Shown here: one piece after another, positions 1 to 64,000 of the stretch | Layout: every line of letters begins with the position of its first letter | Numbering within the stretch: the first letter of the stretch is position 1 | Source: a virus | Lineage: Duplodnaviria > Caudoviricetes | Length of the DNA stretch: 64,000 nt | Strand: one strand, 5' to 3' | Virus record (IMG/VR): IMGVR_UViG_3300044695_006401 | Notes under the pieces: model-generated | Database searches by the model: none | What the model was told of the DNA's origin: nothing | The model's input: the letters and a program-made list of their open reading frames with translations, nothing else | Made by a program: the position numbers and the translations under genes

Positions 1-2499
1 GTATTGTACATTATCACCATTTAAGACTATAGACCCTAAATCCACCCCTCGTGGGATTGATACTGATGTTATATCAATATTTGACACACCAAATATTGTG
101 TTCATTTTTGTCAACAATTCACCCGCATTACCAGCGGCAACCATTTCTTTTTGTTTTTGTTTTACCATATTTAAGTAATCCTTGGGTAACTTTGGAACAT
201 ATTTCATATTGTTTTTTACAAATTCTCCTTGTTCTTTATCGATAATTCCCTCTTTTACTAAGTCGTCTACTCGATTTTTAAAAATCGGTAGAGCAATTTG
301 TTGAGTCTTAATTATTTGATCATAACCAACTTCTTCAACTCTCTCCTCCAAACGATTGTTAGTCTTTTCAATTATCTTATCATTTTTCTTAATTATTTCT
401 TGATTAGATTTCTCTCCTACTGCCGCTTTAGTTGCATCCACAATATTGTCATACTCACCAGGGTTGTCTTTATAATAACTAAGCCTGTTATAAAGTTGAA
501 TTATCGTGTTGTCCGCAAATCCTGGAACTGCGATTTGTAGTACGTCGGTCCATTCATTACCTCCAGGTATTTTACCCATATATTGCTCAAACCCAAATTC
601 TACAATTGACTTACCTGATATAAAATCGATATATTCGGGTAACCAGTAAGCCTCAAATAAATTTTTATCCTTGGTGTCCATCCCAACTACATTTCTCGCC
701 TTTTGGAATGCGTCAAAAATAGCAGAGAGTAATCCGGCAACAAACGGAACTAAAATATATCTTAAACCAATAGTTTTTAATGTGTTGTAATAAATCGTCC
801 TTCCTCTATATCCCTTTGTTGCCAATAATCTCTCAACCTCTCTAGGTGTCTTCCAAGATCCTGTCGTAAACCATGACAGTACTTTACTGTTCATAATAAA
901 CTCACCCATTTTGTCCTTAATAACTGTGGTAACTTCATTATTTTTTACGGTTTTGGACATGTCTTCGAATTTTTTACTAGTTTCTTCTGACATTTTTTTA
1001 AAGTCCATACCACCCTCATCGACAGATGCTTTATTAAAAAGGTCTCTAATAGATGCTGATCTAAAACCCGGAGGTTGTTCATCAACCACTTTACAAAAAC
1101 TTTGGAATGACTCTATATCTTGTTGGGTTGTAAGTTTCTTAACCGCGTTTTCTTTGAAAGCCTTCCACAAATCTTCTACAAAAAGTTCTCGACTATATTT
1201 TGCCGGATCCAAAATAATTTCAGATCGTAGTTTTAGTAATCTATCTTTTATTTTAAAAAGATAATATGGATCTAACTTTGTTGGGTTTTCACTAACATTT
1301 CTATATGCTGCCAATCCCTCTCCGAACGCCTTTTCAAATTCTTTAGCATATGTTTCAAATTTAGGTTTCAAGGTACTATTGATTACTGCATCAACTAATA
1401 CTTCAAAATTTGCAACCCACCATCTAAATAATGGTCTAAAATATTTAACATACCATGAATCAAAATTTACATTTTTCGCACTCAAAATTTTAAATGTGTT
1501 TCCTAATTCTTCCAATCTTTCTGATCTAATTACAAATTCAAGGGAGTCATCAAGATTTACATCAATCCCCTTTTTGAAATCATCAACATCTTTTATAAAT
1601 TGTTTTTGTTGGTCGTTTAATTCATCCTGATTTTTTTGTAATAATTCTTCGTATTTGCTTAAAAACTTTGCATCAACTCCTTGTCCACCAATGCTTTTAA
1701 TAACCTCATCAGCGTTTAAACCTAAAGGGGCGTCCCCATATTTTACAGTTTTTGTTCTTTTTGGATAGTTGAATACTTGTTTGTTTTCAACCATATCATC
1801 TAGTAACTGTTTTGTTTTTGAAAAATTTCTTAAGAATTCTGATGTTTGTTGAAAAAGCAAGTTTGGATCCACTATCGACGGGTCAATTTTTCCCGTTTTT
1901 ACATTGTGTTTAATTATGTAATTAATGTTATCGTCGATCAAATCAAATACTTCGTCAACATTATTTAACTTTTGTCCTGATGTGGATATTCCATATATCG
2001 CCTCGTAAAAAGTTTCATCTAATAGCGTATATAAACGATTCATTGGATGGTTTCTGTTACGAAGTAATGCTTTTACGGCATCTTCTGATATTTTCTTTAT
2101 TTGATCGGGATTAAGTTTAATTTTGGAAAGTCCCGCCAATGATGTATTCGGAACGGCATCGTCAGGGAATTTATTTGCCAAATCAGATAAAAAATCATCT
2201 GTAGTAGAAAGTATTTTTCTCACTTCGATGTCATTTCTTAAAACTTTCATCAGATTTTCAATTTCATCATCAGTAAGACCACCAGCTTCAATTAGTTTGA
2301 GTTGTATTTCATCTAATTCCGAATCAGTTATTTTAACGCCCTTTTGTCTTACAGACTTTAATATTGTCATAAAACTATCAAACGATCTAGGTGCTTTGAT
2401 TGCTAAAGTTTTTAACCAAGTTCCTTGTTCAACAATTAGTTTTTGAACACCCATGAGTTCCTGTATTCTCGATATTTCAGATATGAGTTCTTTTTTCAT
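1..2499 (-). CDS. Large leader-bearing protein with a hydrophobic segment, 3' end truncated by window edge (>833 aa)
   Basis: Not in ORF track because it runs off the edge. Hand translation from ATG 2499 gives MKKELISEISRIQELMGVQKLIVEQ; no stop in the parts checked (1-960 and ~1800-2499). Hydrophobic stretch IGLRYILVPFVAGLLSAIF near 720-780; TATTTAT upstream. Confidence 0.8.
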   Translation of the reverse strand, partial: MKKELISEISRIQELMGVQKLIVEQGTWLKTLAIKAPRSFDSFMTILKSVRQKGVKITDSELDEIQLKLIEAGGLTDDEIENLMKVLRNDIEVRKILSTTDDFLSDLANKFPDDAVPNTSLAGLSKIKLNPDQIKKISEDAVKALLRNRNHPMNRLYTLLDETFYEAIYGISTSGQKLNNVDEVFDLIDDNINYIIKHNVKTGKIDPSIVDPNLLFQQTSEFLRNFSKTKQLLDDMVENKQVFNYPKRTKTVKYGDAPLGLNADEVIKSIGGQGVDAKFLSKYEELLQKNQDELNDQQKQFIKDVDDFKKGIDVNLDDSLEFVIRSERLEELGNTFKILSAKNVNFDSWYVKYFRPLFRWWVANFEVLVDAVINSTLKPKFETYAKEFEKAFGEGLAAYRNVSENPTKLDPYYLFKIKDRLLKLRSEIILDPAKYSRELFVEDLWKAFKENAVKKLTTQQDIESFQSFCKVVDEQPPGFRSASIRDLFNKASVDEGGMDFKKMSEETSKKFEDMSKTVKNNEVTTVIKDKMGEFIMNSKVLSWFTTGSWKTPREVERLLATKGYRGRTIYYNTLKTIGLRYILVPFVAGLLSAIFDAFQKARNVVGMDTKDKNLFEAYWLPEYIDFISGKSIVEFGFEQYMGKIPGGNEWTDVLQIAVPGFADNTIIQLYNRLSYYKDNPGEYDNIVDATKAAVGEKSNQEIIKKNDKIIEKTNNRLEERVEEVGYDQIIKTQQIALPIFKNRVDDLVKEGIIDKEQGEFVKNNMKYVPKLPKDYLNMVKQKQKEMVAAGNAGELLTKMNTIFGVSNIDITSVSIPRGVDLGSIVLNGDNVQY

Positions 2500-2540
2500 T
2501 TTATATAAATATACCCTAATTATTTAAATAATATAGTTTA

Positions 2541-4667
2541 TCAGTTCTTTATCAAGGTGTCTGATTTTTTACTTACCATATTTAACATATTTTCATCAAA
2601 CTCGAGGTCATTTAAATCATCGGTAATTTCTTTTATTTTTTTTCCTTTTTGTTTGTTTAATTCCTCCTGTACTTCTTCTTTAGTGACTTGACTTTCATTC
2701 TTCTTTTCCCACTCAAGTTGATTTTTTTCGATTTGAGAACTCGCTTGTTCTATAGCTAATTTTATTGATTTTGAATCTAAAGAAATATTACCGTAATTAT
2801 TTATTTTGTCAAATTTTTTGGAGTCTTCCAATAATGATTCTAATGTATCATTTCCACAAACACCGTCAGGATTCAATCCTCTATTTTTTTGATATTTTTT
2901 AATTACATTTTCAGTGTATTTATCATAATATCCCCATTTGAATGATGAATTAACGGCACCCAAATTATATGCGGGAGACGACTTTTTCAAAGAAAATATT
3001 TTGAAGTTTCGTTTTGTATCGTCCGATAATGTAATATTAACTATATATACCCCTTCTTGTAATTTAGACATGTCAACAAGTATGTTAGTTTTTTCATCAT
3101 TATTTTTTGATGCCATTTCTCTACCGTAAACACTATACACTTTGACACTACTTATTTCTTCAGCATTCTGAAAGTTCAAAATCATATTTTTACTATCGTA
3201 GCTATAGCTAGCAACTTTTTGATCACTTTTAATACCTAGTTTTTTTAGAACATACTGAATAAAAACAACTTCATACATAAAAGTATTCTTAAAATTTTTC
3301 TCACTAAATGTAAGATTAGATTTTATTATTTGTTCCAATGACATGACAACAATATCCTTTAAAGTACTAAGTTGTTTCTCTATGTCATCAATTAGTTTTT
3401 CTTTCTCTTCTGTATCGCATCTTTCAGCAAATCTTTGTGTTGCTCCGCCAATTTTACCTAAGAGAGATAATATTTTATTTTCTGAACCTTCAAGGTCTTG
3501 TAGACTAAACGACCTACAAACTCCAAGACCACTTGCGATTGCGTCCCATGTCATAAAACCACCTCCCATTACAAGACCTGCTTGTGTTAAAAAATTTGCA
3601 GGTAACAAAGATTTTTTTACTAAGTATAGTAAAAATTCTAAAAACTTTTCTACATTTTTAGTTAGAGTCATTAGTGTTTTGGTTACTACATTTTTCATGG
3701 CAGTTTTAAGTGCCAATTTTACATAATAGTCTTGATTCTCAATAAATTCATTTAAAGCTTGTCTTTCTTGTGAACTTAACGATTCGGAACCGATCTTTCC
3801 TGCTTTCCATAAACCTAACTTTTCTAAAAACTTTTTGAACTTAGGTATGCCCATATTCTTTAGGTATTTTGCCAAAAGAGTAAAACCAGGCACTAAAGCA
3901 AATACCATACCTAATCCTGCCATATATATATCACCATCTACCGTGGCATAAATAGCAGCATCTAATAATTCGAGTGAAAACTCTACTAATCCATAACCTA
4001 AACTAGTTCCAATACCACCCGTCGCTATTGCAACTAATACCGCAGATACGGGTAACACAACATGTAAAAGTTCTCTTGTATATGGAGGTATCATTTGTTT
4101 GGCTATTGTTGTGGATGGGTCAAAAACTGATTCATAAGAATATTTTTCATATGGATTAAATTTTTGAAGAATATTTTGATATTGTATTAACCATTTGTCA
4201 TTTTTCTGATATTGTATTTCAGAAGCCATATTAACATCCCTATTAAGTTCTTGAAAAAATGGGTCTTGGGCAACACTAAACTCTTGTTGTTGTAAAAACT
4301 GAATTATTGTTAACCCTACCGATTCGGGAAAATTTTTGTGTATTAATTTTAAAAGTATGTCATACTGATTTTTGTTTTTTAAGGTTTTTAATGATTCTAG
4401 TAATCCGTCCTCATCTGTACCCCATTTCCAAAACTCAACCCAGTATGAATCTTTGTTTATTTCTTTTTTAATTTTTTCAAAAACTCTATATGCAACTGTC
4501 GTGTCTTTAGATGGTCTGTTAGTATCAATTAATGGTTGGAACTGCCCTTCTGAACCTAATCTATCACTTTTAACGGTTTGTTCCATTAAAGTCTTAGATC
4601 TATCAAAATTGATTAATGATAATTGTCTAAGTAGTTCAATATTTAGTGATAAATCTTTGTCCATCAT
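2541..4667 (-). CDS. Leader-bearing ~708 aa protein with Gly/Ala-rich hydrophobic region and a peptidoglycan-binding domain interrupted by a T9SS-CTD-like Ig domain
   Basis: Start moved to ATG 4667 (ATGA overlap with upstream stop); VLPVSAVLVAIATGGIG segment; VVFIQYVLKKLG...YYDKYTENVIKKYQKNRGLNPDGVCGNDTLESL; VKVYSVYGRE...VDMSKLQEGVYIVNI. Confidence 0.7.
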   Translation of the reverse strand: MMDKDLSLNIELLRQLSLINFDRSKTLMEQTVKSDRLGSEGQFQPLIDTNRPSKDTTVAYRVFEKIKKEINKDSYWVEFWKWGTDEDGLLESLKTLKNKNQYDILLKLIHKNFPESVGLTIIQFLQQQEFSVAQDPFFQELNRDVNMASEIQYQKNDKWLIQYQNILQKFNPYEKYSYESVFDPSTTIAKQMIPPYTRELLHVVLPVSAVLVAIATGGIGTSLGYGLVEFSLELLDAAIYATVDGDIYMAGLGMVFALVPGFTLLAKYLKNMGIPKFKKFLEKLGLWKAGKIGSESLSSQERQALNEFIENQDYYVKLALKTAMKNVVTKTLMTLTKNVEKFLEFLLYLVKKSLLPANFLTQAGLVMGGGFMTWDAIASGLGVCRSFSLQDLEGSENKILSLLGKIGGATQRFAERCDTEEKEKLIDDIEKQLSTLKDIVVMSLEQIIKSNLTFSEKNFKNTFMYEVVFIQYVLKKLGIKSDQKVASYSYDSKNMILNFQNAEEISSVKVYSVYGREMASKNNDEKTNILVDMSKLQEGVYIVNITLSDDTKRNFKIFSLKKSSPAYNLGAVNSSFKWGYYDKYTENVIKKYQKNRGLNPDGVCGNDTLESLLEDSKKFDKINNYGNISLDSKSIKLAIEQASSQIEKNQLEWEKKNESQVTKEEVQEELNKQKGKKIKEITDDLNDLEFDENMLNMVSKKSDTLIKN

Positions 4668-5113
4668 GATGCGTATTTTCCTGTTGGTCCGTAACCTCTT
4701 CCTGAAGTCCATTTATAACCCGTACCTTGGTAAGTCGGACCTTTAGTTCTCCCACTATCCCAAACAGTGTTCCCGACAGGGTTTCCCTTAGATCTATTGA
4801 CTCCACTTTCCCACTTACTTACAGTACCTCCCCCTGAAGATGCGGTATCAGTAGTGGTATCTGTGGTAGTATCTGTTGTAGTTGCAGTTTCTTCACCCTC
4901 TTCTTTGATTTCACCTTCACCCATCCCATCAGAATCATAACTATCCATTTCTTTGTCCATTTCTGGATTTACACCATATTGTGATGGTCCTGTTTGTCTT
5001 GGGTCTTGGTCGTCCGCATAGTCACCATACGGATCTTTTGTAAACTCCGTTGATCCTTCTAAGATATTCATCAAATTTTTGATGCGTGATATGCTCTCTT
5101 GTAAATTTTTCAT
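4664..5113 (-). CDS. Leader-bearing acidic low-complexity protein with three W-x-S-G repeats
   Basis: MKNLQESISRIKNLMNILE leader; TTDT repeats; KWESG/VWDSG/KWTSG. Confidence 0.75.
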   Translation of the reverse strand: MKNLQESISRIKNLMNILEGSTEFTKDPYGDYADDQDPRQTGPSQYGVNPEMDKEMDSYDSDGMGEGEIKEEGEETATTTDTTTDTTTDTASSGGGTVSKWESGVNRSKGNPVGNTVWDSGRTKGPTYQGTGYKWTSGRGYGPTGKYAS

Positions 5114-5150
5114 TTACTAATAAATACTTTAACAATAAGAAAAATAAGAT

Positions 5151-6488
5151 TTATCCTTTGTATTGTAAATGGAAGTGAGGACCTGTGGAAGCATCCGAGG
5201 GGTCATTATATTCGTCAATATAACCGAATCCAGAATATTGACCTTTATAATTATTCAATAGATTTATAAATTGGCGATGATAACCCCCATCCAAAGTAAC
5301 ATCTAAAGCCTTACCCATAGAGTGTAGACTAGTATAATTTAATCCATGATGGAATTTATCATTTCCAGATGTCACAACTAAATTTGCGTTAGGAACCATT
5401 TTTTTAAATTCCTGAAATAGTGATGTTACAATACCTAAAAACTTAGGATCAACATTTCCTCCACTATCTATATCTGCACCACCACCCTTTAGTTGTACGC
5501 CAATATTAGACATTTCTTGTTTGAAATCCGAAACGGACCTGTTAATCATCTCGAATTCATCTTCAGGTTCAACATCTTTTAATATTTTACTTAAAAACTT
5601 ACTCAAGTCATCCTCATCAAATCCATGAACTCTTAATTCATAAATTAATTCCTCTAAAGTGTCATTATCAGATATACCTGTTGGTTGAATTGTATTATCC
5701 ATTTGGAACTTTTTTACCGCCTTTTCTGTTTCTTCATCGTAAAACCCATTTTCGGTCAAGTCCCCATACCCTAAGAATGATAATGCTATTTTAATAATCC
5801 TAACATCATCAATATCACTAAACCTGTCATCAATACTGTAACTATTTTTTGATTTAACAATTAAATCGAAGTTATCTAAAAACTCATATATCGTGTCGTA
5901 ATCTGTTTCGTCATTAATATTAAGGTTTTGGTTTTTCTGTAAAATTTCTTTTTGATCTTCATTTTCAAATTCAAATCCACCATCGTTAATAAAATTATCA
6001 ACAACCCCTCTTAGGTTTCTTATAACTTTACTACCCTTTGAAAGTACCTCATCCCCAAAAGAAAAGTAGTTACCGACAACATTTACTTTGTCTTTTTCTA
6101 ACATCTGATGAAATATGATTTCATCATCACCAATTTTGTCCCATTGTTCGTCATCAAAGTCATATTCATCGATATCAATATATCCTTTCATCAAATAAAG
6201 TTCAGCATTAGGAAATACTCTTGAAAGTTCATTAACTAATGCCGATATGCTCGTATTTGGGTCAAATAAATCGTTTGACCCAACAGAAAAAAACAAAGTA
6301 TCAACAAATGGATATGGTTCTTGTCTAGTAAGTTGCATCAATAATAGATTGACATCGATGTTTGGATCTATAAGGTCTATTGGTCTAAATAAATCTGAAT
6401 TATCCAACAAGTAGGCAATTTCATCACCGATTACTGCAACATTTGGTTCGTTAACAAAATCCTCTTGTAAATTAAAAATCTTTTTCAT
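5151..6488 (-). CDS. Multidomain wall hydrolase: degenerate SGNH-like N-terminus, PG-binding domain, peptidase M15-like Zn domain
   Basis: VIGDEIA...SVGSNDL; NGFYDEETEKAVKKFQ...PTGI; VTSGND...SLHSMGKALDV...PHFHLQ (H-x6-D...H). Confidence 0.65.
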   Translation of the reverse strand: MKKIFNLQEDFVNEPNVAVIGDEIAYLLDNSDLFRPIDLIDPNIDVNLLLMQLTRQEPYPFVDTLFFSVGSNDLFDPNTSISALVNELSRVFPNAELYLMKGYIDIDEYDFDDEQWDKIGDDEIIFHQMLEKDKVNVVGNYFSFGDEVLSKGSKVIRNLRGVVDNFINDGGFEFENEDQKEILQKNQNLNINDETDYDTIYEFLDNFDLIVKSKNSYSIDDRFSDIDDVRIIKIALSFLGYGDLTENGFYDEETEKAVKKFQMDNTIQPTGISDNDTLEELIYELRVHGFDEDDLSKFLSKILKDVEPEDEFEMINRSVSDFKQEMSNIGVQLKGGGADIDSGGNVDPKFLGIVTSLFQEFKKMVPNANLVVTSGNDKFHHGLNYTSLHSMGKALDVTLDGGYHRQFINLLNNYKGQYSGFGYIDEYNDPSDASTGPHFHLQYKG

Positions 6489-6790
6489 TTGATTTGTGTT
6501 TTAGGTAGTTTGTCGGGATACACAACATAATATTCATTCAAAAATGTCAATAAGTCATCTTCGTTATTAATATAATCATATTCATCATTATCCCATTCGT
6601 CCTCCTCGTCGATTATTGATTCAAAAATATCAAAGTCTTTACTGTTGTCAAAACCAAACTCTTCAAAAAAAGAATATTCGATAATATCTTCTCTTACATT
6701 ATCTTCAGAGTCGCCTAATAACCTAAACTCAATGTTTATTATATTTTGAGTTTTGTCAACATAATGTGATATAACTTCAATTACTTCCAT
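6485..6790 (-). CDS. Acidic hypothetical protein
   Basis: 101 aa ORF coupled to neighbours. Confidence 0.75.
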   Translation of the reverse strand: MEVIEVISHYVDKTQNIINIEFRLLGDSEDNVREDIIEYSFFEEFGFDNSKDFDIFESIIDEEDEWDNDEYDYINNEDDLLTFLNEYYVVYPDKLPKTQIK

Positions 6791-7284
6791 TAATTGTATT
6801 TTTGAAATCTTTTGAACATATCTAATGATTTATATACATTCTCCTCAATTTGATCTCTTTGTTGTTGTAAATCTTCATCCTTATTAAGTAAATCATCTAA
6901 ATTAGATTCTTCGTAAACTTCTTCCTCCACTTCATATTCATAAACATCCGAAGGTCCCTTTGATTCAAAATCATAAGGTCTTTTACCCATACCCATTTGT
7001 GTCATAGATTGTTGTGGACCTTTAGAGTCAAAGTCATACGCCGGTGTAATCTCATCATAGTTGAGTGGTTTTGCTGTAATCTCATTAATATTATGATTTC
7101 TGTAGTTCCCAACCTCACCTCTAGAATTAACAGTAATTCCTTCTTTATCACCAGTGGCGTCGTAAACCCTCAATGGAGTCATATTAGATGGAATATTACC
7201 TACCGCATAACCATTATATAATTCACTGTGTTTTTTTAATATTTCTTGTCTTTCATCATTAGACATTATTGAATATCCTCTCAT
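6790..7284 (-). CDS. Leader-bearing hypothetical protein
   Basis: MSNDERQEILKKH leader type; coupled ORF. Confidence 0.75.
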   Translation of the reverse strand: MRGYSIMSNDERQEILKKHSELYNGYAVGNIPSNMTPLRVYDATGDKEGITVNSRGEVGNYRNHNINEITAKPLNYDEITPAYDFDSKGPQQSMTQMGMGKRPYDFESKGPSDVYEYEVEEEVYEESNLDDLLNKDEDLQQQRDQIEENVYKSLDMFKRFQKYN

Positions 7285-7964
7285 TCTATTTCTTTATTTA
7301 AAAATTTATTACCTCCAAACATCCAAAATTGTTTAGCCGTTGTTGCCAAACGACCCATAGTTCTTTGAACCCTCGGAATACTTATTTCTTCGTTTTTTTT
7401 CTCAAGATATTTTAAGGATGCCCTTACAAACAAATCATAAATGTCTTGGGATCGACCAACAAGTTTATCTATAAGTATCTGCTTATCTTCATCAGGAGTT
7501 CTGTGGTAACTTTGTAATTTGAAAAAATCTTTTATATAGTCAGGACCCATTAATAAAAACTTACCACCTTCCGTAGCCATATTGTGTGAACCGATTCTTC
7601 TTTCAAGCTCCAAAAACTTATATATCTCATCTAAATCTCTTGTTGAAAAACATGCTAAAAAATCACCTTTAGCCATTAGGTCATCAAGATTTTTAAAATT
7701 AATTTCTTGTATGTCTTCCTTTTTTTCTTCTTCATCCATTAACCACCCATCAACATCGGGTAATAATGAAAGAGTACTGATTACTTTACCATCATTATCA
7801 AACCAATTCACTCGGTATTGGTAATCAACGGAACCACCGAAAGAAGGTATTTTTTCTACTTTTATAACTTCACCTTTAGTTCCGGGACCAACATCCTCCC
7901 CATCCATATGGACAAGAATGATTTTATCACCGGTGTCAAGTTTAGGGTTTAATCCTTTTTTCAT
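7281..7964 (-). CDS. Hypothetical protein, possible SH3-like N-terminal domain
   Basis: GDKIILVHM...GTKGEVIKV...YRVNW; TATTTAT upstream. Confidence 0.65.
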   Translation of the reverse strand: MKKGLNPKLDTGDKIILVHMDGEDVGPGTKGEVIKVEKIPSFGGSVDYQYRVNWFDNDGKVISTLSLLPDVDGWLMDEEEKKEDIQEINFKNLDDLMAKGDFLACFSTRDLDEIYKFLELERRIGSHNMATEGGKFLLMGPDYIKDFFKLQSYHRTPDEDKQILIDKLVGRSQDIYDLFVRASLKYLEKKNEEISIPRVQRTMGRLATTAKQFWMFGGNKFLNKEIE

Positions 7965-7984
7965 ATCTATAAATAGTATATAAA

Positions 7985-8016
7985 AACAAAACCCAATCGT
8001 ATGATCAGGTTTTGTT
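7985..8016. terminator. Intrinsic terminator-like hairpin
   Basis: AACAAAACC...GGTTTTGTT after CAP gene stop. Confidence 0.5.
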
Positions 8017-8020
8017 AAAA

Positions 8021-8641
8021 TTAGTGTCCGTTAAATTTTAATCCTTCATTAGGTCCTGTTCCTGTCACAACAACTGTAGATACCATAGAACCCTTAATCA
8101 TCACATCAATGGCAATATACTTGTAGTCTCTATCTTCCAAAATCTTTTTGTGTGGTGGAGAATTTAAAAAAGACTCTAAAACTTTTTTTGCCTGAACCTC
8201 ATTAGATGGTCTAACCCCTCCACTATTTATTACCTCACCAATAGGTCCAAAGTCTTTATTCGTATTGTAGTATCTGATTCTATCTGCAAAGTTTGGAATT
8301 AACTGTGTTTTACCCTTGTATTCAAAAGTTGATCCGTCACTAGTGGTGCTTTTTTGTGGTTCCCCGTGACTAATAAAATACTTTTCTTGTTTGAAAGACT
8401 TATCTTGATTTTGTGGTTTATTTACCCAAACCATATCAAACAAATAATTGTTATGATGCTCACACGCAAGACTTGCATTTTTATTTATTGTTAAATCAAC
8501 AACAGAGTCACCATACAAAGTCTTTCTGTGTTCGTTCAGATATTTTAAAAAATAAAACTCAACACTATCTGAAAAAATAGTTGTTTGTGTATAACCAAAA
8601 GTGTAAATAAAAAAAGATAAAAAAACTAATAGACTTTTCAT
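8021..8641 (-). CDS. Secreted CAP (SCP-like) domain protein
   Basis: Signal peptide ending FGYT|Q; LNEHRK...ACEHH...SH...GEVI...FLNSPPHKKIL. Confidence 0.8.
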   Translation of the reverse strand: MKSLLVFLSFFIYTFGYTQTTIFSDSVEFYFLKYLNEHRKTLYGDSVVDLTINKNASLACEHHNNYLFDMVWVNKPQNQDKSFKQEKYFISHGEPQKSTTSDGSTFEYKGKTQLIPNFADRIRYYNTNKDFGPIGEVINSGGVRPSNEVQAKKVLESFLNSPPHKKILEDRDYKYIAIDVMIKGSMVSTVVVTGTGPNEGLKFNGH

Positions 8642-8660
8642 GTGGAGGTGGTTTATACCA

Positions 8661-8668
8661 CAAATATA
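8661..8668 (-). promoter_or_regulatory. Bacteroidota sigma -7 element TATATTTG
   Basis: Matches TAnnTTTG, 20 nt upstream of CAP gene. Confidence 0.7.
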
Positions 8669-8712
8669 TACATTTTTTTATTTTTAAAGATATTTATTTT
8701 AAAATATTTTAA

Positions 8713-10293
8713 ATGGAAAATGAAAAAAAAATATTAGAAGAAATCAAAAGGTTTTCTTTTATGACAAATTACGACCCAAGTAAAGTAATTAATGAACAAG
8801 AAACAGAGAGAAGAGGTTTTAATATAGGTGCAGATCTTTTTGGTAACGAATTCAACATGAGAGGAATTCAAAGAAGTCCAACTAAAATTGGTTTAGGTTT
8901 TGAATACGATAAAGAACTAGATAAAGAACTGACGACCGCAGGTGATGTATATTCTAAAATGTCTGCAGAAATACAAGATGGGGATTATCAAAAACTACCA
9001 GCAGAAACTAAAAATATGTTTGCAGAAGGTTTTTATAATGCAATAGAAGCGGTTATCAACGGACAGAAAGTTAATAAGGAAGATAAAGAAAGTGTAAAAA
9101 AACTAAGAAAGTTTTTTAAAAAATCACAAAGATGGTCCTTTTCTGTTATAGAACCCGAAGATGTTGGGGTAGTTAAGTTAAGTGTGACATCGAAAGGCGA
9201 TTTATCAACATTAGAGGGTCTTAATCAAGTAATGAATCAAGAAGTCTTTAACCTTAATGAGGCGAATTCTAAAGAAGGTACTATATTATCAAAACAAGGT
9301 TCATATTTTTATTACGATAAAAAAGAGGGTGATGTCTCATCAAATGTAATTAATAAACCTATACTATCATCATTATTTGCGAGAGCATCTAAACCATTAA
9401 CTATTAAGGAACTGTCACCTGACGAAAAATACACGACCGTTGGTGGTTTTGAAATTGTTGTTCCTAAAATCCCTGGAAAGTATGTTGCTGGTTCTTCTGA
9501 CCCCCAAATGTTCCTCCCAAACATGATGAAAACAATTTTGGATATAGTTTATAAAACATCAGTATCATTTAGTGATGGTGATCCGGCAATTACAGTTAAA
9601 GAAATGATCGAATGTGGTGATGGTAACTGTGATAGCACATATACAATTAATGTGACTAGTGCATCAATATTGTCTTCAGCAAGTAACACTTGGGTTAGAG
9701 ATGAAATATTAGATTATACTCATGAAAATAATGGCACCAAAGTCAAAGATATTGGTAGTTTAGATCGTAAAGGAAATAATATTAAAAACTTTAAATTAGC
9801 GAAAGAAAGGGGTAATAAGTTAATTCAGGCGGTTCTTACTGACATCGCAAAAACACCAGGAATTAAATTATCACAGTCTTTTGATTGGTCGAGTGATATC
9901 GAGACGGAAATTCGTATCACAAATACAGGTGGAAAAGTAGACGAAACAAAAACATCTGAATTTCCGAATCCCGGTCAATATTCTGAAATATTAATAGATT
10001 TTTCGGTTACAAAAACAAAACAAAGGACTAGAGCATCAGTGAACCAACTTAAAGGTGAAATAACACAGAAAATTATCGTACTGAAATATACAGGACGCAA
10101 AGGTGGTGGTTTTGATATAGATTTTTCTTTAATTCCAGGAAGTAAAGAAAAATCAATGTACTTAAGAAAAGGATTATTCGGTGGTCGTAAGTGGCTTTCA
10201 CAAAACACAACAGATCGAAGACTCTCTAATATGTACAAAAAAAGAGATAAGGCGTTTGAAAGAAAAAGAAAGGCAAATAACCCAAACAGATAA
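8713..10293 (+). CDS. Leader-bearing 526 aa protein, possible degenerate OmpA-like PG-binding segment
   Basis: MENEKKILEEIKRFSFMTNYDPSKVINEQ leader; ILSSAS...NFKLAKERGNKLIQAV weakly resembles N-x2-LS-x2-RA; GATATTTAT upstream. Confidence 0.6.
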   Translation: MENEKKILEEIKRFSFMTNYDPSKVINEQETERRGFNIGADLFGNEFNMRGIQRSPTKIGLGFEYDKELDKELTTAGDVYSKMSAEIQDGDYQKLPAETKNMFAEGFYNAIEAVINGQKVNKEDKESVKKLRKFFKKSQRWSFSVIEPEDVGVVKLSVTSKGDLSTLEGLNQVMNQEVFNLNEANSKEGTILSKQGSYFYYDKKEGDVSSNVINKPILSSLFARASKPLTIKELSPDEKYTTVGGFEIVVPKIPGKYVAGSSDPQMFLPNMMKTILDIVYKTSVSFSDGDPAITVKEMIECGDGNCDSTYTINVTSASILSSASNTWVRDEILDYTHENNGTKVKDIGSLDRKGNNIKNFKLAKERGNKLIQAVLTDIAKTPGIKLSQSFDWSSDIETEIRITNTGGKVDETKTSEFPNPGQYSEILIDFSVTKTKQRTRASVNQLKGEITQKIIVLKYTGRKGGGFDIDFSLIPGSKEKSMYLRKGLFGGRKWLSQNTTDRRLSNMYKKRDKAFERKRKANNPNR

Positions 10294-10294
10294 T

Positions 10295-10322
10295 AAAAAA
10301 CCCAACCGAAGTTGGGTTTTTT
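10295..10322. terminator. Bidirectional intrinsic terminator
   Basis: AAAAAACCCAAC-CGAA-GTTGGGTTTTTT between convergent genes. Confidence 0.9.
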
Positions 10323-11159
10323 TTATTTAAGTAAGTTGTAATACTCTTTGAAATGTTTGATTCGATCGGCTAAACCTATTGTACCACCATTTACTCTTTT
10401 AGTAACTGATGTTACGGTAGCGTCATCAGCACCTTTATCACAAATCGCCCATAACTTATTTGAATCAAAAAAGAACGCGGCGGAAGCTAATGGATATTTA
10501 GTGGCTACTAAGTCAGGGTTAGCAACACAATCCTCACCAATAAACTTTGTAAAGTTTGTGTAGTTTGCCTTTCCTGTCAATTGAATATAACCTCTTCCTC
10601 TGAATTTGAAACCTTCACCTGACGCTTCGTCACCATTACCCATTCTTGATGCGTAAACACGAGCTGCAATTTTTTCAGGTTTACGAGCGTAAGATTCGTT
10701 CAAATTTCCTGGAAAATATTTACCAAATATTTTCTTTAATCCATCCGCAGAATAATTTAAGTTTTCACTTACCGCCTTAAAGTTACCCGATTCGTGACCA
10801 CACTGAGCTAAGAAATGTGCTAACCTTAAATTATTTGTAATATTAAACTTAGCCGCCGTCTCAGGTATTTGAGTTAGAACCGCATCAGGAATATGACCTT
10901 TTAACTTTTCAATATTTAATGGACCCCCTTTTGGAAGAACCACATCTTCTTTAATGACTTCTGTTTTTGGCGATTGTTCTCCGAACAATTTTGTCCATGT
11001 TGTATCTCCAACAATACCATCGTCTTTTAACCCGTTTGCTTTTTGCCAAGCTTTCACAGCCGCTTCAGTTTTTGGACCGAAGGTTCCTATTGCTTCGACT
11101 CCAAGTTTTACCTGTAATTTTTTTACATCTTCTCCTTTAGATCCGACCTTTAATAACAT
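10323..11159 (-). CDS. Endolysin: PG-binding domain plus glycoside hydrolase family 19
   Basis: GSKGEDVKKLQ...FGPKTEAAVKAWQ...DGIVG; HFLAQCGHESG; FRGRGYIQLTGKANY; TKRVNGG. Confidence 0.92.
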   Translation of the reverse strand: MLLKVGSKGEDVKKLQVKLGVEAIGTFGPKTEAAVKAWQKANGLKDDGIVGDTTWTKLFGEQSPKTEVIKEDVVLPKGGPLNIEKLKGHIPDAVLTQIPETAAKFNITNNLRLAHFLAQCGHESGNFKAVSENLNYSADGLKKIFGKYFPGNLNESYARKPEKIAARVYASRMGNGDEASGEGFKFRGRGYIQLTGKANYTNFTKFIGEDCVANPDLVATKYPLASAAFFFDSNKLWAICDKGADDATVTSVTKRVNGGTIGLADRIKHFKEYYNLLK

Positions 11160-11213
11160 ATTTTTTAGTTTTATTAATTAATGTGTTTCCACATAAAATA
11201 AATATAAGTAAGT

Positions 11214-13448
11214 CTACCTTATTATTGTTAAATTTCCGTGATATTCTTTAACCTCATCAGTGTTTGACACACCAAACTGTAAAATCCAAGTATAAGAACC
11301 GTCAGGACATATAACATTATTGTATGTACCATCCCAACCAACTTTAGAATCCATACTTTCCCATATCACTTCTCCCCAACGATTGTAGATAGTCATGCGA
11401 TACTGATATAAATCAACACCTGAAGTTATTACCGGTAAAAAATACTGATTATGTTCATTACCATCAGGAGTAAATGTATTAGGTATATAAATCAATTCTT
11501 GCGGACATAGACTTAGAGCTACGGTAATCGTTTCAGGATTAGAAATACAACCATTACTCCATCTCACAACATCAAATTGAAATATACCTTCTTGATCCCA
11601 AGTTAAACTAATTGTGGGTCCTTGTAGTGTATCACCAAACACATACCATTCATTATAACCAACGAATGGTGATTGTGCTTCATATAAATCTTGTATTGTG
11701 TCCCCATCACATATTTCGTGATATTCATAATTAACACCAACCCTCCCATCGATTACAGGAATTACGGTCGGTCTTGGGAATACATTTACTGATATTGTGG
11801 TATCAAACCAACAACCAGATTGTGTTACAAAATAACTTACACCATCAACCCCAATAAAACCATTGTTGGGACAATAATCATTCAACCATACATTATTACC
11901 ACTAAATGTTCCTCCAGCCGGGACAGCAGTAAGAGGTGTACACCCATCGTATTCACAAAAAGGTCCGATTTGTGCAACTTGGGGTAATAAATTGAAATTA
12001 ACTAACGAAAAGTTTACAGGGTTACTCATACACCCAAATTGGTTAATTCCATAAACAGATAACACATTATTATAGAATCCACTGTTTTCACCACTTACAT
12101 CTAAATTAATTTGTTGTGTTCCTTGACCTGATGTTATATTACCTAAATTGGTTGACCAGTTATATGTCAAATTAGGAAACACACTACCAACATTAAAAAT
12201 ATTGTTTGTCGAATTATAACATAGAGTGTCTGACCCAACTATCGGTGTTAAAGTTACTTGTGGTGGGTCAACTAAGTTTACGACACCCGTAACACTACAA
12301 CCAAGTGCGTCCGTAATAGTAAATGGATATGTGCCGGCACATAAACTTAAATTTATAAAATTATTTGGTAATTGACCGTTCCACGAAATTGTTTGAACTC
12401 CGTTACCACCTTGTGCAATAATATCAATAAAACCATCGCAACTTTGAAAACAAGTTGGGTTACCGAAATTAATTATTGGTTGAGGTAGGTTTGGTGGACC
12501 AGGTAAAACAAATACTGTGTCAGGTCCTAAATTACTGCCTTGACCCGCATTACAAGTGTTCCATCCTGCATTACAGGTTGGGTATACAAACTGACAGGTA
12601 TAATTCGCACCTGCAGCAGGTGGGGTAACGGTTATTGTTGGTCCTGTACCAATAGGATTTGGGTTACCGACTTGGTACCAAGTTAAAGTTGGCAAAACTA
12701 CCGGTCCTGTTGGTGTCCATCGGTAAGCATCATTAACTGCTGTCCATACAGATGAGTTTCTACCAGGAACGGCAATTCCAATAGTACCTAATTGATTATG
12801 AATACCTTGTGTTGCTGTTCCATTCTGCCATTGTAGACAAGCAGGTTTGTTTTGAATGTAACTATCAATATAATTTGTTGATTCGTTTATCACAATATGG
12901 AATGTTCCAAAGTTATTAGTGCAAGAGAACATAGGCATGTTAGTCCAAGACACAATTAACTTTCTACAAGGAGCAACTCCTGTTGTTTGGTATCTGATCT
13001 GACCACCAATACCAGGATGCCAGTCTTGCCATGGTCCCATAATACAGTTTTTAGGGACATTTATATTACCTGTTGGTATAGTTTGTGTTGTGAAGGTTAT
13101 TGGTTGTGCTGGTGAGAAGGAAATCCACCCATTTGACCCCACCCAAAACTGAGTATAAGTCTGACCAAAGAAACAAAAGGTAAACCCAATGTTAAAAGGA
13201 CCTTGTTGTGAGTCATCAGTCATGAATAACTGATTACCTGTGTTAGTTTGATTCACATAAGGGATTGGTGCAACACTATAGTTTGTTGTTTGATTAGGTG
13301 TAGGTCCACCAACACCACACTGACTAAGGTCTGCAGTTAAGGTTGTGGATCCAACTCCACACGGAAGAATTTGGTCAGGTCCTAATGCCGGACAGAATTG
13401 CGAATACGCAAAAAGGGGGAATAAGAATAAAAGTATTAGATGTTTCAT
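11214..13448 (-). CDS. Secreted protein with T9SS type B (gliding-motility-associated) C-terminal domain, nidogen-like N-terminus and SprB/PKD-like repeats
   Basis: Signal peptide AYS|Q; GPFNIGFTFCFFG...VGSNGWISF; PTCFQSCDG...LCAGTYPFTITDALGC; YIPNTFTPDG...IYNRWGE...GWDGTYN...PDGSYTW. Confidence 0.88.
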   Translation of the reverse strand: MKHLILLFLFPLFAYSQFCPALGPDQILPCGVGSTTLTADLSQCGVGGPTPNQTTNYSVAPIPYVNQTNTGNQLFMTDDSQQGPFNIGFTFCFFGQTYTQFWVGSNGWISFSPAQPITFTTQTIPTGNINVPKNCIMGPWQDWHPGIGGQIRYQTTGVAPCRKLIVSWTNMPMFSCTNNFGTFHIVINESTNYIDSYIQNKPACLQWQNGTATQGIHNQLGTIGIAVPGRNSSVWTAVNDAYRWTPTGPVVLPTLTWYQVGNPNPIGTGPTITVTPPAAGANYTCQFVYPTCNAGWNTCNAGQGSNLGPDTVFVLPGPPNLPQPIINFGNPTCFQSCDGFIDIIAQGGNGVQTISWNGQLPNNFINLSLCAGTYPFTITDALGCSVTGVVNLVDPPQVTLTPIVGSDTLCYNSTNNIFNVGSVFPNLTYNWSTNLGNITSGQGTQQINLDVSGENSGFYNNVLSVYGINQFGCMSNPVNFSLVNFNLLPQVAQIGPFCEYDGCTPLTAVPAGGTFSGNNVWLNDYCPNNGFIGVDGVSYFVTQSGCWFDTTISVNVFPRPTVIPVIDGRVGVNYEYHEICDGDTIQDLYEAQSPFVGYNEWYVFGDTLQGPTISLTWDQEGIFQFDVVRWSNGCISNPETITVALSLCPQELIYIPNTFTPDGNEHNQYFLPVITSGVDLYQYRMTIYNRWGEVIWESMDSKVGWDGTYNNVICPDGSYTWILQFGVSNTDEVKEYHGNLTIIR

Positions 13449-13554
13449 ATAATTAATAAATATGAAATACTAAACCTAATACTTCATTTAGTCAAATTAG
13501 ATTATCAAATATGGGTATTTAGTTATTAAATGATATTTATTAAAATATATCTAA

Positions 13555-14136
13555 ATGAAATTATTAAAAATACTCAAAGAAAACATTTACGAACAAGGTG
13601 GTAAGTTCGGATCGATGATCGATCCTGAGAGCGGAATCTCTGTTGGTCAAACTATTGGGTCTTTGGATTTTTCAGACTCGTCAAGTGTTAAGACAAGAAA
13701 ACCAAAAGATGTATATACTTCAGAAGTAGGTTCAAAAATTATTGCATCGGCAGAATCTCAAATTGGTAAACCTTATGTGTGGGGATCTGAAAGTGAAAGT
13801 GATGGGTTTGATTGTAGTGGATTAGTAACATGGGCATATAATGATGCTGGGGTTTCAATACCGAGAGGTACCGCACAATCATTTTTTAATAGTGCTGAGA
13901 AAATAGATAAAGAAAATGCACAAGTAGGTGATATGATATTTTTTGATGCAAATACAGAAAGTAGTGATATTGATCATATTGGTATTGTTCACGCAGTAAA
14001 TGAAGATGGAACTATAGATATGATACACTCTTCAACAGATAAGGGTGTAAATATTCAAAAAAATGTCTTAAGTGGTTATTATGGAAGGGTATTCAAAGGG
14101 TTTGGTAGGATGTCCCAAGTATCTCAAGAACCATAA
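13555..14136 (+). CDS. NlpC/P60 family peptidase with leader
   Basis: IGKPYVWG, FDCSGLV, GDMIFF, HIGI; MKLLKILKE leader. Confidence 0.9.
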   Translation: MKLLKILKENIYEQGGKFGSMIDPESGISVGQTIGSLDFSDSSSVKTRKPKDVYTSEVGSKIIASAESQIGKPYVWGSESESDGFDCSGLVTWAYNDAGVSIPRGTAQSFFNSAEKIDKENAQVGDMIFFDANTESSDIDHIGIVHAVNEDGTIDMIHSSTDKGVNIQKNVLSGYYGRVFKGFGRMSQVSQEP

Positions 14137-14141
14137 ATAAA

Positions 14142-14167
14142 AAAACCGTAACTTTCGTCACGGTTTT
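14142..14167. terminator. Intrinsic terminator between convergent genes
   Basis: AAAACCGT-AACTTTCGTC-ACGGTTTT. Confidence 0.75.
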
Positions 14168-14188
14168 CCTGCTCAGATGATACGCCTT

Positions 14189-14650
14189 TTATTTTAAAAA
14201 TCTTAATTTATAAAGTGTAGAATTAATTAATTCACAAACAGTATCAATTTGATTTTGAATATAAGAATCTTCACAACAATCTCTTAATTCTATAACTTTT
14301 TCACATAAACCTTTCATGTATTTTACAGTGTCTTCAGTACTTTTCCATTCTTGTAGGTTCATACTTTTATATCCTTTAATAATACCGTATTTACCTTGAA
14401 AAGATTCAACTAAACCGTCAACTATCCCATCAATACCTTCATAATAATTTTGAAGTGCTTTATGTTCTGAATAGGATTCAGTTTGGAGATGTAATGTATG
14501 GGCTTGAGTTTGTGAGTGTAAAAGAATAGACATCATTTCTGCAAAGTCCCAATTGTTAGTTTCTTTTTCATCTTTTTTATCTTCCTCTTCTTCATTCAAA
14601 AAAGAAAATGATTTGTAATTTCTATTTAATAAATCTTTTTTAGTAATCAT
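14189..14650 (-). CDS. Ferritin/Dps-like four-helix protein (DUF5856-like)
   Basis: HSQTQAHTLHLQT.SYSEHKAL..YYE...DGLVESFQGKYG. Confidence 0.75.
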   Translation of the reverse strand: MITKKDLLNRNYKSFSFLNEEEEDKKDEKETNNWDFAEMMSILLHSQTQAHTLHLQTESYSEHKALQNYYEGIDGIVDGLVESFQGKYGIIKGYKSMNLQEWKSTEDTVKYMKGLCEKVIELRDCCEDSYIQNQIDTVCELINSTLYKLRFLK

Positions 14651-14705
14651 ATCTAGTCTAGTGCTAGTTTATTTAAAGCTAGTAGCAAGCTTGCTGCCTA
14701 GTATT

Positions 14706-14719
14706 ATATTTATAAATAT
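14706..14719. promoter_or_regulatory. Palindromic TATTTAT motif serving divergent genes
   Basis: ATATTTATAAATAT is a perfect 14-bp palindrome; its last two bases overlap ATG 14718. Confidence 0.6.
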
Positions 14720-15329
14720 GCTACTATATGAAGAAATTTTAAAAATTAAGAACTTAATGAACTTAAACGAAACCAAAATGGACAAAAACAATTTGTTTTA
14801 TAAGTTTGATTATTCATCATTTAAAGATGTTCCACCACCTTCAGATTCTAGTGATCAAACCAAAAAAGAAATAGAATATTTAAGATCTATCAACTTAGAT
14901 AAATTATTTATTCAAGAAAAAGACGACATGTTAGGAAACTTTATGGAGTTTTTAGAAGAAAAAAAAATCAAATACAACAAAAAATACCTCAAAAAGGTAT
15001 ATGATGATTTATATCATATTGTTTTAGATTTAAAATCACACTACAAAAGACCAAGACCGTTTAGATTAGACCCATCCTTAACAGACACAATGTTAGATTC
15101 GATGGAAGGGTTTGCCTACCCATCAGGTCACTCCACCACCTCTAATCTTTTATGTATGGTTTTATGTGAATTGTATCCTGACTATAAAAAGGATTTTAAT
15201 AAGATATGTAAAGATATAACAAATTCACGACAAATGGCAAAGGCACATTATCCTTCTGATATTAGATTTGGTGAAAAGTTAGCAAAATCTATGTTTGATT
15301 ATTTGAAAAGCAACGATTTAATCCATTAA
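14718..15329 (+). CDS. PAP2-superfamily phosphatase with leader
   Basis: KSHYKRPRP, YPSGHS, SRQMAKAHYPSD (KX6RP/PSGH/SRX5HX3D); start reassigned to MLLYEEILKIKNLMNLNE. Confidence 0.88.
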   Translation: MLLYEEILKIKNLMNLNETKMDKNNLFYKFDYSSFKDVPPPSDSSDQTKKEIEYLRSINLDKLFIQEKDDMLGNFMEFLEEKKIKYNKKYLKKVYDDLYHIVLDLKSHYKRPRPFRLDPSLTDTMLDSMEGFAYPSGHSTTSNLLCMVLCELYPDYKKDFNKICKDITNSRQMAKAHYPSDIRFGEKLAKSMFDYLKSNDLIH

Positions 15330-15869
15330 CTCAGGAATAATCACTTCCTCAACATAATAATCAACCTCATTTTGTAATTTACCAAGTTCGTTCTGTAAAT
15401 ATCTATGTTGTTTTTGTTCAAATTTAGACGATATTTGTACATTATCGTATGTTTCAAATTCACCGTCATCCTCTACGAAGTCTAACATAGCTAAAGATCC
15501 GTCTTTTTCTGCAACAATACACCCAACCCACTGAGTGTTATTCCAAGTCACTACTCCAAAATACAATTCTACATCATTTTCTATTTCTTCATAGTCAAAT
15601 TGGAAGGTAAATTCACTACCATCTTGTAGCGTTCTGGTCCATTTTTCACCCATTTTACCCTCAAAATCAGTCTGTTTTTGGTCATTTTGGGGGGTAAATT
15701 CACCCTTTTTTCCACTATTTAACCACTCAGAATAGGCATTTAGGGTCATTTTTTCCTCATTTTCAAGGTTTTCATACCCAATTTTACCCATTTTATCTAG
15801 AATTTTGTCTATTTCTTGGGTATTTTCGACCAAAAAACGGTATTGTGACTCTGTAATTACGATTTTCAT
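15318..15869 (-). CDS. Leader-bearing acidic hypothetical protein
   Basis: MKIVITESQY leader; TATTTAT upstream. Confidence 0.8.
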   Translation of the reverse strand: MKIVITESQYRFLVENTQEIDKILDKMGKIGYENLENEEKMTLNAYSEWLNSGKKGEFTPQNDQKQTDFEGKMGEKWTRTLQDGSEFTFQFDYEEIENDVELYFGVVTWNNTQWVGCIVAEKDGSLAMLDFVEDDGEFETYDNVQISSKFEQKQHRYLQNELGKLQNEVDYYVEEVIIPELMD

Positions 15870-15924
15870 ACTAATAAATACCTATTTTGACCGTTATTTT
15901 GTTGTATTTTGACCGAAAAAACCT

Positions 15925-15932
15925 TATTTTTG
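15925..15932 (+). promoter_or_regulatory. Bacteroidota sigma -7 element TATTTTTG
   Basis: TAnnTTTG 5 nt before uvrC ATG; TTG about 20 nt upstream. Confidence 0.6.
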
Positions 15933-15937
15933 TGTAA

Positions 15938-17212
15938 ATGTTAGTAGAAAAGCTCCAAAATATCCCAAAAAGTAGTGGTTGTTACCTTTTTAAAGATAAA
16001 AAAGGTCAAATTATCTATGTAGGTAAGGCAAAATACCTCCCAAATAGGGTAAAATCGTACTTTTCTAACAAAAATCACCCAAGTAAGACCCAATTATTGG
16101 TAGAAAACATTGTAGATGTGGATTTTTTGACAACTTTAGACGAAAATTCCGCATTTATTTTAGAAAATGATCTAATTAAGACCCATAATCCTAAATTTAA
16201 CATCAAATTGAAGGATGATAGGTCAAAAAAATGGTATTTAACCCTTACAAATGACGATTTTCCTCGTTTAGAGGTTAAAAATGATACTAATTTGGACTCA
16301 GACCCTTTAATTGAGGTTCCAAGTAGTAGTATGTGTCATGAAATGTATGATTTATTACACGATATCTTTAATTTACGCTCATGTTCTTATGAATTAACAC
16401 CTGAAAACATTGAAAATAACAAGTTTAAGGTGTGTTTAGAGTCCCATATGGGTAGATGTGACGCACCATGTGTATCAAATATTAATAAATTTATCTATCG
16501 TGAGGTAATATCTGAACTAAAACAGGTGGTTTTATACAATTTTGACCAATTGCGAGGTAAATTAATTCGTAAAATGAACGCATTTAGTAAAATTATGGAG
16601 TTTGAGAAGGCAAATACTATTAAATTTAGACTAAATGCCCTTGATAAGTACGAAAAATGTGTAGAATCTGCAAGAATTGGTGGTTATTTGGTGATTGCTG
16701 ATGAGTTTAAGACTACTTTTGGTCTACAAAACACCCCAATTGACATAGAAATGTACGATAACTCCCACACTAATGGGGATTGTCAGGTGTCTGCCCTTGT
16801 TAGATACACAAATGGTAAGAAAAACACATCAGAATACCGTAAATTCAACATTAAAACCGTTGTTGGTCCTGATGATTATGCTTCATTTGATGAGGTTTTA
16901 CGAAGAAGGTTTACAAGATTACTTAAAGAACGGTCAAAATTACCAGATTTAGTGATCATCGACGGTGGTAAAGGTCAATTAGGTATAGCAAAGAGAGTAT
17001 TTGACGAACTTTCACTATCTAATCGTATAGATTTACTATCTATATCTAAAAACTCACAGCACAGGTCAGATATTATACATTTTACTGATGGAAATAGTGT
17101 AAAATTTGAAAATAAAAAGTTTTTTAACTTACTTGCAACAATTCAGAATGAGGTTCACCGATTTGTTATTACATTTCACAGAAAAAAAAGGAGTAAATCA
17201 GTTATTGGATAA
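15938..17212 (+). CDS. uvrC: UvrC excinuclease (GIY-YIG + RNase H-like domains; C-terminal HhH absent)
   Basis: GCYLFKD...IIYVGKAK.L.NRVKSYF; CLESHMGRCDAPC; YDNSH; DDYAS; LPDLVIIDGGKGQL; LQNEVHRF-type motif (IQNEVHRF) near the end. Confidence 0.92.
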   Translation: MLVEKLQNIPKSSGCYLFKDKKGQIIYVGKAKYLPNRVKSYFSNKNHPSKTQLLVENIVDVDFLTTLDENSAFILENDLIKTHNPKFNIKLKDDRSKKWYLTLTNDDFPRLEVKNDTNLDSDPLIEVPSSSMCHEMYDLLHDIFNLRSCSYELTPENIENNKFKVCLESHMGRCDAPCVSNINKFIYREVISELKQVVLYNFDQLRGKLIRKMNAFSKIMEFEKANTIKFRLNALDKYEKCVESARIGGYLVIADEFKTTFGLQNTPIDIEMYDNSHTNGDCQVSALVRYTNGKKNTSEYRKFNIKTVVGPDDYASFDEVLRRRFTRLLKERSKLPDLVIIDGGKGQLGIAKRVFDELSLSNRIDLLSISKNSQHRSDIIHFTDGNSVKFENKKFFNLLATIQNEVHRFVITFHRKKRSKSVIG

Positions 17213-17858
17213 ATTTTGTGTCGTAGTAACCAGCGATGTGACCCCATCTGTCAGTTAATAAGGGATAATCGTTTAAAATATAGTCAATTGGGTTATATAA
17301 ATTTTCTGTTTCCCAATAAGTCTCAACATTTGGTAAAAATTCGTCGACATATTCAAAAATCGCTTCTTGTATATTGATTTCTTCACCATTTTTTGTCGCT
17401 TTAAGTGCTTTTACATTATTTTCTATATAGAGACTTTCATCATCATACGCATATGTTTTGAAACCAACCGATTCTACATGTATTTCGTATCTTTCGTAAC
17501 CAATAAACGGTGTTCCTGTAACAAATTTTATAATTTTAACAGAATCAAATACATTTTGAATTTTTTCTTTGAGTTCATTATTAAAATAAAGACCTCTTTT
17601 AATGCTTGGCAATAAATATGTATTTATTTTTTCATTGATTATTGATTCGAATGACTCAACATCTTCAGATAATTCATTCTCCACTATTATTGTATAATAA
17701 GATACATTATTTGGATTTTCAAAATTAAAAAATATGTTATACTGACCTTTAGTTTTGAAACTAGTCTCAACTAAAACGGGAGTCACGATTAATCCATACA
17801 AATTAATCTTGTCTCCCGCATATTTTTTAAATAATTCTAATATTTTTTCAGTGTCCAT
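17202..17858 (-). CDS. Hypothetical protein
   Basis: 218 aa ORF, coupled to upstream gene. Confidence 0.75.
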   Translation of the reverse strand: MDTEKILELFKKYAGDKINLYGLIVTPVLVETSFKTKGQYNIFFNFENPNNVSYYTIIVENELSEDVESFESIINEKINTYLLPSIKRGLYFNNELKEKIQNVFDSVKIIKFVTGTPFIGYERYEIHVESVGFKTYAYDDESLYIENNVKALKATKNGEEINIQEAIFEYVDEFLPNVETYWETENLYNPIDYILNDYPLLTDRWGHIAGYYDTKFIQ

Positions 17859-17863
17859 AAGTA

Positions 17864-18157
17864 TTACTCATCACCAAATACACTACTTTGTACTCTAACA
17901 CCCTTTGGTAATTCAAAATTATCTCTTCTTGGTCTTTCAACTCTTTTATATTTCTCGGTTGGGAAATCAAAGTTCAATTTATTAAGGGCTCTTGTATATT
18001 CTTCACCATATTCTTTAATCCTGTTGATGACATCATCAACCAACTCAGTTTGTTTGTTATATGCGACCCCAAATCTTAATTCTTTGTCTTCCATTTCTTC
18101 GTTAATAACTCTATTAACGATTCTATTGATTTCTGATTCTGTTATTCTTCTTTCCAT
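17864..18157 (-). CDS. Leader-bearing small protein
   Basis: Start reassigned to MERRITESEINRIVNRVINEE. Confidence 0.75.
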   Translation of the reverse strand: MERRITESEINRIVNRVINEEMEDKELRFGVAYNKQTELVDDVINRIKEYGEEYTRALNKLNFDFPTEKYKRVERPRRDNFELPKGVRVQSSVFGDE

Positions 18158-18167
18158 TTTTTTATTT

Positions 18168-19445
18168 TTAAAATAATCCTGAAATATCGATGTTATCCAA
18201 GTTGTCATCGTCATCTTCGTTAGGTAATGCTTGTCTATATTCCTCTTTTTTAAGTTCACGAACAATATCGTCAACCATGTCTTGAATAAATTTGTTTCCT
18301 TTAGGATCACCGGCTAAAATAAGGTTTGCTACCCTGAAAAATTCTTTAGCGTCAAGTGCTGAGAAACGCATAAATAAGTAATGTTGTATATGTTTTTTAT
18401 CCTCATCAAATAATTCCATAGGATATGTTGCCATAAACTTTTCCCAAAAGATTGGACCCAAACGAGAGTCCCAAATTTCCGCAGGTAAAGTGTCTTCAGC
18501 ATTTAAAATCATTTCTTGTTGTCTTGGGTCATCAGGTAAACCATGTGTTCCAAAGATTTCATAAACACCTTTAACTAACTCGTGAACTAATAATGGGAAT
18601 GTTACTGCTTTAGCCTTTACTGTGGGTGGATCAGTTTCTTCATCAACTTCTGATTGTCCCATTTGACCACCACCACCGCCAGCCATTTGTTCCATATCAG
18701 GGAAAATCCAATAAGCATGTTCCATCAAAGATTGTGAAACGCCATATAGGTTCAATAATCTTGGGTCCATGTCGTTTAGTTCATTTGAAACTAATACATA
18801 CATATGTCCACCTTTAAATGCTGCCCCTTGAATAAGTGAATTAATGAATCTTCTTTTAGACCTTTCTAAATTAAATGACTCCATATCGCCCATAAACTCT
18901 TCAACTTCTTCTTCACTTGGTAGTTCAGGTTCTTGTTGCATCCCTTCAGCAGCACCCATTGGTTGCATAACAAGTTCAGCCTTGAACTGCATTGCATCTT
19001 CAGGAATTCCCATCTCATCTTTGACAAGTTTGATAGCGAGTTGTTCCAATTCTTCCTTATGTCTCATTTGGATACCAATGATTTGTTGCATCGCCTGACC
19101 AACTGTCATCATCAACTGCATGAGTGGATTACCTCCTTGAATGATTTGGGTATTACCCATGTATCTTCTAACTTTATCAACAGAGTCTTTGAATCTTTTT
19201 GAAGAAATAAGTTCTATAAAGTCTCTATCCATTTCGGGTATCGCTGGGAAGTTGTGGTAAGGTGTTTCTTTACCTGTAATCTTTCTTTCGATTCCTGGTT
19301 CCATTCTTTCAGGTCCCTCATAATCGATTGGAGCCTCATTTATTTTAGATGAAAGTTTTGCTAAACGATTCATTTCAGCATTACTTAATCCTTCTAAAAC
19401 TAATTTAACTCTAAGTTCGTCTCTTTGTTCGATTAATTTTTTCAT
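18168..19445 (-). CDS. 425 aa protein of unknown function with LLVHELVKG motif
   Basis: Long ORF; KRRFINSLIQG, FPLLVHELVKG, LGPIFW motifs. Confidence 0.75.
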   Translation of the reverse strand: MKKLIEQRDELRVKLVLEGLSNAEMNRLAKLSSKINEAPIDYEGPERMEPGIERKITGKETPYHNFPAIPEMDRDFIELISSKRFKDSVDKVRRYMGNTQIIQGGNPLMQLMMTVGQAMQQIIGIQMRHKEELEQLAIKLVKDEMGIPEDAMQFKAELVMQPMGAAEGMQQEPELPSEEEVEEFMGDMESFNLERSKRRFINSLIQGAAFKGGHMYVLVSNELNDMDPRLLNLYGVSQSLMEHAYWIFPDMEQMAGGGGGQMGQSEVDEETDPPTVKAKAVTFPLLVHELVKGVYEIFGTHGLPDDPRQQEMILNAEDTLPAEIWDSRLGPIFWEKFMATYPMELFDEDKKHIQHYLFMRFSALDAKEFFRVANLILAGDPKGNKFIQDMVDDIVRELKKEEYRQALPNEDDDDNLDNIDISGLF

Positions 19446-19447
19446 AG

Positions 19448-19777
19448 TTAGTCTTCAAAATTTAAACCTAATTCATCAAATGATAACCAATTTGGCATAT
19501 CAACATCATCCATGTCTGCCTTAGGATTTTTCTTTGGTCCTGGTTTTGGTCTATACGGTGTTCCGGGTTTCGATGGTTTTGTTGGTGTGTCAACATCGGG
19601 TCTTACCGGTGTTTCTACTTCTCTACCTGCAAATTCAGGATCAAAATCTAAAACTTCGATATCATCTTCCACTTCGTATTCATCGATTGGCATATTTTGT
19701 TCTGAAATAACTCTACCTCTTTCATAACCAAAAAGGTACTTCATTTCTTTTAATTCTTTATTTATCTTATTATTCAT
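19448..19777 (-). CDS. Leader-bearing proline-rich protein
   Basis: INKELKEMKYLFGYERGRVISEQ leader; PVRPDVDTPTKPSKPGTPYRPKP. Confidence 0.75.
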   Translation of the reverse strand: MNNKINKELKEMKYLFGYERGRVISEQNMPIDEYEVEDDIEVLDFDPEFAGREVETPVRPDVDTPTKPSKPGTPYRPKPGPKKNPKADMDDVDMPNWLSFDELGLNFED

Positions 19778-19801
19778 AACATGTTTTTTTTATAAATATT
19801 A

Positions 19802-20989
19802 TTAAATACCCAAAGTGTCAAGTGATTCCAAGTTATTACTTACACCATCCAACCTTTTGATTATTTTTATACTGTCCCTTAATTCAGTGTTATTAGGATC
19901 ATTTACAACTTCAATAATGTAGATTGATGGGTAGGACTCCATGTCTAAAAATTCAGACGCAATATAATATTTATCCTTATCACCTCTATCAACCTGATAG
20001 TAAAGGTTTATATAATTTTTATTTATCGAGTCAACCCTTTCAGGACTTTTATTCAATCTTTCCAAAACTTCATTAGTGTTTTGATCGGACGATAATCCAA
20101 CTAACATAAATATTTTTCGTTTTGTATCATAAGACAAATTCAAAGCATCTATAAATTTGTAATCTTCAAACTCAATCTTTTTTTCAGGTTCAATAATTTC
20201 TTTATTAGAATACTTTGAACATTCCTGAAGAAATTTAGTAATGTCTTTTATATCCGCTTTTACTACAACATACTTGAATGATGTTGTCGCTAAAGATATA
20301 ATCTGATTACAAACTATCTCATAATTAAATGGGACTTCTTTCACTTCTAAACATTCTAATGCGGAATCTAATAGTGATTCATCTATTTGAAACTTTTCAA
20401 AATACTGCTCAACTATACTTGTAAGAGCATCTAATATTGACTGAGACACTGAAAGTTCACCTTCAAACTTAGATGAGGTTTTAACTTCCTCATTACCTCG
20501 ACCATAGAAAATAGTAGATGAAGATTCAAATTCACCACAAGGATCTTTTAAATCTGTATCAGTAGAGATCATATTATTTGGAACTTCGGTTTTTGATGTG
20601 ACCACAATGTCTCCAACATTAAGATCCTTCCCCTTGGTTATATTAATTTTTTTAATTACTTGCTTAAAGGTATTAGTCTCGGGAACTATAATTGTGTAAT
20701 CCGATCTTAGTGGTGTATTTTCAAATTTAAAATTTCCTTCTTCGTCTGTTGTTGTATCTAAAACTTTTGTAAATGTTCCTGAGCCGTTTGACCCAAAGTA
20801 ACCGAGAGTTATTTTCAGATTTTTTATACCTACCGTATATTTTTCATACATAGACAATAAATAATCATCAAGAAAAACCTCACTGACAACTTTACCGAAA
20901 ATTAAATTTGCAGTTTCTTCGGATAATATTCCATACAAAGACATGATATGTCTTTTATCATTTTCAGATATAACAAACTTTTTACCCAT
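19802..20989 (-). CDS. Leader-bearing protein with carboxypeptidase-regulatory-like beta-sandwich and thioredoxin-like C-terminal fold
   Basis: IFGKVV...TTTDEEGNFKF...YTI...LNVGDIVV; FIDAL...KIFMLVG...NYINLY...YPSIYII. Confidence 0.55.
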   Translation of the reverse strand: MGKKFVISENDKRHIMSLYGILSEETANLIFGKVVSEVFLDDYLLSMYEKYTVGIKNLKITLGYFGSNGSGTFTKVLDTTTDEEGNFKFENTPLRSDYTIIVPETNTFKQVIKKINITKGKDLNVGDIVVTSKTEVPNNMISTDTDLKDPCGEFESSSTIFYGRGNEEVKTSSKFEGELSVSQSILDALTSIVEQYFEKFQIDESLLDSALECLEVKEVPFNYEIVCNQIISLATTSFKYVVVKADIKDITKFLQECSKYSNKEIIEPEKKIEFEDYKFIDALNLSYDTKRKIFMLVGLSSDQNTNEVLERLNKSPERVDSINKNYINLYYQVDRGDKDKYYIASEFLDMESYPSIYIIEVVNDPNNTELRDSIKIIKRLDGVSNNLESLDTLGI

Positions 20990-21004
20990 ATTAAAATAAA
21001 TACT

Positions 21005-21298
21005 TTATTTATCCGATTTATCTACCATGTAGTAGTTATACCCCAAAGAATAATAAAGAAATTGACCTTTTTTTTTCAAAACAGAATTAATCTTATCGGT
21101 TGAGTCGGCAGGAACCCCTACAATTTCTTTTTCCTTAGGTATTTTTCTTCCAACATGAGTGTTCAAAACATTTTGTATTGGGTCCAAATAATATTTTAGT
21201 TTTTTTACCAAAGTTTTTTTATCACCGACGGTTCCGATTTCATACTTCTTACATAAAGATTTTATTTCTTGTAGTTCTAACTTATCTAAATTTTCCAT
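21005..21298 (-). CDS. SAP-like DNA-binding domain protein
   Basis: LELQEIKSLCKKYEIGTVGDKKTLVKKL fits the SAP pattern; start reassigned to MENLDK. Confidence 0.6.
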   Translation of the reverse strand: MENLDKLELQEIKSLCKKYEIGTVGDKKTLVKKLKYYLDPIQNVLNTHVGRKIPKEKEIVGVPADSTDKINSVLKKKGQFLYYSLGYNYYMVDKSDK

Positions 21299-21302
21299 AC
21301 CA

Positions 21303-21310
21303 CAAATATA
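21303..21310 (-). promoter_or_regulatory. Bacteroidota sigma -7 element TATATTTG
   Basis: 4 nt upstream of ATG 21298. Confidence 0.7.
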
Positions 21311-21393
21311 GTAAAAATAATTTATTTTCAATATATAGATCGTTTTGTTTTACTTAACAAAATTTTTTAATTAAGTTTTCTAAAAATATTATT

Positions 21394-21819
21394 ATGAGAA
21401 AAATACAAAATGGAGATACCGTCAAGGTACATTACACAGGAAGATTAGAAGATGGTACTGTTTTCGATTCCTCAATGGTCGAAGGGAGAGACCCTTTGAC
21501 AGCAACTTTAGGTCAAGGTCAATTAATTTCAGGTTTTGAATCGGGATTAATTGATATGTCTGTTGGAGACACAAAAGAAGTACAAATTGATCCGTCGGAT
21601 GCATATGGCGAATACCTTCCAAACATGGAGCAAGAGGTTCCTTTGGAAAATATGCCAGGAGAAGTTTCAGCAGGAATGCAACTTCAAGCCCAAACTGAAA
21701 TGGGTCCGATTATTTTAACAGTAAAAGAAGTTAAAGAAAGTACAGTCGTGTTGGATGCGAATCACCCACTTGCTGGAAAAAAACTAATTTTCGATTTAGA
21801 AGTATTAGAAATCCAATAA
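21394..21819 (+). CDS. slyD: FKBP-type peptidyl-prolyl isomerase, SlyD/SlpA-like, no His-rich tail
   Basis: VKVHYTGRLEDGTVFDSS, GQGQLISGFE, AYGE, LDANHPLAGKKLIFDLEV. Confidence 0.92.
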   Translation: MRKIQNGDTVKVHYTGRLEDGTVFDSSMVEGRDPLTATLGQGQLISGFESGLIDMSVGDTKEVQIDPSDAYGEYLPNMEQEVPLENMPGEVSAGMQLQAQTEMGPIILTVKEVKESTVVLDANHPLAGKKLIFDLEVLEIQ

Positions 21820-21825
21820 AAAAAT

Positions 21826-21859
21826 AAACCCCCATTGGTAGCGACACTGATGGGGGTTT
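21826..21859. terminator. Intrinsic terminator
   Basis: AAACCCCCAT...ATGGGGGTTT after FKBP stop. Confidence 0.85.
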
Positions 21860-21900
21860 TATATAGCCGTTGCTATATCGGTCCTAAGCCGTTTCTTTTG

Positions 21901-22350
21901 TTACATCTTTATAACAATATTTTCTATTTCCTTTACTAATTCGTTAGAGACATATACATCTCTCATAGTTGATCGACTATAATCTCCTGTGTGGTAATAC
22001 CCTAAAGTGTTATCTATATCTTCATTAACTCGTCTAAGAATGTAACTATCTTTTTTCAAGAAGTATTCTAACCTTTGTTTTAACGGTTCGTCAGTTTTGT
22101 ATTCGTAGAATATTTTAATAGCAATTGACATCCATTTTTTTAATGTTTCGTTTGCATCCAAAATAGTCACATCGTACATAGCATAATCATACCACTCACC
22201 AACTGAAATCATTGGTTTAATTCCAACAATCTCAAATGTGTAAGTTACTGATGTGTTACTTTTATCATCAGGGTATATATAAACAGGAGTTTCAAATTCT
22301 TGTTTTGATACACTTTTGTTAATTTTAGTTATTTCCTCTTTTGTAAACAT
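21901..22350 (-). CDS. Hypothetical protein
   Basis: 149 aa ORF. Confidence 0.75.
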   Translation of the reverse strand: MFTKEEITKINKSVSKQEFETPVYIYPDDKSNTSVTYTFEIVGIKPMISVGEWYDYAMYDVTILDANETLKKWMSIAIKIFYEYKTDEPLKQRLEYFLKKDSYILRRVNEDIDNTLGYYHTGDYSRSTMRDVYVSNELVKEIENIVIKM

Positions 22351-22481
22351 TATCTACCTTGTCCTTTATATTTTTTTGGTCTTTGTTCTTTTGGTCCGAA
22401 TTTTCTTTTTAATTTCCCAACCCTTTTTTTACCAAATGATTGTTTTCTTGAATCACTTGAACCCCCTTTTATTTTTGCCAT
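22350..22481 (-). CDS. 43 aa highly basic peptide
   Basis: Hand translation MAKIKGGSSDSRKQSFGKKRVGKLKRKFGPKEQRPKKYKGQGR; TAATG coupling to next gene. Confidence 0.7.
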   Translation of the reverse strand: MAKIKGGSSDSRKQSFGKKRVGKLKRKFGPKEQRPKKYKGQGR

Positions 22482-22547
22482 CTTATTTGAGTTTAATTAA
22501 TGTTTATCGACCAAAAGATCTTACTGATAAATATATTAAATCAATAA

Positions 22548-22578
22548 AAAAACACCCCCAATCTATGAGGGTGTTTTT
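22548..22578. terminator. Intrinsic terminator
   Basis: AAAAACACCC...GGGTGTTTTT. Confidence 0.8.
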
Positions 22579-22612
22579 GTTGTAAAAGATAATAAAAATT
22601 AACGGACCATGA

Positions 22613-22984
22613 TCACATGGATTCTCTCATACTCATTATAACAACATCACCAACCTTAACTACAGATTTCAAATTACACACAGGATTCATTTTTATAAGT
22701 GCAGAATCTTGGTCTGTCATTGATTGCAGATTACTTAATGTGTCATTTTTTTTAATTTTATAAAATTTGATGTAGTCCTCCCCTTGATTTTTTATTTCAT
22801 TTGACAACCCTTTTGGTGTAAAGCAGTATTTACCACCTTGGTCAGGTTTTGGGTTATTTTTCATCATTTTATTTGCAACATTCAAATAATACGAATCGGG
22901 TTGGAATTGTGATTTTTGTTCCTTTACAATTTTACCGATCAAATTAGTTAATTCAGATTCAGTAAGTCTTACAATTTTTTTCAT
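22613..22984 (-). CDS. Leader-bearing LysM-like protein
   Basis: MKKIVRLTESEL leader; YKIKKNDTLSNL...LIKMNP...VKVGDVV. Confidence 0.7.
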   Translation of the reverse strand: MKKIVRLTESELTNLIGKIVKEQKSQFQPDSYYLNVANKMMKNNPKPDQGGKYCFTPKGLSNEIKNQGEDYIKFYKIKKNDTLSNLQSMTDQDSALIKMNPVCNLKSVVKVGDVVIMSMRESM

Positions 22985-23022
22985 AGTTTAATAATATATT
23001 TTATAAATATGTTTGAAAAACA

Positions 23023-23045
23023 AAAACCCACCTTTTGTGGGTTTT
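23023..23045. terminator. Intrinsic terminator
   Basis: AAAACCCAC-CTTTT-GTGGGTTTT. Confidence 0.85.
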
Positions 23046-23054
23046 AAAATTTAA

Positions 23055-23528
23055 TCAGATTTCTGTTACTTCAGTACACCCATCTTCAGTTGTTTCTGAA
23101 TCCAAAATTTCTTTATGGTACATTTTACCACTCCATGGATCAAAAAATTCTTCACTTCTTAAGACTTGCATATCATAAGTAGATAAATCATAATATGACT
23201 CAACGGTATCTTGATAATAATATCGGTTATATTCAGTTACATCTTCACTCCACTCAACTCTTAGTTTTTTTAGTTGTGGTCTTGGGGGTAACTCTGTAAT
23301 ATCTTCCTCGTCATAAACTATCTGTGAAAATAACTTAAACAAATAAGTTATATCTGGAACTTGTAAGTTATCAATTCCAAAATAGGATGCCTTTGTTTCT
23401 ATCATGTTATAACTTGATAAAAATTCTTCCAAGCTATATGAATCAACATCATTATCCACAAATTCTTCTCTTATTTGATTAATAAGAAGAAGAAGTGCTT
23501 TATCGCTAAGTTTTTCTAATGGAGACAT
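23055..23528 (-). CDS. Acidic hypothetical protein
   Basis: 157 aa ORF. Confidence 0.75.
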   Translation of the reverse strand: MSPLEKLSDKALLLLINQIREEFVDNDVDSYSLEEFLSSYNMIETKASYFGIDNLQVPDITYLFKLFSQIVYDEEDITELPPRPQLKKLRVEWSEDVTEYNRYYYQDTVESYYDLSTYDMQVLRSEEFFDPWSGKMYHKEILDSETTEDGCTEVTEI

Positions 23529-23533
23529 TTGGT

Positions 23534-24097
23534 CTATGCAAAGTTAGTTGGAGTTTCCTCAGAATCAATTTTGGCAAAGTCAAACCCGCCACATGGTAAA
23601 TTATTATTAAGGTATTCTGCCAATTTTACATTACGGTAGGTCCCTTGAACTTTTTTACCTGAAAACCAAGAATTAGAAGATTGTACCGTAAGAGTAATAT
23701 TGAAAACATCATCACCACATTTAAAATCAGGTTCAGCTGTTATTCTCGTAGAAAGAGCAAGGTTATCAAGATCCTCCAATTCAAATAAAATAACATCCTG
23801 TGTAAGAATTCTTACTCCTTTAATTTTTCCTTTGATTGTTCCGGTTTTAAATTCATCCCAATAACTAGCATCAAGATTAGATAATGATTCCTTATCCACC
23901 TCAGAAGCGTACCATACATCTGTTTTCACATCCGCACCAATTACTCTATTTAAATTTATTGGTTCGAATTTTACAGTTTTTCCAATCAATTGGTGTAATG
24001 GGTTTGTGGTAACTTCACTAATCAAAGGTCTAACATCCCCAATTGTTGACTCCAATAAAGAGTTAAACCTATTTCTGTATTGTTCAATATTTTTCAT
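23534..24097 (-). CDS. Leader-bearing hypothetical protein
   Basis: RFNSLLESTIGDVRPLISE matches FSRLLNAKLGNAKPLISE of 28918-29361. Confidence 0.75.
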   Translation of the reverse strand: MKNIEQYRNRFNSLLESTIGDVRPLISEVTTNPLHQLIGKTVKFEPINLNRVIGADVKTDVWYASEVDKESLSNLDASYWDEFKTGTIKGKIKGVRILTQDVILFELEDLDNLALSTRITAEPDFKCGDDVFNITLTVQSSNSWFSGKKVQGTYRNVKLAEYLNNNLPCGGFDFAKIDSEETPTNFA

Positions 24098-24122
24098 AAT
24101 TAAATTGTTTTATATATAAATA

Positions 24123-24965
24123 TTAGTCTTCATTGTAAAATATATCAATGATATCAGAGAACTTTAGTCCCATTTGTGTAATACCAAGTTTTTCTGAGAT
24201 TTCACCATCAACATAGTCAAATCCATTCTCATCATGAAACCATTCAAAATCACCACTATCCCATCCAAACCTATTATCTTCATCGGATCTATATTGGTAT
24301 AAGTATTTTTTCCCATCAATATCAACAAGATACATGGGTCCAAAATAATTTAACATTCGTCTAATTAAATCGGGACCAATTATATCATCAAATTCCAAGG
24401 GAACATCGTAGGCATCTTTTATTTCTTCAATCTTATCTGTGAAGTCAATTCCCATTACATCAATTAAAAACTTTTTCTTCTTATCAATTGATTCTTTAAT
24501 CTTCTTTTTCTTTTTGACATTATACTTTCTTGTATTAGAACTTCTCCATTCATATTCTGTACCGTCAGTATCGAGTTCCACCTTATTTTCAAAATCATAA
24601 TCATATTGAACACAATCACATTTAATACCCAATTGTTCATAAACATAATCAACAAGAACTTTAGAAAATAATTTATGTCGAAAATAAGGAACATACCCCT
24701 CGAGTTTTTCAGTAACATCTCGTGATAATGTCAAGTCTTTTTTGCAACCCGCGTTTCCATATTTTCCCAAATAGATTTCAGCTATATCTTCACCATTTTG
24801 GTCGTGTATGGTATGTTGATATATTTCACCACCATCTTCATTATCTACAATAGAAAGTTTCCCAAATAAAGTTTCCAAAAGATTCGACACCAATTCTTTG
24901 TATCGTTCTTTTTTGATATCCTCCATAAGGGAGACATATTGTGATTCCAAAATTAAAACCTTCAT
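24123..24965 (-). CDS. Leader-bearing two-module protein
   Basis: MKVLILESQY leader; internal KKIKES junction; N-module resembles 40617-41246. Confidence 0.75.
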   Translation of the reverse strand: MKVLILESQYVSLMEDIKKERYKELVSNLLETLFGKLSIVDNEDGGEIYQHTIHDQNGEDIAEIYLGKYGNAGCKKDLTLSRDVTEKLEGYVPYFRHKLFSKVLVDYVYEQLGIKCDCVQYDYDFENKVELDTDGTEYEWRSSNTRKYNVKKKKKIKESIDKKKKFLIDVMGIDFTDKIEEIKDAYDVPLEFDDIIGPDLIRRMLNYFGPMYLVDIDGKKYLYQYRSDEDNRFGWDSGDFEWFHDENGFDYVDGEISEKLGITQMGLKFSDIIDIFYNED

Positions 24966-25057
24966 AAAGATAAATACAACAAGGAGGGGGTTTGGGGGAG
25001 GTTCAGGTCAAAAAAAATTTTCCAGAAATTGACCTTCACCATCCACTATAAATGATT

Positions 25058-25618
25058 TTAATATCCATTACCATAAGGATCACCAAAAGATGCATAAGAT
25101 TTAATTCTTTCTCTTTTATAACATTCAGTCCAACATTCAAACTCAGGGATATTATAAAAATCCATATTATGAATTTCAATATGAGGTTGTATTAAAGGTT
25201 TAAACTTAATTAAAAGATGTTTAGTAATTTCAGGAAGATATGAATCAATCTCATAAAATAATGACTCTGTAGAAATATACTCCTCACAATGTGGGGTTCT
25301 ATAAACCGGTTCAAAATTCATGGGGTTATATACAGGACTACAAATAACATCAAAGATCACAAGTTCCATATAAGTCATTCCATACCAATCGACCTTTCTT
25401 TCTTTAGGGTTTCGGTTTCTAATAAAAATATCAAACCTCAAGTTAGGGTATATCGTTTCAATAAATTTACCCAAGAGTTTCAAATATTTTTTATGGATGA
25501 GGTATTGTAGTTTTGCATTTTCATACATGGACTTATAATCAGAATAAGAATTATAAGTATGATTCATATACTCATTCATGAAGTTATCGCTAAATCTCAC
25601 ATTATCACAAAGTCCCAT
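25058..25618 (-). CDS. Hypothetical protein
   Basis: 186 aa ORF. Confidence 0.65.
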   Translation of the reverse strand: MGLCDNVRFSDNFMNEYMNHTYNSYSDYKSMYENAKLQYLIHKKYLKLLGKFIETIYPNLRFDIFIRNRNPKERKVDWYGMTYMELVIFDVICSPVYNPMNFEPVYRTPHCEEYISTESLFYEIDSYLPEITKHLLIKFKPLIQPHIEIHNMDFYNIPEFECWTECYKRERIKSYASFGDPYGNGY

Positions 25619-25668
25619 GAAAAAATATAAATAAAAAAAATCCCCCGATCAAATGAAAGGGGGAAATT

Positions 25669-25842
25669 TTAAAAATTAAAGGTATCTTTTAATGTCTTAA
25701 ATCCGAGATAATAAATTAACATCCCAAGAATGGCTCCAAATATTTCATTCACATATTTTACATAATAGGGAATCCCCATAAGGGCCAAAAACATAAAGAC
25801 CACAAGAAGGATCAAAAAGAGATGAGGTTTTAAACGATTCAT
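25669..25842 (-). CDS. Small two-TM membrane protein (57 aa)
   Basis: Hand translation MNRLKPHLFLILLVVFMFLALMGIPYYVKYVNEIFGAILGMLIYYLGFKTLKDTFNF; hairpin follows. Confidence 0.6.
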   Translation of the reverse strand: MNRLKPHLFLILLVVFMFLALMGIPYYVKYVNEIFGAILGMLIYYLGFKTLKDTFNF

Positions 25843-25925
25843 AATTATTTTTTAAAAAAATGATCCACCATTACAAAAATGGAGTAAACAATAATAAATC
25901 CAACTATTACAACAGAATCGACCAT

Positions 25926-26105
25926 TTATAATTTAGATACTTTATTCATAAGGAATCTTAATTTATTTTCCAAATCTCTAATTTGCAAAAGTTGTTGTTC
26001 ATTCAAATTAATGGATTCCCCCTTAATGGAAGAAATTTTATTTTGTATTTTTGTGTGTTCATACATCAACTGTGTATAAAGTTCGGCTTTTTGCTGATTT
26101 GTCAT
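25926..26105 (-). CDS. Small coiled-coil protein (59 aa)
   Basis: Hand translation MTNQQKAELYTQLMYEHTKIQNKISSIKGESINLNEQQLLQIRDLENKLRFLMNKVSKL. Confidence 0.65.
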   Translation of the reverse strand: MTNQQKAELYTQLMYEHTKIQNKISSIKGESINLNEQQLLQIRDLENKLRFLMNKVSKL

Positions 26106-26190
26106 AATTAAATATAAGTTATTTTTTTATAAAGGAAAATAAAAAACCCCACCTTTATGATGGGGTCGATTATTTTATAATGAATAAATG

Positions 26191-26649
26191 TTAGTTTTCA
26201 GGTCCAATTTTATCACTAATGGCTCCCACAATTCCTTTTTTTAACATCGTAATATATAAAGTTAAAGTTGCAATGGCAGCCCCGATTACTTTAGCGGTTT
26301 CAACAGTATCACTATCAATAACTTTGCCTGATTCCAATTTAGCAATGTCTGTTTCCAATCTTTCAAGATCTGCAGCAAGTTTTTTATTTTCTTGTCTCAA
26401 TCTTTTTCTTTGTGCTGCTTTACGAAGTCTCATTCTTAAAGTACCACCAACGATTGCTTTTTTAGAGACCAACTGAGATTTAGTTTTTTCCAATTCCATC
26501 TTTAACGCTTCAAGTTCCTCAACTTCTTGTTCCAAAGCAGTTTTAGTAGATTCCTCCTCACCTTGTTCATTTAAAGAATTGTTGTACCCATGCTTTCTAT
26601 GCATTTCAAGAATTTCATTCTTTTCTGATTCTGTTAAAATATTTTTCAT
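26191..26649 (-). CDS. Leader-bearing coiled-coil protein with C-terminal hydrophobic helix
   Basis: MKNILTESEKNEILEMH leader; VIGAAIATLTLYITML. Confidence 0.8.
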   Translation of the reverse strand: MKNILTESEKNEILEMHRKHGYNNSLNEQGEEESTKTALEQEVEELEALKMELEKTKSQLVSKKAIVGGTLRMRLRKAAQRKRLRQENKKLAADLERLETDIAKLESGKVIDSDTVETAKVIGAAIATLTLYITMLKKGIVGAISDKIGPEN

Positions 26650-26726
26650 AATATAATTTTATTTTATTTGCTTATTTTAAATATAAATATATCTTAAAAT
26701 AAAAAACCCTCTTTAGGGGAGGGGAT

Positions 26727-27104
26727 TTATAATCTTTCTTCATCATAACCGTAGATTGTTGTATACACACTAAATGGTAGAATTTCCAAATAATCAAGAT
26801 AAAACGTTTCATCGAGTTCATTAATATACCACATAGAATCACCATAATCACTATCGGCCCAAACAGGATAATAGTCATCACCATCTTTAGTTATAGAATC
26901 AATAATAATATCCATATCACCAACAGCTTCTACCCCCTTACCAACAACACTTCTAACAACAACGTGAAATTTAAATTCATAGTTAACATCTTGCGTGACA
27001 TTGTTATACCCATCATAAACATGTTCAACGTCTGTGAGCGTCATTTCAAACTCCTTATTTTCAAAGAGTTTTTTAAGTAAAGATATTAGTTTTTCATTTT
27101 TCAT
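26727..27104 (-). CDS. Acidic hypothetical protein
   Basis: 125 aa coupled ORF. Confidence 0.75.
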   Translation of the reverse strand: MKNEKLISLLKKLFENKEFEMTLTDVEHVYDGYNNVTQDVNYEFKFHVVVRSVVGKGVEAVGDMDIIIDSITKDGDDYYPVWADSDYGDSMWYINELDETFYLDYLEILPFSVYTTIYGYDEERL

Positions 27105-27475
27105 TAACGGGGATATTCTAAAGGTAATATTTTTTCCAAATGTATTTTACCCTTTTCAATAAAATAATCCATTAAAACTTTTCGAGGGATATATCTAAGT
27201 CCATCAGTAATTCTAAAATCTGATGAACTTAAAACACTAACAACTTTATTATTTTTAGTTAAAAAACGAATACTTCTATGCTTATAATCGTTAGGAAATT
27301 TAAAATAAAAAACAACAGAGTCATGGTTTCTTCCAAAATTATCATGGGTCCTTCCATCATATTCACAACCGTCATACTCAATACCTTCCATTTCCAAGAT
27401 TTGTTCAACAATATTAGTCTTGTCGGAGGATTCCAATAGTTTTATATATTGAGATTCTGTAAGAATGATTTTCAT
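27104..27475 (-). CDS. Leader-bearing hypothetical protein
   Basis: MKIILTESQY leader; TATTTAT upstream. Confidence 0.8.
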   Translation of the reverse strand: MKIILTESQYIKLLESSDKTNIVEQILEMEGIEYDGCEYDGRTHDNFGRNHDSVVFYFKFPNDYKHRSIRFLTKNNKVVSVLSSSDFRITDGLRYIPRKVLMDYFIEKGKIHLEKILPLEYPR

Positions 27476-27536
27476 ATAAGATAAATATATGGGGAAATAA
27501 AAAACCCCACCGATGAGGTAGGGTTTAGTTGTTTAA

Positions 27537-28220
27537 TTAATGTTTTTTCTGTAGTTCCTTACTATACTCTGAAACAGGAATAGGGGTTCCGACAGGGAAA
27601 GGGAAACCAATCTTTGCTGCCGTAACAGATGTTTGTCCGTTTTTAACAGGTACAGCTTTACGCAATGGGACCGCAGCTTCATTAAGTGGTCCATAAACTT
27701 TTGCCAACACAATACCTGTAGAAGTTGTATCAAAGATGATACCTGGCATTGCAAACATATTACTTTCACTTGTAGATGGTTTATCCATATTAATCACAAA
27801 TGATCTATTTTTAGGTGACATCATTTCCCACTTCTTAGTAGATGGATTAAATTGGGGAATAGTGGTGGTTGAATCATAATACCAAAACAAAGACCATACA
27901 GTATTACTTTTTCCGTTTGGAGTTTGGAAATTATCGTTCACATTGAACTTACCATAAGTATCACTAATACCTTCCATAGCCAAGTTGGATAAAGATGGTC
28001 CCTCCAACACAGGACAAATGGCACAACCCTCGTTATACTCAACACCTTGGACAACAATCTTTCTTCCCGTAGGAACAGCAGATGATGCTCCACAAAATGC
28101 AAATGATCCCTTGTGTAGTTTCACAATTTTATCAGACTTAATGTCTTCAAGAGTTTCAGTTTTCGTACTACAACCAATTAACATAGTTGTGGTAACAATA
28201 AATAATAATAATTTTTTCAT
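27537..28220 (-). CDS. Lipoprotein of unknown function
   Basis: MKKLLLFIVTTTMLIG|C lipobox; several Cys; TATTTAT upstream. Confidence 0.75.
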   Translation of the reverse strand: MKKLLLFIVTTTMLIGCSTKTETLEDIKSDKIVKLHKGSFAFCGASSAVPTGRKIVVQGVEYNEGCAICPVLEGPSLSNLAMEGISDTYGKFNVNDNFQTPNGKSNTVWSLFWYYDSTTTIPQFNPSTKKWEMMSPKNRSFVINMDKPSTSESNMFAMPGIIFDTTSTGIVLAKVYGPLNEAAVPLRKAVPVKNGQTSVTAAKIGFPFPVGTPIPVSEYSKELQKKH

Positions 28221-28314
28221 AGGTTTTATTTTAAATATAAATATTATACATAAAAAAGAAAACCCCTCCGTTGAAGGAAGGGTTTTAATGTATAGTTCTT
28301 TATTTTTTTAATTA

Positions 28315-28548
28315 TTAAAGTCCGACATATGAACGAAAATCATTTATGAGTTCATCATAAATCATATACACTTCGTCAATATTTTCACACTCCATTTCTT
28401 CATCCATATCTAGGAACCCTCCAAGTTCTGATTGTATGTCATCGTACATATCTTCGGGACTTTGTTCTTCAGGTGAAGTTTTAACAAACGACATAAAATC
28501 ATTAAAAACATATTCCATATTTGAAATAATTACTTCACAGTCATCCAT
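28315..28548 (-). CDS. Small acidic protein
   Basis: 77 aa ORF. Confidence 0.65.
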   Translation of the reverse strand: MDDCEVIISNMEYVFNDFMSFVKTSPEEQSPEDMYDDIQSELGGFLDMDEEMECENIDEVYMIYDELINDFRSYVGL

Positions 28549-28563
28549 TTATTTAAACTTATT

Positions 28564-28839
28564 TTATTTACCTTTATATAGTATTCCACTTCCATAAGGG
28601 GAAGTACTACCGTCTTCTTTCTTTTTAACCTGACCCGAAACAATCACTATATTAGCAATACTATTACCATTTTTTACAAAGTAATTTCCTTTTTGACTTG
28701 GTTGGTCAGTAGGTTCAATTTTTGTCATAAGATAAGTACCATCAGGAAAATTAATTAAGTCACCTGGTGAGAATACTCCCTCATTTATTACACGTTTAAC
28801 GATACGTGATAAATCTCTTTCTGTTAATTTGTTTTTCAT
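28564..28839 (-). CDS. Leader-bearing small protein
   Basis: MKNKLTERDLSRIVKRVINE leader. Confidence 0.8.
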   Translation of the reverse strand: MKNKLTERDLSRIVKRVINEGVFSPGDLINFPDGTYLMTKIEPTDQPSQKGNYFVKNGNSIANIVIVSGQVKKKEDGSTSPYGSGILYKGK

Positions 28840-28874
28840 AATATATTTTTTATTTGTTTATTAACGATTTAAAT

Positions 28875-29423
28875 ATAAATACCCCGATTTTCCTAAAATT
28901 TTTCTGGAATTTTTTTTTTAGAATTGTAGAGTACCTACAACTTGATTTTGAGTATCGGTTATTGATATACCTGGTTTTTCTTGTCCTGGTGCCATGACCC
29001 CTGAACTAACTTTATCACTATAAGTCCATTTGTAGTCACCCCCTTGGAACCCTCTGCCACCGATATTTTTAACCGTAAAGTTGTTTTTCCACTGATTATC
29101 ATAATCAGTTATTTGAATTCCGTCAACTGTAGTAGGGAAACCATAATCATCAAAATTAACAGTTCCTGTCTTTTTACTCATGAAATAATTCTTATCAAAA
29201 TTAGTTGTCCCTTCTTCTTCTGAAATAAGTGGTTTTGCATTACCAAGTTTGGCATTTAATAATCTTGAGAAATTTTCAGTCATAACTTTAATTCCTCCTG
29301 TGTGTTGTTCACGAATTCTATTTTTCTCCTCTGAACTTAAATTATTTAATAAGTGTTTCATAATATATTTCTTTAGTTATAAATACTCCGATTTTCCCAA
29401 AATTTTCTGGAATTTTTTTTTAG
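28875..29423. repeat. Two ~45-bp near-identical upstream elements (28875-28921 and 29378-29423)
   Basis: ATAAATAC(C/T)CCGATTTTCC(T/C)AAAATTTT(T)CTGGAATTTTTTTTT(T)AG. Confidence 0.8.
28918..29361 (-). CDS. Leader-bearing hypothetical protein
   Basis: LSSEEKNRIREQH...FSRLLNAKLGNAKPLISEE. Confidence 0.8.
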   Translation of the reverse strand: MKHLLNNLSSEEKNRIREQHTGGIKVMTENFSRLLNAKLGNAKPLISEEEGTTNFDKNYFMSKKTGTVNFDDYGFPTTVDGIQITDYDNQWKNNFTVKNIGGRGFQGGDYKWTYSDKVSSGVMAPGQEKPGISITDTQNQVVGTLQF

Positions 29424-29511
29424 TGTATAGGGGGTATTCCGATTTTTAAAGATTTTTTCCCAAAATATTTTTTAAGACCATATTACCTTTTTTAAAACTT
29501 ATACTCTGCAA

Positions 29512-29638
29512 GGGGGATTGACCCCCATTTTGGACCCTGTCAAAGTGTCAGAAAGAGGGGGGATACGGGGGAGGGGGACCCCAATTATTAAGGGGAGGGG
29601 GGTATGCCAAACAAAGAGGGGGACCTATAAGACCCCCC
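29512..29638 (+). other. Non-coding G-run block with G-quadruplex potential
   Basis: G-runs of 4-6 nt at 29557, 29567, 29573, 29592, 29597, 29618 in an otherwise AT-rich genome. Confidence 0.6.
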
Positions 29639-29666
29639 AATTGTTAATAAGTATTTTATATGGTGA

Positions 29667-29930
29667 TTAGTATTGTACAGGCGATAACTTCTTATCCTTA
29701 ATACAGTTCATTGCAGTTATTGCTTTCATCCCCACACCCATAGGATCTTTAGATGCCATTTCTAAAAGAGCTTCAATACATTTGCCAGGATCTCCTGCTG
29801 TACAAGCCATAGGTACAGTGATCCCTGCAGATTTACAACATGCTGACAACTCTTTAGTGGGGGCAACTTGTTCAGACAATACTCTACTTACTATACGATC
29901 TATGTCTGATTCATTTAATCTTCTTCTCAT
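29667..29930 (-). CDS. Leader-bearing small Cys-rich protein
   Basis: MRRRLNESDIDRIVSRVLSEQ leader; 5 Cys. Confidence 0.75.
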   Translation of the reverse strand: MRRRLNESDIDRIVSRVLSEQVAPTKELSACCKSAGITVPMACTAGDPGKCIEALLEMASKDPMGVGMKAITAMNCIKDKKLSPVQY

Positions 29931-29947
29931 TGTTTTATTTTTTAATG

Positions 29948-30059
29948 TTAATTTTATTTTTTACTTATATAAATATTAAGCCATGTCAAAAAAAATCCAT
30001 ACCTTAATTTTATTTTTTACTTATATAAATATTAGGCCATGTCAAAAAAAATCCATACC
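29948..30059. repeat. 56-bp tandem duplication containing the TATTTAT motif
   Basis: 29948-30003 and 30004-30059, one mismatch. Confidence 0.92.
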
Positions 30060-30191
30060 TTTGTAGTGTAACCTTTTTAATCGGGGGGGACCGAGTAGAC
30101 TCCAACCTGCCTTATATTTTTATATAAGGATCCCCATCTTTTTGTGAAGGACCCTCTTGTCCTTGTCGAAATGTTTTCATATCTTTATAGT

Positions 30192-30365
30192 ATGAAAACA
30201 ATTCTATTTATAAATCTTATGTTCGCTTATATTGTCATTGGAGCTTCTATCTTCATGGGGGTTTGTTTAATGTCCCTTAAGTATTTCCCCACCTCTAAAG
30301 TAAGTGGATTCATTCGTCGTCATGTTATTACTGATGTTGACTTGGATCCTCCCCATCAGGACTAA
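30192..30365 (+). CDS. Small single-TM membrane protein
   Basis: MKTILFINLMFAYIVIGASIFMGVCLMSL; promoter-like TATCTTTA upstream. Confidence 0.5.
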   Translation: MKTILFINLMFAYIVIGASIFMGVCLMSLKYFPTSKVSGFIRRHVITDVDLDPPHQD

Positions 30366-30672
30366 AGAATTTCTCTACATGTTCTATACTCATATTAACT
30401 ATGAGTGATCTTATTTCTTGGTAGTCATTTTCTGACAGGTTATAGTATTGATTTAAAAACTGTAACACATCCCCCATGTCTGCATCCACAATTACAAATT
30501 GTCTTTTACTAAGGATTGGTTTCTTGGACCACTTCTTTTTTGCAAACTCAAAAAATACAACCCCATCATCTGTGAGTCCTTGCTTATGTTTGAATAAACA
30601 TTTGATCCCCATCTTATCTTCTACCACACATTGGGTATACTGTTCTTTAAGAAATTTCTCTATTGCGTTCAT
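30328..30672 (-). CDS. Hypothetical protein
   Basis: 114 aa ORF with TATTTAT upstream. Confidence 0.65.
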   Translation of the reverse strand: MNAIEKFLKEQYTQCVVEDKMGIKCLFKHKQGLTDDGVVFFEFAKKKWSKKPILSKRQFVIVDADMGDVLQFLNQYYNLSENDYQEIRSLIVNMSIEHVEKFFSPDGEDPSQHQ

Positions 30673-31153
30673 ATGTACCGTTAATGTTAATAAATATTTG
30701 ATACATTTTAAATAGTAAATTGGGGGTGACAGTATGTCAGGGGGGAATTGTTGATAAATATTTATTGTATTTTTCTTGATTTTGTCAAAATGTCAGTCAC
30801 GATTCACACAGGGGACAATCCCTTTCCCCACTTTTTACCACACAGGTCTACCACTATTTACCACCACAATCCCCTCTGTTGCTATGATCAGCCTAAAAAA
30901 TCCCCTCTGTAGGGGTCTACAGGACTAGTTTTTTAGGTATATACATTTTCCAGCTAATTTGTGTTCTTATGATGAGGGTGGGCGGGAGACGATAGTCCTA
31001 TAGTTCTTCCAACGATTAGGGGACCTAATGTACCCCCAATTATGTGTCATTTAGTCAGTCCCCAACACTTGTGGTAATATGTGGGACATATTAAACATAT
31101 CACTTATATCAGGTTTAACCTGACAACAATGATATAAAACAACAGTCCCTTCG

Positions 31154-31202
31154 TATATGTTCCTGATCTTATTCACTCCCTTTAATAACGATAGTTTATA
31201 TA
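31154..31202. repeat. 49-bp repeat copy 1 (identical to 33269-33317)
   Basis: TATATGTTCCTGATCTTATTCACTCCCTTTAATAACGATAGTTTATATA. Confidence 0.92.
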
Positions 31203-31289
31203 ACTGAATACCACAGTAGAACATACCATTAAACCACACCATAAGAAATGGGGGACCTGTCTTTAGATGGGGGGAACTTACTAAGTAGT

Positions 31290-31560
31290 AACTTACCGAA
31301 TGGTAAGTTGTGTATCATGTATACGATCTATACATAAGAACCTCATCATGTATAAAGAATTAGATTTTCTATACATGTATATCGTAACCCCCATTACAGT
31401 AATGTACATTACGATACTATTCTACATTATGTGTTACACAAAATGTGTAATGATCATTACGATAAAGTATATGTGGTAATTAATGGGACTTATCTCTTAT
31501 AGAGATGTAATAGAATATCGGTTAAATGAACGATAATATACGATATCGGTTATATAGACG
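31290..31560. repeat. Non-coding array of short palindromes
   Basis: AACTTACC/GGTAAGTT stem, TATACATGTATA, GTAATGTACATTAC (31399), GTAATGATCATTAC (31447), TTACACA/TGTGTAA, ATCTCT/AGAGAT. Confidence 0.75.
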
Positions 31561-31562
31561 AT

Positions 31563-31650
31563 AATAAGAGTGTAGAATTAAATTATGAGGTGAATTCCGT
31601 AGTGATAACGAAGGACTATGAACCGAATGAATTAATCCTATACTCTTATT
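31563..31650. repeat. ~85-bp inverted-repeat-bounded element, copy 1
   Basis: AATAAGAGTGTAGAATTAA...TTAATCCTATACTCTTATT; core ATTATGAGGTGAATTCCGTAGTG. Confidence 0.85.
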
Positions 31651-32305
31651 AAAATTTTAAACCAAAGATTAGATTAACACCCATAGGTTTAGTGTCAAAA
31701 CCAAAACCATATACAAACATATCATATTTTTCGAAAAGTACATTTGCCGTAAAATTTAACTTGTATGTGTTTTTTTCACTAACAACTTGATAATAAACAT
31801 CTAAGTCTGAGAAAGACTCGTGGTAATCAACTAATTCTAAATTATAAAGTTGGAAATCAAAGTAAGAATTTTCTCTTACTAATTGGTGTCTTTCTTTACA
31901 CACTCCTAAACCTAAATTGATTCTAATATCTGTACTACCGACAGTTATAATCTCTTTACCAACACCAATATTAAACAATGAGGGTTTAATTGCCGTACCG
32001 TATCTTGTTGTGATTGTTGATGATTCGTAAACATATGAACCCCACTCTGTAACACCATATGAGTAGTTATCAAAATTTGTCTCTTCAGGAGTTGTCCATG
32101 TTTTAACTCTATCTTGAGCTGGTAACATTCCTCCGATTTTGTAGTCAAAGAAAATAGTGTAGTTTTTTACCGTTTTCTCTACTGAGAATCCCCAAGCCGC
32201 TTTTGGTAAATTACCATTATATAGTAATGAAACTCCTATTTGTTTTTGTGAAAAAGAAACAATTGATACTAAAGAAACAAGAGCAACTAAAAGAAGGTTT
32301 TTCAT
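31649..32305 (-). CDS. Outer-membrane beta-barrel protein
   Basis: Signal peptide VSFS|Q; alternating amphipathic strands; C-terminal ...VNLIFGLKF. Confidence 0.75.
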   Translation of the reverse strand: MKNLLLVALVSLVSIVSFSQKQIGVSLLYNGNLPKAAWGFSVEKTVKNYTIFFDYKIGGMLPAQDRVKTWTTPEETNFDNYSYGVTEWGSYVYESSTITTRYGTAIKPSLFNIGVGKEIITVGSTDIRINLGLGVCKERHQLVRENSYFDFQLYNLELVDYHESFSDLDVYYQVVSEKNTYKLNFTANVLFEKYDMFVYGFGFDTKPMGVNLIFGLKF

Positions 32306-32334
32306 ATTGTGATGGGGGTTAAATGATTACAATA

Positions 32335-32342
32335 CAAAGATA
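32335..32342 (-). promoter_or_regulatory. Bacteroidota sigma -7 element TATCTTTG with 5' leader shared with 49275-49311
   Basis: TATCTTTGTATTGTAATCATTTAA(A)CCCC(C)ATCACA(A)TATG at both loci. Confidence 0.8.
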
Positions 32343-32417
32343 GTGATATTCCTCATATCTACAATGAAAAAGTCAAGTTTTTTTTAAATAAAAATCCCCT
32401 TATAAAGAGAGGGGGGA

Positions 32418-32504
32418 AAGAGTATAGAATTAAATTATGAAACGAAGAATGTAGTGAATGAAATGAACGGTAATGATGAGTGAGTAAATTAAATCTATAC
32501 TCTT
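32418..32504. repeat. ~85-bp inverted-repeat-bounded element, copy 2 (divergent core)
   Basis: AAGAGTATAGAATTAA...TTAAATCTATACTCTT. Confidence 0.8.
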
Positions 32505-32507
32505 GAT

Positions 32508-32852
32508 TTATATCTGACAAGTAATATTATTTCCGTTAACCTCACAAGTAATTTGCTTTTCTAATAAAGTCTTTAACTTTAACTCTAATACACTTTTAAT
32601 CTTATTGACATCGGAATAGTTTTGTATTTCATATTCTACATATGTTATATCTTCTGAGGTAATCTGCGTAAGATCTGAGATATTTCTTAACTCATTTAAT
32701 ATAACATAATCTATTGTGTCTCCATTACACTTATTACACTCTCTTTGTACATCACCATTGATTGTAATATTAACTGTACTCATATCCTCTTTAATTACTC
32801 TATGGACTAAGTTAATCAATTCACTTTCAGTAAGTCTAATAATTTTTTTCAT
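32508..32852 (-). CDS. Leader-bearing small protein
   Basis: MKKIIRLTESELINLVHRVIKED. Confidence 0.8.
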   Translation of the reverse strand: MKKIIRLTESELINLVHRVIKEDMSTVNITINGDVQRECNKCNGDTIDYVILNELRNISDLTQITSEDITYVEYEIQNYSDVNKIKSVLELKLKTLLEKQITCEVNGNNITCQI

Positions 32853-33203
32853 TTAACAGAGTTGGTTTGCGTAAGTTATAAAGTCATCAGGTAATTTACT
32901 ATATCCTCTTGGTGGTTTGATAACATTATCACCACACACCTTTACAATTGTAATACCTTCAGGGTTTGTGATATTTGCTGGCGGATTCATCCATTTTAAT
33001 TCTATAACCTTTGTATTAAAAGTTTTCTTCTCACCTCTAGGGTTTGTTTTGTCTACAGGTACAGACTTTGTTGAATCACTTACATTAACCACTTGATACT
33101 GATGAGTTTCTTGCCTCCCATCCATAACAAAACTAAATGTCTTTGTCGGATCAGATACTTCCATAATTTGACGAATTCTATATATACTCTCCTGTAAATT
33201 CAT
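32853..33203 (-). CDS. Leader-bearing small protein
   Basis: MNLQESIYRIRQIME. Confidence 0.8.
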   Translation of the reverse strand: MNLQESIYRIRQIMEVSDPTKTFSFVMDGRQETHQYQVVNVSDSTKSVPVDKTNPRGEKKTFNTKVIELKWMNPPANITNPEGITIVKVCGDNVIKPPRGYSKLPDDFITYANQLC

Positions 33204-33238
33204 ATTAAATAAATATACCCATATTAAATAAATATACC
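33201..33238. repeat. 19-bp tandem duplication of TATTTAT motif plus ATG
   Basis: CATATTAAATAAATATACC x2. Confidence 0.85.
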
Positions 33239-33268
33239 CATAATATATTATATAAACTGTTATATTCT

Positions 33269-33317
33269 TATATGTTCCTGATCTTATTCACTCCCTTTAA
33301 TAACGATAGTTTATATA
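33269..33317. repeat. 49-bp repeat copy 2
   Basis: Identical to 31154-31202; closes a TATATAAACT...AGTTTATATA inverted repeat with 33249-33258. Confidence 0.92.
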
Positions 33318-33396
33318 TAGGATAAATTTGTGAGGTGAATTCCGTAGTGAGTTTACGAACGGTAGGATGGAGTGAATGATTTGATCGTATACTCTT
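33313..33396. repeat. ~85-bp element, copy 3 (left arm truncated by the 49-bp repeat)
   Basis: TATAGGATAAATTTGTGAGGTGAATTCCGTAGTG...TTTGATCGTATACTCTT. Confidence 0.8.
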
Positions 33397-33884
33397 TATT
33401 TATACTTAAGGATCCTTTGTACTATTGGATTAGATAAGAATTTCTCCGTATCTTTCTTTACTTTATCTACATTACAGAATCTACTATTAAAGAACATATC
33501 AGGGATTGTATCACTTTCTTCATCCCATACATTTATCTCATACTCTTCAGGTGTTATTGTAAGTTGTCTATTATACCAATCATCTATTCTTTCCTCCACC
33601 TTATCCAATGTAATGAATCCATTGGAATCTAATAACTTATCCCCGATCTTTATATATACGTGCAACAAATACTCCTGTTCTATCTCTTCCGTGTCAATAT
33701 TAACCTCGTTTGCCAGTAAAAGATAGTAAGTTACGTTTTTGTTCGGGAAACGTTCCCTAATCTTATCTATGATGTTATGTGCGAAGTAATGGCAATACCC
33801 GTGCTGATAGTCGTAATTCCCGTCGTTCCATTTGGACTCAAGGGTTTCTCTTAATATTCTCCTTACTCGTTCTTGTAGATTCAT
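33396..33884 (-). CDS. Leader-bearing protein with papain/transglutaminase-like Cys-His-Asp motifs
   Basis: MNLQERVRRILRE leader; GYCHYFA...LLHVYIK...LLDSNG. Confidence 0.55.
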   Translation of the reverse strand: MNLQERVRRILRETLESKWNDGNYDYQHGYCHYFAHNIIDKIRERFPNKNVTYYLLLANEVNIDTEEIEQEYLLHVYIKIGDKLLDSNGFITLDKVEERIDDWYNRQLTITPEEYEINVWDEESDTIPDMFFNSRFCNVDKVKKDTEKFLSNPIVQRILKYK

Positions 33885-33920
33885 AATAATAAATATATTA
33901 TAAATAAAAACCCCCCATCT

Positions 33921-34640
33921 TTACAATGAAGGGTCCCCTAATAATTCATTTGTTAGATCTATATACTTAGAATCAATCTCTATCCCTATAAAATCTCTAT
34001 TATTATTTCGAGCCACAATTGCTGAGGTTCCTGATCCTAAGAACGGATCTAAACATAAATCATTCTCTTCTGTCGTTAACAACATACATGTCTCTACTAA
34101 CTTCTTTGGGAATGGTGCTGGATGTTTTGTATTCTTGTCAGGATTGATTATCCACACCTCAGACTGATACTCACTTGGTATCTGATCTTTGAATACCTTA
34201 GGTTTACCCTTTGTTAACCAATAGATATGTTCTGTACACGGCAACAATAGATCCTTTCTAATGTTAGGACTTGACAGACGATTCCATATAATTAATTGAT
34301 ATACATTTAAGTCCGACTTGGAGATAAAGTCTGTAGGAAGATGCAACTTGTTCTTATGTCTTCTCGCTTTATGATTGAAGAATATTGATCCATCAGGTTT
34401 AATGATTCTCTTCATCTCATTTAATACATCGATCATCCAGTTATGGTAATCAACCTCACTTAGATCATCCCCATATGAATCATAGTCAATATTAAATTTC
34501 TTCCATACTTGATTGCCAGGTTTTACCTTACCGATCAATCCTTTCTTGTTATACGGAGGACTTGTAACTATACACGCAATTGAGTCTGATGGGATCTTTC
34601 TCATCTCGTCAATACAATCCCCCATTCTTAAATCTATCAT
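33921..34640 (-). CDS. Site-specific DNA methyltransferase (N4-C/N6-A, beta class)
   Basis: GDC...VTSPPY, HPAPFP..LV, LDPFLGSGTS, FIGIEI. Confidence 0.93.
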   Translation of the reverse strand: MIDLRMGDCIDEMRKIPSDSIACIVTSPPYNKKGLIGKVKPGNQVWKKFNIDYDSYGDDLSEVDYHNWMIDVLNEMKRIIKPDGSIFFNHKARRHKNKLHLPTDFISKSDLNVYQLIIWNRLSSPNIRKDLLLPCTEHIYWLTKGKPKVFKDQIPSEYQSEVWIINPDKNTKHPAPFPKKLVETCMLLTTEENDLCLDPFLGSGTSAIVARNNNRDFIGIEIDSKYIDLTNELLGDPSL

Positions 34641-34652
34641 ACTTAAATATAA

Positions 34653-35402
34653 TTATTTTCTCTCAGAAATCAATTCCTTGATCTTCTCATAATTGTGATG
34701 AAATTGTAGACCTCCCTGATGAAATTGTAGGTGACCAAATGGTAACTGAATGGTTGTTCCTCCATTCTTTGTTCCATATATAACATCACGCCCTTTTGAT
34801 TTCTCAATGATCTCGTTGATGTCAAATTTCTCATTAACTTGGTTGTCACCGAGTTTGTTAACATACCATAAGATGTCAACCCAATCACCTTCATTTTTGC
34901 TCCATCCCTTCTTAAAAACCAACTCCGTGATGTTGTGTAAGTTGTCCTTGAACCATAACTTAAACTCATTTGAGAGATCCTCATTATATTTGATCAAAGT
35001 CTCAGTGGTGATGGTCTTTCTTCTAACTTCAGTTGCTCTAACCTTAGGATTCTGATGTATGCAATCCTCACAAGATAAAACCTCATCAATGATATCACTA
35101 CCACCAAACAATAATAAAAACACCTTTGATACATTTGACGGAATCTCACCATACATGATCGTATAACCATCTAAGAAACGACCAACCTTATTCATGTGAA
35201 CCTGACCACTTAATGATTTTTTTAGACTATGTCTTTTTACACCATAAATGTCTGGCTTAGGAGTTGTTTTGTCACCGAAGATAGATTCTACCTTACCAGC
35301 AAGAGTGTAGTATCCATCACCCAACTCTTCGCTGACTAACGATTCATTCTTGTGCCCGCTTAATTTGGCGTATGTCCATCCTTGACTTCGGTTCCTTTTC
35401 AT
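34653..35402 (-). CDS. Putative type II restriction endonuclease (PD-(D/E)xK variant)
   Basis: AKLSGHKNE...KPDI...HSLKK...GQVH; directly upstream of the MTase. Confidence 0.6.
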   Translation of the reverse strand: MKRNRSQGWTYAKLSGHKNESLVSEELGDGYYTLAGKVESIFGDKTTPKPDIYGVKRHSLKKSLSGQVHMNKVGRFLDGYTIMYGEIPSNVSKVFLLLFGGSDIIDEVLSCEDCIHQNPKVRATEVRRKTITTETLIKYNEDLSNEFKLWFKDNLHNITELVFKKGWSKNEGDWVDILWYVNKLGDNQVNEKFDINEIIEKSKGRDVIYGTKNGGTTIQLPFGHLQFHQGGLQFHHNYEKIKELISERK

Positions 35403-35406
35403 ATAA

Positions 35407-35414
35407 CAAAGATA
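35407..35414 (-). promoter_or_regulatory. Bacteroidota sigma -7 element TATCTTTG
   Basis: 4 nt upstream of the endonuclease ATG. Confidence 0.75.
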
Positions 35415-35435
35415 CTATATAATTTTGACTCAGCC

Positions 35436-35515
35436 AAGAGTATAGGATAAAATTATGAGGTGAATTCCGAACGCAGTGTAGGACTATGAACCGAATGATT
35501 TAATCGTATACTCTT
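35436..35515. repeat. ~85-bp element, copy 4
   Basis: AAGAGTATAGGATAAAATTATGAGGTGAATTCCG...GGACTATGAACCGAATGATTTAATCGTATACTCTT. Confidence 0.85.
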
Positions 35516-35604
35516 AATCTTTAATCCCGATTATATAAATTATGATCATCATACAGGTTGAGAATAACCCGATCGACATACTAATTATTTGTTCTAATTC
35601 CATA

Positions 35605-35889
35605 TTATATTTTTTTATAAAAATCTCTTCTTTCTACTACGCATAACACACGGAAGTTATAAGGAAACAAATTTTCCATACTGTATCTTATCTCCTCACA
35701 AACAGTTTTACTATTTGGTTGTATGTCTCTTCTATGTCTTATGTAGTCTAAGTAATTTTCACTCTTAATATTAATCGTATACAAATCAAAAAACTCACAA
35801 AACTCTATTTTAACCTCATCACATGGTAATGGGTTTACAAACTTGAAGTAATCTAATATAAGTTTTTCTATTTTATCTCGGTCTTTCAT
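35605..35889 (-). CDS. Small hypothetical protein
   Basis: Likely start MKDRDKIEKLILDY. Confidence 0.65.
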   Translation of the reverse strand: MKDRDKIEKLILDYFKFVNPLPCDEVKIEFCEFFDLYTINIKSENYLDYIRHRRDIQPNSKTVCEEIRYSMENLFPYNFRVLCVVERRDFYKKI

Positions 35890-36142
35890 GTCTTGACTTT
35901 GATAGTTTTGCAAAATTTGGTTTGACATAAACAAATACCGTATACTCCACATCTGATGGTAGAAATGTTTTTAGTTTGTTCCTTATTCTTTCTGTCATAT
36001 GCATTTGTTTAAATGCCAATGTATCTATAGATGTCACTTTGGTTGAATCTATTTCACTATTGACATGATACACCCCTTCCACAAGTGTTACTTTTACTTG
36101 TGGTTCATCAAGTACTGAAATAATATATTGTTCTAAACCCAT
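35873..36142 (-). CDS. Small hypothetical protein
   Basis: Likely start MGLEQYI. Confidence 0.65.
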   Translation of the reverse strand: MGLEQYIISVLDEPQVKVTLVEGVYHVNSEIDSTKVTSIDTLAFKQMHMTERIRNKLKTFLPSDVEYTVFVYVKPNFAKLSKSRHERPR

Positions 36143-36417
36143 AATGATGTGGTTGGATAAATGGTTTGATATGTGATACGACAATCGTCTAGTGTTAAAT
36201 TAAAATACTTTTTTAATTGATGGTAAAGTCCATACCTATCTATTCCTTTATTGATTGTGTTATATAATCCGTCGTGTTCATCTAAGTATACTAATATATG
36301 TATACTGTAGAAATAAGGTTTTTTACCGTTTGTTTGAACTTGGACGGTAATATCATCCCTGTGTGAGAGGTGATCATATACAAATGAAATAAGTGCGTTT
36401 GATAAGTCCTTTACCAT
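36133..36417 (-). CDS. Early protein, paralog of 37609-37875
   Basis: MVKDLS...HLSHRDDI.VQV...DGLY.TINKGIDR; TATATTTG at 36425-36432. Confidence 0.8.
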   Translation of the reverse strand: MVKDLSNALISFVYDHLSHRDDITVQVQTNGKKPYFYSIHILVYLDEHDGLYNTINKGIDRYGLYHQLKKYFNLTLDDCRITYQTIYPTTSLWV

Positions 36418-36450
36418 CTTCAGGCAAATATAAGAAAAAAATTTGATTAA

Positions 36451-36870
36451 TTACATATAATCCAAATAATCATCGTTGATTTGTGACATTTCATCAACTA
36501 AACTGAAAATTTCCTCATCAGATAAAACTGAAAGTCTTTCGAAACTTCCAGCAACTACTCTACCTATTGAATCTACTTCATTTACTCCTATTGTAACTAC
36601 ACCATAAGATAAATAAAATGAATCTACTATTTTATTTGGTGATATTTGTATAGATAGATCCCAACCTATTTCATCTTTTTCTAAAAAGTCTTTTATGTAT
36701 CTCTCAAAGACTTCTCTTGGTAGTTCTCCTGTCTTTGTATAGATTTGTGGAAGAGATAGTCCTGTCATCTTCATAAATTCATATAAACCATGTTGGTTTA
36801 AGAGTGTAAGTAATGATTGTTTTTGACTCTCTTCTCTGAGTACTTTTCTTATGTTTTCTTGTAGTTTCAT
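36451..36870 (-). CDS. Leader-bearing protein homologous to the C-terminal module of the 904-aa protein
   Basis: MKLQENIRKVLREE; QSLLTLLNQHGLYEFMKMTGL vs QSLQKLIDQHGLYDFIKMTGL. Confidence 0.8.
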   Translation of the reverse strand: MKLQENIRKVLREESQKQSLLTLLNQHGLYEFMKMTGLSLPQIYTKTGELPREVFERYIKDFLEKDEIGWDLSIQISPNKIVDSFYLSYGVVTIGVNEVDSIGRVVAGSFERLSVLSDEEIFSLVDEMSQINDDYLDYM

Positions 36871-37301
36871 TACTTTTTCTTCTTCACACAATTGGGATAA
36901 CGTTTACCAAACATAGTCTTCATACCTTTTTGAGTATATCCTTTCCAACATCTTTCTGTTAGTTCACCCTCTTTCATTTCTTGTTGACTTCTTCCTTTTT
37001 TATAATTTTGACAGTCCTGACCATCTGAAACGGAAACATATATTGCTTTTAACGGGATATAATTATTAAGATATTCTTGAAGTTCCTCACGATAAGATGA
37101 CTTAAGTTGTTCTTCAACTATCAAAATAACTAAATATTGGTCTTCAAAAGATTCTAACGCACTAACAACTAATGTACATATATTAAAATTAACATAATCA
37201 AGGATAAGATTTTTAATTAACTTTGAATACTTGTCATCAGAAATTTTATAATATGTCTCTTCCTTTAGTATCTTTCTTATATGTTCTTGTAGGTTCATCA
37301 T
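36870..37301 (-). CDS. Leader-bearing protein with C-terminal CWKGY...PNCV micro-domain
   Basis: MNLQEHIRKILKEE; LTERCWKGYTQKGMKTMFGKRYPNCVKKKK. Confidence 0.8.
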   Translation of the reverse strand: MMNLQEHIRKILKEETYYKISDDKYSKLIKNLILDYVNFNICTLVVSALESFEDQYLVILIVEEQLKSSYREELQEYLNNYIPLKAIYVSVSDGQDCQNYKKGRSQQEMKEGELTERCWKGYTQKGMKTMFGKRYPNCVKKKK

Positions 37302-37597
37302 AACTTTTCTTTTACATAATCCACCAATGGCTTCTCAAACATAATATATGAATCCCAATATTCTTGTTCAGACGAACTAAGAAATCTAAAATTCTTACTG
37401 GATGCAATAAATTGTCTTACGGTATCGTATATTGCGTCGGTTCTATCATAACCCGAATCAATTAAACCTTTCACATCATCAACCAAGTCATCTAATTTTT
37501 CTATTGTCACCCTTCTTATAATGTATGTCGGTAGATGAGACTCATTAATAACCCCCATCATTGATTTCATTCTTGATATTTGTTCTTGTAGGTTCAT
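37298..37597 (-). CDS. Leader-bearing small protein
   Basis: MNLQEQISRMKSMMGVINE. Confidence 0.8.
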   Translation of the reverse strand: MNLQEQISRMKSMMGVINESHLPTYIIRRVTIEKLDDLVDDVKGLIDSGYDRTDAIYDTVRQFIASSKNFRFLSSSEQEYWDSYIMFEKPLVDYVKEKL

Positions 37598-37608
37598 AAT
37601 AATAAATA

Positions 37609-37875
37609 TTACTCAGTTTGGTATTCGCTAACTTGAGTGTAAATCATACAACTATCCCAATCCAAATTAAAATACCCTTTAATTCCATTCATTAAATCAC
37701 CTCTGTCGATACCTTTGTTGATTGTGGCATAAAGTCCGTCGGTTGGTTTTACATATATAACTATGTGGACTTTATATCTTGTTGGTGATTTTACTACTTG
37801 CACCAAAATATCATCTCTGTGTGATAGATGAGTATATACATATTGTTCTATTACTTTTGATAAATCTTTTACCAT
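37609..37875 (-). CDS. Early protein, paralog of 36133-36417
   Basis: Shared motifs; TATATTTG at 37884-37891. Confidence 0.8.
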   Translation of the reverse strand: MVKDLSKVIEQYVYTHLSHRDDILVQVVKSPTRYKVHIVIYVKPTDGLYATINKGIDRGDLMNGIKGYFNLDWDSCMIYTQVSEYQTE

Positions 37876-37905
37876 ATCAAAAGCAAATATAATAAAATTA
37901 TTTGA

Positions 37906-40620
37906 CTAATCCCAATAACCACCTTCTATTACTTCCATCATCCAAGAAAGAATTGATAGTAACTCGTCATTAGTTAGGGTAATAATTGATGTTAGATATT
38001 GGTCTTTTTGTTCTCTATGTCCATATTCATCAAGATGATACTCCCATATCTCAACAGCACTTTGACCACTGTCTTGTACTAATATATCGTTAACATACTT
38101 AGTATCACTCAATGGTAAATTTAACGCAAAAAGTGAACCATAATTGTCACCACTCATCCCATCATGTTCTAAAACAAATTCTCTTATATATTGTTTTAAT
38201 ATTTCTTTGGGGTTATCTACTTTACTTAATAATGTTTTTACTTGATTAAAGTCTAACCCTGTCATCTTTATGAAATCATATAAACCGTGTTGGTCTATAA
38301 GTTTTTGTAATGATTGTTCTTTATTATCAGATTCATTTATATTTTTGTCCCACCATCTTTTCTCACCACATTTTGGTGTTGAGTATGAACCAACATAGAA
38401 ATTATCTATTGGGATGTAACCTTTGATTGTTTCTTTAATATCAAGTCTTATTTTTTTAACATAATGGTTTCTTCCTACCTCAGCAAAAAACTTCTCTTTA
38501 AGGTCAAATAAACCAATCTCAACATCAATTAAATACATATCGTCTTCTTCATTATACAAAACTCTAATATCACAAACACAATCTTCATTTTTAAATGGTT
38601 CCACAATATCTTTGATGATGTCTAAATACTTTGGTTGTTTTTCTTCTGACTCGTTTATCTCATTTCCGTCATCGTCATATTCAATTTTTTCAACATCAAT
38701 AAAAAAGTCAGCGTTCTTTCTTTTATAGTGCCATACTGGTGCCCACCATGAACATAAAATAATATTTCCACCTGTCATTTCATCAATCTTATCTTCTATA
38801 ACTTCTTCAAACCAACTGTCGTAGTTTGCTGCAGTATCATCTACATCGTGATAGATTTTAATTAAAGGTTTTCCGTATATTTCATCAATTTCAATATATT
38901 CAACCTCATCAAATAACTGAAGAATCATTTGTTTAACCAAATCAAGTTTTTTATCTTCTGATTCCATTAAATCATTCTTTAATGAATCTTCCCTTAATAT
39001 ACTTCTTATGGATTCTTGTAATCTATTAGGTGAATCTTCAGGCCACGAATTTAAAACATCTTCACTACTTCCTGTTCCTTCATATTTTAGGGTTATCGCC
39101 TCTTTTGGAATATCTTGAAATGTTACAATATGTTTTGACCTTGACTCAAAATGTCTATCTTTAAACCATTTAACATAAGGAATCATTGTTGTGTCAATAA
39201 ACCAAATATCATCGTCGTATGTTGAATCAAACCATGCTCTTTTGTTTGTTGAGTTGGTTGCAAAAATTGCTGGTTTACATTTAACCCCATAACCTACATA
39301 TACTTTATAACATTCTCCCGCTCTTACTTTAAGACCGTTTTCCATTATCTTATCTCTGTACATTGGATTGGACTTATGGACAACAATATGATTGGGTGTT
39401 ATTTCTTTACCCGCAGGACTATAATCTTTGTCTTCTGATTCACTTTCTCTCAGATAGATATTTTCTTTATCTTCACACTTTGGTGTTTGTAACATATCAA
39501 CATAAATTACTACTCCTGTATAGGTTGCAATTTCTTTTGTAATGGCATCTAAGACCTCATTATACATGTTTCTTACAGCTTGGGTCACTGGCCAATATTC
39601 TGTTCCGTAACCTCCAATAAATAAAACTGTAACTTGAGGTATATTGAAAAAATCTTCATTTAATGTGATTTCATAAGAACAAATAAGATGACCATATTCA
39701 GGAAGTATCATATCTTCCATTATCATTTTTATTATTTTGAAAAGTCTTTGTGTGTCCTTTTCATTTCTGTTTGAACTCTCGTTCATGAACTTAACCTCAT
39801 CGTCACAACTATCCACATACCACGGTGTGTAGATATACACTTTGATTCCCATAGACTTTATTGAGTCCTCTAAAGAATTAAGTTCTTTTTCTATTTCAGT
39901 AATTGAGGTCGCCAAATCATCTGTTGAGAGAGTTTTTGATCGTATTTCATATTCTTTATCATCAGGATTATATTCTGCCCATATATCACAAAGCCCGTCC
40001 CAACTAACTAAAGATAACAATACATTTATTGCCCTTAGATTTTTGTCAGTTTCACGATTATCACTTTCGTTTAAACTTTCAGACTCACCATAAAGTTTGT
40101 TGTGTATTCTTTTCACATCTTCTTTTGAAAAAGGGAATTCTTCATCATGTATATCGACATCTTTGCCGTTTATTTGTCTAACATCAAAATAACCAGAACT
40201 TTTAATTTCAGGTAAGTTGGTTTCTATCTTTCCTACAGTATTGTCATTTTGAATTGTGGCAAGGATGGTTATTAGTTTCTTTTTTTCTGCTGAAGTTAAT
40301 TTACTGTCATCATAAATAAGATTTAATTCAGGCCAAGAATGTGTGCCCCATATATTTTTTTTAATACCAATTATTTCATATTCAATCGGGAATACAACAA
40401 ATCTAGGATCTCCCCAAGCGTCGTGATATTCGAAATCAACAACACCTGTTAATTGATTTAACATTTCAGAAAGTTCAAGGTCATCTTTGAAAATACTTTT
40501 AAGATTATCCAGTCCCCCAACCATTTCAGCAGCATCAAAGATATTATTATCTTCAATAAATTGTTTCATCTCTTGTTGGAGTCTATTTTCTTTTAAGATA
40601 TGTCTAATCAGTTCTTTCAT
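37906..40620 (-). CDS. 904-aa modular polyprotein-like protein containing an ART/KptA-like module
   Basis: MKELIRHILKE leader; junctions LNES, MNES, LRES, LQESIRSILRE, LMES, INES x2; modules match stand-alone neighbours. Confidence 0.8.
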   Translation of the reverse strand: MKELIRHILKENRLQQEMKQFIEDNNIFDAAEMVGGLDNLKSIFKDDLELSEMLNQLTGVVDFEYHDAWGDPRFVVFPIEYEIIGIKKNIWGTHSWPELNLIYDDSKLTSAEKKKLITILATIQNDNTVGKIETNLPEIKSSGYFDVRQINGKDVDIHDEEFPFSKEDVKRIHNKLYGESESLNESDNRETDKNLRAINVLLSLVSWDGLCDIWAEYNPDDKEYEIRSKTLSTDDLATSITEIEKELNSLEDSIKSMGIKVYIYTPWYVDSCDDEVKFMNESSNRNEKDTQRLFKIIKMIMEDMILPEYGHLICSYEITLNEDFFNIPQVTVLFIGGYGTEYWPVTQAVRNMYNEVLDAITKEIATYTGVVIYVDMLQTPKCEDKENIYLRESESEDKDYSPAGKEITPNHIVVHKSNPMYRDKIMENGLKVRAGECYKVYVGYGVKCKPAIFATNSTNKRAWFDSTYDDDIWFIDTTMIPYVKWFKDRHFESRSKHIVTFQDIPKEAITLKYEGTGSSEDVLNSWPEDSPNRLQESIRSILREDSLKNDLMESEDKKLDLVKQMILQLFDEVEYIEIDEIYGKPLIKIYHDVDDTAANYDSWFEEVIEDKIDEMTGGNIILCSWWAPVWHYKRKNADFFIDVEKIEYDDDGNEINESEEKQPKYLDIIKDIVEPFKNEDCVCDIRVLYNEEDDMYLIDVEIGLFDLKEKFFAEVGRNHYVKKIRLDIKETIKGYIPIDNFYVGSYSTPKCGEKRWWDKNINESDNKEQSLQKLIDQHGLYDFIKMTGLDFNQVKTLLSKVDNPKEILKQYIREFVLEHDGMSGDNYGSLFALNLPLSDTKYVNDILVQDSGQSAVEIWEYHLDEYGHREQKDQYLTSIITLTNDELLSILSWMMEVIEGGYWD

Positions 40621-41246
40621 TCTCCTTTTAATCTTCTGTATTCAGCACCATTAAGTTGTTCTAAATAAGTTTGTTCAATCCATCCTGGTAATCTTTCTTC
40701 CCACCACAATATATCGTTCATTTTATATTTTCCTGTTTTAAGAATATGTTCTATCATTTCTTCCTCAGTTACATCATCAGGTTTTGTTATCGGCGGAAAA
40801 CAAATATCACCGTCGTAATTAGTTATATAAAGTTCGGAAATGTAGATATCATTTCTACCCATCTTTTTTTGAATTTCACCTAAATAAGTATCATCAAACC
40901 ATTCTTCAAGTAGGTATCTTAAATAACTTACTCTCACAGGAATATCTGTGGATAAGTCATCAAATACATTTTTTGGAACACTCATTAAACCCCTATTAAA
41001 ACTCATTTCTTCAGTTTTTTTATTGTCGTCATCATTACCAAAATATAAAACAACATCCAATATTTCTCTTCCGTTTTTACAAAAATCAAAACTATGTGTT
41101 GATTCATAAGATTTTTTATGGTACATCTCAACACCATCAAAATAATCATTCAACCATCTGTAGATAAGTTGCTCTACCTTTGGTGTAGGTTTATCATATT
41201 TTCTACTAACCTCTTCTTTTAATATGTGTCTAATTAATTCTTTCAT
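40617..41246 (-). CDS. Leader-bearing hypothetical protein
   Basis: MKELIRHILKEE. Confidence 0.8.
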   Translation of the reverse strand: MKELIRHILKEEVSRKYDKPTPKVEQLIYRWLNDYFDGVEMYHKKSYESTHSFDFCKNGREILDVVLYFGNDDDNKKTEEMSFNRGLMSVPKNVFDDLSTDIPVRVSYLRYLLEEWFDDTYLGEIQKKMGRNDIYISELYITNYDGDICFPPITKPDDVTEEEMIEHILKTGKYKMNDILWWEERLPGWIEQTYLEQLNGAEYRRLKGE

Positions 41247-41569
41247 TACATTACTTCGTATAAAAACTTTTTAATAGTTCTAACAACTTTTTGTCTATAT
41301 GGGTCATTCTCGTTTGTGAAGATACTCATTGGTTCAGTAACATTGTTTTCAATAAGCATATTCAAAATACGTCTTACTTGTCTTTTTTTATTATCCCACA
41401 TAGATACACCATAATATTCATCACCTACCTTAAAATATATCTCTTTAAACTTACTTCCTCCTTCAATGTTAATCTCATTAATTTCATATCTTCTTCTTAG
41501 GAAGTTATAAACTTTTTGGTCAATCTCTTCAGATTCTTCTTTCAATATGTTTCTAATTAAATCTTTCAT
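41246..41569 (-). CDS. Leader-bearing small protein
   Basis: MKDLIRNILKEE. Confidence 0.8.
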   Translation of the reverse strand: MKDLIRNILKEESEEIDQKVYNFLRRRYEINEINIEGGSKFKEIYFKVGDEYYGVSMWDNKKRQVRRILNMLIENNVTEPMSIFTNENDPYRQKVVRTIKKFLYEVM

Positions 41570-41937
41570 CTGAACTTAAAATATTCAATATCTAATTGTT
41601 TAATATCACCCCAAGTATCTTTAATAACCATTTCTTTTGGTATCATATCATAGATGTCGTTTAATTGGTTTTTAAATACATTTTCACCTTTACCTACTAT
41701 CTCAAACTTCATTGGAAACTCAAGGTATTCCTTTAACGAGTGGTAAATAAGATTCAACTTTCCTTTGAGTGAGTCAATTAATGTTACATACTCAGGTTCG
41801 TTTTTGAGTATTTGTTTTAGGTTATCTAAACCACCAACAAACTTAGCGGCAACAAAAATATCCTCATCTTTAATTAGATCGAGGATGTCAGTCTGCACTT
41901 TAGACTCTCTTAAGATATGTCTAATTAGTTGTCTCAT
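41566..41937 (-). CDS. Leader-bearing chimeric protein
   Basis: MRQLIRHILRES; N-half like module 1 of the 904-aa protein (VGGLDNLK), C-end like 41921-42376 (MIP..M). Confidence 0.75.
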   Translation of the reverse strand: MRQLIRHILRESKVQTDILDLIKDEDIFVAAKFVGGLDNLKQILKNEPEYVTLIDSLKGKLNLIYHSLKEYLEFPMKFEIVGKGENVFKNQLNDIYDMIPKEMVIKDTWGDIKQLDIEYFKFR

Positions 41938-42376
41938 CAACAAAAGTAAAATTATCAATCATTGGTTCTTTATAATCATCTGAAAAACCACCATATCCTA
42001 TCATCTTCATATCTTCAGGGATATATTTATACATTTCTCGTAACTCTTCATTCATTTTTAAAGCCTCATCTACCCCTTCATTATCATATCTTCCCTTGAA
42101 TGGGGATAATGGTGTCACAAGGGCCTTATCTAAATAAAAAATTTTTTCATATCGGGGTTCTAAACCATAAAATTCTTTTACCATTTCATAGTCAACATAG
42201 AGGTTGATGTAAATTATCATCTTGTATGTTTCTAATTCATCTGACAATTCCCATCCTAATATAAATGGGTATTGTTGTTTTAGTGTATTAACTACAATAC
42301 CGATCCCTTTTAGAATTTTTGGTTCTTCAACTTCTTCAGTAAGAATTTGCTTTATTAAATTTCTATTAATCTTCAT
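41921..42376 (-). CDS. Leader-bearing hypothetical protein
   Basis: NLIKQILTEE; KGIGIVVNTLKQQYPFILGWEL. Confidence 0.8.
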   Translation of the reverse strand: MKINRNLIKQILTEEVEEPKILKGIGIVVNTLKQQYPFILGWELSDELETYKMIIYINLYVDYEMVKEFYGLEPRYEKIFYLDKALVTPLSPFKGRYDNEGVDEALKMNEELREMYKYIPEDMKMIGYGGFSDDYKEPMIDNFTFVDETTN

Positions 42377-42794
42377 CGTATTCTTCTTGTCTAAATGCGT
42401 ATGTCATTTTTAATATAAATTGGTTGTCGGAACTCCACTCACAACCAATAAAATACCACATCAAGTTATTATATTTACCCGTATTTCTACCAAAAGAACC
42501 ATTATCTTTAAATGAATATTTAAGTAAAACTTTATCTAATTCACCATCAATTCTACGCAATTGCTGAGTGAACTCAAAAAGGTCAGGATCTTCATTCCAA
42601 GATGTTATAATAATGTCTCCCGCAATTTCAGTATATCTTTCATCAAAAGTAATATTTTGAACTTCAACCCCGTTGATAATGTTTGTATCCACAATACTTT
42701 CTACGATATAGGGAACAGATTCAGCTGACTTGATAAATCTTTCTCTCAAACCTTCTGTTTCCTCATTTAATATATTTTTGATTAAATTTTTCAT
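42366..42794 (-). CDS. Leader-bearing protein, paralog of 43679-44113
   Basis: MKNLIKNILNEE; L.ERF...YIVES...I.FD.RY..I. Confidence 0.8.
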   Translation of the reverse strand: MKNLIKNILNEETEGLRERFIKSAESVPYIVESIVDTNIINGVEVQNITFDERYTEIAGDIIITSWNEDPDLFEFTQQLRRIDGELDKVLLKYSFKDNGSFGRNTGKYNNLMWYFIGCEWSSDNQFILKMTYAFRQEEYDED

Positions 42795-43402
42795 TTTACT
42801 TTTTTACCGTATTTGAAGAACTTTTGCTGTATATTGATCGTTCCTTTACATCCACCCGATAGTTTTACTCCATTAGAATCGAAACATTTTGGCATAGTTT
42901 TATTGAAGTAATATACCAATTTTGGTTCTCCTGAGTTAACTGAATGCATACCAGCTAATTGACCATCAACCGCAGATTCACCTCCACCAGCACTTCCTCT
43001 ACTATCAAACTGTTCGTAGGTATAACCATCATTACTTTTTCCGATTGTGACTTCCCAATTTACTGTTAATGTATTGGGATCAATATTTACGGTAACTTTT
43101 TTAATATCTACCGCGTTTAAACCTTTTGTGTTTTTATATTCTTTGATGCCATTCTGAACTTTTGTGTTGATTCTACCACCAAATCCATCCGATCTTCTGC
43201 TTTGAAATGAGTGTAATGCGTCGTATGCTCTTGGTTGACCTTCAGCTGAGTAACTTCCACTAATTACCTCATCAAGGTTATTTACAGCATTATTAATTTT
43301 TTTTGATGCATTATTTAGTCCCTTAAGAGCATAATTTTTTAACTCGTTTTGCTCAACTAAAGTTACATATTCTTTCAGTACTTGTCTTATTAAATTTTTC
43401 AT
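42791..43402 (-). CDS. Leader-bearing hypothetical protein
   Basis: MKNLIRQVLKE; TATTTAT upstream. Confidence 0.8.
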   Translation of the reverse strand: MKNLIRQVLKEYVTLVEQNELKNYALKGLNNASKKINNAVNNLDEVISGSYSAEGQPRAYDALHSFQSRRSDGFGGRINTKVQNGIKEYKNTKGLNAVDIKKVTVNIDPNTLTVNWEVTIGKSNDGYTYEQFDSRGSAGGGESAVDGQLAGMHSVNSGEPKLVYYFNKTMPKCFDSNGVKLSGGCKGTINIQQKFFKYGKKVK

Positions 43403-43428
43403 ATCTTTATAAATATATTATTAGATTA

Positions 43429-43679
43429 TTATAGTCCACATTTAGACTTAACCACATTAAAGTTTTGTAATATCTATGTAAATGTTAAAGTCCAATTGAT
43501 TAATTGGTGATTATCATTTGCACCTCCTGTTGCCGCACCAAATCCCACCCAATGATAAAAGGATAATCTTGTTTAAGTATTTTCATAGCAATATCAAGAC
43601 CTTTTTTGGATGTTTGGCTATATTCCTTTCTTTCAGGACCTTCATATTCTTTTAATATGTTTCTAATCAACTCTTTCAT
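43429..43679 (-). pseudogene. Chimeric relic: truncated leader-bearing gene (43500-43679) joined to lectin-like and LamG-tail fragments
   Basis: MKELIRNILKE...KQDYPFIIGWDL then stop at 59 aa; alternative frame reads WVGFGAATGGANDNHQLINWTLTFT* ILQNFNVVKSKCGL*. Confidence 0.6.
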
Positions 43680-44113
43680 TATGCGTCGTATTCATCTTGA
43701 TTTACCCAAAACTCTAATGTTAAAACAAATGATTCCTCACCACCTGCCTGCCATTTCATACCAATTGGCAAACAACCTAACATCCAATCATTATCAGACC
43801 CTCTTCTGATTAAACCACCGTTTTCTGTAAAAGTATATTGTTGATTAATTTTATAAACTTCATTTTCTATACTATCTGCATGTCGACCGATTGAACCAAA
43901 ATCGTGGTCCTCAAAGTATGATTTAACCGTAAGTTTTGCTCGAATTTGAATATACTTTGGGTCAAATTCAATTTCACTTATCTCTACAGAATCTATCTCA
44001 GAAGAAATATTACTTTCAAAAATATATTCGAGTTTTTGCATAGAGTTTCTAAACCTTTGTTCTAACTCACCATCTTGTTCTTCTTTCAATATGTTTTTGA
44101 TAATGTCTTTCAT
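43679..44113 (-). CDS. Leader-bearing protein, paralog of 42366-42794
   Basis: MKDIIKNILKEE. Confidence 0.8.
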   Translation of the reverse strand: MKDIIKNILKEEQDGELEQRFRNSMQKLEYIFESNISSEIDSVEISEIEFDPKYIQIRAKLTVKSYFEDHDFGSIGRHADSIENEVYKINQQYTFTENGGLIRRGSDNDWMLGCLPIGMKWQAGGEESFVLTLEFWVNQDEYDA

Positions 44114-44134
44114 TTTTTATAAATAGTTTAATAA

Positions 44135-45874
44135 TTATAAACCATACTTAGATTTATCCGCATTAAAGTTTTGTAGTACCTGTGAACCCGTTAATGCTGA
44201 GCTATACATTCTTACAACACCCATTCTACCATTCAACCATTGAGAAAATTGTCCTCCATTGAATGATCCAGCGTATAAAGGTGATGTTGTGTTTTTAATA
44301 CTTGTAAATGAATGAGAGTTACTTCCAACTAAACTACCATTTATATAAAGGGCTAATGAATTACTTGCAACGTTAGTCCATACACCCACAACTTGATACC
44401 AAGTATTAATAGTTAAACCTGTTGCTGGTGATGTAATTGATGTTGAACCATTACCTATTTCCATATACGTATTACCGTTGGAAATTGTTCTTATTCCATA
44501 TCCCCAATCGGCAGAGTTACCGCCATCAGTTTTTGCAATAAGGACTCTACTTGACCCTGCAATTACCGAATGGTTTACCCAAAACTCAATCGTCCAATCA
44601 CCACTACCTGGCTCGAGTAATGCATTGTCAGCAACACTAATCTGAGATGACGAACCGTTGTATGTGAAATAAGGGTTTGTAAATGTTATATTTGACATTG
44701 TACCATTTAACCCGTTACCCGATAAGTCATTTATTGTTGTACCCGCACCAGAATAACTTAACGAATTGCTTGGGTCAAAATGTAATACAAGATTACTTGT
44801 TACAGGAACTATTGGTGTCGCAGTTGGTGTCGCAGTTGGTGTCGCAGTTGGTGTAGATGTCGGTGTAGATGTCGGTGTTGGAGTTGGTTCAACAAATCTT
44901 GGAGCCAAATAATTGTATTGTTGTGTGATTTCTGAAAGACTTAATTGTCTGTTATAGAAATACATGTTGGCAACATGTCCAAAAGGTTGACCTGCCAGAT
45001 CATTATTCCCCCAACCCCAATGTGTTATTCCTCCAGCACCGAAAGCGATTGTACTTCCCACTTGTGAACCATTTATGTAGAATCTTTGAGATGCGTTAGT
45101 TCCAACTACCGCATACTGAACCCAAACGCCAGCTGAAGATGCAACATCATATCCTGAACTTTTGAAGGAAGTATCCCAATATCCTAAGGTATTAGTTCCA
45201 TTAGGGATGGTAATTGGTGTGTATTTTGGTGAGTTTGTGTAAAGTAATGTTCTAAATCCGGCAGTACTTGTTATTAATCTTGCCCAAGTAATATAAGTGT
45301 ATCCTGATGTTGGTAATGTTGGTCCAGTACCATTTACAACAACTCTGTTAGTTCCCGTAGTACAATCAAAACATTTTATACCGTTAAGAACTGTGTAAGT
45401 AGCGTTGGTTAATGTGTGATCATACCCACTCGTTATATCATAAACTGTAGATCCTGTCCCTGGATAACTTAAACTTGTATATGCATCTAATTGTATGATT
45501 AAACCTAAGGTATTAATACCTGAGTATGATGTCCAATAACCATTATCGTTTAACCACTCTTTGGCAATTGCGGGATCTGTGAATGTTTGTGAATATGATT
45601 TATTAACTAACGCTAAAAAACTATTGTCGTTTTTTAAAACACTCCTTTTGAATCCTAAATACGCATTAACAAACTCAGGGTTAGGTTGATTTCCTTGTGT
45701 GTTCGGGTAAGCAACAACATAACCTAAATCTTCATCAGGGCCGTTCCACCATCTTACACCACCTACACCTCCAACATAATCTATATTATCAACACCTATA
45801 GCTAAATTACCAATTTGTATTGTGCCCGATATTGTTGATCCTGTGTTATACGCAAAAGGTCTCGATGTTGCCAT
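44135..45874 (-). CDS. Two-LamG (ConA-like) domain protein with Pro/Thr linker; probable virion adhesin or fibre
   Basis: L..D...SY.G.G.T..D.S motifs twice; WVQYAV/WYQVVGV...LYING; PTPTPTSTPTSTPTATPTATP linker. Confidence 0.85.
   Translation of the reverse strand: MATSRPFAYNTGSTISGTIQIGNLAIGVDNIDYVGGVGGVRWWNGPDEDLGYVVAYPNTQGNQPNPEFVNAYLGFKRSVLKNDNSFLALVNKSYSQTFTDPAIAKEWLNDNGYWTSYSGINTLGLIIQLDAYTSLSYPGTGSTVYDITSGYDHTLTNATYTVLNGIKCFDCTTGTNRVVVNGTGPTLPTSGYTYITWARLITSTAGFRTLLYTNSPKYTPITIPNGTNTLGYWDTSFKSSGYDVASSAGVWVQYAVVGTNASQRFYINGSQVGSTIAFGAGGITHWGWGNNDLAGQPFGHVANMYFYNRQLSLSEITQQYNYLAPRFVEPTPTPTSTPTSTPTATPTATPTATPIVPVTSNLVLHFDPSNSLSYSGAGTTINDLSGNGLNGTMSNITFTNPYFTYNGSSSQISVADNALLEPGSGDWTIEFWVNHSVIAGSSRVLIAKTDGGNSADWGYGIRTISNGNTYMEIGNGSTSITSPATGLTINTWYQVVGVWTNVASNSLALYINGSLVGSNSHSFTSIKNTTSPLYAGSFNGGQFSQWLNGRMGVVRMYSSALTGSQVLQNFNADKSKYGL
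44815..44880. repeat. 12-bp coding tandem repeat (TPTA/TPTS linker)
   Basis: TGTCGCAGTTGG x3 then TGTAGATGTCGG x2. Confidence 0.8.
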
Positions 45875-46656
45875 TATTTTTTAGGTTCTTCAAGTTTCAT
45901 ATCCTTGATGAACTTATCGTGAGACGCCTTGTATGATTTTTGAGTTTCATCATTTTGATTTTTAGTATATTGCCAGTTCCAATAAAGTTTTGGATTTGGT
46001 TTAAATCCATAATATTCGTGACTTTCTTTTTGAGTTTCAGTCACATTTTCACCATTCCAATTTTGACCTACACAAATAAAGCCAGTCTCAATGTCTTTAA
46101 TCAAGTTTGATTCACCAAGTGTTGTGTGTCTATTTTGAATCCATGTAAGTCTTTCCATTAGATTTTGGTAGTACATATTTGCTGCTCCCCATCTCACTGA
46201 AGAGAAAAATAACACAGCGTCTGATTCAAAAAGTTCTTTTGAAACTTTCCATAGTTGGTCTGATGGTTCATTTATATTAACCCAACATCTGTGATGACCT
46301 GATGGGTTCTTTTTCTTATCTTTAAGAGTAGCCTTTAATAGTCCGCATGAATTACCATCAGCTCTTGATACATTACCTTCACACGGTAATATTTTAAGTT
46401 CTGTTACATCTATGTAAGTTGCTTTGTCACCAAGTTCTTCTTTGATATATAAAGCCAACAATCTTGATTTTGGTGTGTCAAATTTTTTAGGATCGAATTG
46501 GTATCTATTTGAACAAGACAATAAAAGAACTTTGTCTTTTTTTTTCAGAATATCTATAGTTTGTTTCAGTTTTTTATATCCGTCACTCTGAACCCTTTCT
46601 TCTGACAACATAAGTTGTTTTAGTCTTTGTAATTCTTCTTCTAAAATTGATTTCAT
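45874..46656 (-). CDS. Leader-bearing flavodoxin-like / NAD(P)H-dependent FMN reductase
   Basis: MKSILEEELQRLKQLMLSEE; VLLLSCSNR...ILPCEG...C...ESDAVLFFSSVRWG...LMERL. Confidence 0.75.
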   Translation of the reverse strand: MKSILEEELQRLKQLMLSEERVQSDGYKKLKQTIDILKKKDKVLLLSCSNRYQFDPKKFDTPKSRLLALYIKEELGDKATYIDVTELKILPCEGNVSRADGNSCGLLKATLKDKKKNPSGHHRCWVNINEPSDQLWKVSKELFESDAVLFFSSVRWGAANMYYQNLMERLTWIQNRHTTLGESNLIKDIETGFICVGQNWNGENVTETQKESHEYYGFKPNPKLYWNWQYTKNQNDETQKSYKASHDKFIKDMKLEEPKK

Positions 46657-46719
46657 AATAATAAATATCACATAAGTTGTTTGTGTTGTGAATGGTTATT
46701 TTGTTTTTATGACTAAAGA

Positions 46720-46747
46720 AAAAACCCCATCCTTTTGAGATGGGGTT
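46720..46747. terminator. Intrinsic terminator
   Basis: AACCCCATC-CTTTTGA-GATGGGGTT. Confidence 0.8.
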
Positions 46748-46751
46748 CATA

Positions 46752-46841
46752 TTATTTCTTAGACCACTCTTGGTATTCCCTCCTATCTTTTATGATTGTA
46801 GGAGTGATAAATGATATTACAAATAACCAAAGATATATCAT
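46752..46841 (-). CDS. 29 aa hydrophobic peptide
   Basis: MIYLWLFVISFITPTIIKDRREYQEWSKK; ATGA overlap with upstream stop. Confidence 0.45.
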   Translation of the reverse strand: MIYLWLFVISFITPTIIKDRREYQEWSKK

Positions 46842-48403
46842 TTTCTAATTATTAACTTTTTAGTTTTAACTTTGTTTACTCTGATGTAGTAAACACCATT
46901 CTCTAAGTTACGAAGATCAATTTCATTATCATTAACAGAATCAATTACTCTACCACTTTGGTCGATCAACTCGATATATGATTTCTTACTTACATAAACT
47001 ACTTCACTTGCTGGGTTAGGATAGATTCTAAAGTCATTTGAGTTTTCTTTAACCGACGCTAAATCACCAAAGATTTCACTTGGGAAGCTTGCTCCTACGG
47101 CTGCCGTTGATCCTTCAATTAAGCGATAGTCAGGTGTCAATCCAAGTGGAACAAATGGTGTCACCCAATTGATATTTGAATGTGTCGATATTGAGTCGTT
47201 TGCATGTTGTGAGAAGTATACCGATAATACACCAAGTGTTGTTGTAATACAAACAGTATTAGGGTTAAAATTAGAAAGAATGTTACTGTGGAAGTGCATT
47301 GTGTCCCCTAAAATATTATCTTCTACAGGTAGACCTTCAATGGATAATCCCTTCTCCCAGCCAGTAACAATGGTGTTGAAAACAGAAGTTGCCGTATTTC
47401 TTCTTAATCTGAAAGCCTTTTCAAATTTCTCACCTATTGGAAGGGAAACCGTCCCATCGCTCTTCGCGCCAATAATTGTGAAGTTAGAAAAAATAGGTGC
47501 CGTCAATGGTTGAGCCACACTACCTTGTGCGTCATTATCCGATTCGAAACAATTTGAGTCACCTACGGCGTCTGACAAATTTTCATTTCTGATCGATAAA
47601 CCAAATTGAACATTACCTCTGTATCCAAAGTCTGTGTCAAAGTCATCATCAACACATGAATATGATATTAAATGTTTGCAGTTTACAGTTCCTCCGAACC
47701 ATTCAAATGAGTCATCACCACAATTACTTACTTGAACATAGTCAACCAAAGTCTGATTACCGACAGAACCAAAAGTTAGTCCGTTTATTTCTTTATTTGG
47801 TTCAAGTGCAATACCCGCAAACTCGATTCTTACAAATCTAATCACACCTGAATCATCGTTGTCATTAGTCCCTCCGTGTTGTGTGAAGTTTGTGGGACTT
47901 AAACCCTCTATGTTTGCAACACCACCAGGTTGATTGTTTTTAGCATTACCCAAAACAATAACACCACCCCAATCTCCTTCGTTTCTTTGGCCGATCGGAT
48001 TGTTTGATGTAAATACGATTGGATTAAATTGTTCACCATCAGCAAGTAGTCTTGAACCTCTTGTGATGATTAATGTTCCTTGTGTTTGATAGTCACCTCT
48101 GATGATCGTACCAGGAAGTATTGTAAGTGTTGCGTTGTTTTTAACATACACTTTGTTTTGTAATAGGATAACTCCTGACCAAGTTGTATTTGTTGTAACA
48201 TCTGAGCTAACTGTAGTTTGTGTAGTTGGGTATACTGTATTGTTAGGATCCCAATTAGACCAACCATAAGTCCAATCAGTTGCTGGTGAGTTATCTGTTA
48301 CAGGAAACGCTCCTCTATAATCTGTTGGTGTCCAAAATGTGTTTTGTGCGTTTGTTGTTAGAACACACATTAAAAATAAGATACTTGCGTAAATTTGTTT
48401 CAT
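46838..48403 (-). CDS. Secreted beta-helix protein with T9SS type A sorting domain
   Basis: Signal peptide TTNA|Q; DDSGVIRFVRIEFAG, DDSFEWFGGTV, DDDFDTD; IYPNPASEVVYV...IDLRNLENGVYYIRV...KKLIIR. Confidence 0.88.
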   Translation of the reverse strand: MKQIYASILFLMCVLTTNAQNTFWTPTDYRGAFPVTDNSPATDWTYGWSNWDPNNTVYPTTQTTVSSDVTTNTTWSGVILLQNKVYVKNNATLTILPGTIIRGDYQTQGTLIITRGSRLLADGEQFNPIVFTSNNPIGQRNEGDWGGVIVLGNAKNNQPGGVANIEGLSPTNFTQHGGTNDNDDSGVIRFVRIEFAGIALEPNKEINGLTFGSVGNQTLVDYVQVSNCGDDSFEWFGGTVNCKHLISYSCVDDDFDTDFGYRGNVQFGLSIRNENLSDAVGDSNCFESDNDAQGSVAQPLTAPIFSNFTIIGAKSDGTVSLPIGEKFEKAFRLRRNTATSVFNTIVTGWEKGLSIEGLPVEDNILGDTMHFHSNILSNFNPNTVCITTTLGVLSVYFSQHANDSISTHSNINWVTPFVPLGLTPDYRLIEGSTAAVGASFPSEIFGDLASVKENSNDFRIYPNPASEVVYVSKKSYIELIDQSGRVIDSVNDNEIDLRNLENGVYYIRVNKVKTKKLIIRK

Positions 48404-48546
48404 AAATTAATTTTTTAGTTTTTATTTACCAATAGATACTAATTAAAATTGTATATGTCACCAATCTACGAAATGTTTAACGAAAGGATAAAGTTTGTTA
48501 ACATTAAGGTAGCAAAAAACCCCACCTTTTCAAGTGGGGTTGTTTC

Positions 48547-49275
48547 TTATATCATCTGAAGAAGAAGGTCACCATTTCCTTCCCATTTTTTGATTTGTCG
48601 TTTTGGAACCCAAAACACCATCTCACCAATTTCCTCAACTCGTTTAAGGTAATCGTTACGGAAACGGTCCGCTTGTGTTTTGTCAGTGATGTATTCAACT
48701 TTCATGTGTTTAGCACAAGTCTTACCCATCTTAGTCAACATTGAAAACTCATCAGTTAGTGTTTTACCGCAACATACACAGATGTCTCCTCGTTTTACAG
48801 TCATCTTACCTGAGAACTTAACAGCTTTAGGTGATACCGCCAAAACTTTAGTGATGTCTAAAAGTGTTGGGTTGAATTGGAGGTTGTAATCCTCTTTCAT
48901 CTTCTGACCGATATTTCGACCAACGATGATGGTGTCACCTTCAAGAGGGATGTTCATGAGAACGGTTGCGTTTTTGGTTTCCTCTTTTTGGATTTGTGTG
49001 ATCGCGGCAGATATTTGTTTATCTGTCAACTTACCGAACTTCTCAAGTTTAGATTGGATTTCTTTAACAAAAGAATTGGTCCCTTCGTACGCTTGGATTT
49101 TTTTCATATCCTCAGTCATCTCGACTTGTTTTGCCTCAACAGGAGCGTTTAGAATCTTCTCAACCGCAGCCGCTTGGTTTGCGGTTAATGAACCATATTT
49201 AGCGATTACATCTTTCATTCTTAAGATGAAAGAGTTATGACCTTGGTAGTTTTGAACTTGAGTGGTAGTTGACAT
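48547..49275 (-). CDS. Early protein with tandem N-terminal repeat and DUF6011-like Zn-finger
   Basis: YQGHNSFI...LTANQ and YEGTNSFV...LTDKQ; CVCCGKTLTDEFS...MGKTCAKH. Confidence 0.65.
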   Translation of the reverse strand: MSTTTQVQNYQGHNSFILRMKDVIAKYGSLTANQAAAVEKILNAPVEAKQVEMTEDMKKIQAYEGTNSFVKEIQSKLEKFGKLTDKQISAAITQIQKEETKNATVLMNIPLEGDTIIVGRNIGQKMKEDYNLQFNPTLLDITKVLAVSPKAVKFSGKMTVKRGDICVCCGKTLTDEFSMLTKMGKTCAKHMKVEYITDKTQADRFRNDYLKRVEEIGEMVFWVPKRQIKKWEGNGDLLLQMI

Positions 49276-49303
49276 ATGTGATGGGGTTTAAATGATTACA
49301 ATA

Positions 49304-49311
49304 CAAAGATA
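49304..49311 (-). promoter_or_regulatory. Bacteroidota sigma promoter (TTTG...TATCTTTG)
   Basis: Both elements present; leader shared with 32303-32342. Confidence 0.8.
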
Positions 49312-49364
49312 GTCAACTTTTCCGAACTGCAAAAAAAATCCCCACATTTGTGAGGATTATTTTT

Positions 49365-50117
49365 TTAACACATTGACTCAGCCAACTCCCAAAGTTTTGT
49401 ATTCACTTGATTAACCGCGATAATGTTCTGTAGTCCACGGAGTTTAGATCTTCTACCTCTTTGTGTGGTCATTTCAACACCACCTCGAACATATTTTTCT
49501 TGTACTACATTGAACACTTTCCACATATCATCACCTTGATCTTCATCACGATTAGGTGTCAAAAGTCCTACAATCTCCATGTCCTTGAGAACTTTTTCTT
49601 TTCCAAAACGGATCTCAGCAGACTGTCGTAAGAAATCAATTTTTTCATCGGTTGAGAGCTCTCGTTCCATCATGCGATTAACAGATCCTTCAATCTTTGG
49701 TAGTCGTCCCGCAAAACTTTCAGTCAATCGTTTAACTTCATCCAAATCAAATCTTGAGTGACGGAGTTTAAATGACTCTGATAATGCTGTTGGTACTGTT
49801 AGACCGTTGGAACAAACCAAACGGTGAAGTCCTGCACTTACAGAGAATGTTGCCATTCCGTTGTGTGAGTTTTTAATTACCGCTTCAACTAATGTGTCAC
49901 CTACTTTTGGTAATTGTCCGTTACGAAATCGTAACTCGTGAATTGAATGTAATCCCTTACCTACTTGTCTTGCTGTTGCTAGTTCCCAACCTTCTAGTTC
50001 GAAGTTTTCCATGATGTCCATCGTAGGTACGAATACATACTTGTCAGACATTTTTGGAGATGGTGCAGTTGCAAACACTGCGGGTGTTGTGGATTTTAAG
50101 TCGTTGAGTGTCATCAT
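49365..50117 (-). CDS. DUF932/DUF945-family protein
   Basis: PAVFA...SDKYVFVPT, NSHNG...AGLHRLVCSNGL, MWKVFNVVQE...GG. Confidence 0.85.
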   Translation of the reverse strand: MMTLNDLKSTTPAVFATAPSPKMSDKYVFVPTMDIMENFELEGWELATARQVGKGLHSIHELRFRNGQLPKVGDTLVEAVIKNSHNGMATFSVSAGLHRLVCSNGLTVPTALSESFKLRHSRFDLDEVKRLTESFAGRLPKIEGSVNRMMERELSTDEKIDFLRQSAEIRFGKEKVLKDMEIVGLLTPNRDEDQGDDMWKVFNVVQEKYVRGGVEMTTQRGRRSKLRGLQNIIAVNQVNTKLWELAESMC

Positions 50118-50227
50118 ATATTTTTGTTTTTATGTTTCTGTTTTCTGGAATATGATTTTTTACTCTTATACACTACAGGTCGAGTAGCTTGCCAAATTTC
50201 TTGTATTGTTAATTCCACCTGTTTCAT
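50114..50227 (-). CDS. 37 aa basic peptide with ArfA-like motif
   Basis: Hand translation MKQVELTIQEIWQATRPVVYKSKKSYSRKQKHKNKNI; ATGA overlap with DUF932 start; first ORF after promoter. Confidence 0.65.
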   Translation of the reverse strand: MKQVELTIQEIWQATRPVVYKSKKSYSRKQKHKNKNI

Positions 50228-50251
50228 AATTTCTAAATCATTTAACTTCAA

Positions 50252-50259
50252 CAAAGATA
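50252..50259 (-). promoter_or_regulatory. Bacteroidota sigma promoter (TTTG...TATCTTTG)
   Basis: TTTG upstream, TATCTTTG 24 nt before ATG 50227. Confidence 0.8.
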
Positions 50260-50298
50260 TATACTTTTTCTCAATCTACAAAATGTTTTTTATTTTTT

Positions 50299-50616
50299 TT
50301 ACAAAACTAAACTTGATACTAATTCTTTAATTCTTTCTTCCGATACAACACCAACAGATGTTTCTCTTAACTCTGAACCATCAAATGATTTGATCGCAGG
50401 AATGCTACGAACACCATACTCAATTGCAATCTCTTTATTATTACCTTCTTCAATATTCATTGTATACATTTGAATACCTGTAGTGTTACTTGTTGCAACT
50501 CTTTCGAACACAGGTTTCAACATTTTACACGGACCACACCAAGGCGCCCAAAATTCAACGATAACTTTCTCACCGTTATTTAATTTTTGTTTTAATTCGT
50601 TGTTTGTAATTTCCAT
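50299..50616 (-). CDS. trxA: Thioredoxin
   Basis: EFWAPWCGPCK; YGVRSIP. Confidence 0.95.
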   Translation of the reverse strand: MEITNNELKQKLNNGEKVIVEFWAPWCGPCKMLKPVFERVATSNTTGIQMYTMNIEEGNNKEIAIEYGVRSIPAIKSFDGSELRETSVGVVSEERIKELVSSLVL

Positions 50617-50617
50617 T

Positions 50618-50878
50618 TTATTTGTTTTTTTTGAGCATCTTTCTAAATATACTCATTGATTTATGTGTGTTTGCATAATAATTACTTGCTGGATTTTTTT
50701 TACTTTCACCATCCATGTGTCCTCGATGGTAAGCACGATTGATCGAGTCTTCCTCCACTTTTTCAAGTTCATTAACTTTTACAATGATTTCTTCTAACAA
50801 GGTTGAGTGGTCCAAACTTTCTTCGTTTTGTTTTTTTTCTTTCAACCAATTTCTGAGTTCTTGACGGAATGTTTTCAT
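50618..50878 (-). CDS. Small hypothetical protein
   Basis: 86 aa ORF. Confidence 0.7.
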   Translation of the reverse strand: MKTFRQELRNWLKEKKQNEESLDHSTLLEEIIVKVNELEKVEEDSINRAYHRGHMDGESKKNPASNYYANTHKSMSIFRKMLKKNK

Positions 50879-50902
50879 AGTATTAAAAATATAAAATATA
50901 TT

Positions 50903-51487
50903 TTATTTTATGTCAACTTCAACATCGATTGGTAATCCGTATTTTTCAAGTAAATTATAAAAATAATCGTAAGCTACACTTCTAAGATAACCTGTTAAAT
51001 CACCTGTCTCGTAAAACTCTCTTGCAATGTTTAACGCTTCATAAATTGAAACTATTTCCATTCGGTAATTTTCTCCGTAATCATCTTCATAAATTAATGC
51101 TTCAATTTCACCATTACCGTCCACATCTAACATTAAAAGGACAACTTCCATTTTGATACTCAGTTCATAACTATCAAATCCAACAACTTTAAAATCGGCG
51201 TTTAAATTCTGTGAGTCGTCTTGTAATCTGAATGTTTTATCACTTATTTCCTTAACTAATTTATCGTATAATATTTCTCTACCACCATTATAACGATACC
51301 ATATCGGTCTAACTTGTTGGTAATCTTCTATACTATTTTTTGTAATACCTAAAACGTGGTATAACATCTCATCCAAAAAAGGTTCTTCCCCATTCTTTTT
51401 TTGTCTGTCCCAAAAAGAATACAAGAACTCACGAAGATTGTCTTCGGTGAGTTTACTATATTGTGCTTCTGTAATTAGAATATTCAT
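50903..51487 (-). CDS. Leader-bearing protein, related to 53152-53712
   Basis: MNILITEAQY; FLYSFWDRQ vs LFFKIWQNE. Confidence 0.8.
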   Translation of the reverse strand: MNILITEAQYSKLTEDNLREFLYSFWDRQKKNGEEPFLDEMLYHVLGITKNSIEDYQQVRPIWYRYNGGREILYDKLVKEISDKTFRLQDDSQNLNADFKVVGFDSYELSIKMEVVLLMLDVDGNGEIEALIYEDDYGENYRMEIVSIYEALNIAREFYETGDLTGYLRSVAYDYFYNLLEKYGLPIDVEVDIK

Positions 51488-52377
51488 TTGATTTTTATTT
51501 TTTGCCCAACTTCTATTTTATCTGATTTCAAGTCGTTTAATTTTTTTAAACTATCTACAGTAACACTTTTATCGTATCGAGACGCTATTTTAGAAAGTGT
51601 ATCACCTGATTTTACTGTATAAAATTCTTTTGAGAAATCATACCCGTAATCCATATAGTAATCATTTTTGAAATACTTATCACATTCGGGTCTTTTTGCC
51701 GCATCTATGGGTTCCATTTTTAAACACCTCTGTTTTTCAGTTTCTTTACTATTATTTGATTGTGGTTTTTTATCTGAGTTAGTTTTTTTATCTCCCTTCA
51801 ATTCTTTAGCATATTTTTTAAAGGCTTCTTGATTAGTAACCATTCTATCAGCAACACCACCTTTATATCTTGGGTCATTTGCTTGTGAGAAATCAATGTT
51901 CCAACCTTGTAGATATTTTGCCGCAGCATCATCCCAATTACCAGCATTAATTGCCTCAACCCATTTATAACCTTTTTTTGCTTCTCCTCTATAAACTGAA
52001 TTAACAAGAGCTTTTTTTATATAAGTTGGGTAAGTGTCGTATTTAGGAAATAAGTTTTTTGTTTTCTTTTCTTCATTTATAATATCCAATGTAAGAAGTT
52101 GTTCTGCCTTTGTTTTTGTAATCTTTGCACCAACCTTTGCTTCAGGACCAGTATGCCCCCATCCAATCGTTAAAGTTCCACCTCTTTTTTTATTTGATGA
52201 ACTAACAAATGTCTTTGGATTTTTAGGGTCCTTGTCATCAAATACATAATGTTTTCCTGTCGCATCAACAACCTCGTTCTCATATGATTTGATTGTTTCT
52301 CTAAAATCTTCGTCATCAGCTAAAGATGTTGCTTCTGTCAACATTTTTAATTGTGATTCTGTAATTATGATTTTCAT
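51484..52377 (-). CDS. Leader-bearing lysozyme-like (GH24-like) protein with C-terminal LysM
   Basis: MKIIITESQL; TLTIGWGH...ITKTKAEQLL..DI; YTVKSGDTLSKIA...LKKLN.L.SD.IEVGQKIKI. Confidence 0.8.
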   Translation of the reverse strand: MKIIITESQLKMLTEATSLADDEDFRETIKSYENEVVDATGKHYVFDDKDPKNPKTFVSSSNKKRGGTLTIGWGHTGPEAKVGAKITKTKAEQLLTLDIINEEKKTKNLFPKYDTYPTYIKKALVNSVYRGEAKKGYKWVEAINAGNWDDAAAKYLQGWNIDFSQANDPRYKGGVADRMVTNQEAFKKYAKELKGDKKTNSDKKPQSNNSKETEKQRCLKMEPIDAAKRPECDKYFKNDYYMDYGYDFSKEFYTVKSGDTLSKIASRYDKSVTVDSLKKLNDLKSDKIEVGQKIKIK

Positions 52378-52751
52378 GCATCAATTGTTTTAATATCATA
52401 GTTAAAATTATCTTTAAACCATTTTTTAAACACAGGTTTCCACAATTCACCAAATTGACTCAATAATTCTATTTTATTTTCGTCTTCAATAAATAATACC
52501 GGACCTACCAATATTCTTTCATCCCCTATTGTTTCATATCCTTGTTGGTATAAAACAAATTCCATTTTCCCGTAACTAAAGTCCCCACTATAAAAGTAAA
52601 TATTGTCTGACATAACATACTCACGGTTATCAAAATCATAGATTTCCTGTTCACCATAAGATATATCACTTACATCGTACAAATCATTTATATAATCATA
52701 AATGTGTTTTTCCATTTCATTAAGTTGGTTCTCTGTAATTATTATTTTCAT
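52374..52751 (-). CDS. Leader-bearing protein
   Basis: MKIIITENQL; TAATG overlap. Confidence 0.8.
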   Translation of the reverse strand: MKIIITENQLNEMEKHIYDYINDLYDVSDISYGEQEIYDFDNREYVMSDNIYFYSGDFSYGKMEFVLYQQGYETIGDERILVGPVLFIEDENKIELLSQFGELWKPVFKKWFKDNFNYDIKTIDA

Positions 52752-53155
52752 TACCAATTGAAGTCTTTTCTTTTATTAATTATTTCTCCTATTTCTATAG
52801 TAATGAATCTACCACCAATAATGTTTCTTGCCTCTGCTTGTAGTTCATAAATAAAATTATCTAAATTATTATATTCATTTATTGAATCAACATAACAGTT
52901 AACTTTTATGTGTATAACTTCCATTTTATTTTTTTCAAAATAATCCATAGATGTTACTTTTGATACGTCCACTACTTTAATTTCTTCAATCATATCTACA
53001 GGGTCACAAATAAGATTTTGATGTGATCTAATATAATATCCACCTTCACAATTTTCTTTTACCTGATCAAAAGCCATGTCAATAAGACTTTGCATGGAAT
53101 CTGTATTTGACTCCAACAATATTCTATACTGACTTTCTGTGATTATTATTTTCAT
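52751..53155 (-). CDS. Leader-bearing protein
   Basis: MKIIITESQY; ATGA overlap. Confidence 0.8.
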   Translation of the reverse strand: MKIIITESQYRILLESNTDSMQSLIDMAFDQVKENCEGGYYIRSHQNLICDPVDMIEEIKVVDVSKVTSMDYFEKNKMEVIHIKVNCYVDSINEYNNLDNFIYELQAEARNIIGGRFITIEIGEIINKRKDFNW

Positions 53156-53712
53156 TCTTTTATCCAACATAAATTTGTCTCAACCATTATTCCTGTTTTT
53201 TTAGTAACTTCTTGATATAATATATCTTCAATTACTGATTTAATTTCACTATCAATTTCCCACCACAAGTCTTCATTTTCTTCTAAATCTTTTAAATAGT
53301 GGGTTTCGCCATCAGTCATTATTAAAGTTACTTTACCGTCACTTTCAATTGGTCCATTAACAAATATCAAATTATCTTCTTCATAGTCACTATGAAACTG
53401 CGGTTTAAACTTAAAATTATATCCACCCCTAAAATCATAATCCATAGTGTCAAATGTTCTATCCATTAGTTGGTATGACTTTTCTATCATTTTATCCCAA
53501 CCACCAAGAAAATCCCTATACATTTCGTAAATTTCTTTCCTGTCTTGTGGATTATAATTTACGTAGTCAGCAATTTTTGGATCGAAATCTATTGTACCAG
53601 TACTGTCCAATTCGTTTTGCCAAATTTTAAAAAATAACTTTTTAAACTTTTTTTCTTCTTCAGAATAAGATTCTATTAATTTATATTGTGATTCTGTAAT
53701 TATGATTTTCAT
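53152..53712 (-). CDS. Leader-bearing protein
   Basis: MKIIITESQY; TATTTAT upstream. Confidence 0.8.
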   Translation of the reverse strand: MKIIITESQYKLIESYSEEEKKFKKLFFKIWQNELDSTGTIDFDPKIADYVNYNPQDRKEIYEMYRDFLGGWDKMIEKSYQLMDRTFDTMDYDFRGGYNFKFKPQFHSDYEEDNLIFVNGPIESDGKVTLIMTDGETHYLKDLEENEDLWWEIDSEIKSVIEDILYQEVTKKTGIMVETNLCWIKE

Positions 53713-53780
53713 ATAAGATAAATATTTCAAGCATAAAAAAAGTCAGGTCTCCCTGACTTCAATCTATATATAATTAAATA

Positions 53781-54029
53781 CTAAATACCGTAGATCTCTT
53801 TTTTTGACCCAAGTAACTCGGTTGCTTTAGTTACGGCCAAGTCTTTTGTCTTTAATCCTTTCTCGATTACTTTTTTTGCATGTAGTACAACATACTCTGT
53901 TGATTTTACTTCAACTTCAGAAGACCCTGGTCTACGATTTGTTTTTGCTCTCATTGTGTCTTTAGCGTAGATGTCATAAAAACCTACCTTACAGATGTAA
54001 CGACCTTTTTGTCCTGATTTTGTTGCCAT
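53781..54029 (-). CDS. Basic early protein
   Basis: 82 aa; TTTG...TAGATTTG promoter at 54065-54072. Confidence 0.75.
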   Translation of the reverse strand: MATKSGQKGRYICKVGFYDIYAKDTMRAKTNRRPGSSEVEVKSTEYVVLHAKKVIEKGLKTKDLAVTKATELLGSKKEIYGI

Positions 54030-54103
54030 ATTTTTTGTTTATTTTTAAATGATTAATAATAGTACAAATCTAAATAACTTTTTTTGAAATATCAAATTTC
54101 AAA

Positions 54104-54352
54104 TCATTTTTTTCTTCCTTGGCAATGAGCTTTCTGTGAAAAACCTTTTGGGTTATTACAATTGATACTTTTTTTATATTTTTCGGACCATTTTTCTTCA
54201 AGATCATCCTCCCCCATAATTGGAAGGTGTATTCCGATTTTCCCTATTGGTGTTTTCATTTTAGATTTACCTACAAGTTTTTTAGAGTTTCCTTTTTGAA
54301 TAGTCCTCCTTATCACCTCCTCTAATTGATCTTCTGTTATTATTATTTTCAT
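54104..54352 (-). CDS. Leader-bearing peptide with C-terminal KWSxKYK...CxxPKGFSQKAHC micro-domain
   Basis: MKIIITEDQL; LEEKWSEKYKKSINCNNPKGFSQKAHCQGRKK. Confidence 0.8.
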   Translation of the reverse strand: MKIIITEDQLEEVIRRTIQKGNSKKLVGKSKMKTPIGKIGIHLPIMGEDDLEEKWSEKYKKSINCNNPKGFSQKAHCQGRKK

Positions 54353-55377
54353 TTTTTGTCACCTATAATAAAACTCATATCAGTAATAAATGATTCACTC
54401 TTTGCTAAATCCATTACAACATCTTGGGGTAATTGTCTACCTAAACCATTAATCCCGTACTTTCTACCGAAGGCATCTAAAGTTTGGATTGTTCGAGTAG
54501 TGTTGTCGTCACCTATTAGAAAATTTTCATAATCCTTTTTTGTCAGGTCGGGAAAAAGTAACTCACCACTAATTGTCGGGTCTTTAAAAATTTTTGACGA
54601 AAATCTTATTTGCATTGCCCCTTTTGATTTAGGAGCCATAATCATTCCTGCTTGCAAACCAAGTTCAATTAATTTTTCCTTACTAAAATAGAACATTTTA
54701 ATTCTTTGATCTTTCATTGGTATACCAACCAACATTCCGTCGATTTCAGATAATGCATTTATCAATATGTCTTTTGCAATATCTAAAAATATTGGGTCTG
54801 AGCTATCAACTAAAAACCTTAACGGATTATCTTGTTTTATTATTGACTCCAATTCTCTTCTATACTCATCATCTCCTTGGAAATTTTCTAAATAGTATTT
54901 AAAGTTTGTTTTAATTGATTTCAATACTGGTGATTCACTTAATGAATTTAATGTTTTAAGTGATTGTAAACCACCGTCCGTCGTGATGATATCATAAGGT
55001 GATATCTTACTCTCTGATATTTCAGCATCTAAAAGACCCGCAATGAGTCCTTCAAAATCAAATCCACGACTTCTAGAGTTTACAAATCTTCTGTAGTAGT
55101 TATCAAATCTAAATTTATTTCTAAGTGTTACGGTTGATAGGTCTAAAGACATTAAACCTGTAATCTGTCGATTGAAGTTAATGGTACCTCTTGATACTTC
55201 AGCAGTAATAATATTAGATATAGCCTCTTTTGCTGCAAACATATCCAATGGTATTAATCTAATTTTTTGTAACTCACGAGCCATTAATCTTTCCAATTCT
55301 TTATCGGACATCTCATTTAAGATTGATTCAGCAATCATTAATTTTTTTTCGGCGTTATCAAAATGGTAATTACTCAT
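54349..55377 (-). CDS. Putative PD-(D/E)xK nuclease
   Basis: RGFDFEGLIAGLL...SPYDII...QSLKT. Confidence 0.55.
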   Translation of the reverse strand: MSNYHFDNAEKKLMIAESILNEMSDKELERLMARELQKIRLIPLDMFAAKEAISNIITAEVSRGTINFNRQITGLMSLDLSTVTLRNKFRFDNYYRRFVNSRSRGFDFEGLIAGLLDAEISESKISPYDIITTDGGLQSLKTLNSLSESPVLKSIKTNFKYYLENFQGDDEYRRELESIIKQDNPLRFLVDSSDPIFLDIAKDILINALSEIDGMLVGIPMKDQRIKMFYFSKEKLIELGLQAGMIMAPKSKGAMQIRFSSKIFKDPTISGELLFPDLTKKDYENFLIGDDNTTRTIQTLDAFGRKYGINGLGRQLPQDVVMDLAKSESFITDMSFIIGDKK

Positions 55378-55383
55378 ATAATA

Positions 55384-56508
55384 TTAAATATAATCATTAA
55401 ACATTTCGTTTATATTTTTTGTTGTTCTTGACCAATCAGGATATTCAGGTACTCTAAAATTAATACATTCAACTTCATCGTTATTAATCATTCCAACAAG
55501 TAGTTCGATAAAATCACCGTAATACTCTAAATGGGAATCATTATATACCTGACCTTTGGTGTTTTCTAAAAATGTTTTAATTATTGATTGAAAATCTCTA
55601 ATTTTAATGTATTGGTCATATCTAGTTACTTTAGAACCATCAGTTTTAGTTACCTCTCTCGGAACATCGGTAATTCTACCTTCAAAATACTCCTCTAAAC
55701 CCCCAAAAACATAATCATATACCTCATCTTCGTAAGCACCATTTTCAGCCCAATGATATACACTTATTAGATTAGAACCTAACTCGTCTAAATCATTTTT
55801 ACATAATTCATTAATAGCATCTTGGTCTTTAAGTAATTCAGTAATGTCTTCTGCAGTTATTCTAAAATAACCTTCAGTTCCTTGTTCTTCAGATAGACTC
55901 TCAAAAAAATCGGAGTTGTAATCTTCTAAGGATAATTCCTTATTTCCTATTTCTTTGAATATAATGTCTTTTAATGCGGTAAAATTCGTTTCATCTAATT
56001 CATCTATGGTGTCAAATGGTTTTCTATTATAATCAAAATACCATTCATGTCCCAAACCATCTTCACTTAAAACCATTTTTGCAACATATCTGGCCCCACC
56101 ATCACGATTTGACCCACAAAAAAGATTAGATAAATCCTCTTTATCTTTTAAATATAAATAAAAACCATCCTGTCTTTTATCTACATCAGTAATGAGATTA
56201 TTTGTAATATACTCCATAACCCATTCATAGTTATTCTCTAATTCATATAATAGAAAATAATTTTTTAATTCTTCAGGTAAGTAATTGTAATCTGAATTTG
56301 ATATAAGGTCATTTTCAACAACAAACTCCCACAATTCTTCATCAAAATCACGAGATGGTATATTACCCAATTCAATTTCATCTAATAGGTCATATTTTTT
56401 AAGATACCTAAAAAAAGTTATTAAATCATTAAAATATGGTTCAATATCGTCTAAATAATCCCCATTATTAAATTTAATTACTAAATCATTTGCAACTTGT
56501 AAGCTCAT
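55384..56508 (-). CDS. Large acidic hypothetical protein
   Basis: 374 aa ORF. Confidence 0.75.
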   Translation of the reverse strand: MSLQVANDLVIKFNNGDYLDDIEPYFNDLITFFRYLKKYDLLDEIELGNIPSRDFDEELWEFVVENDLISNSDYNYLPEELKNYFLLYELENNYEWVMEYITNNLITDVDKRQDGFYLYLKDKEDLSNLFCGSNRDGGARYVAKMVLSEDGLGHEWYFDYNRKPFDTIDELDETNFTALKDIIFKEIGNKELSLEDYNSDFFESLSEEQGTEGYFRITAEDITELLKDQDAINELCKNDLDELGSNLISVYHWAENGAYEDEVYDYVFGGLEEYFEGRITDVPREVTKTDGSKVTRYDQYIKIRDFQSIIKTFLENTKGQVYNDSHLEYYGDFIELLVGMINNDEVECINFRVPEYPDWSRTTKNINEMFNDYI

Positions 56509-56510
56509 AA

Positions 56511-57437
56511 TTAAAACTGAATTGGTCCCTCTTCAAATTGAATTGTGTTGTTATCTAAGATTGTATATTTACCAATCTTATTTCTAAATATATAAATATC
56601 GTCCTTACCACTAGAAACGAAAACAAAATAGTTAACAGGTTTTTTATCTAAGTTTTTTATATTATAACTGGTTATTTTATAAAATTTACCAACTCTTTCT
56701 AATGAAGATAAAGGTTTAACTTGAAATTTAGCTTTCTCATTTGTCCCTTCTTTTTCCATAACAAAATCAATTCCTTCCCTATCAGATTTTGATCCAGGAA
56801 CCGATCTACCTTTTAACTTCCAACCTGGTAAGTTTTCAAGTATTTTCAAAAGGTATTCATAAGCCTTTCTTTCATTTAGTTCCCCTTGATATAGTGATTC
56901 AGTATTTTGTTTGATAAGTTTGCTTAAAATAGGTCCGTCTTTAAATATTTTATTTCTACTTACTGACATCCACTTTATAAAATCATCCATAGTTTTTACA
57001 CTATTAATTATGTTTCCTGTTTCCGTTTTATATTGATTGATTAATGTTTTTCTAACCTGTGGATTTGTGTCAAAGTAATTTAATATTGACCAATCACCAC
57101 CTTCAGGGTCATAATCATTTAAACCTTTTTCTTTTAATAAATCATAAACAGTATGAATACCAACTACCCCACCACCTCCGCGAGGTCCTCTACTTTTGTC
57201 TGAATCCCAATTAGATTTATATAAGTCTTTTAATATAAAATAAACTTTTTCTTTAAACTTTTTAATGAACTCGTCTGAGTCTGTTGATATTTGGGGTGAG
57301 TTGTCTTTTTCATCAGGTTTTGGTGTCTCTTCTTCCTGATCAGCAGGTGTCTCGTCAAAATTTAATGACAATTGATCACTTTCAACCAATGACATCAACT
57401 CCTTAATTCTTAATATATCTTCGTTCAACTTTTTCAT
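56511..57437 (-). CDS. Leader-bearing putative PD-(D/E)xK nuclease
   Basis: MKKLNEDILRIKELMSLVES; GELNE...DREGIDFVM...FQVKP. Confidence 0.6.
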   Translation of the reverse strand: MKKLNEDILRIKELMSLVESDQLSLNFDETPADQEEETPKPDEKDNSPQISTDSDEFIKKFKEKVYFILKDLYKSNWDSDKSRGPRGGGGVVGIHTVYDLLKEKGLNDYDPEGGDWSILNYFDTNPQVRKTLINQYKTETGNIINSVKTMDDFIKWMSVSRNKIFKDGPILSKLIKQNTESLYQGELNERKAYEYLLKILENLPGWKLKGRSVPGSKSDREGIDFVMEKEGTNEKAKFQVKPLSSLERVGKFYKITSYNIKNLDKKPVNYFVFVSSGKDDIYIFRNKIGKYTILDNNTIQFEEGPIQF

Positions 57438-58180
57438 TACACTAATCTTATTTCACCACCTTCTTCAAAAATATCTTCTTCAAAATAATAAGTATGGTTT
57501 AATATAACTTTCTTATCATCACAATCAATTAATATTGTTCCATCAGACCCTTCGTTATTTTCCCAACCTGAATAAAATAAATCAATTACCTCATAACCTA
57601 ATGTTTCAACACTATTAGAATAATGCGTATCATCTATTTGACCGCTATCACCATAACCATTATATATCATTTCAAATTTAGTTGTCCCTCCGTTTTGTTC
57701 TACTAATTGTTTAACAAAATTATCATCGTTTAATTTTTTATATAGAGGGTCACCAGTGTTATACCAACTATCCATTCTAGATAATTCTTCAAATGATTTT
57801 ATTTGTTGGTGATCATGTGATTCTTTTTCTGTATAATAAAAGTTATAGTCAAGTGAAGAATTTGTAGGATTATAATGCACATGCATACTACCTCGTTCAT
57901 TACATAAATCACAACTTGTTAAATCATACATATGGTCTTCATAATGACTTGTAATTAAATCTACTTTATCTGTAAAAAATTCAATAATGTGATTTTTTAA
58001 ATCTATTTGACCATCGTATTGGTAACCCACATATGGTCCGTAGGAATCATAAAACCCACCATCATTACCATCGTAATAATACTCCCAATGTATTTTATTT
58101 TCGTCCATAATTGCACGAAGATAGAGGTTGAACTTTACAAGTTCTTTCTTCATTTCAGGAGATATTTTAATTTCGGTCAT
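57437..58180 (-). CDS. DUF6878-like domain protein
   Basis: YNGYGDSGQI...GWENNEGSDGTI.ID. Confidence 0.65.
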   Translation of the reverse strand: MTEIKISPEMKKELVKFNLYLRAIMDENKIHWEYYYDGNDGGFYDSYGPYVGYQYDGQIDLKNHIIEFFTDKVDLITSHYEDHMYDLTSCDLCNERGSMHVHYNPTNSSLDYNFYYTEKESHDHQQIKSFEELSRMDSWYNTGDPLYKKLNDDNFVKQLVEQNGGTTKFEMIYNGYGDSGQIDDTHYSNSVETLGYEVIDLFYSGWENNEGSDGTILIDCDDKKVILNHTYYFEEDIFEEGGEIRLV

Positions 58181-58181
58181 T

Positions 58182-58874
58182 TTAAAAATTCATTACTTTT
58201 ATTTCTTCATTTGTTCTTGTTGTGTCATATTCAGTTACAGAACAATGTATGGTTTCATTTTCATAATCTATTTCAAAAAAACCAGTAGATCCAGAATCGA
58301 TTTCCCACCCCCTATAATCTTCATTTAAAACTGAATATAACATTTCAGTGATAAATGAAGGTATTGGTTCAGCCGTATTCGCATCTTCTTCTTCAATATA
58401 TCCACTATCACCACCACCGTCAAAGTTTATACTGTGATCAATACCCTGTTCTTTATAATTTTGGATAGTCTCGAGTTCTTGTTCATTTAACTCACCAAAT
58501 TCTTTAAATCCATAGGTTGAGGTATGATTTTCTGATATGTCAACTTCAAAATCAAAATTTATTGAGAATGTTTTTTGTTTTGGGTTTATTTCAAAAATAA
58601 CATATCCTCTACAATATTCTTCAGAACAATAATCATATATCATATTATTGTTTTCGATTTCCCGTAAAAAGTTATCGAGTAGTGCTTCCATGAAGAAGTC
58701 TATTTCAATATTACCACTGGCACTATTTGATGAAAAATATTTATTATGATGTAATGAATCGGATAGTGACGCGTCATCAAACCACAGATTAAGTTCCCAT
58801 GGGTCGTCGGATAATGATTCTAATAATAAAGAAAATCTTCTAAGTCCTTTTTTTTCTGATTCAGTCAGTTCCAT
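58182..58874 (-). CDS. DUF6878-like domain protein, paralog of 57437-58180
   Basis: Start MELTESEKK after TATTTAT; FDGGGDSGYI...GWEIDSGSTG. Confidence 0.65.
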   Translation of the reverse strand: MELTESEKKGLRRFSLLLESLSDDPWELNLWFDDASLSDSLHHNKYFSSNSASGNIEIDFFMEALLDNFLREIENNNMIYDYCSEEYCRGYVIFEINPKQKTFSINFDFEVDISENHTSTYGFKEFGELNEQELETIQNYKEQGIDHSINFDGGGDSGYIEEEDANTAEPIPSFITEMLYSVLNEDYRGWEIDSGSTGFFEIDYENETIHCSVTEYDTTRTNEEIKVMNF

Positions 58875-58887
58875 AATAATAAATACT

Positions 58888-59241
58888 TCAATCTTCAAAC
58901 TCTAACTTCTGAGTTCGTGTTGCCCATGTGGGTCTTTGTTTATTTTCTACAATTGTAAACCATTCTTTTGCAGTTGGTATGTATCCATCACAATCTTCTC
59001 TGACATGTTGTTCCCCGACATAACGAGTATAAACGGTTTTACCGTCACTATTTTTAAACTCAGGTCCAAACCTTTGCTCCATCTCAAATATCCCTTCTGA
59101 ATGGTGTCTAAACATCCTGTGGAATGAATGACCATACCATCCTTTGGTTTCATCTAACCAATTATGAAGATGTATATAATCTTCCCACTTTCCGCCAAAC
59201 TTCTTTGCGGAACTTTTTGCATGTAAAATTGGGTGTGCCAT
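58888..59241 (-). CDS. DUF6915-like His-rich protein
   Basis: MAHP..HA.SS.KKFGG..EDY..LH.W.DETK...HR..RHH.EGIF...GEQHV.EDC..IPT..EW. Confidence 0.8.
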   Translation of the reverse strand: MAHPILHAKSSAKKFGGKWEDYIHLHNWLDETKGWYGHSFHRMFRHHSEGIFEMEQRFGPEFKNSDGKTVYTRYVGEQHVREDCDGYIPTAKEWFTIVENKQRPTWATRTQKLEFED

Positions 59242-59242
59242 A

Positions 59243-59605
59243 TTATTCTAATGTTGGAAAATAATCAATCATTTCTTGTAGGGTAAAAGATACTGATACA
59301 TTACCTTCAATTAATGTTTGAAGTAAATCTCTTGTTAATTTATTGTGATATATTTCTGAAAATAGTGCTGTTAAGTCCGATACATAATCTTTGTGGTGAT
59401 ATTCAATACCAGTAATTTCTCTAATGTTACCCCATATTAAATCTACCGAGCAACCTTTAAATTTACCCAAAGCTATAACATTAGGGTTTTTTTCACAAAG
59501 CGTTCCTTCATTACCATCTTCAAAAAGAATAATTTTCTTTTTTGGTAAGTAAGTTACCATATAATAGTTTTTTATGAAATCTCTTACAACGACATCTATT
59601 CCCAT
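59243..59605 (-). CDS. Hypothetical protein
   Basis: 120 aa ORF. Confidence 0.7.
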   Translation of the reverse strand: MGIDVVVRDFIKNYYMVTYLPKKKIILFEDGNEGTLCEKNPNVIALGKFKGCSVDLIWGNIREITGIEYHHKDYVSDLTALFSEIYHNKLTRDLLQTLIEGNVSVSFTLQEMIDYFPTLE

Positions 59606-59625
59606 GACATATAAAATTTAGTCAA

Positions 59626-59641
59626 TATTTATTAATAAATA
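59626..59641. promoter_or_regulatory. Palindromic TATTTAT motif between divergent genes
   Basis: TATTTATTAATAAATA is a perfect 16-bp palindrome. Confidence 0.6.
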
Positions 59642-59660
59642 AACTAAAAAACATTATCAA

Positions 59661-60260
59661 ATGGGTTACACAAGAGAACAGGTCGAGGCTGCCGTTAAAG
59701 CCAAAGGTTATGTCTACTTTGAAGACACAAACAATAAAGGGTATGATGTAAACATCATTGGCATTAGAAACTCTGCAACAGGTCAGAAAGTTACTAATGC
59801 GTTTGATGATTTATTAACTATTTCATACAAAGACGAAACAGGTACTTGGAAATACCACGAATGGCCGGCAACAACTGATCCTGGTAAAAAAGGAGTTATG
59901 GAATATCACAATGCCGCAGGTGTTGCTCGTCTTGTTGAGGGTCAGTACAGAGGTTCACACGGTATCGGTCTTCACCAAGGTAAGTACGAAGCACTTAAAC
60001 AAGCAAAAAATGTTAAGGTTTATCGTGACCCAAATCGTGATTTAACTTATGACGAAACAAAAATCGCTGAAGGTGTATTTGGTATCAACATTCACAAAGC
60101 AGGTGCAGATTCAACTTATGTTGAGAATTGGTCTGAAGGATGTCAGGTATTTAAAAAATCAGCCGACTTTGATTCTTTTATGAAAATTTGTAGAATGTCT
60201 CGTGACAAACACGGGAACTCTTTTACTTATACTCTGATTGAAAGTTCAGACATTAAATAA
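59661..60260 (+). CDS. Putative L,D-peptidase (YkuD-like) wall enzyme or endolysin
   Basis: TTDPG...GINIHKAG...NWSEGCQVF (H...S-x-G-C). Confidence 0.6.
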   Translation: MGYTREQVEAAVKAKGYVYFEDTNNKGYDVNIIGIRNSATGQKVTNAFDDLLTISYKDETGTWKYHEWPATTDPGKKGVMEYHNAAGVARLVEGQYRGSHGIGLHQGKYEALKQAKNVKVYRDPNRDLTYDETKIAEGVFGINIHKAGADSTYVENWSEGCQVFKKSADFDSFMKICRMSRDKHGNSFTYTLIESSDIK

Positions 60261-60287
60261 AAAAAGGGGAATTATTTCCCCTTTTTT
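60260..60287. terminator. Bidirectional terminator
   Basis: AAAAAAGGGGAA-TTAT-TTCCCCTTTTTT. Confidence 0.85.
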
Positions 60288-60382
60288 CTTTTCTTAAAAT
60301 ATCTGTAAATTAAATAACCACCCAAAATTAGTATGGTAATCATTAGACCTGTTATATGTACAATTTCTTCGACTGTGATCAT
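60272..60382 (-). CDS. 36 aa single-TM peptide with basic tail
   Basis: MITVEEIVHITGLMITILILGGYLIYRYFKKRKKGK; ATGA overlap. Confidence 0.55.
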   Translation of the reverse strand: MITVEEIVHITGLMITILILGGYLIYRYFKKRKKGK

Positions 60383-60690
60383 TCGTTTTCTATAATTATT
60401 ACTTTACCGTCCTCCACCTGAACAAGAACGAAACCATCATCATCCCCCAACTTTTGTGCCATACTTTCTTCTATAGTAATTTCTTCAGGACCCATCACAA
60501 CTTTATTTGCTTTAGTCATGGATAGTTTTGGGGTCTGTATCAAACTAATTTGTTCATCATTTTGACACTCAACGACGGTAGGGAATTGATCAGCAACTGT
60601 GACAATAACCTTATCACCTATCTTCAGTTCTTCAATTTTTGTAAGATATAGTTCTCCTTTGACTTGGAATAGTTTAAATGTTTCTTTCAT
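60379..60690 (-). CDS. Hypothetical protein
   Basis: 103 aa coupled ORF. Confidence 0.7.
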   Translation of the reverse strand: MKETFKLFQVKGELYLTKIEELKIGDKVIVTVADQFPTVVECQNDEQISLIQTPKLSMTKANKVVMGPEEITIEESMAQKLGDDDGFVLVQVEDGKVIIIENE

Positions 60691-60992
60691 TATTTTTTTA
60701 TGTAAATGTGTTTATGATTAAAATTTCCACATTGTTCGCAATTTTTAAATTCTTGTGAGTTTTCAACATCGTATTCAAACTCATCACAACTGTTAATAAC
60801 CATCATTGCAATTTCAGTCCAATCACTCATGCTCAAATTGTTTTTTAATGATTTTAATTTATCAATTAATTGATCCTGTAAATCACTAATTATCTCAGGA
60901 TTTCTGTTATCATACTCATGTATAAATAATGACTCATCGTCAATTTCAACATCAGGACCAAAACAATTTTCACTTAATATTATTTTCATCAC
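60690..60992 (-). CDS. Hypothetical protein with C-terminal CxxC
   Basis: CEQCG; coupled ORF. Confidence 0.7.
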   Translation of the reverse strand: MMKIILSENCFGPDVEIDDESLFIHEYDNRNPEIISDLQDQLIDKLKSLKNNLSMSDWTEIAMMVINSCDEFEYDVENSQEFKNCEQCGNFNHKHIYIKK

Positions 60993-61303
60993 AATCTTAA
61001 ATCGTTTTTTGCATTCATAGTAATAATATAGTTCATTAAATTTTTAACTAAAGAATCCGCGTCAACATTTTGATACAAATCGGGGTACCTATCTTTGAGT
61101 ATTTTATTTTCTTCATATTCATTACAACTTGAAAGTATATCTGAAACTATGGTTCTTAAAATATGTTCTTTATTATAAGTGTCTTGTGTTTGTCTTTCAA
61201 AAACCTTACCTTCTAATTCACGACAATATTCAACCAACTCCTGAACTTCAACCTCATATAATAATTTTTTATTACTTTGAAATAGTTGGTTTATATTTTT
61301 CAC
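60989..61303 (-). CDS. Hypothetical protein
   Basis: 104 aa coupled ORF. Confidence 0.7.
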   Translation of the reverse strand: MKNINQLFQSNKKLLYEVEVQELVEYCRELEGKVFERQTQDTYNKEHILRTIVSDILSSCNEYEENKILKDRYPDLYQNVDADSLVKNLMNYIITMNAKNDLRL

Positions 61304-61583
61304 TTTTAATTAGTTTTTCAAATAATTTTTTAAATTTATTTGTTTTAGGTTGTTTTTTTTCAACTTTTGGGAATCTTCCGTGATTACCCATACTGTCGTA
61401 ATCGGCACATTTTGCGTAAGACATAGGTGATGGTAAATCACTATAATGACACCATTCGGTATTGTCTTTATTATCTAATATCCCCATAATTTCTCTTGTT
61501 AATGAACCTGCAGTTTTAGTACCATCATTGTTCCACACAATAATTAAGTATTCAATCTCATTATACAGTTCTTTTTGTGTCAT
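61272..61583 (-). CDS. Hypothetical protein
   Basis: 103 aa ORF. Confidence 0.6.
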   Translation of the reverse strand: MTQKELYNEIEYLIIVWNNDGTKTAGSLTREIMGILDNKDNTEWCHYSDLPSPMSYAKCADYDSMGNHGRFPKVEKKQPKTNKFKKLFEKLIKSEKYKPTISK

Positions 61584-62175
61584 CCTTTAAAAACTTTAAT
61601 ATTTTTTCTTTAACTCCCGATTGTTTGATACCTTCTCTTGATCTTGGTGTTAATACGAAATTAGTTAGTCCAGGATTTTTATCCTCATCTTCACTATGTG
61701 AGAAGTACTTGGATAAAAACTCAGGACTCATATCCAAATCATCAACCGCAACCCAATGAGTAACCTCAGGATGATTTTCTAACCAATGTCCTATCTCCAT
61801 ACTTCTTTCCAATTCTAATTCAGCACGAAATCTAAATGCATTCCATTCTTTTGGAAATATGTCTTTGAATATATCAGTAACCGCGATTGGTTTTTTGATT
61901 ATACCTTGGCTCTCGTAGTACTCACCAAGTTCTTCCAAGTTCGCATATAGTCTCCAATCAGAACTTACAACGATCTCAGCACCTGTTTCTTCAAGTATCT
62001 CATTTAACACCTTAACAGCCTTATCATCGAAGTCATCAAATCTACACAGAACTGGTCTATCAGTGAATTCAACATCAGGGTTATCTCTTTTAAAATTAGC
62101 CCATTTTTTTGCTCGTTCACCCCAGTTGTTGGATAAACAAATTACTCCGTCGTTATCTAAAAATATTATTTTCAT
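61561..62175 (-). CDS. HAD-superfamily protein (phage RNA-repair-associated HAD type)
   Basis: MKIIFLDNDGVI, IVVSSDWR, WVAVDD; TATATTTG at 62180-62187. Confidence 0.85.
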   Translation of the reverse strand: MKIIFLDNDGVICLSNNWGERAKKWANFKRDNPDVEFTDRPVLCRFDDFDDKAVKVLNEILEETGAEIVVSSDWRLYANLEELGEYYESQGIIKKPIAVTDIFKDIFPKEWNAFRFRAELELERSMEIGHWLENHPEVTHWVAVDDLDMSPEFLSKYFSHSEDEDKNPGLTNFVLTPRSREGIKQSGVKEKILKFLKDDTKRTV

Positions 62176-62222
62176 AATACAAATATAGATAAAATAAAAA
62201 CAATAGAAAAGTTTTGGTGGTA

Positions 62223-62840
62223 TTAAAGATGAGATTCTAATATATCCATACAATATTTTTCAAATAATGGGTACTCTTGTAAAACTTCTTTATTTAAAAC
62301 TAAAGATCCACTAAAAGTTGGGTCTGATATTATCTTATGTGTATTGGATAATTCGTTTGAGATAATTTCATTATAAATTCTTACTCTTTTTGTGTTAAAT
62401 AAATCTTCGTCTTCACCTGTTTTAACATCAGGAGCACCAAAATATCCGAACGATGCGTAAGGTTTTTTAATTAATATACCTTTCATTTCTGATATTAATA
62501 GTGTAAGTATTTTAAGTGGTATATTTTCTTTTGTCAGGTAGGTATATTCATCATAATGTTCCTGTCCTGTGGACCCTAAAATAGATTGTTTAACATAAAA
62601 ATCTTTATTTAGTTTTGGGAAAAATGATATTAAAAAGTAATCGTAATCGTACTCTTCAATGTGAACTATATATTTGTATTTAGGACTCTTGAAAGTATAA
62701 ATGTGAAGTTTTTTATATGTTTTACCTGACTTAGGGTTTTTACTTTGTACAAACCTCCAACCAAACTTTTTTTTAAGTTCCTCAACCCTTTCTTGTGAAA
62801 ATTTTATTTCATTAAGAATCCTTCTAATTATATCAGTCAT
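62223..62840 (-). CDS. Leader-bearing hypothetical protein
   Basis: MTDIIRRILNE; PYASFGYFG...TKRVRIY. Confidence 0.7.
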   Translation of the reverse strand: MTDIIRRILNEIKFSQERVEELKKKFGWRFVQSKNPKSGKTYKKLHIYTFKSPKYKYIVHIEEYDYDYFLISFFPKLNKDFYVKQSILGSTGQEHYDEYTYLTKENIPLKILTLLISEMKGILIKKPYASFGYFGAPDVKTGEDEDLFNTKRVRIYNEIISNELSNTHKIISDPTFSGSLVLNKEVLQEYPLFEKYCMDILESHL

Positions 62841-63024
62841 TTACTTTAGTTCTTTTTTTTATGAACATGGTGTCATATTCAGTTGTACCAAACTCAACAA
62901 GATCCCACTTACCATAAAACTTAGGATTTGTTACTGCACATTTACCTGACTCCTTCAATTCTTTATTGAACTTGTCTGACATTTCTTGTGTATATGTAAC
63001 AGTAAATGGAAGTTTGGTTTTCAT
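62833..63024 (-). CDS. Small early protein
   Basis: 63 aa; TTTG...TATATTTG promoter at 63039-63046. Confidence 0.65.
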   Translation of the reverse strand: MKTKLPFTVTYTQEMSDKFNKELKESGKCAVTNPKFYGKWDLVEFGTTEYDTMFIKKRTKVND

Positions 63025-63129
63025 ATCTTTTATTTCTACAAATATACTATAAATATTGTAATTTACAAAAAAACCCCTTACAAAAAGTAAGGGGTCTTCA
63101 TATATATTAGTCTGCGGAACTAAAAATTA

Positions 63130-63600
63130 TTATTTTTTTCTTCTGTGCACTGTAGATATCATTGAGTTCGCAATTGCGCCTCCGCCAACTGCGGTACCTA
63201 ATGCCAGTTGTAAAACATCTTCAGCAGATGTTCCGCCAGCCATTGCAATTCCTGAAACCAAACCGATAAGACTATAAAGACCAACCGTTGCTAATTTTCT
63301 TTTCCAGTATTCACCTTTTTCTATTTCTTTTGGTTGAGCGTCTTGATAATCCATATACTCATATTCCTCATTCAACCCATCACCCAATTCACTTTGGAGT
63401 TCCATAGCGGCTTCAGGATTTCTTTTAAGTATTCTAACCAATTTTTGAAACTCAGGCATATCTTGTATTTCCATTTTTGAAAAGTCAGTTTCATCTTCCA
63501 TTTCTCGTGAGTCTGCCACCCATTGGTCTTCATCTTCTTTGATGATTCTTTTTACCAAATTGATAAGTTCTGATTCTGTTAATCTTATAGTTCTTTTCAT
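63130..63600 (-). CDS. Leader-bearing protein with C-terminal Gly-rich hydrophobic hairpin
   Basis: MKRTIRLTESELINLVKRIIKED; VGLYSLIGLVSGIAMAGG...LALGTAVGGGAIA. Confidence 0.8.
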   Translation of the reverse strand: MKRTIRLTESELINLVKRIIKEDEDQWVADSREMEDETDFSKMEIQDMPEFQKLVRILKRNPEAAMELQSELGDGLNEEYEYMDYQDAQPKEIEKGEYWKRKLATVGLYSLIGLVSGIAMAGGTSAEDVLQLALGTAVGGGAIANSMISTVHRRKK

Positions 63601-63625
63601 TTTTTTATTTTTTTATATAAATACT

Positions 63626-64000
63626 TTATATTTTAAAAACATCACCAAATTTTACAAAAGGTTCGTTAAAATCTTCCATATTATATCTATCTTCCTCGTC
63701 GATGTCATCCATATCACTATAATTTGCAACTGTTAATTCATATGTAAAAATCTTATCGTTCATATTTAATACTTCATATTCTCTTAAAGTCATTTTGGTA
63801 TTTTCAAACTTTAATATTCCAGAACCAACTACAACGATAGACATGTAACCAATTTCAAAATACTCTTCACTGGTTTCCTCAGTACCATCATAACAATATT
63901 CGCACTCAGTTTGACCGTGTCCTCCACACTCACGACAGTCTTCTTCACCATCACCTTCACAAGTTGAGCAATCGATTTCTCTTTCTCCGTCGCAATATCT
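63626..64000 (-). CDS. Protein with DnaJ-type CxxCxGxG Zn-finger repeats, start beyond window
   Basis: Frame open to the edge: CSTCEGDG, CRECGGHG, CEYCYDG. Confidence 0.75.
   Translation of the reverse strand, partial: RYCDGEREIDCSTCEGDGEEDCRECGGHGQTECEYCYDGTEETSEEYFEIGYMSIVVVGSGILKFENTKMTLREYEVLNMNDKIFTYELTVANYSDMDDIDEEDRYNMEDFNEPFVKFGDVFKI

What the first reader, a model, noticed from the sequence alone, without database searches (positions are those of the whole stretch)
37906..40620. 904-aa polyprotein assembled from cargo modules with internal x-x-E|S junctions and an embedded leader
Seen: junctions SLNE|SD (~40065), FMNE|SS (~39775), YLRE|SE (~39440), RLQESIRSILRE (~39000, a copy of the MNLQE.IR.ILRE leader), LME|SE, INE|SE (~38650) and INE|SD (~38330). 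Module 1 matches stand-alone 41566-41937 (DAAEMVGGLDNLK vs VAAKFVGGLDNLK); the last module matches 36451-36870. Inference: independent cargo genes fused into one precursor, packaged through a single leader and cut by the head protease, a viral-polyprotein strategy unusual for tailed-phage accessory genes.
Basis: partly seen in the sequence, partly recalled or inferred. Interest (0 to 1): 0.85.

Follow-up and report, generated by a model that had tools for sequence, protein, structure and literature searches.

The report
Modular phage cargo precursor with cleavage-site junctions
A 904-residue protein of a freshwater jumbo phage is a string of seven swappable modules, one with an ADP-ribosyltransferase fold; each linker copies the head protease's predicted cutting motif, so it is probably a capsid-loaded precursor cut into separate injected proteins, but no cleavage has been observed.

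Summary
The ORF at window 37906-40620 (- strand) has an 11-aa leader, seven modules and one embedded leader copy. All seven h-x-E-S motifs lie at the six junctions or in the embedded leader (1.6 expected).

New evidence:
- All six junctions fall in low-confidence coil between predicted domains.
- Eight metagenomic orthologues keep one ORF but gain or lose whole modules exactly at the junctions.
- 469 related proteins carry the modules in at least 68 orders. Every module also occurs directly behind an N-terminal leader, whose final L-x-E aligns with the junction h-N-E.
- Relatives encode a T4-type head module with an S77 (gp21-like) prohead protease.
- In one 272-kb relative, the ORFs densest in h-x-E-S are the three core-position ORFs beside the protease gene, then this protein's orthologue.
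- The motif is depleted inside modules.
- Module 4 has an ADP-ribosyltransferase fold.

Fusion of independent leader-bearing cargo genes is shown. Capsid targeting and cleavage by the head protease are inferred (about 0.55).

The closest known kinds are the T4 capsid-targeting-sequence internal proteins and 'polyvalent proteins'. This is a new variant of those. The scan also noted this same stretch in another window of the same genome.

The parts
40588..40620 (-). N-terminal leader, aa 1-11 (MKELIRHILKE), ending in L-K-E. Candidate capsid-targeting and propeptide segment.
   Evidence: The same leader sits on eight neighbouring unrelated ORFs. Its codons vary synonymously. It is 10-13 aa long, like the T4 capsid-targeting sequence (PMC9026906, PMC5694885).
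40066..40587 (-). Module 1, aa 12-185. Helices followed by a beta-sheet, then a disordered tail (aa 140-186) that ends in junction SLNE|S.
   Evidence: Paralogue of ORF 41566-41937. AF2 model. Usually the first module in relatives, but internal in P0124 and P0129.
39778..40065 (-). Module 2, aa 186-281. Alpha-beta-beta-alpha-beta domain ending in junction FMNE|S.
   Evidence: Absent from orthologues L004 and L008, with indel borders at the junctions. hhalign to module 6 gives 93.8% probability. Lake-metagenome contigs skip exactly 300 nt here.
39445..39777 (-). Module 3, aa 282-392. Alpha-beta-beta-alpha-beta domain ending in junction YLRE|S.
   Evidence: hhalign to module 6 gives 91.5% probability. 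Only 33% identical in L007 although the neighbouring module 4 is 90% identical.
39025..39444 (-). Module 4, aa 393-532. ADP-ribosyltransferase-fold domain, closest to the NAD lobe of Tpt1/KptA.
   Evidence: AF2 pLDDT 82.6, pTM 0.77. Foldseek 9ldi E 5.8e-5, TM 0.50. VIA-align Z 9.9 and 9.4, with ARTs throughout the list. AFDB hits are DarT/DUF4433 and RNA 2'-phosphotransferases. It is a stand-alone gene directly behind a leader in L009 and L010.
38962..39024 (-). Embedded leader copy, aa 533-553 (RLQESIRSILRE...LME|S), with three h-x-E sites.
   Evidence: Matches the N-terminal leaders of ORFs 36451, 36870 and 33396. Predicted helical. Absent from L001, L002 and L004. Metagenome contigs diverge at both of its borders, 38987 and 39020.
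38650..38961 (-). Module 5, aa 554-657. Alpha/beta domain ending in junction INE|S.
   Evidence: Found directly behind leaders in P0071 and P0140.
38332..38649 (-). Module 6, aa 658-763. Alpha-beta-beta-alpha-beta domain ending in junction INE|S.
   Evidence: Absent from L008. Stand-alone behind a leader in P0138. Paralogue of modules 2 and 3.
37906..38331 (-). Module 7, aa 764-904 plus the stop codon. Helical half followed by a beta-sheet half. Always the last module in relatives.
   Evidence: Paralogue of ORF 36451-36870. Stand-alone behind a leader in P0069. Never followed by another module.
40617..44113 (-). Upstream array of eight tightly packed small ORFs. Seven carry the MK-x-LIR-x-ILKE leader (ORF 41921-42376 has only a leader-like variant). 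The 904-aa ORF overlaps the last one by 4 nt.
   Evidence: A TATTTAT motif precedes the genes starting at 44113 and 43402.
36451..37597 (-). Three downstream ORFs with the MNLQE-type leader, including the module-7 paralogue.

Best explanation
The ORF encodes a mosaic precursor of head-packaged 'internal' or ejection proteins.

Shown: it is a chain of seven autonomous modules. Each module exists elsewhere as a separate gene behind a 10-13-aa leader. The modules are joined by short disordered linkers that carry h-x-E-S, mostly h-N-E-S. The modules are exchanged as cassettes at these linkers.

Inferred:
- The N-terminal leader works like the T4 capsid-targeting sequence and docks the chain onto the prohead core.
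- The phage's T4-type (S77, gp21-like) prohead protease then cuts after the Glu of the leader and of each junction.
- This releases proteins of about 11-20 kDa. They stay in the head and enter the host with the DNA. One of them is an ADP-ribosyltransferase-fold enzyme.

On this reading, one leader loads seven cargoes in fixed proportion.
For: Linkers and architecture:
- All six junctions lie in low-pLDDT coil between predicted domains: 140-186, 276-285, 384-405, 529-531, 656-662 and 754-768.
- Orthologues gain or lose whole modules with borders at the junctions.
- Identity per module is mosaic.
- The 150 best representatives show 68 module orders and 34 of 49 possible ordered neighbour pairs.

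Leader and junction are equivalent:
- Every module also occurs right behind an N-terminal leader.
- The leader's last L-x-E is in register with the junction h-N-E.
- 13 of 198 internal junctions are full leader copies.

The motif is selected at the protein level:
- h-x-E-S is found in 74% of junction windows against 8% of random windows.
- P1' is Ser at 80% and P2 is Asn at 55%.
- Ser uses both AGT and TCN codons.
- The motif is depleted inside modules, 20 observed against 33.7 +/- 5.7.

Link to the head protease:
- Relatives G001 (which holds the orthologue) and G002 have portal, S77 protease and gp23-type capsid genes in T4 order.
- T4 gp21 cuts after L/I-X-E, and 10-aa capsid-targeting sequences load unrelated proteins (PMC9026906, PMC3012670).
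- The capsid protein has FLINE|A at the expected maturation zone, conserved in G001 and G002.
- Among 321 G001 ORFs, h-x-E-S density ranks the scaffold-position ORF first (7 against 0.59, P 3e-6). Two small ORFs flanking the protease gene rank second and third, and the orthologue of this protein ranks fourth.
- A Ser preference at P1' is known for the related SPN3US protease (PMC10052503).

Plausible cargo: an ART-fold module recalls T4 Alt, an ART that is head-packaged and cut by gp21 (PMC5512222).
Against: - There is no proteomic or biochemical evidence of packaging or cleavage.
- The protease, capsid and scaffold genes were examined in relatives (54% identical orthologue), not in the window's own contig, which holds only 78.6 kb.
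- L/I-x-E is short. Plain h-x-E is common inside the modules (33 in this protein) and is not depleted there.
- Module 1 is nearly always first and module 7 always last. This suggests positional roles in an intact chain.
- The leader is predicted to run on as one helix into module 1 (H2-24).
- Modules 2, 3 and 6 are paralogues, so some junction similarity may be inherited rather than selected.
- The orthologue's genome-wide rank rests on a modest P of 7e-3.
- The family sequences are related, so shuffle P-values are approximate.
Confidence: 0.55

Rival explanations
1. It is an uncleaved multidomain 'polyvalent' protein. The chain works intact, in the virion or in the cell. h-N-E-S is then only a conserved linker that travels with the modules during duplication and shuffling. 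The leader is a structural or docking helix that is not removed.
For: Polyvalent phage proteins with 2-15 domains are known, and some are delivered whole (PMC5512222). Module 1 is nearly always first and module 7 always last. Modules 2, 3 and 6 are paralogues. The leader is continuous with a helix of module 1.
Against: - The linkers lack the Gly/Pro/Ser/Thr richness usual for passive linkers (1% of junction windows).
- They keep a hydrophobic P3, Glu at P1 and Ser at P1' across unrelated modules.
- The same motif is densest in the scaffold and core ORFs beside the protease gene and is depleted inside modules.
- Each module also functions as a stand-alone leader-bearing gene.
- Module order is nearly free.
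Confidence: 0.28
2. Leaders and junctions serve a different process. Options are cutting by another phage or host peptidase outside the capsid, recognition by an unfoldase or export or ejection route, or N-E-S acting as an N-x-S glycosylation sequon in a phage rich in glycosyltransferases.
For: N-x-[ST] is present in 55% of junction windows against 13% of random windows. Earlier unchecked notes of this scan list many glycosyltransferases, a ClpC-like gene and another peptidase in this genome.
Against: h-x-E-S covers more junctions (74%) than the sequon does (55%). Junctions such as LRE|S, LME|S, LNE|NY and ILRE|E are not sequons, and Asn is only 55% at P2. The match to T4 L/I-X-E, to the capsid-protein site and to the scaffold enrichment points to the head protease.
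Confidence: 0.12
3. It is an artefact: a mis-assembly, or a run of small genes joined by sequencing errors or decay.
For: The source is a metagenome-derived viral contig. The neighbouring genes are small and carry leaders.
Against: A single intact ORF of 871-1018 aa is kept at 54-71% identity on eight independent IMG/VR contigs. At least 18 lake-water metagenomes from different studies hold the stretch. No indels were seen in laid contigs. Substitution is at the protein level with conserved junctions.
Confidence: 0.02

Closest known systems
Phage T4 internal proteins (IPI-III) and Alt, with the capsid-targeting sequence and gp21 processing
   Same: - A short N-terminal leader of about 10 aa, ending in L/I-x-E, sits on otherwise unrelated, fast-evolving accessory proteins.
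- Relatives have a T4-type S77 protease, portal and gp23-type capsid genes.
- An ART-fold enzyme is among the cargo, as Alt is in T4 (PMC9026906, PMC3012670, PMC5694885).
   Different: - T4 cargoes are single-body proteins. Here up to seven or more bodies are chained by cleavage-type junctions and shuffled combinatorially.
- There are dozens of leader-bearing genes instead of about four.
- The leaders are not sequence-related to the T4 one.
- Module 4 groups with Tpt1/DarT-like ARTs. By the literature, Alt belongs to the R-S-E clade.
- Packaging and cleavage are not demonstrated here.
Polyvalent proteins of phages and conjugative elements (Iyer et al. 2017, PMC5512222)
   Same: Many unrelated small domains, including ARTs, sit in one polypeptide. 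Domain orders vary and solo versions of the domains exist. These proteins are predicted to be packaged and injected, and that paper itself draws the analogy to RNA-virus polyproteins.
   Different: Those proteins are proposed to be released by an embedded zincin-like MPTase peptidase domain. Here Pfam finds no peptidase or any other known domain. Release is instead predicted through sites for the separate prohead protease, plus an N-terminal targeting leader. The modules here are not the catalogued polyvalent domain families.
Giant-phage head and ejection proteins cut at several sites by the prohead protease (phiKZ gp175, SPN3US gp245, 201phi2-1)
   Same: A gp21-related protease cuts after Glu in a three-residue motif, with a Ser preference at P1' in SPN3US. 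There are many head proteins and several sites per substrate (PMC10052503, PMC9026906).
   Different: In those phages the multiple cuts destroy long N-terminal propeptides and leave one mature body. Here each piece between cuts is a folded, independently occurring module. The motif is A/S-X-E there and h-X-E here.
Tpt1/KptA RNA 2'-phosphotransferases and DarT DNA ADP-ribosyltransferases (module 4 only)
   Same: Module 4 has the ART fold of the NAD-binding lobe: Z 9.9 with rmsd 2.5 A over 89 aa, and Foldseek probability 1.0.
   Different: Module 4 aligns only to the C-terminal lobe (9ld3_A residues 86-180). It lacks the N-terminal nucleic-acid lobe. There is no sequence-level match. Substrate and activity are unknown.

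Membership tests
T4-type capsid-targeted internal proteins (CTS cargo) | The genome encodes a T4-type (S77, gp21-like) prohead protease within a T4-like head module | tested here: met
   PF03420 scores 81-85 bits (cut-off 27) in G001 and G002, flanked by PF07230 portal and PF07068 capsid genes. The test was on relatives that carry the orthologue. The window's own 78.6-kb record lacks this region.
T4-type capsid-targeted internal proteins (CTS cargo) | An N-terminal leader of about 10-20 aa ending in L/I-x-E, shared by unrelated protein bodies | tested here: met
   The MKELIRHILKE and MNLQE-x-IRRILRE leaders occur on many unrelated ORFs in the window, in G001 and across the family.
T4-type capsid-targeted internal proteins (CTS cargo) | The protein is physically incorporated into the prohead and the leader is removed by the protease | not testable with these tools
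   This needs virion proteomics or an in vitro cleavage assay.
Polyvalent proteins (PMC5512222) | Two or more unrelated effector-type domains in one phage polypeptide, with variable architectures and solo versions | tested here: met
   There are seven modules. hhalign joins modules 2, 3 and 6 at over 90% probability and finds no confident link among the others. 68 architectures were seen.
Polyvalent proteins (PMC5512222) | An embedded peptidase (MPTase or similar) that could release the domains | tested here: not met
   No Pfam or PHROG family was found at E <= 0.1 (Pfam) or 0.01 (PHROG). No protease-like fold appeared in the whole-model searches.
ADP-ribosyltransferase superfamily (module 4) | ART split beta-sheet fold | tested here: met
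   The Foldseek, VIA-align and AFDB lists are dominated by Tpt1/KptA, DarT, Scabin and other ARTs.
ADP-ribosyltransferase superfamily (module 4) | Catalytic or NAD-binding residues (H-Y-E or R-S-E type) in the equivalent positions | tested here: inconclusive
   Invariant His23, Ser25, Arg30, Tyr46, Phe61, Asp79 and others are seen in 63 sequences. No residue-level structural superposition was available.
Tpt1/KptA RNA 2'-phosphotransferase | Two-lobe enzyme with an N-terminal RNA-binding lobe in addition to the NAD lobe | tested here: not met
   Matches cover only chain residues of about 86-180. Module 4 is 140 aa and is bounded by junctions.

The most novel reading that the evidence does not exclude
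A general 'cargo grammar' exists in a clade of T4-related freshwater jumbo phages. Under it, any protein module preceded by a leader or by an h-x-E-S junction is loaded into the capsid and freed by the prohead protease. Evolution can then string and reshuffle effector modules, ART-fold enzymes included, into polyproteins of arbitrary order. This would be the first tailed-phage polyprotein cut by the head protease into several retained, injected proteins. It would be a phage counterpart of polymorphic toxin and effector cassette systems.
Probability: 0.45. Interest if true: 0.8.

Novelty: new variant of a known kind. Interest (0 to 1): 0.66.

Why it matters
If the junctions are cut, this shows that a tailed phage can use a true polyprotein to load many small effectors into its head with one targeting signal. 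It would also show that a minimal three- or four-residue junction is enough to make modules freely exchangeable.

That would explain how jumbo phages diversify their injected arsenal. It would give a sequence rule (leader or h-x-E-S) for predicting virion cargo in uncultured phages. It would also offer a natural design for packaging several foreign proteins into T4-type capsids.

The ART-fold module and the six unknown modules are candidate early host-takeover or anti-defence factors.

Tried and rejected
- Pfam and PHROG scans of the protein and its neighbours gave no family for the protein or the array genes.
- tblastn and megablast against cultured phage genomes gave no match. No cultured close relative exists: the capsid protein is only about 28% identical to T4-like phages.
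- A 149-row alignment of module fragments (A1) was misaligned by MAFFT and was dropped. A colinear set (A2) was used instead.
- Fold searches with the whole 904-aa model gave only generic repeated alpha/beta matches (eS7, NusA, BON) at TM below 0.3. They were judged uninformative.
- A profile search of module 4 against PDB sequences gave nothing.
- ESM Atlas look-ups for modules 1 and 7 gave no usable lead.
- A literature search for the leader strings gave nothing relevant.
- Leaders as nucleotide-level signals (recombination or translation-start elements) were rejected. Their codons vary synonymously and intact copies occur inside ORFs.
- N-E-S as a glycosylation sequon was considered and ranked low.
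- Assembly artefact was rejected.
Full report
**What is there**

Window 37906-40620 (- strand) is one 904-aa ORF (P0001). It overlaps by 4 nt the last gene of a tight array of small ORFs at 40617-44113. Nearly all of those ORFs begin MK-x-LIR-x-ILKE. Three ORFs with an MNLQE-type leader follow it.

The window is low in GC (about 31%). The record held for it is a 78.6-kb fragment that CheckV rates 27% complete. Earlier notes of this scan place it in a phage genome of more than 200 kb with capsid, portal, protease and a bS21 gene. This fits the published bS21-encoding jumbo phages of freshwater Bacteroidetes (PMC9723584). At least 18 lake-water metagenomes from different studies hold the stretch nearly letter for letter.

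**Check of the observation**

All the junction strings are at the stated coordinates.
- [ILM][NRM]ES[SDE] occurs 6 times against 0.03 in shuffles.
- h-x-E-S occurs 7 times against 1.6. All seven are at the six junctions or in the embedded leader, and none is inside a module.
- Residues 1-104 match ORF 41566-41937 (39% identity, E 3e-23).
- Residues 759-820 match residues 8-66 of ORF 36451-36870 (40%, E 6e-14). In that alignment the junction I-N-E|S aligns column for column with the leader's L-R-E|E.
- Residues 533-553 resemble the MNLQE-type leaders.

**Module anatomy**

I set the parts as leader 1-11, M1 12-185, M2 186-281, M3 282-392, M4 393-532, embedded leader 533-553, M5 554-657, M6 658-763 and M7 764-904.

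An AlphaFold2 model built on 23 colinear relatives has a mean pLDDT of 64.5, with domains mostly at 70-85. It puts all six junctions in low-confidence coil: 140-186, 276-285, 384-405, 529-531, 656-662 and 754-768. The embedded leader is predicted as two short helices.

M2, M3, M5 and M6 share an alpha-beta-beta-alpha-beta layout. hhalign links M2 to M6 at 93.8% probability and M3 to M6 at 91.5%. It finds no confident link for M1, M4 or M7 to any other module (best: M1-M7, 32.5% probability).

**Relatives**

Eight IMG/VR contigs carry a single-ORF orthologue of 871-1018 aa at 54-71% identity, in the same gene neighbourhood. Their alignment shows whole modules present or absent, with indel borders exactly at the junctions:
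- M2 is missing in L004 and L008.
- M6 is missing in L008.
- There is an extra module between M5 and M6 in L002, L004, L007 and L008.
- L008 has two further extra modules.
- The embedded leader is missing in L001, L002 and L004.
- L007 has an additional leader copy before M4.

Identity per module is mosaic. For example, L007 is 33% identical in M3 but 90% in M4.

In L009 and L010, M4 is a separate gene that starts with a leader running directly into the M4 sequence. It is followed by an internal leader copy and a different module.

An exhaustive phmmer search found 469 proteins at E <= 1e-3. I mapped the seven modules on the 150 best representatives.
- There are 68 different module strings and 34 of the 49 possible ordered neighbour pairs.
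- Each of M1-M7 occurs directly behind an N-terminal leader of 10-13 aa in some protein.
- Half of the proteins have more than 120 residues outside M1-M7, so the module pool is larger than seven.
- M1 is nearly always first, and M7 is never followed by another module.

**The junction motif across the family**

Of 198 internal module starts, 74% have h-x-E-S within a 16-residue window, against 8% of random windows. Aligned on the Glu, the logo is as follows:
- P3: Leu 48%, Ile 32%, Met 9%.
- P2: Asn 55%.
- P1': Ser 80%.

Thirteen internal junctions are complete leader copies, some still with the Met. These look like scars of stop-codon loss between adjacent leader-bearing genes.

Leaders and junctions are conserved at the protein level. 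Leu, Ile and Glu codons vary, and the junction Ser uses both AGT and TCN codons. Inside modules h-x-E-S is under-represented (20 against 33.7 +/- 5.7 in shuffles), while plain h-x-E is not. Passive-linker composition (Gly/Pro/Ser/Thr runs) is absent.

**Population data**

Contigs from two lake metagenomes show in-frame joints at the junction coordinates:
- 39764 to 40065 skips 300 nt, which is M2.
- 38649 to 39778 skips 1128 nt, which is M3 to M5.
- 40608 to 41212 skips 603 nt, from leader to leader, removing the upstream gene.

Contigs also diverge at 38987 and 39020, the two borders of the embedded leader. These joints rest on single low-depth contigs with short sides, so they are weak evidence. 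They do agree with the orthologue indels.

Two metatranscriptome runs hold short pieces of the gene. This does not prove transcription.

**Link to the head protease**

Relatives G001 (272.6 kb, 93% complete, carrying orthologue L008) and G002 (195.5 kb) each encode a Peptidase_S77 (T4 gp21-type) protease at 81-85 bits. It lies between a T4-type portal and a gp23-type capsid gene, in T4 order. The capsid protein finds only T4-like phages among cultured genomes, at about 28% identity.

T4 gp21 cuts after Glu in L/I-X-E. T4 internal proteins and Alt are loaded through 10-20-aa N-terminal capsid-targeting sequences that gp21 then removes. The T-even internal proteins are described as a diverse set sharing only that leader (PMC9026906, PMC5694885, PMC3012670). 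The related SPN3US protease prefers Ser at P1' (PMC10052503).

In G001 and G002 the capsid protein has FLINE|A twelve residues before the conserved VRR segment. In T4 that segment lies 27 residues into mature gp23*. This is a plausible maturation site of the same h-N-E type.

I ranked all 321 G001 ORFs by h-x-E-S density:
1. The ORF in the scaffold position: 7 sites against 0.59 expected, P 3e-6.
2. An ORF between portal and protease: 4 against 0.28.
3. A 70-aa ORF between protease and scaffold.
4. The orthologue of this protein: 5 against 1.18.

So the motif marks the expected protease substrates and then this protein. h-x-E-S is also over-represented in the first 20 residues of G001 ORFs (19 against 6.3).

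A TATTTAT motif lies within 40 nt upstream of 97 of 321 ORFs. These include the head genes and the first gene of the cargo operon. That is compatible with co-expression but not specific to it.

**Function of the modules**

M4 was modelled alone on 63 homologues (pLDDT 82.6, pTM 0.77). It has an ADP-ribosyltransferase fold.
- Foldseek: KptA/Tpt1, E 5.8e-5, probability 1.0, TM 0.50.
- VIA-align: Z 9.9 (rmsd 2.5 A over 89 aa) and Z 9.4 to the NAD lobes of KptA and mouse Tpt1. Scabin, Rhs ART toxins and DarT follow.
- AlphaFold DB: DarT/DUF4433 and RNA 2'-phosphotransferases.

M4 aligns only to the NAD lobe and has no sequence-level match. It has invariant His, Ser, Arg, Tyr and Asp residues. Its activity is untested. 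No function could be assigned to the other modules.

**Interpretation**

Shown: the protein is a real, conserved, mosaic fusion of autonomous modules that also live as leader-bearing single genes. The junctions are disordered linkers with a selected h-x-E-S motif, in register with the end of the leader.

Inferred, at about 0.55: the leader targets the chain to the prohead core, and the S77 protease cuts at the leader and at every junction. This would yield seven proteins of roughly 11-20 kDa that stay in the head and are injected.

Main rival, at about 0.28: an uncleaved polyvalent protein whose linkers are inherited. The fixed positions of M1 and M7 and the helix that runs from the leader into M1 favour it.

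Other roles for the motif (another peptidase, or an N-x-S sequon) are less likely, at about 0.12. An artefact is excluded for practical purposes.

**Comparison and novelty**

The system works like the T4 capsid-targeting-sequence internal-protein system. It also fits the concept of polyvalent proteins, for which release by an embedded peptidase and an analogy to RNA-virus polyproteins have already been proposed (PMC5512222).

It differs from both in four ways:
- There is no embedded peptidase.
- The predicted release sites are for the separate head protease.
- The modules are chained and reshuffled in nearly any order.
- Each module alternates between stand-alone and chained states.

I found no description of these leaders or modules in the literature library. 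I rate it a new variant of a known kind. The same stretch was also noted by the scan in another window of the same genome.

Noticed in passing
window 33921-35402 (- strand): Two ORFs without leaders sit inside the leader-gene region. One is a 239-aa ORF with a TSPPY motif typical of N4/N6 DNA methyltransferases. Beside it is a 249-aa ORF that could be a partner nuclease. This was read from the translation only.
   Followed up: no
window 36870-37301 (- strand), C-terminal about 35 aa: A leader-bearing ORF ends in a Cys/Lys-rich tail (CWKGY...PNCVKKKK). The tail matches the C-termini of several PHROGs of unknown function (phrog_9737, E 1.7e-6) and weakly matches DUF7130. It appears to be a separate portable C-terminal tag.
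   Followed up: no
window 37609-37875 and 36133-36417 (- strand): Two paralogous small ORFs of 88 and 94 aa both start MVKDLS and lack the usual leader. They bracket the three MNLQE-leader genes. Similar ORFs follow the orthologue in L001-L008.
   Followed up: no
G001 (relative), genome-wide; window upstream of 44113, 43402, 37597, 33884 and 33203: TATTTAT lies within 40 nt upstream of 97 of 321 ORFs in G001. These include the scaffold, protease, portal and terminase genes and many leader-bearing genes. The genome-wide count (302) is no higher than composition predicts, so the motif is positioned rather than abundant. It is promoter-like.
   Followed up: partly
family of P0001 relatives (P0002-P0151): Module 7 is never followed by another module, and module 1 is first in 16 of 18 cases. 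The other five modules take almost any order. The pure 'independent cargo' picture does not explain this.
   Followed up: partly
window 1-63968 versus G000: The window and the held genome record differ by a net 3 bases somewhere between window positions 1000 and 63900. The last 32 bases of the window lie off the record.
   Followed up: no
window 44135-45874 (- strand): A 579-aa protein directly upstream of the leader array has a Laminin_G_3 (concanavalin-like) domain (2.2e-28) and a long Pro-Thr linker. It is probably a fibre or surface protein.
   Followed up: no
L009:5664-6419 (+ strand): A 251-aa ORF in a relative has an internal leader copy (NIQESIRRILRE) in mid-protein. It is followed by a module with the GG-x-x-x-L-x-x-I motif of module 1. 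So internal leaders are not confined to the family of the 904-aa protein.
   Followed up: no

Follow-up and report, generated by a model that had tools for sequence, protein, structure and literature searches.

A predicted ADP-ribosyltransferase-fold domain as a candidate cargo cassette in a modular phage protein

The 904-residue modular protein P0001, encoded at positions 37906..40620 (minus strand) of the window, a 64,000-nucleotide stretch of IMG/VR record IMGVR_UViG_3300044695_006401, contains an autonomous, compact domain of about 118 residues (approximately residues 400–517). The predicted structure of this domain supports its placement in the ADP-ribosyltransferase (ART) fold superfamily, within the His-type (H-Y-E) branch. 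Judging from sequence searches, it represents an uncatalogued ADP-ribosyltransferase-type family that is abundant in uncultured phages and has no Pfam, PHROG or NCBIfam model. We propose that the domain is a cargo cassette that uses NAD+, is released by a gp21-type protease and is injected in the manner of T4 Alt, a reading that, taken as a whole, we consider somewhat probable.

The ORF list and the translation place the ART module as the fourth of seven cassettes in P0001, the reading frame of which runs without interruption over all 904 residues. Cassettes were variably present, absent or reordered among 120 homologues of the protein, 87 of which contained the ART module. A full-length AF2 model (pTM 0.27), used solely for locating linkers, had pLDDT values below 50 at all junctions; its Foldseek matches, to ribosomal protein eS7 and FliF, had an rmsd near 19 Å and were dismissed as meaningless. 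The source of P0001 is an uncultured lake jumbo phage. Neither the protein (tblastn) nor 20 kb of sequence (megablast) matched any of 50,697 GenBank phage records.

The borders of the domain (residues 400–517, YSPAGKE to YEGTG; 39070..39423, minus strand) are based on the family search, an alignment (A1), the AF2 model, the fold searches and dN/dS; a linker or leader immediately precedes the domain, which starts about 15 residues ahead of strand beta1. The original prediction, made from the letters and translations, had put an ART module at 39071–39412; this stretch, residues 404–516, lies inside the domain, which is slightly longer. The motifs cited in that prediction, VVHKS (413–417), DKIMENGLK (423–431), PAIFAT (450–455), IWFIDT (472–477) and HIVTFQDIPKEAI (497–509), are all present in the translation. 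They fall within residues 413–509 on the minus strand and coincide with the best conserved columns of an alignment of 84 sequences, the members of which reach down to 33% identity. In metagenomes the family comprised 312 representative clusters (defined at 50% identity) at E ≤ 1e-3 and 167 at E ≤ 1e-10. Many members are stand-alone proteins of 110–170 aa, and the domain is under purifying selection (median dN/dS 0.11). Searches of the whole ORF and of the domain with Pfam, PHROGs and NCBIfam, of the 84 domain copies singly with Pfam, and of the PDB with phmmer returned nothing meaningful. When cellular genomes were searched with the pattern FDSTYDDD only (alignment A2), a single locus was found, on a 3.3-kb contig in a Bacteroides MAG; the genes on this contig form an array and are themselves phage-like and preceded by leaders. 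Divergent cellular members could have escaped so narrow a pattern.

Structure prediction and Foldseek bore out the ART fold that had been predicted from these motifs. The AF2 model of the isolated domain was confident (pLDDT 91.4, pTM 0.85), and its best 18 Foldseek matches in the PDB were all Tpt1/KptA proteins (top E 6.2e-5). A wide PDB search with VIA-align ranked the NAD+ lobe of KptA/Tpt1 first, with Z scores of 9.7 and 9.1 (for the former, 89 aligned residues and an rmsd of 2.4 over KptA residues 77–180); all 50 matches listed were ART-fold proteins, and R-S-E toxins scored below Tpt1, with Z of 7.0 or less. The search of AFDB clusters returned DarT/DUF4433 proteins (TM 0.62 for the DUF4433 match) and RNA 2'-phosphotransferases, all 30 matches listed in the Swiss-Prot AFDB search were RNA 2'-phosphotransferases (KptA), and the BFVD and Atlas searches returned small phage proteins and Tpt1. 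As modeled, the domain has the Tpt1/KptA NAD+ lobe as its nearest structural relative. The earlier label of KptA/Tpt1-like thus holds for the fold but not for membership of the Tpt1 family: PF01885 gave no match at E ≤ 10 to the protein or the domain, and none among the 84 members or elsewhere in the record. Sequence-level links to known ART families all fell below significance thresholds. In a profile search of the PDB, KptA came first with an E of 0.6, which is not significant, and the alignment ran over YH-x-[ST]...I...GL; the same 28 columns aligned with E. coli KptA at 69% probability in hhalign; and the relative P0252 matched Pfam PARP positions 21–92 over the His and Phe strands with an E of 1.2e-5, just under the cut-off.

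Counts over the 84-sequence alignment delineate a putative active site. On strand beta1, His415-Lys-Ser417 (39370..39378, minus strand) is the apparent counterpart of the Tpt1 HGT motif, which binds the adenosine ribose of NAD+ (PMC6333775). His415 is found in 83/84 sequences and Ser417 in 72/84, and His415-x-Ser417 aligns with YHGT of TkoKptA (hmmsearch) and of E. coli KptA (hhalign). In helix alpha1, Arg422 and Ile425 (39346..39357, minus strand) each occur in all 84 sequences; Ile425 aligns, again by hmmsearch and hhalign, with the adenine-stacking Ile of Tpt1, which in CthTpt1 is Ile111 (PMC6333775). Gly429 is conserved in 83/84. Phe453, on strand beta2 (AIFAT; 39262..39264, minus strand), occupies the aromatic position of the H-Y-E triad, where 81 sequences have Phe and the remaining three have Tyr. 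In these alignments, therefore, the NAD-adenosine motifs of Tpt1 (His415-x-Ser417, Ile425 and Phe453) appear to be retained.

Asp471, Asp488 and His497 were provisionally mapped onto known ARTs by secondary-structure order, HMM alignments and alignment ranges. An acidic run, Asp469-Asp470-Asp471 (39208..39216, minus strand; 75/84, 73/84 and 84/84, respectively), opens strand beta3 according to the strand limits of the model and may have a role in catalysis or ligand binding. Ile475 follows (81/84). Asp488, at the end of strand beta4 (39157..39159, minus strand), is present in 84/84, and offsets in the Arr alignment ranges make it a candidate counterpart of Asp84 in the Arr triad His19/Tyr49/Asp84 (PMC13246000). 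His497, at the start of strand beta5 (39130..39132, minus strand), probably occupies the position of the canonical ART catalytic Glu, as suggested by strand order and by the hmmsearch alignment of HIVTF..IP on the last strands of TkoKptA. This position is not conserved (His in 56/84, otherwise variable); Thr500 (77/84) and Ile504 (82/84) are. With the catalytic Glu position so variable, the domain cannot be assumed to perform classic protein ADP-ribosylation chemistry. Where Tpt1 has phosphate-caging arginines, the domain has Gly435 and a loop rich in Asp; any binding of NAD+ would hence differ from that in Tpt1.

Other ART groups resemble the domain less closely. R-S-E enzymes carry Arg on beta1, Ser-Thr-Ser on beta2 and Glu-x-Glu on beta5, whereas the domain has His and Phe, respectively, in the first two places and lacks Glu-x-Glu. 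Proteins of similar size (110–140 aa), namely Arr (PF12120), DarT/DUF4433, DUF952/CC0527 and the Rhs toxins TreX and TreTu, matched the fold with Z scores of 5.4–6.5. Arr, which has His/Tyr/Asp instead of Glu, offers a possible parallel to His415/Phe453/Asp488, but no sequence model of Arr or of other minimal His-type ARTs matched the domain, which has a different conserved set (Arg422 and the Asp469–471 run).

Both the start of P0001 and the flanks of the domain carry motifs of the kind processed by the T4 prohead protease gp21, which cuts after L/I-x-E; capsid targeting sequences measure 10–19 aa (PMC9026906). In T4, an exchange of the Glu for Asp blocks processing. The N-terminal leader MKELIRHILKE (40588..40620, minus strand) ends in an L-x-E site and also heads neighboring genes at 40617–44113. 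Leader matches among 117 ORFs were N-terminal in 14 cases and near-N-terminal in two, and conservation of the leader acts on the peptide, because its codons vary synonymously. The upstream junction, L390-R391-E392 followed by Ser (39445..39453, minus strand), is a candidate gp21-type cleavage site seven residues before the domain, within the low-pLDDT segment 390–410. The downstream junction (38962..39021, minus strand) has three L-x-E sites in 20 residues and embeds a full leader copy, LQESIRSILRE|D, within the low-pLDDT segment 517–554. The domain of P0001 is accordingly flanked by [LI]-x-E sites on both sides (LRE|S upstream; LQE|S, LRE|D and LME|S downstream), as expected of T4-type capsid-targeted cargo. 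Across the subfamily of the domain, [LIVMF]-x-E occurs within 15 residues upstream in 77/78 unique contexts and within 25 residues downstream in 65/66, with Ser after the Glu in 57, against a background of 13% (97/738) inside the domain; the motif is short and lies in Glu/Lys-rich linkers, and the contexts counted are related sequences and not independent events. Stand-alone copies begin with MNLQE.IRRILRE, MK.LIRKILKE or similar leaders directly before the domain and share these N-terminal leaders with neighboring genes.

Related genomes of 272–291 kb encode a T4-type gp21 protease together with gp23; in the near-complete, module-bearing relatives G001, G003 and G004, the protease matched PF03420 at E 1e-23 and the capsid protein matched Gp23 at E 1e-64. 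G002 showed no protease gene, nor did the record from which the window is taken (78.6 kb, 27% complete). Searches of five related records gave no Macro domain, and no antitoxin or immunity partner turned up in the genomes searched.

These data bear on three other views of what the domain is. It is vanishingly improbable that an ORF rich in AT, Lys and Glu shows these motifs by accident and has no discrete domain: the silence of the curated family models would agree with such a chance resemblance, but the 312 homologous clusters, the stand-alone copies, the low dN/dS, the confident model and the uniformly ART-fold match list refute it. A genuine Tpt1/KptA RNA 2'-phosphotransferase, engaged, like those of other jumbo phages, in the repair of tRNA or RNA, is very improbable. 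KptA is known from jumbo phages, the best structural matches are Tpt1/KptA (PF01885; PDB 9ld3, 7yw2 and 6e3a), and the two share a six-strand split sheet, aligned His-x-[ST], Ile...Gly-Leu helix and C-terminal '..IP..aI' strand elements, and the lack of a conserved catalytic Glu. The match, however, is limited to the NAD+ lobe. The domain lacks the N-terminal winged-helix RNA lobe, and with it three residues of the essential Arg-His-Arg-Arg tetrad; the fourth, CthTpt1 Arg121, which lies ten residues after the adenine-stacking Ile, aligns with Gly435, a position held by Gly or Ser in 82/84 sequences. The domain also has an extra helix between alpha1 and beta2, is a putative phage cargo cassette where Tpt1/KptA is a housekeeping enzyme, and comes from a record in which PF01885 matches nothing. 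We rejected orthology with Tpt1/KptA as contradicted by this domain architecture. An ART fold that does not transfer ADP-ribose at all, and that, once injected, acts as a sponge or inhibitor by binding a host protein, NAD+ or immune signals derived from ADP-ribose, is unlikely but deserves more weight. The variable Glu position and the replacement of the Tpt1 phosphate-binding arginines by Gly and Asp would fit such a binder, and some Atlas neighbors are viral proteins with a further domain, the Thoeris anti-defense domain Tad6, which acts by binding and not by catalysis; this link was not confirmed among 96 multidomain relatives scanned, and we treat it as a lead only. Against this, the invariant Arg422, Asp471 and Asp488 and the near-invariant His-x-Ser resemble an active site more than a binding surface, and Tpt1 and Arr are active ARTs that do without the canonical Glu.

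A further alternative concerns processing. The 904-residue chain might work whole, as a multidomain effector that is either packaged or produced inside the cell; its [LI]-x-E junctions and embedded leaders would then be flexible linkers and gene-fusion scars, and its ART module would act without release. Polyvalent proteins with 2–15 domains, ARTs included, act as single polypeptides (PMC5512222, PMC9503650), and members of our family occur in polyvalent proteins. We nevertheless think it improbable, if worth keeping in mind, that P0001 stays uncleaved, given that h-x-E-Ser is the sole element common to very different flanks (77/78 and 65/66 versus 13%), that intact leader copies persist at internal junctions, and that relatives encode a gp21-type protease.

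We therefore favor release from a polyprotein followed by Alt-like injection, which fits the data on account of the flanking sites, the stand-alone leaders and the presence of gp21 and gp23 in relatives. In this mechanism, the His-x-Ser, Ile and Phe elements of the domain most likely bind NAD+, and ADP-ribose would be transferred to a molecule of the host at an early stage of infection; Asp471 or Asp488, or else a nucleophilic substrate, might stand in for the canonical Glu. It would serve as a swappable cargo cassette, standing alone behind a leader of 10–20 residues in some phages and strung together with six others in P0001, where leaders and inter-cassette junctions contain the putative gp21 cleavage motif. 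The leader would target the protein to the prohead core, the prohead protease would release the module, and the module would be ejected with the DNA, as are T4 Alt and the T4 internal proteins. More tentatively, and with some doubt, we suggest that jumbo phages of Bacteroidota use T4-like capsid targeting on a large scale, for dozens of unrelated cargo modules made singly or as protease-cleavable polyproteins, and that the ART module, whose active site would be non-canonical (no Glu, but His/Phe together with invariant Arg and Asp residues), is injected to modify a host target, possibly a defense component or a nucleic-acid end.

Head-packaged ADP-ribosyltransferases such as T4 Alt are already known and have been predicted for many myoviruses. 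The module described here is new in that it appears to keep the NAD-adenosine motifs of Tpt1 but has other invariant charged residues. If active, it would be an active-site solution new to the ART superfamily, as well as a new enzyme injected for host takeover or anti-defense by phages of Bacteroidota, hosts that have been little studied. As a recognizable enzyme within the leader/[LI]-x-E system, the ART domain offers the most practical handle on that system, being small, confidently folded in prediction and provided with clear positions for point mutants; the cassette borders constitute an explicit, checkable prediction of cleavage products.

Delivery as a polyprotein fragment, which the original prediction had put forward by analogy with T4 Alt, gains circumstantial support. 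Alt is an ART that is packaged in the head, processed and ejected (PMC9026906), and head-packaged ARTs are common in myoviruses (PMC9503650). The proposed likeness to Alt and the T4 internal proteins lies in the mode of delivery, with a leader of 10–20 aa ending in [LI]-x-E and a lineage that encodes a prohead protease of the gp21 type, and in a likely early, host-directed enzyme. The two differ in that Alt is a large R-S-E (VIP2-type) ART and the domain is a 118-aa His-type one without sequence similarity to it; the domain is also one bead in a seven-cassette chain here and stand-alone in other phages, and its delivery is proposed from the sites and leaders. Small ART domains in multidomain, presumably injected proteins are likewise known as ART-PolyVal (PF18760; PMC5512222). 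That family is separate in sequence, as PF18760 matched neither the domain nor its 84 copies, and in the present case protease-type sites and copies of the leader mark the cassette borders. Some polyvalent proteins with LPD38 and ART-PolyVal contain members of the family described here, and HD, GNAT and GIY-YIG modules adjoin some members; in P0217 and P0202, the domain and ART-PolyVal occupy different segments of the same polypeptide.

The 904-aa ORF that carries the ADP-ribosyltransferase (ART) module runs uninterrupted from 37906 to 40620 on the minus strand, and coordinates 39071-39412 (minus strand) encode its residues 404-516. All five ART-type motifs that the original prediction had read in this interval were recovered, with re-verified positions, in the translated ORF: VVHKS at residues 413-417, DKIMENGLK at 423-431, PAIFAT at 450-455, IWFIDT at 472-477, and HIVTFQDIPKEAI at 497-509. 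Neither the ORF nor its ART segment had a match in Pfam, PHROGs, NCBIfam, or PDB sequences, and GenBank phages contained no relative. When 1.84 billion representative proteins were searched exhaustively with phmmer, 312 ART-domain clusters passed E ≤ 1e-3, and 167 and 51 remained at E ≤ 1e-10 and E ≤ 1e-30, respectively. Because the matches always spanned query positions ~13-127 (residues 405-519), and because many of them were stand-alone proteins of 110-170 aa, the segment is a self-sufficient domain and not part of a larger fold.

In an alignment of 84 family members, with identities down to 33%, Arg422, Ile425, Asp471, and Asp488 were invariant and position 468 was always aromatic, followed by His415 and Gly429 (83 sequences each), Ile504 (82), Phe453 (81, with Tyr in the other three), Ile475 and Leu511 (81 each), Gly515 (79), Thr500 (77), Asp469 (75), and Asp470 (73). 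The median dN/dS of the module across 12 phage loci was 0.11 (range 0-0.24). The domains had a median pI of 5.8, and 59 of the 84 were acidic; this overall mild acidity neither supports nor excludes a nucleic-acid target.

The AlphaFold2 model of the domain, based on the same alignment, was confident (mean pLDDT 91.4, pTM 0.85) and comprised six main strands with two to three helices. The best 18 Foldseek matches in the PDB were all Tpt1/KptA RNA 2'-phosphotransferases (top E 6.2e-5), followed by ART toxins. An independent VIA-align search of 48,161 PDB representatives placed Thermococcus KptA first (Z 9.7, rmsd 2.4 Å over 89 residues, chain residues 77-180) and mouse Tpt1 next (Z 9.1), ahead of scabin (7.0), CC0527/DUF952 (6.5), TreX (6.3), PltA (6.1), DarT1 (5.7), and Arr (5.4); all 50 of the matches listed were ART-fold proteins. 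Among predicted structures, AFDB clusters of DarT-type DUF4433 proteins (TM 0.62) and RNA 2'-phosphotransferases matched the model, KptA accounted for 30 of the 30 Swiss-Prot matches listed, each time through its C-terminal half, and BFVD and ESM Atlas yielded small uncharacterised phage proteins, a 'putative RNA 2'-phosphotransferase' of phage PaBG, and Tpt1 clusters. Sequence comparisons were weaker: a profile of the family ranked KptA first among PDB sequences at a non-significant E of 0.6, aligning YH-x-S...I...GL-P with YHGT...I...GLKP and HIVTF..IP..aI with the last two strands; hhalign gave 69% probability for E. coli KptA over the same 28 columns; and in P0252, a metagenomic relative, the segment spanning the His and Phe strands scored 25.4 bits against Pfam PARP, below the cut-off of 26.7. 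Since the fold searches agree and the weak sequence links point in the same direction, we consider the assignment secure: residues ~400-517 almost certainly adopt the predicted ART fold, and 'Tpt1/KptA-like', as originally proposed, is the correct label for its nearest neighbour.

Tpt1 consists of an RNA lobe (residues 1-85, with Arg18, His19, and Arg68) and an NAD+ lobe (residues 86-182, with Arg121), in which the HGT motif binds the adenosine ribose, Ile111 stacks the adenine, and Arg121, Arg139, and Arg140 cage the phosphates (PMC6333775). The phage domain has the strand order of Tpt1 (4-5-2-1-3-6) and keeps His415-x-Ser417 and Ile425, but it covers only the NAD+ lobe, has Gly435 for Arg121 ten residues past Ile425, and carries an Asp-rich loop (Asp469-471) at roughly the place of the caging arginines. 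These three differences rule out a Tpt1 orthologue, and a true Tpt1 repair enzyme is extremely improbable. By strand order, the catalytic Glu of canonical ARTs would correspond to His497, the residue that opens β5, which is His in only 56 of the 84 aligned sequences; Tpt1 likewise has no conserved acid there. The invariant Asp471, at the start of β3 beside the His strand in the model, and Asp488, at the end of β4 where the variable loop preceding β5 begins, could each supply the catalytic acid. Arr, which requires His19, Tyr49, and Asp84 (PMC13246000), provides a precedent for Asp in this role, and VIA-align alignment offsets would put its Asp84 near Asp488. That the module is instead a non-catalytic binder seems to us unlikely.

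BLAST of the seven ORF segments against 120 homologues showed that they are independent cassettes, since individual segments could be present, missing, or in a different order. Of the 120 homologues, 87 contained the ART cassette, which was often 93-99% identical where the first cassette of the same protein was only 44-50% identical, indicating shuffling. In the full-length AlphaFold2 model (pTM 0.27), pLDDT fell below 50 at residues 179-188 (junction LNE/S, the slash marking a predicted gp21-type cut point), 274-288 (MNE/S), 390-410 (LRE/S), 517-554 (LQE/S...LRE/D...LME/S), 649-662 (INE/S), and 753-767 (INE/S). Cassettes 187-282, 283-393, 554-658, and 659-764 matched no family and, with confidence, no fold; they share a modelled layout of helix, β-hairpin, and long helix, sometimes with an added strand, and may be paralogues.

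Almost all of the small genes flanking the ORF (40617-44113 and 36451-37597, minus strand), an array of about ten with unrelated bodies, start with a leader, a short N-terminal peptide of the form MK[EDN]LIR.ILKE or MNLQE.I.R. Among 117 ORFs the motif was N-terminal in 14, at positions 13-15 in two, and never deeper, and its codons vary synonymously. Stand-alone ART proteins of other phages carry the same leaders directly before the domain, and more distant ones carry other types (e.g., MKIVITESQ). In the close subfamily, 77 of 78 unique upstream contexts had an [LIVMF]-x-E no more than 15 residues from the domain, mostly 1-2 residues ahead of YSPAG. Downstream, 65 of 66 contexts had one within 25 residues, and in 57 the Glu was followed by Ser; the background, counted in windows inside the domain, was 97 of 738. 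Some of the internal junctions reproduce a whole leader, such as LQESIRSILRE at residues 534-544 of the ORF. The only match to the pattern FDSTYDDD in 185,579 species genomes was a 3.3-kb contig (L021:200-2939) assigned to an 'uncultured Bacteroides sp.' MAG but probably of phage origin, on which five consecutive genes bear leaders (MNLQE.I.RI..MM or MKLI..I), the last encoding a 135-aa stand-alone ART. Two stand-alone genes of the window, 36451-36891 and 41566-41958 (both minus strand), resemble the last and first cassettes of the ORF, respectively (gene versus cassette: LLNQHGLYEFMKMTGL vs LIDQHGLYDFIKMTGL; VAAKFVGGLDNLK vs DAAEMVGGLDNLK); cassettes therefore occur both free and fused within one genome.

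In T4, gp21 cleaves after L/I-x-E and removes capsid targeting sequences of 10-19 residues from internal proteins, and the ART Alt is head-packaged, processed at both termini, and then ejected into the host cell (PMC9026906); head-packaged ARTs and ARTs within polyvalent proteins have been widely inferred (PMC9503650, PMC5512222). The ART module is present once in each of three near-complete relatives (272-291 kb, 93-99% complete), which also encode a Peptidase_S77 (T4 gp21) homologue (E ~1e-23, above the curated cut-off) and, a few kb from it, a Gp23-type capsid gene (E ~1e-64). No prohead protease gene was found in the window's own IMG/VR record (78.6 kb, 27% complete by CheckV), and neither gp21 nor gp23 in a fourth related genome, G002, rated 93% complete. 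The module lies in a 428-aa open frame in G002-G004 (loci L006-L008) and in frames of 904-1024 aa in G001 and the window's phage.

Alt-like delivery as a polyprotein fragment, as the original prediction had it, is a putative route that fits all these data. We propose, with slightly better than even confidence, that the most likely function is that of an NAD+-using effector, whose leader would direct packaging of the ART-bearing protein, and which the prohead protease would release for injection into the host. Alternatively, the 904-aa chain could act uncleaved as a polyvalent protein, a reading compatible with ART activity that we judge improbable. Members of the family do occur within polyvalent proteins: LPD38 and ART-PolyVal domains adjoin the family domain in P0217 (2,925 aa), P0202 combines ART-PolyVal with it, and other members stand beside HD, GNAT, GIY-YIG, or DUF2237 modules. 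In P0252, a second, different ART-like motif set (GYHVS...I..RGL...GSVYF, residues 40-125) lies upstream of the family domain, giving two ART-type modules in one polypeptide. The ART domain is a new sequence family in a known superfamily, and its proposed use follows a known strategy through an unusual cassette architecture.

Close homologues of the ORF on 240-291 kb contigs, together with type IX secretion sorting domains encoded in neighbouring genes, suggest that the window comes from a jumbo phage infecting Bacteroidota. Three minus-strand ORFs (2541-4712, 11214-13448, and 46838-48403) end in such Por_Secre_tail or CHU_C domains, which suggests a Bacteroidota host whose secretion signal the phage uses; two of them also have peptidoglycan-binding or PKD domains. 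The window further encodes a UvrC-like protein with GIY-YIG and UvrC RNase H domains (15938-17212, plus strand; E 1e-45) and a DNA methyltransferase (33921-34640, minus strand; phrog_67, E 3.5e-57). Directly upstream of the leader-gene array, a 579-aa protein (44135-45874, minus strand) with a Thr-Pro repeat linker and a Laminin_G_3/concanavalin-like domain matches 'virion structural protein' PHROGs.

What the first reader, a model, noticed from the sequence alone, without database searches (positions are those of the whole stretch)
50114..50227. Unannotated early peptide resembling ribosome-rescue factor ArfA
Seen: RPVVYKSKKSYSRKQKH, first ORF after a consensus promoter and coupled to DUF932. 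Established: E. coli ArfA has RVEKNKKGKGSYxRKGKH, and its basic C-terminal part binds the ribosomal mRNA channel; ArfA is mainly proteobacterial. Inference: a phage peptide that rescues or blocks host ribosomes on truncated mRNA during takeover.
Basis: partly seen in the sequence, partly recalled or inferred. Interest (0 to 1): 0.62.

Follow-up and report, generated by a model that had tools for sequence, protein, structure and literature searches.

The report
Phage ArfA-like ribosome-rescue peptide
A giant lake phage that probably infects Flavobacterium-type bacteria carries a real, strongly conserved 37-codon gene whose basic tail matches the part of the bacterial rescue factor ArfA that fills the empty mRNA channel of stalled ribosomes, so it probably acts on host ribosomes, but no function has been tested.

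Summary
The ORF exists as described, but on the minus strand: ATG at 50227, stop at 50114. It is a real gene under strong purifying selection (dN/dS about 0.08). It occurs in 74 viral contigs and 157 protein clusters, and in the cultured Flavobacterium phage immuto (gene immuto35A_123).

It follows a Bacteroidota-type promoter. Its stop overlaps the DUF932 start, and a terminator-like hairpin follows DUF932. DUF932 is the downstream gene in only about half of the related loci, so the peptide is an independent gene, not a leader.

It is not a Pfam ArfA member. It gets no ArfA HMM hit, lacks the invariant KGKGS loop, and shows no similarity to the RF2-recruiting N-terminus. The tail similarity is nevertheless order-specific. 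ArfA is the top PDB hit of the family profile (E 0.13), hhalign gives P 3e-4, and 1 of 300 column shuffles reaches that score. A loop-less ArfA of Pseudoalteromonas phage J2-1 passes both the ArfA and DUF7230 Pfam cut-offs and links the two families.

The best reading is a divergent, loop-less ArfA-type ribosome binder. Rescue activity is inferred only.

This scan has reported the same kind of peptide before on other DNA, and phage ArfA genes are already annotated in GenBank.

The parts
50252..50282 (-). Bacteroidota-type promoter-like motif, TTTG-N19-TAnnTTTG. Its -7 box ends 24 nt before the ATG.
   Evidence: 8 matches in the window against 2.65 expected, 7 of them on the gene strand; the full motif lies within 100 nt upstream of the family gene in 21 of 47 distinct loci, against 21 of 1480 random windows.
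50114..50227 (-). 37-aa peptide gene. Residues 1-7 are extended, 8-15 helical, and 16-37 form a basic tail with the motif K-x-K-K-x-Y-x-R-K-x-K-H.
   Evidence: family and conservation; dN/dS about 0.08; AF2 helix 8-15, pLDDT 82; ArfA and DUF7230 similarity.
49365..50117 (-). DUF932 gene. Its ATG overlaps the peptide's TGA stop as ATGA.
   Evidence: PF06067, E 8e-24; phrog_12094, unknown function; overlap.
49337..49358 (-). Terminator-like hairpin followed by a T run. It closes the promoter-peptide-DUF932 unit, and the next promoter-like motif follows at 49333-49304.
50299..50616 (-). Thioredoxin gene just upstream. This is conserved neighbourhood, not part of the transcription unit.
   Evidence: PF00085, E 6e-22; synteny.

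Best explanation
The ORF is a genuine phage gene for a 37-residue peptide. It belongs to a large, mostly phage-borne family that borders Pfam DUF7230 and is a divergent, loop-less relative of the ribosome-rescue factor ArfA. Shown here: it is a real gene under purifying selection; it heads its own promoter-to-terminator unit together with DUF932; and its tail matches ArfA residues 26-50 in an order-specific way, with a 3-residue deletion of the GKG loop. Inferred: the basic tail (residues 16-37) threads into the vacant mRNA entry channel of the 30S subunit when a ribosome has run to the 3' end of a cut or truncated mRNA, as ArfA's tail does. The conserved N-terminal strand-plus-amphipathic-helix (residues 1-15) would then sit at the A site and engage a host release factor, or another factor, so that the peptidyl-tRNA is hydrolysed and the ribosome is freed for phage mRNAs. 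This would be useful when host mRNA is degraded during takeover, or when RNA-cleaving defences strand ribosomes. The host is probably a member of Bacteroidota, a phylum in which arfA itself has not been found.
For: Real gene: dN/dS about 0.08, with third-position entropy 1.09 against 0.40 and 0.23 at positions 1 and 2. There are 74 IMG/VR loci and 157 clusters at E<=1e-3 among 1.84 billion representatives. Tail similarity: BLASTP against E. coli ArfA gives 9/16 identities. The family profile searched against all 177,635 PDB sequences returns ArfA as its best hits (E 0.13). No ribosomal protein, SmpB, ArfB or RMF chain appears, although the PDB holds many of them. hhalign of the family (A3) against 27 diverse ArfAs (A4) scores 19.7, P 3.1e-4. 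Column-shuffled ArfA profiles average 8.1 +/- 2.1. One of 300 reaches the real score, and none of 300 does when only the tail columns are shuffled. Half of the family members, and 18 of 35 ArfAs, exceed the 99th percentile of composition-matched shuffles in reciprocal HMM searches. Bridge: the 51-aa 'alternative ribosome-rescue factor A' of Pseudoalteromonas phage J2-1 scores 41.3 bits on Pfam ArfA and 28.6 bits on DUF7230, both over their cut-offs. It lacks the GKG loop. It matches this family at hhalign probability 93%, E 3e-7, and ArfA at 98.4%, E 1e-14. 94 of 118 family members hit DUF7230. Host: Bacteroidota-type promoters, and a full-length member in cultured Flavobacterium phage immuto (E 2.2e-19). 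Precedent: Pfam-level ArfA genes occur in cultured phages and are noted in papers (PMC8953757; PMC12753301, where the gene is expressed both early and late).
Against: There is no Pfam ArfA hit for the peptide or for any of 118 relatives. The KGKGS motif, invariant in all 27 ArfAs aligned, is absent. The similarity covers only about 21 basic residues, and its statistics are marginal in an unbiased search (E 0.13; hhalign probability 39%). The N-terminal 15 residues, the most conserved part of the family, show no similarity to ArfA's RF2-activating region, so release-factor recruitment is pure inference. Only one bridging sequence was found. There is no arfA-like non-stop mRNA design and no association with tRNA genes. 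Divergent ArfAs without the RKxKH tail do not match the family, so convergence on a basic RNA-binding motif is not excluded. No expression or binding data exist.
Confidence: 0.5

Rival explanations
1. The peptide plugs the channel without rescuing. The ArfA-like tail would bind the empty mRNA channel of stalled ribosomes or free 30S subunits, but the different N-terminus would recruit no release factor. The peptide would instead block host trans-translation (the SmpB tail uses the same channel) or host initiation. It would be an inhibitor rather than a rescuer.
For: The same tail evidence applies as for the main reading. The N-terminal half has no similarity to ArfA's RF2-activating part (only the tail aligns).
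Against: The N-terminal 15 residues are the most conserved part among close relatives. This argues for a specific partner rather than a passive plug. Global ribosome blockage would also harm phage translation. There are no direct data.
Confidence: 0.15
2. The peptide is a small basic nucleic-acid-binding protein unrelated to ribosome rescue, for example an RNA or DNA chaperone or a partner of DUF932. Its likeness to ArfA would then be convergence in a lysine/arginine-rich segment.
For: The similarity is limited to about 21 basic residues, with E 0.13 against the PDB and hhalign probability 39%. The reversed ArfA profile still scores 14.2. The gene is tightly coupled to DUF932 here and in 36 of 74 loci. 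The Pfam ArfA model does not detect it.
Against: Shuffle controls show the match depends on residue order. ArfA is the only protein with several PDB matches; the two other hits are a designed coiled coil and a TIR adapter at worse E-values. J2-1, a protein that passes the Pfam ArfA cut-off, carries the same loop-less tail with identical V-to-Y spacing. The peptide also occurs with five or more other kinds of downstream gene, and DUF932 often occurs without it.
Confidence: 0.25
3. The ORF is a leader peptide (uORF) whose translation only regulates DUF932 through the ATGA overlap, and the peptide itself has no function.
For: The ATGA overlap, and its position as first ORF after the promoter. It contains W and P residues, as some arrest peptides do.
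Against: About 35 DUF932 loci lack the peptide. 38 of 74 peptide loci have another downstream gene, with gaps from -11 to +125 nt. In phage immuto it lies 3.2 kb from DUF932. The whole length is under purifying selection, and the family has 157 clusters.
Confidence: 0.04

Closest known systems
ArfA (YhdL; Pfam PF03889) of E. coli and other gamma- and betaproteobacteria; solved on the ribosome in PDB 5H5U, 5MDV, 5MGP, 5U4I
   Same: It is a small peptide with a C-terminal basic segment that matches ArfA residues 26-50. The aligned positions are V, K-N/S-K-K, Y, R-K, K-H. In ArfA this is the part that senses the empty mRNA channel (PMC11633108, and my knowledge of the 2016-2017 structures).
   Different: The GKG of the invariant KGKGS motif is missing. 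The N-terminal half has no similarity to the RF2-activating helix and strand. There is no Pfam hit. The gene has an ordinary stop codon rather than a non-stop mRNA design. It is carried by a phage of a phylum in which arfA was found in 0 of 1,956 genomes.
Loop-less phage ArfA of Pseudoalteromonas phage J2-1 (MF988720.1, ATN93434.1; L239:133-285)
   Same: It has the same tail without the GKG loop and the same V-to-Y spacing of 7 residues. hhalign against this family gives probability 93%, E 3e-7. It is also phage-borne.
   Different: J2-1 keeps a canonical ArfA N-terminus (Pfam ArfA 41.3 bits; hhalign against ArfA 98.4%). The window's peptide has an unrelated N-terminus. J2-1's host is a gammaproteobacterium.
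Pfam DUF7230 (PF23876), family of unknown function
   Same: It is the only Pfam family hit. The window peptide scores 20.7 bits, with residues 16-36 on profile positions 16-36 of 42. 94 of 118 relatives hit it, best E 2.8e-6. An ESM Atlas neighbour cluster is 30% DUF7230.
   Different: The window peptide is below the 27-bit cut-off and only the tail matches. The N-terminal 15 positions differ, so this is a sister group rather than a clear member.
Pfam-level ArfA genes of cultured phages (Brevundimonas Bambus, Citromicrobium RXM g10, Erythrobacter XM05, Caulobacter Cr30, Roseobacter CRP-212, Pseudomonas pf16, Ralstonia RsoM2USA; pelagiphage HTVC027P gp30)
   Same: They are short (39-60 aa) phage-encoded ArfA-type peptides (PMC8953757; PMC12753301).
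   Different: All the ones read here keep the KGKGS or KGRGS loop and pass the ArfA cut-off. They score near zero on this family's HMM. HTVC027P gp30 was not read here.
ArfT of Francisella and BrfA of Bacillus (from my knowledge and PMC11633108)
   Same: They are small factors with a basic tail for the empty mRNA channel plus a lineage-specific part that recruits a release factor. This is a precedent for a divergent N-terminus with the same job.

Membership tests
ArfA (PF03889) | Scores over the Pfam gathering cut-off (25.5 bits) | tested here: not met
   There was no ArfA hit at E<=10 for the peptide, the six-frame genome, 16 close relatives, or at E<=1 for 118 relatives. E. coli ArfA scores 89.7 bits as a control.
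ArfA (PF03889) | Invariant KGKGS motif before the aromatic residue | tested here: not met
   K-G-K-G-S is invariant in 27 diverse ArfAs. The peptide has KSKKS-Y, and profile alignments place a 3-residue gap at the GKG.
ArfA (PF03889) | Basic C-terminal tail (V-x-K-x-K-K ... Y-x-R-K-x-K-H) that occupies the mRNA channel | tested here: met
   The sequence-level match was shown, with shuffle controls. Occupancy of the channel itself is not testable here.
ArfA (PF03889) | N-terminal helix and strand that bind and activate RF2 (D-N-A-h-x-A-L ... P-L-F-R-x-R-V) | tested here: not met
   No alignment of residues 1-15 to any ArfA profile position was found. AF2 predicts a helix at 8-15 only.
ArfA (PF03889) | Expression from a truncated, stop-less mRNA (hairpin, RNase III site or terminator inside the ORF), repressed by tmRNA | tested here: not met
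   The stop codon is ordinary and overlaps the next gene's start. There is no significant RNA structure across the ORF, z -0.64. No terminator-like site lies inside it.
ArfA (PF03889) | Binds non-stop ribosomes and triggers RF2-dependent peptidyl-tRNA hydrolysis | not testable with these tools
   This needs biochemistry. A complex prediction with a Bacteroidota RF2 could not be started because the references were not held.
DUF7230 (PF23876) | Scores over the Pfam gathering cut-off (27 bits) | tested here: not met
   The window peptide scores 20.7 bits, E 4.5e-4, over the tail only. 94 of 118 relatives hit at E<=1, best 2.8e-6. The J2-1 ArfA passes at 28.6 bits.
This peptide family (alignment A3) | M-K-x-I-x-v-T-x-Q-E-I-W-x-A-T-R-P, then the basic tail with invariant Y26 | tested here: met
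   The window peptide is the first row of A2 and A3. Relatives were found at E down to 5e-15.

The most novel reading that the evidence does not exclude
The 'TIQEIW' peptides and DUF7230 would together form a large, unrecognised branch of loop-less ArfA-type rescue factors spread by phages. They would work in Bacteroidota and other phyla that lack arfA, using a new N-terminal module to recruit the host's release factor. Phages would use them to keep ribosomes free during host mRNA destruction, or to undo ribosome stalling caused by RNA-cleaving abortive-infection defences.
Probability: 0.35. Interest if true: 0.75.

Novelty: new variant of a known kind. Interest (0 to 1): 0.55.

Why it matters
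ArfA-type rescue is thought to be confined to gamma- and betaproteobacteria and a few bacilli (742 of 15,259 genomes, none in the FCB group; PMC11633108). If this family works like ArfA, then stop-codon-independent termination factors are common cargo of phages of Bacteroidota and other hosts. Ribosome rescue would then be a routine part of phage takeover or counter-defence, and Pfam DUF7230 and its neighbours would gain a function.

The family has a member in a cultured phage-host pair, Flavobacterium phage immuto on Flavobacterium sp. LMO8, so the idea can be tested directly. The divergent N-terminus could also show how different release factors are recruited to a ribosome with an empty A site.

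Tried and rejected
- tblastn of the peptide against GenBank phages found nothing. This was a false negative, probably caused by the low-complexity filter, because an HMM search later found a full-length member in phage immuto.
- phmmer of the single peptide against the PDB found nothing. Only the family profile reached ArfA.
- blastn of the 3-kb region against phages found no match.
- NCBIfam and PHROGs have no model for the peptide.
The single genome-contig scan was then spent on ArfA and returned only Enterobacteriaceae. A diverse ArfA set came from the genome search instead.
- I could not test whether Bacteroidota chromosomes themselves carry the family, because I had no genome handle in that phylum.
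- A search for more J2-1-like bridging sequences returned only J2-1 itself.
- Complex prediction with a Bacteroidota RF2 was never run. Five attempts with four different Swiss-Prot names were not held. I did not substitute E. coli RF2 because ArfA-RF2 pairing is species-specific.
- The leader-peptide idea is rejected on distribution.
- An arfA-style non-stop design is rejected.
- A link to tRNA genes, reported in earlier scan notes for other subfamilies, is not seen here. The window has no tRNA, and 43 of 46 related loci have none.
- The literature on DUF932 and DUF7230 gave no function.

Full report
**What is there.** The ATG is at 50227 and the TGA stop at 50116-50114, giving 37 codons. The ORF list also offers a 46-codon form from a TTG at 50254. 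Homologues align from the ATG, not the TTG, and the TTG lies inside the promoter motif. The stop overlaps the ATG of a 250-codon gene as ATGA. That gene is a clear DUF932 member (PF06067, E 8e-24; phrog_12094, unknown function).

- Upstream, at 50282-50252 (-), is TTTG-N19-TAnnTTTG. From my own knowledge this is the Bacteroidota sigma-A consensus, not a sigma-70 one.
- The pattern occurs 8 times in the window against 2.65 expected, and 7 of the 8 are on the gene strand.
- A terminator-like hairpin follows DUF932 at 49358-49337, and the next such promoter follows it.
- The unit is therefore promoter, peptide, DUF932, terminator.

**It is a real gene.** A scan of IMG/VR with the close-relative alignment found 74 loci that encode the peptide.

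- Over 40 distinct 33-codon sequences, synonymous differences are saturated (mean pS 0.76) while pN is 0.12.
- dN/dS is about 0.08 in the unsaturated pairs.
- Entropy by codon position is 0.40, 0.23 and 1.09.

A conserved RNA or a chance ORF is excluded. An exhaustive profile search of 1.84 billion representative proteins found 157 clusters at E<=1e-3. The family pattern is M-K-x-I-x-v-T-x-Q-E-I-W-x-A-T-R-P-x-V-y-K-N-K-K-K-Y-t-R-K-x-K-H-K. Y26 is invariant, and K24, R28, K29 and K31 are each at 90% or more. AlphaFold2 on this alignment gives a helix at 8-15 with the rest extended, mean pLDDT 82.

**It is not a leader peptide of DUF932.**

- Among 44 loci found through DUF932, only about nine carry the peptide. 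In the rest, DUF932 directly follows its promoter.
- Among the 74 peptide loci, DUF932 is the downstream gene in 36. The others have at least five unrelated downstream genes, at gaps from -11 to +125 nt.
- 21 of 47 distinct upstream regions carry the full Bacteroidota promoter motif within 100 nt, against 21 of 1480 random windows.
- The usual neighbourhood is peptide, DUF932, a small ORF, thioredoxin and glutaredoxin, on phage-like contigs.

**Host and phage.**

- The window is a 78.6-kb IMG/VR contig rated 27% complete. Relatives reach 216-296 kb.
- A large window protein matches only uncultured 635-642-kb phage genomes in GenBank.
- A profile search of three phage records found a full-length member (E 2.2e-19) in cultured Flavobacterium phage vB_FspM_immuto_3-5A. 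It is annotated there as hypothetical protein immuto35A_123 and lies 3.2 kb from that phage's DUF932 gene.
- Together with the promoters, this points to a Bacteroidota host.

**Is it ArfA?** By the family's own criteria it is not.

- The Pfam ArfA model finds nothing in the peptide, in the six-frame genome, or in 118 relatives.
- KGKGS is invariant in 27 diverse ArfAs that I collected from 401 Pseudomonadota genomes. The peptide lacks the GKG of that motif.
- Its N-terminal 15 residues align to nothing in ArfA.
- There is no hairpin or terminator inside the ORF that would make a stop-less mRNA.
- The only Pfam hit is DUF7230, below its cut-off (20.7 of 27 bits) and over the tail only. 94 of the 118 relatives hit it.

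**Does it resemble ArfA beyond chance?** Yes, in the tail.

- BLASTP against MG1655 ArfA aligns residues 21-36 with ArfA 34-49, with 9/16 identities.
- The family profile searched against every PDB sequence gives ArfA chains as its best hits: E 0.13, family positions 16-37 on ArfA 26-50, with a 3-residue gap at GKG. No ribosomal protein or other ribosome factor appears.
- hhalign of the family against the ArfA alignment scores 19.7, P 3.1e-4, probability 39%.
- As a control for composition I shuffled the ArfA columns. The mean score was 8.1, sd 2.1. One of 300 shuffles reached the real score, and none of 300 did when only the tail columns were shuffled. The reversed profile scored 14.2.
- In reciprocal HMM searches, the median family member scores 5.7 bits on an ArfA HMM, against a 99th percentile of 4.7 for shuffled peptides.
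- 18 of 35 ArfAs exceed the 99th percentile of their shuffles on the family HMM.
- Only ArfAs of the gammaproteobacterial type with R-K-x-K-H match. The more divergent ones do not.

**The bridge.** tblastn of ArfA against GenBank phages found ArfA-like genes in about ten cultured phages, three of them annotated as such. All eight that I read pass the Pfam ArfA cut-off.

One of them, from Pseudoalteromonas phage J2-1, has a canonical ArfA N-terminus followed by a tail without the GKG loop.

- It passes both Pfam ArfA (41.3 bits) and DUF7230 (28.6 bits). The precomputed annotation lists both families.
- It matches ArfA at 98.4% probability, E 1e-14, and this family at 93%, E 3e-7.
- The spacing from the conserved V to the conserved Y is 7 residues in both J2-1 and the window peptide.

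This makes common descent of the tail the simplest reading. Only this one intermediate was found, however, and convergence on a channel-binding motif cannot be ruled out.

**Mechanism.**

- Established, from PMC11633108 and my knowledge of the ArfA-ribosome structures: ArfA's basic C-terminal part lies in the vacant mRNA entry channel of a ribosome stalled at an mRNA 3' end. Its N-terminal part recruits and activates RF2.
- Inferred here: the peptide's tail does the same, and its own strongly conserved N-terminal module engages a host factor, most likely a release factor.
- A phage gains free ribosomes when host mRNAs are degraded or when RNA-cleaving defences act.
- Rivals: a channel plug that blocks trans-translation or initiation; a basic nucleic-acid binder unrelated to ribosomes; a leader peptide.
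- My estimates: real gene above 0.98; tail related to ArfA about 0.65; ArfA-like action on ribosomes about 0.5, of which true rescue is about 0.35-0.4.

**What is known already.**

- Phage ArfA genes are annotated in GenBank and mentioned in two papers (RXM g10 in PMC8953757; HTVC027P gp30, expressed early and late, in PMC12753301).
- A survey found arfA in 0 of 1,956 FCB-group genomes and 0 of 2,376 alphaproteobacterial genomes (PMC11633108).
- I found no paper on DUF7230.
- Earlier notes of this scan describe the same kind of phage peptide on other genomes, including a DUF7230 member and a 'loop-less' form. I used these as leads and re-tested the claims on this family myself.
- The finding is thus a new variant (different N-terminus, no loop, Bacteroidota phages) of a known kind, and it is not new to this scan.

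**Limits.**

- No complex prediction was run because the RF2 references were not held.
- Bacteroidota chromosomes were not searched.
- 'Early' expression is untested.

Noticed in passing
window 50618-50878 (-): An 86-aa ORF two genes upstream has a weak Pfam hit to ribosome modulation factor RMF (E 0.0064, 17 bits against a cut-off of 27.9). The hit covers an N-R-A-Y-x-R-G-H-x-D motif. The ORF and motif are conserved in 17 related loci within 0.3-3 kb of the peptide gene. A second ribosome-directed small protein next to the ArfA-like one would be notable, but the hit is below threshold.
   Followed up: partly
L244:1390-1569 (uncultured 635-kb phage LR745206.1, 460259-460438): A 59-aa ORF carries the same basic tail (V-H-K-S-K-K-T-Y-T-R-K-P-K-Y-K) behind a quite different, longer N-terminus. 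This suggests the tail is a module joined to various heads.
   Followed up: no
GenBank phages of Alphaproteobacteria (L233-L237): Phages of Brevundimonas, Caulobacter, Erythrobacter, Citromicrobium and a Roseobacter-group host carry 39-60-aa genes that pass the Pfam ArfA cut-off. A published survey found arfA in 0 of 2,376 alphaproteobacterial genomes. Two of these genes are unannotated or lie inside other annotated features (Cr30, CRP-212).
   Followed up: partly
Salmonella phage Arash OQ632216.1 57961-58074 (hit H31): An ArfA-like match (63% identity over ArfA 4-41, E 3e-9) lies under a feature annotated 'ribosomal protein L2'. This is probably a misannotation.
   Followed up: no
window 50903-53730 (-): Four consecutive genes listed begin with nearly the same N-terminal leader, M-K-I-I-I-T-E-(S/N)-Q or M-N-I-L-I-T-E-A-Q. 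One is a LysM/endolysin-like protein (51484-52377). Other notes of this scan read this as a capsid-targeting leader.
   Followed up: no
window 48547-49275 (-): The 242-aa gene after the DUF932 terminator has its own Bacteroidota-type promoter (49333-49304). It has a weak C-terminal DUF6011 hit with a CxxC...C cluster, and phrog_4046 of unknown function.
   Followed up: no
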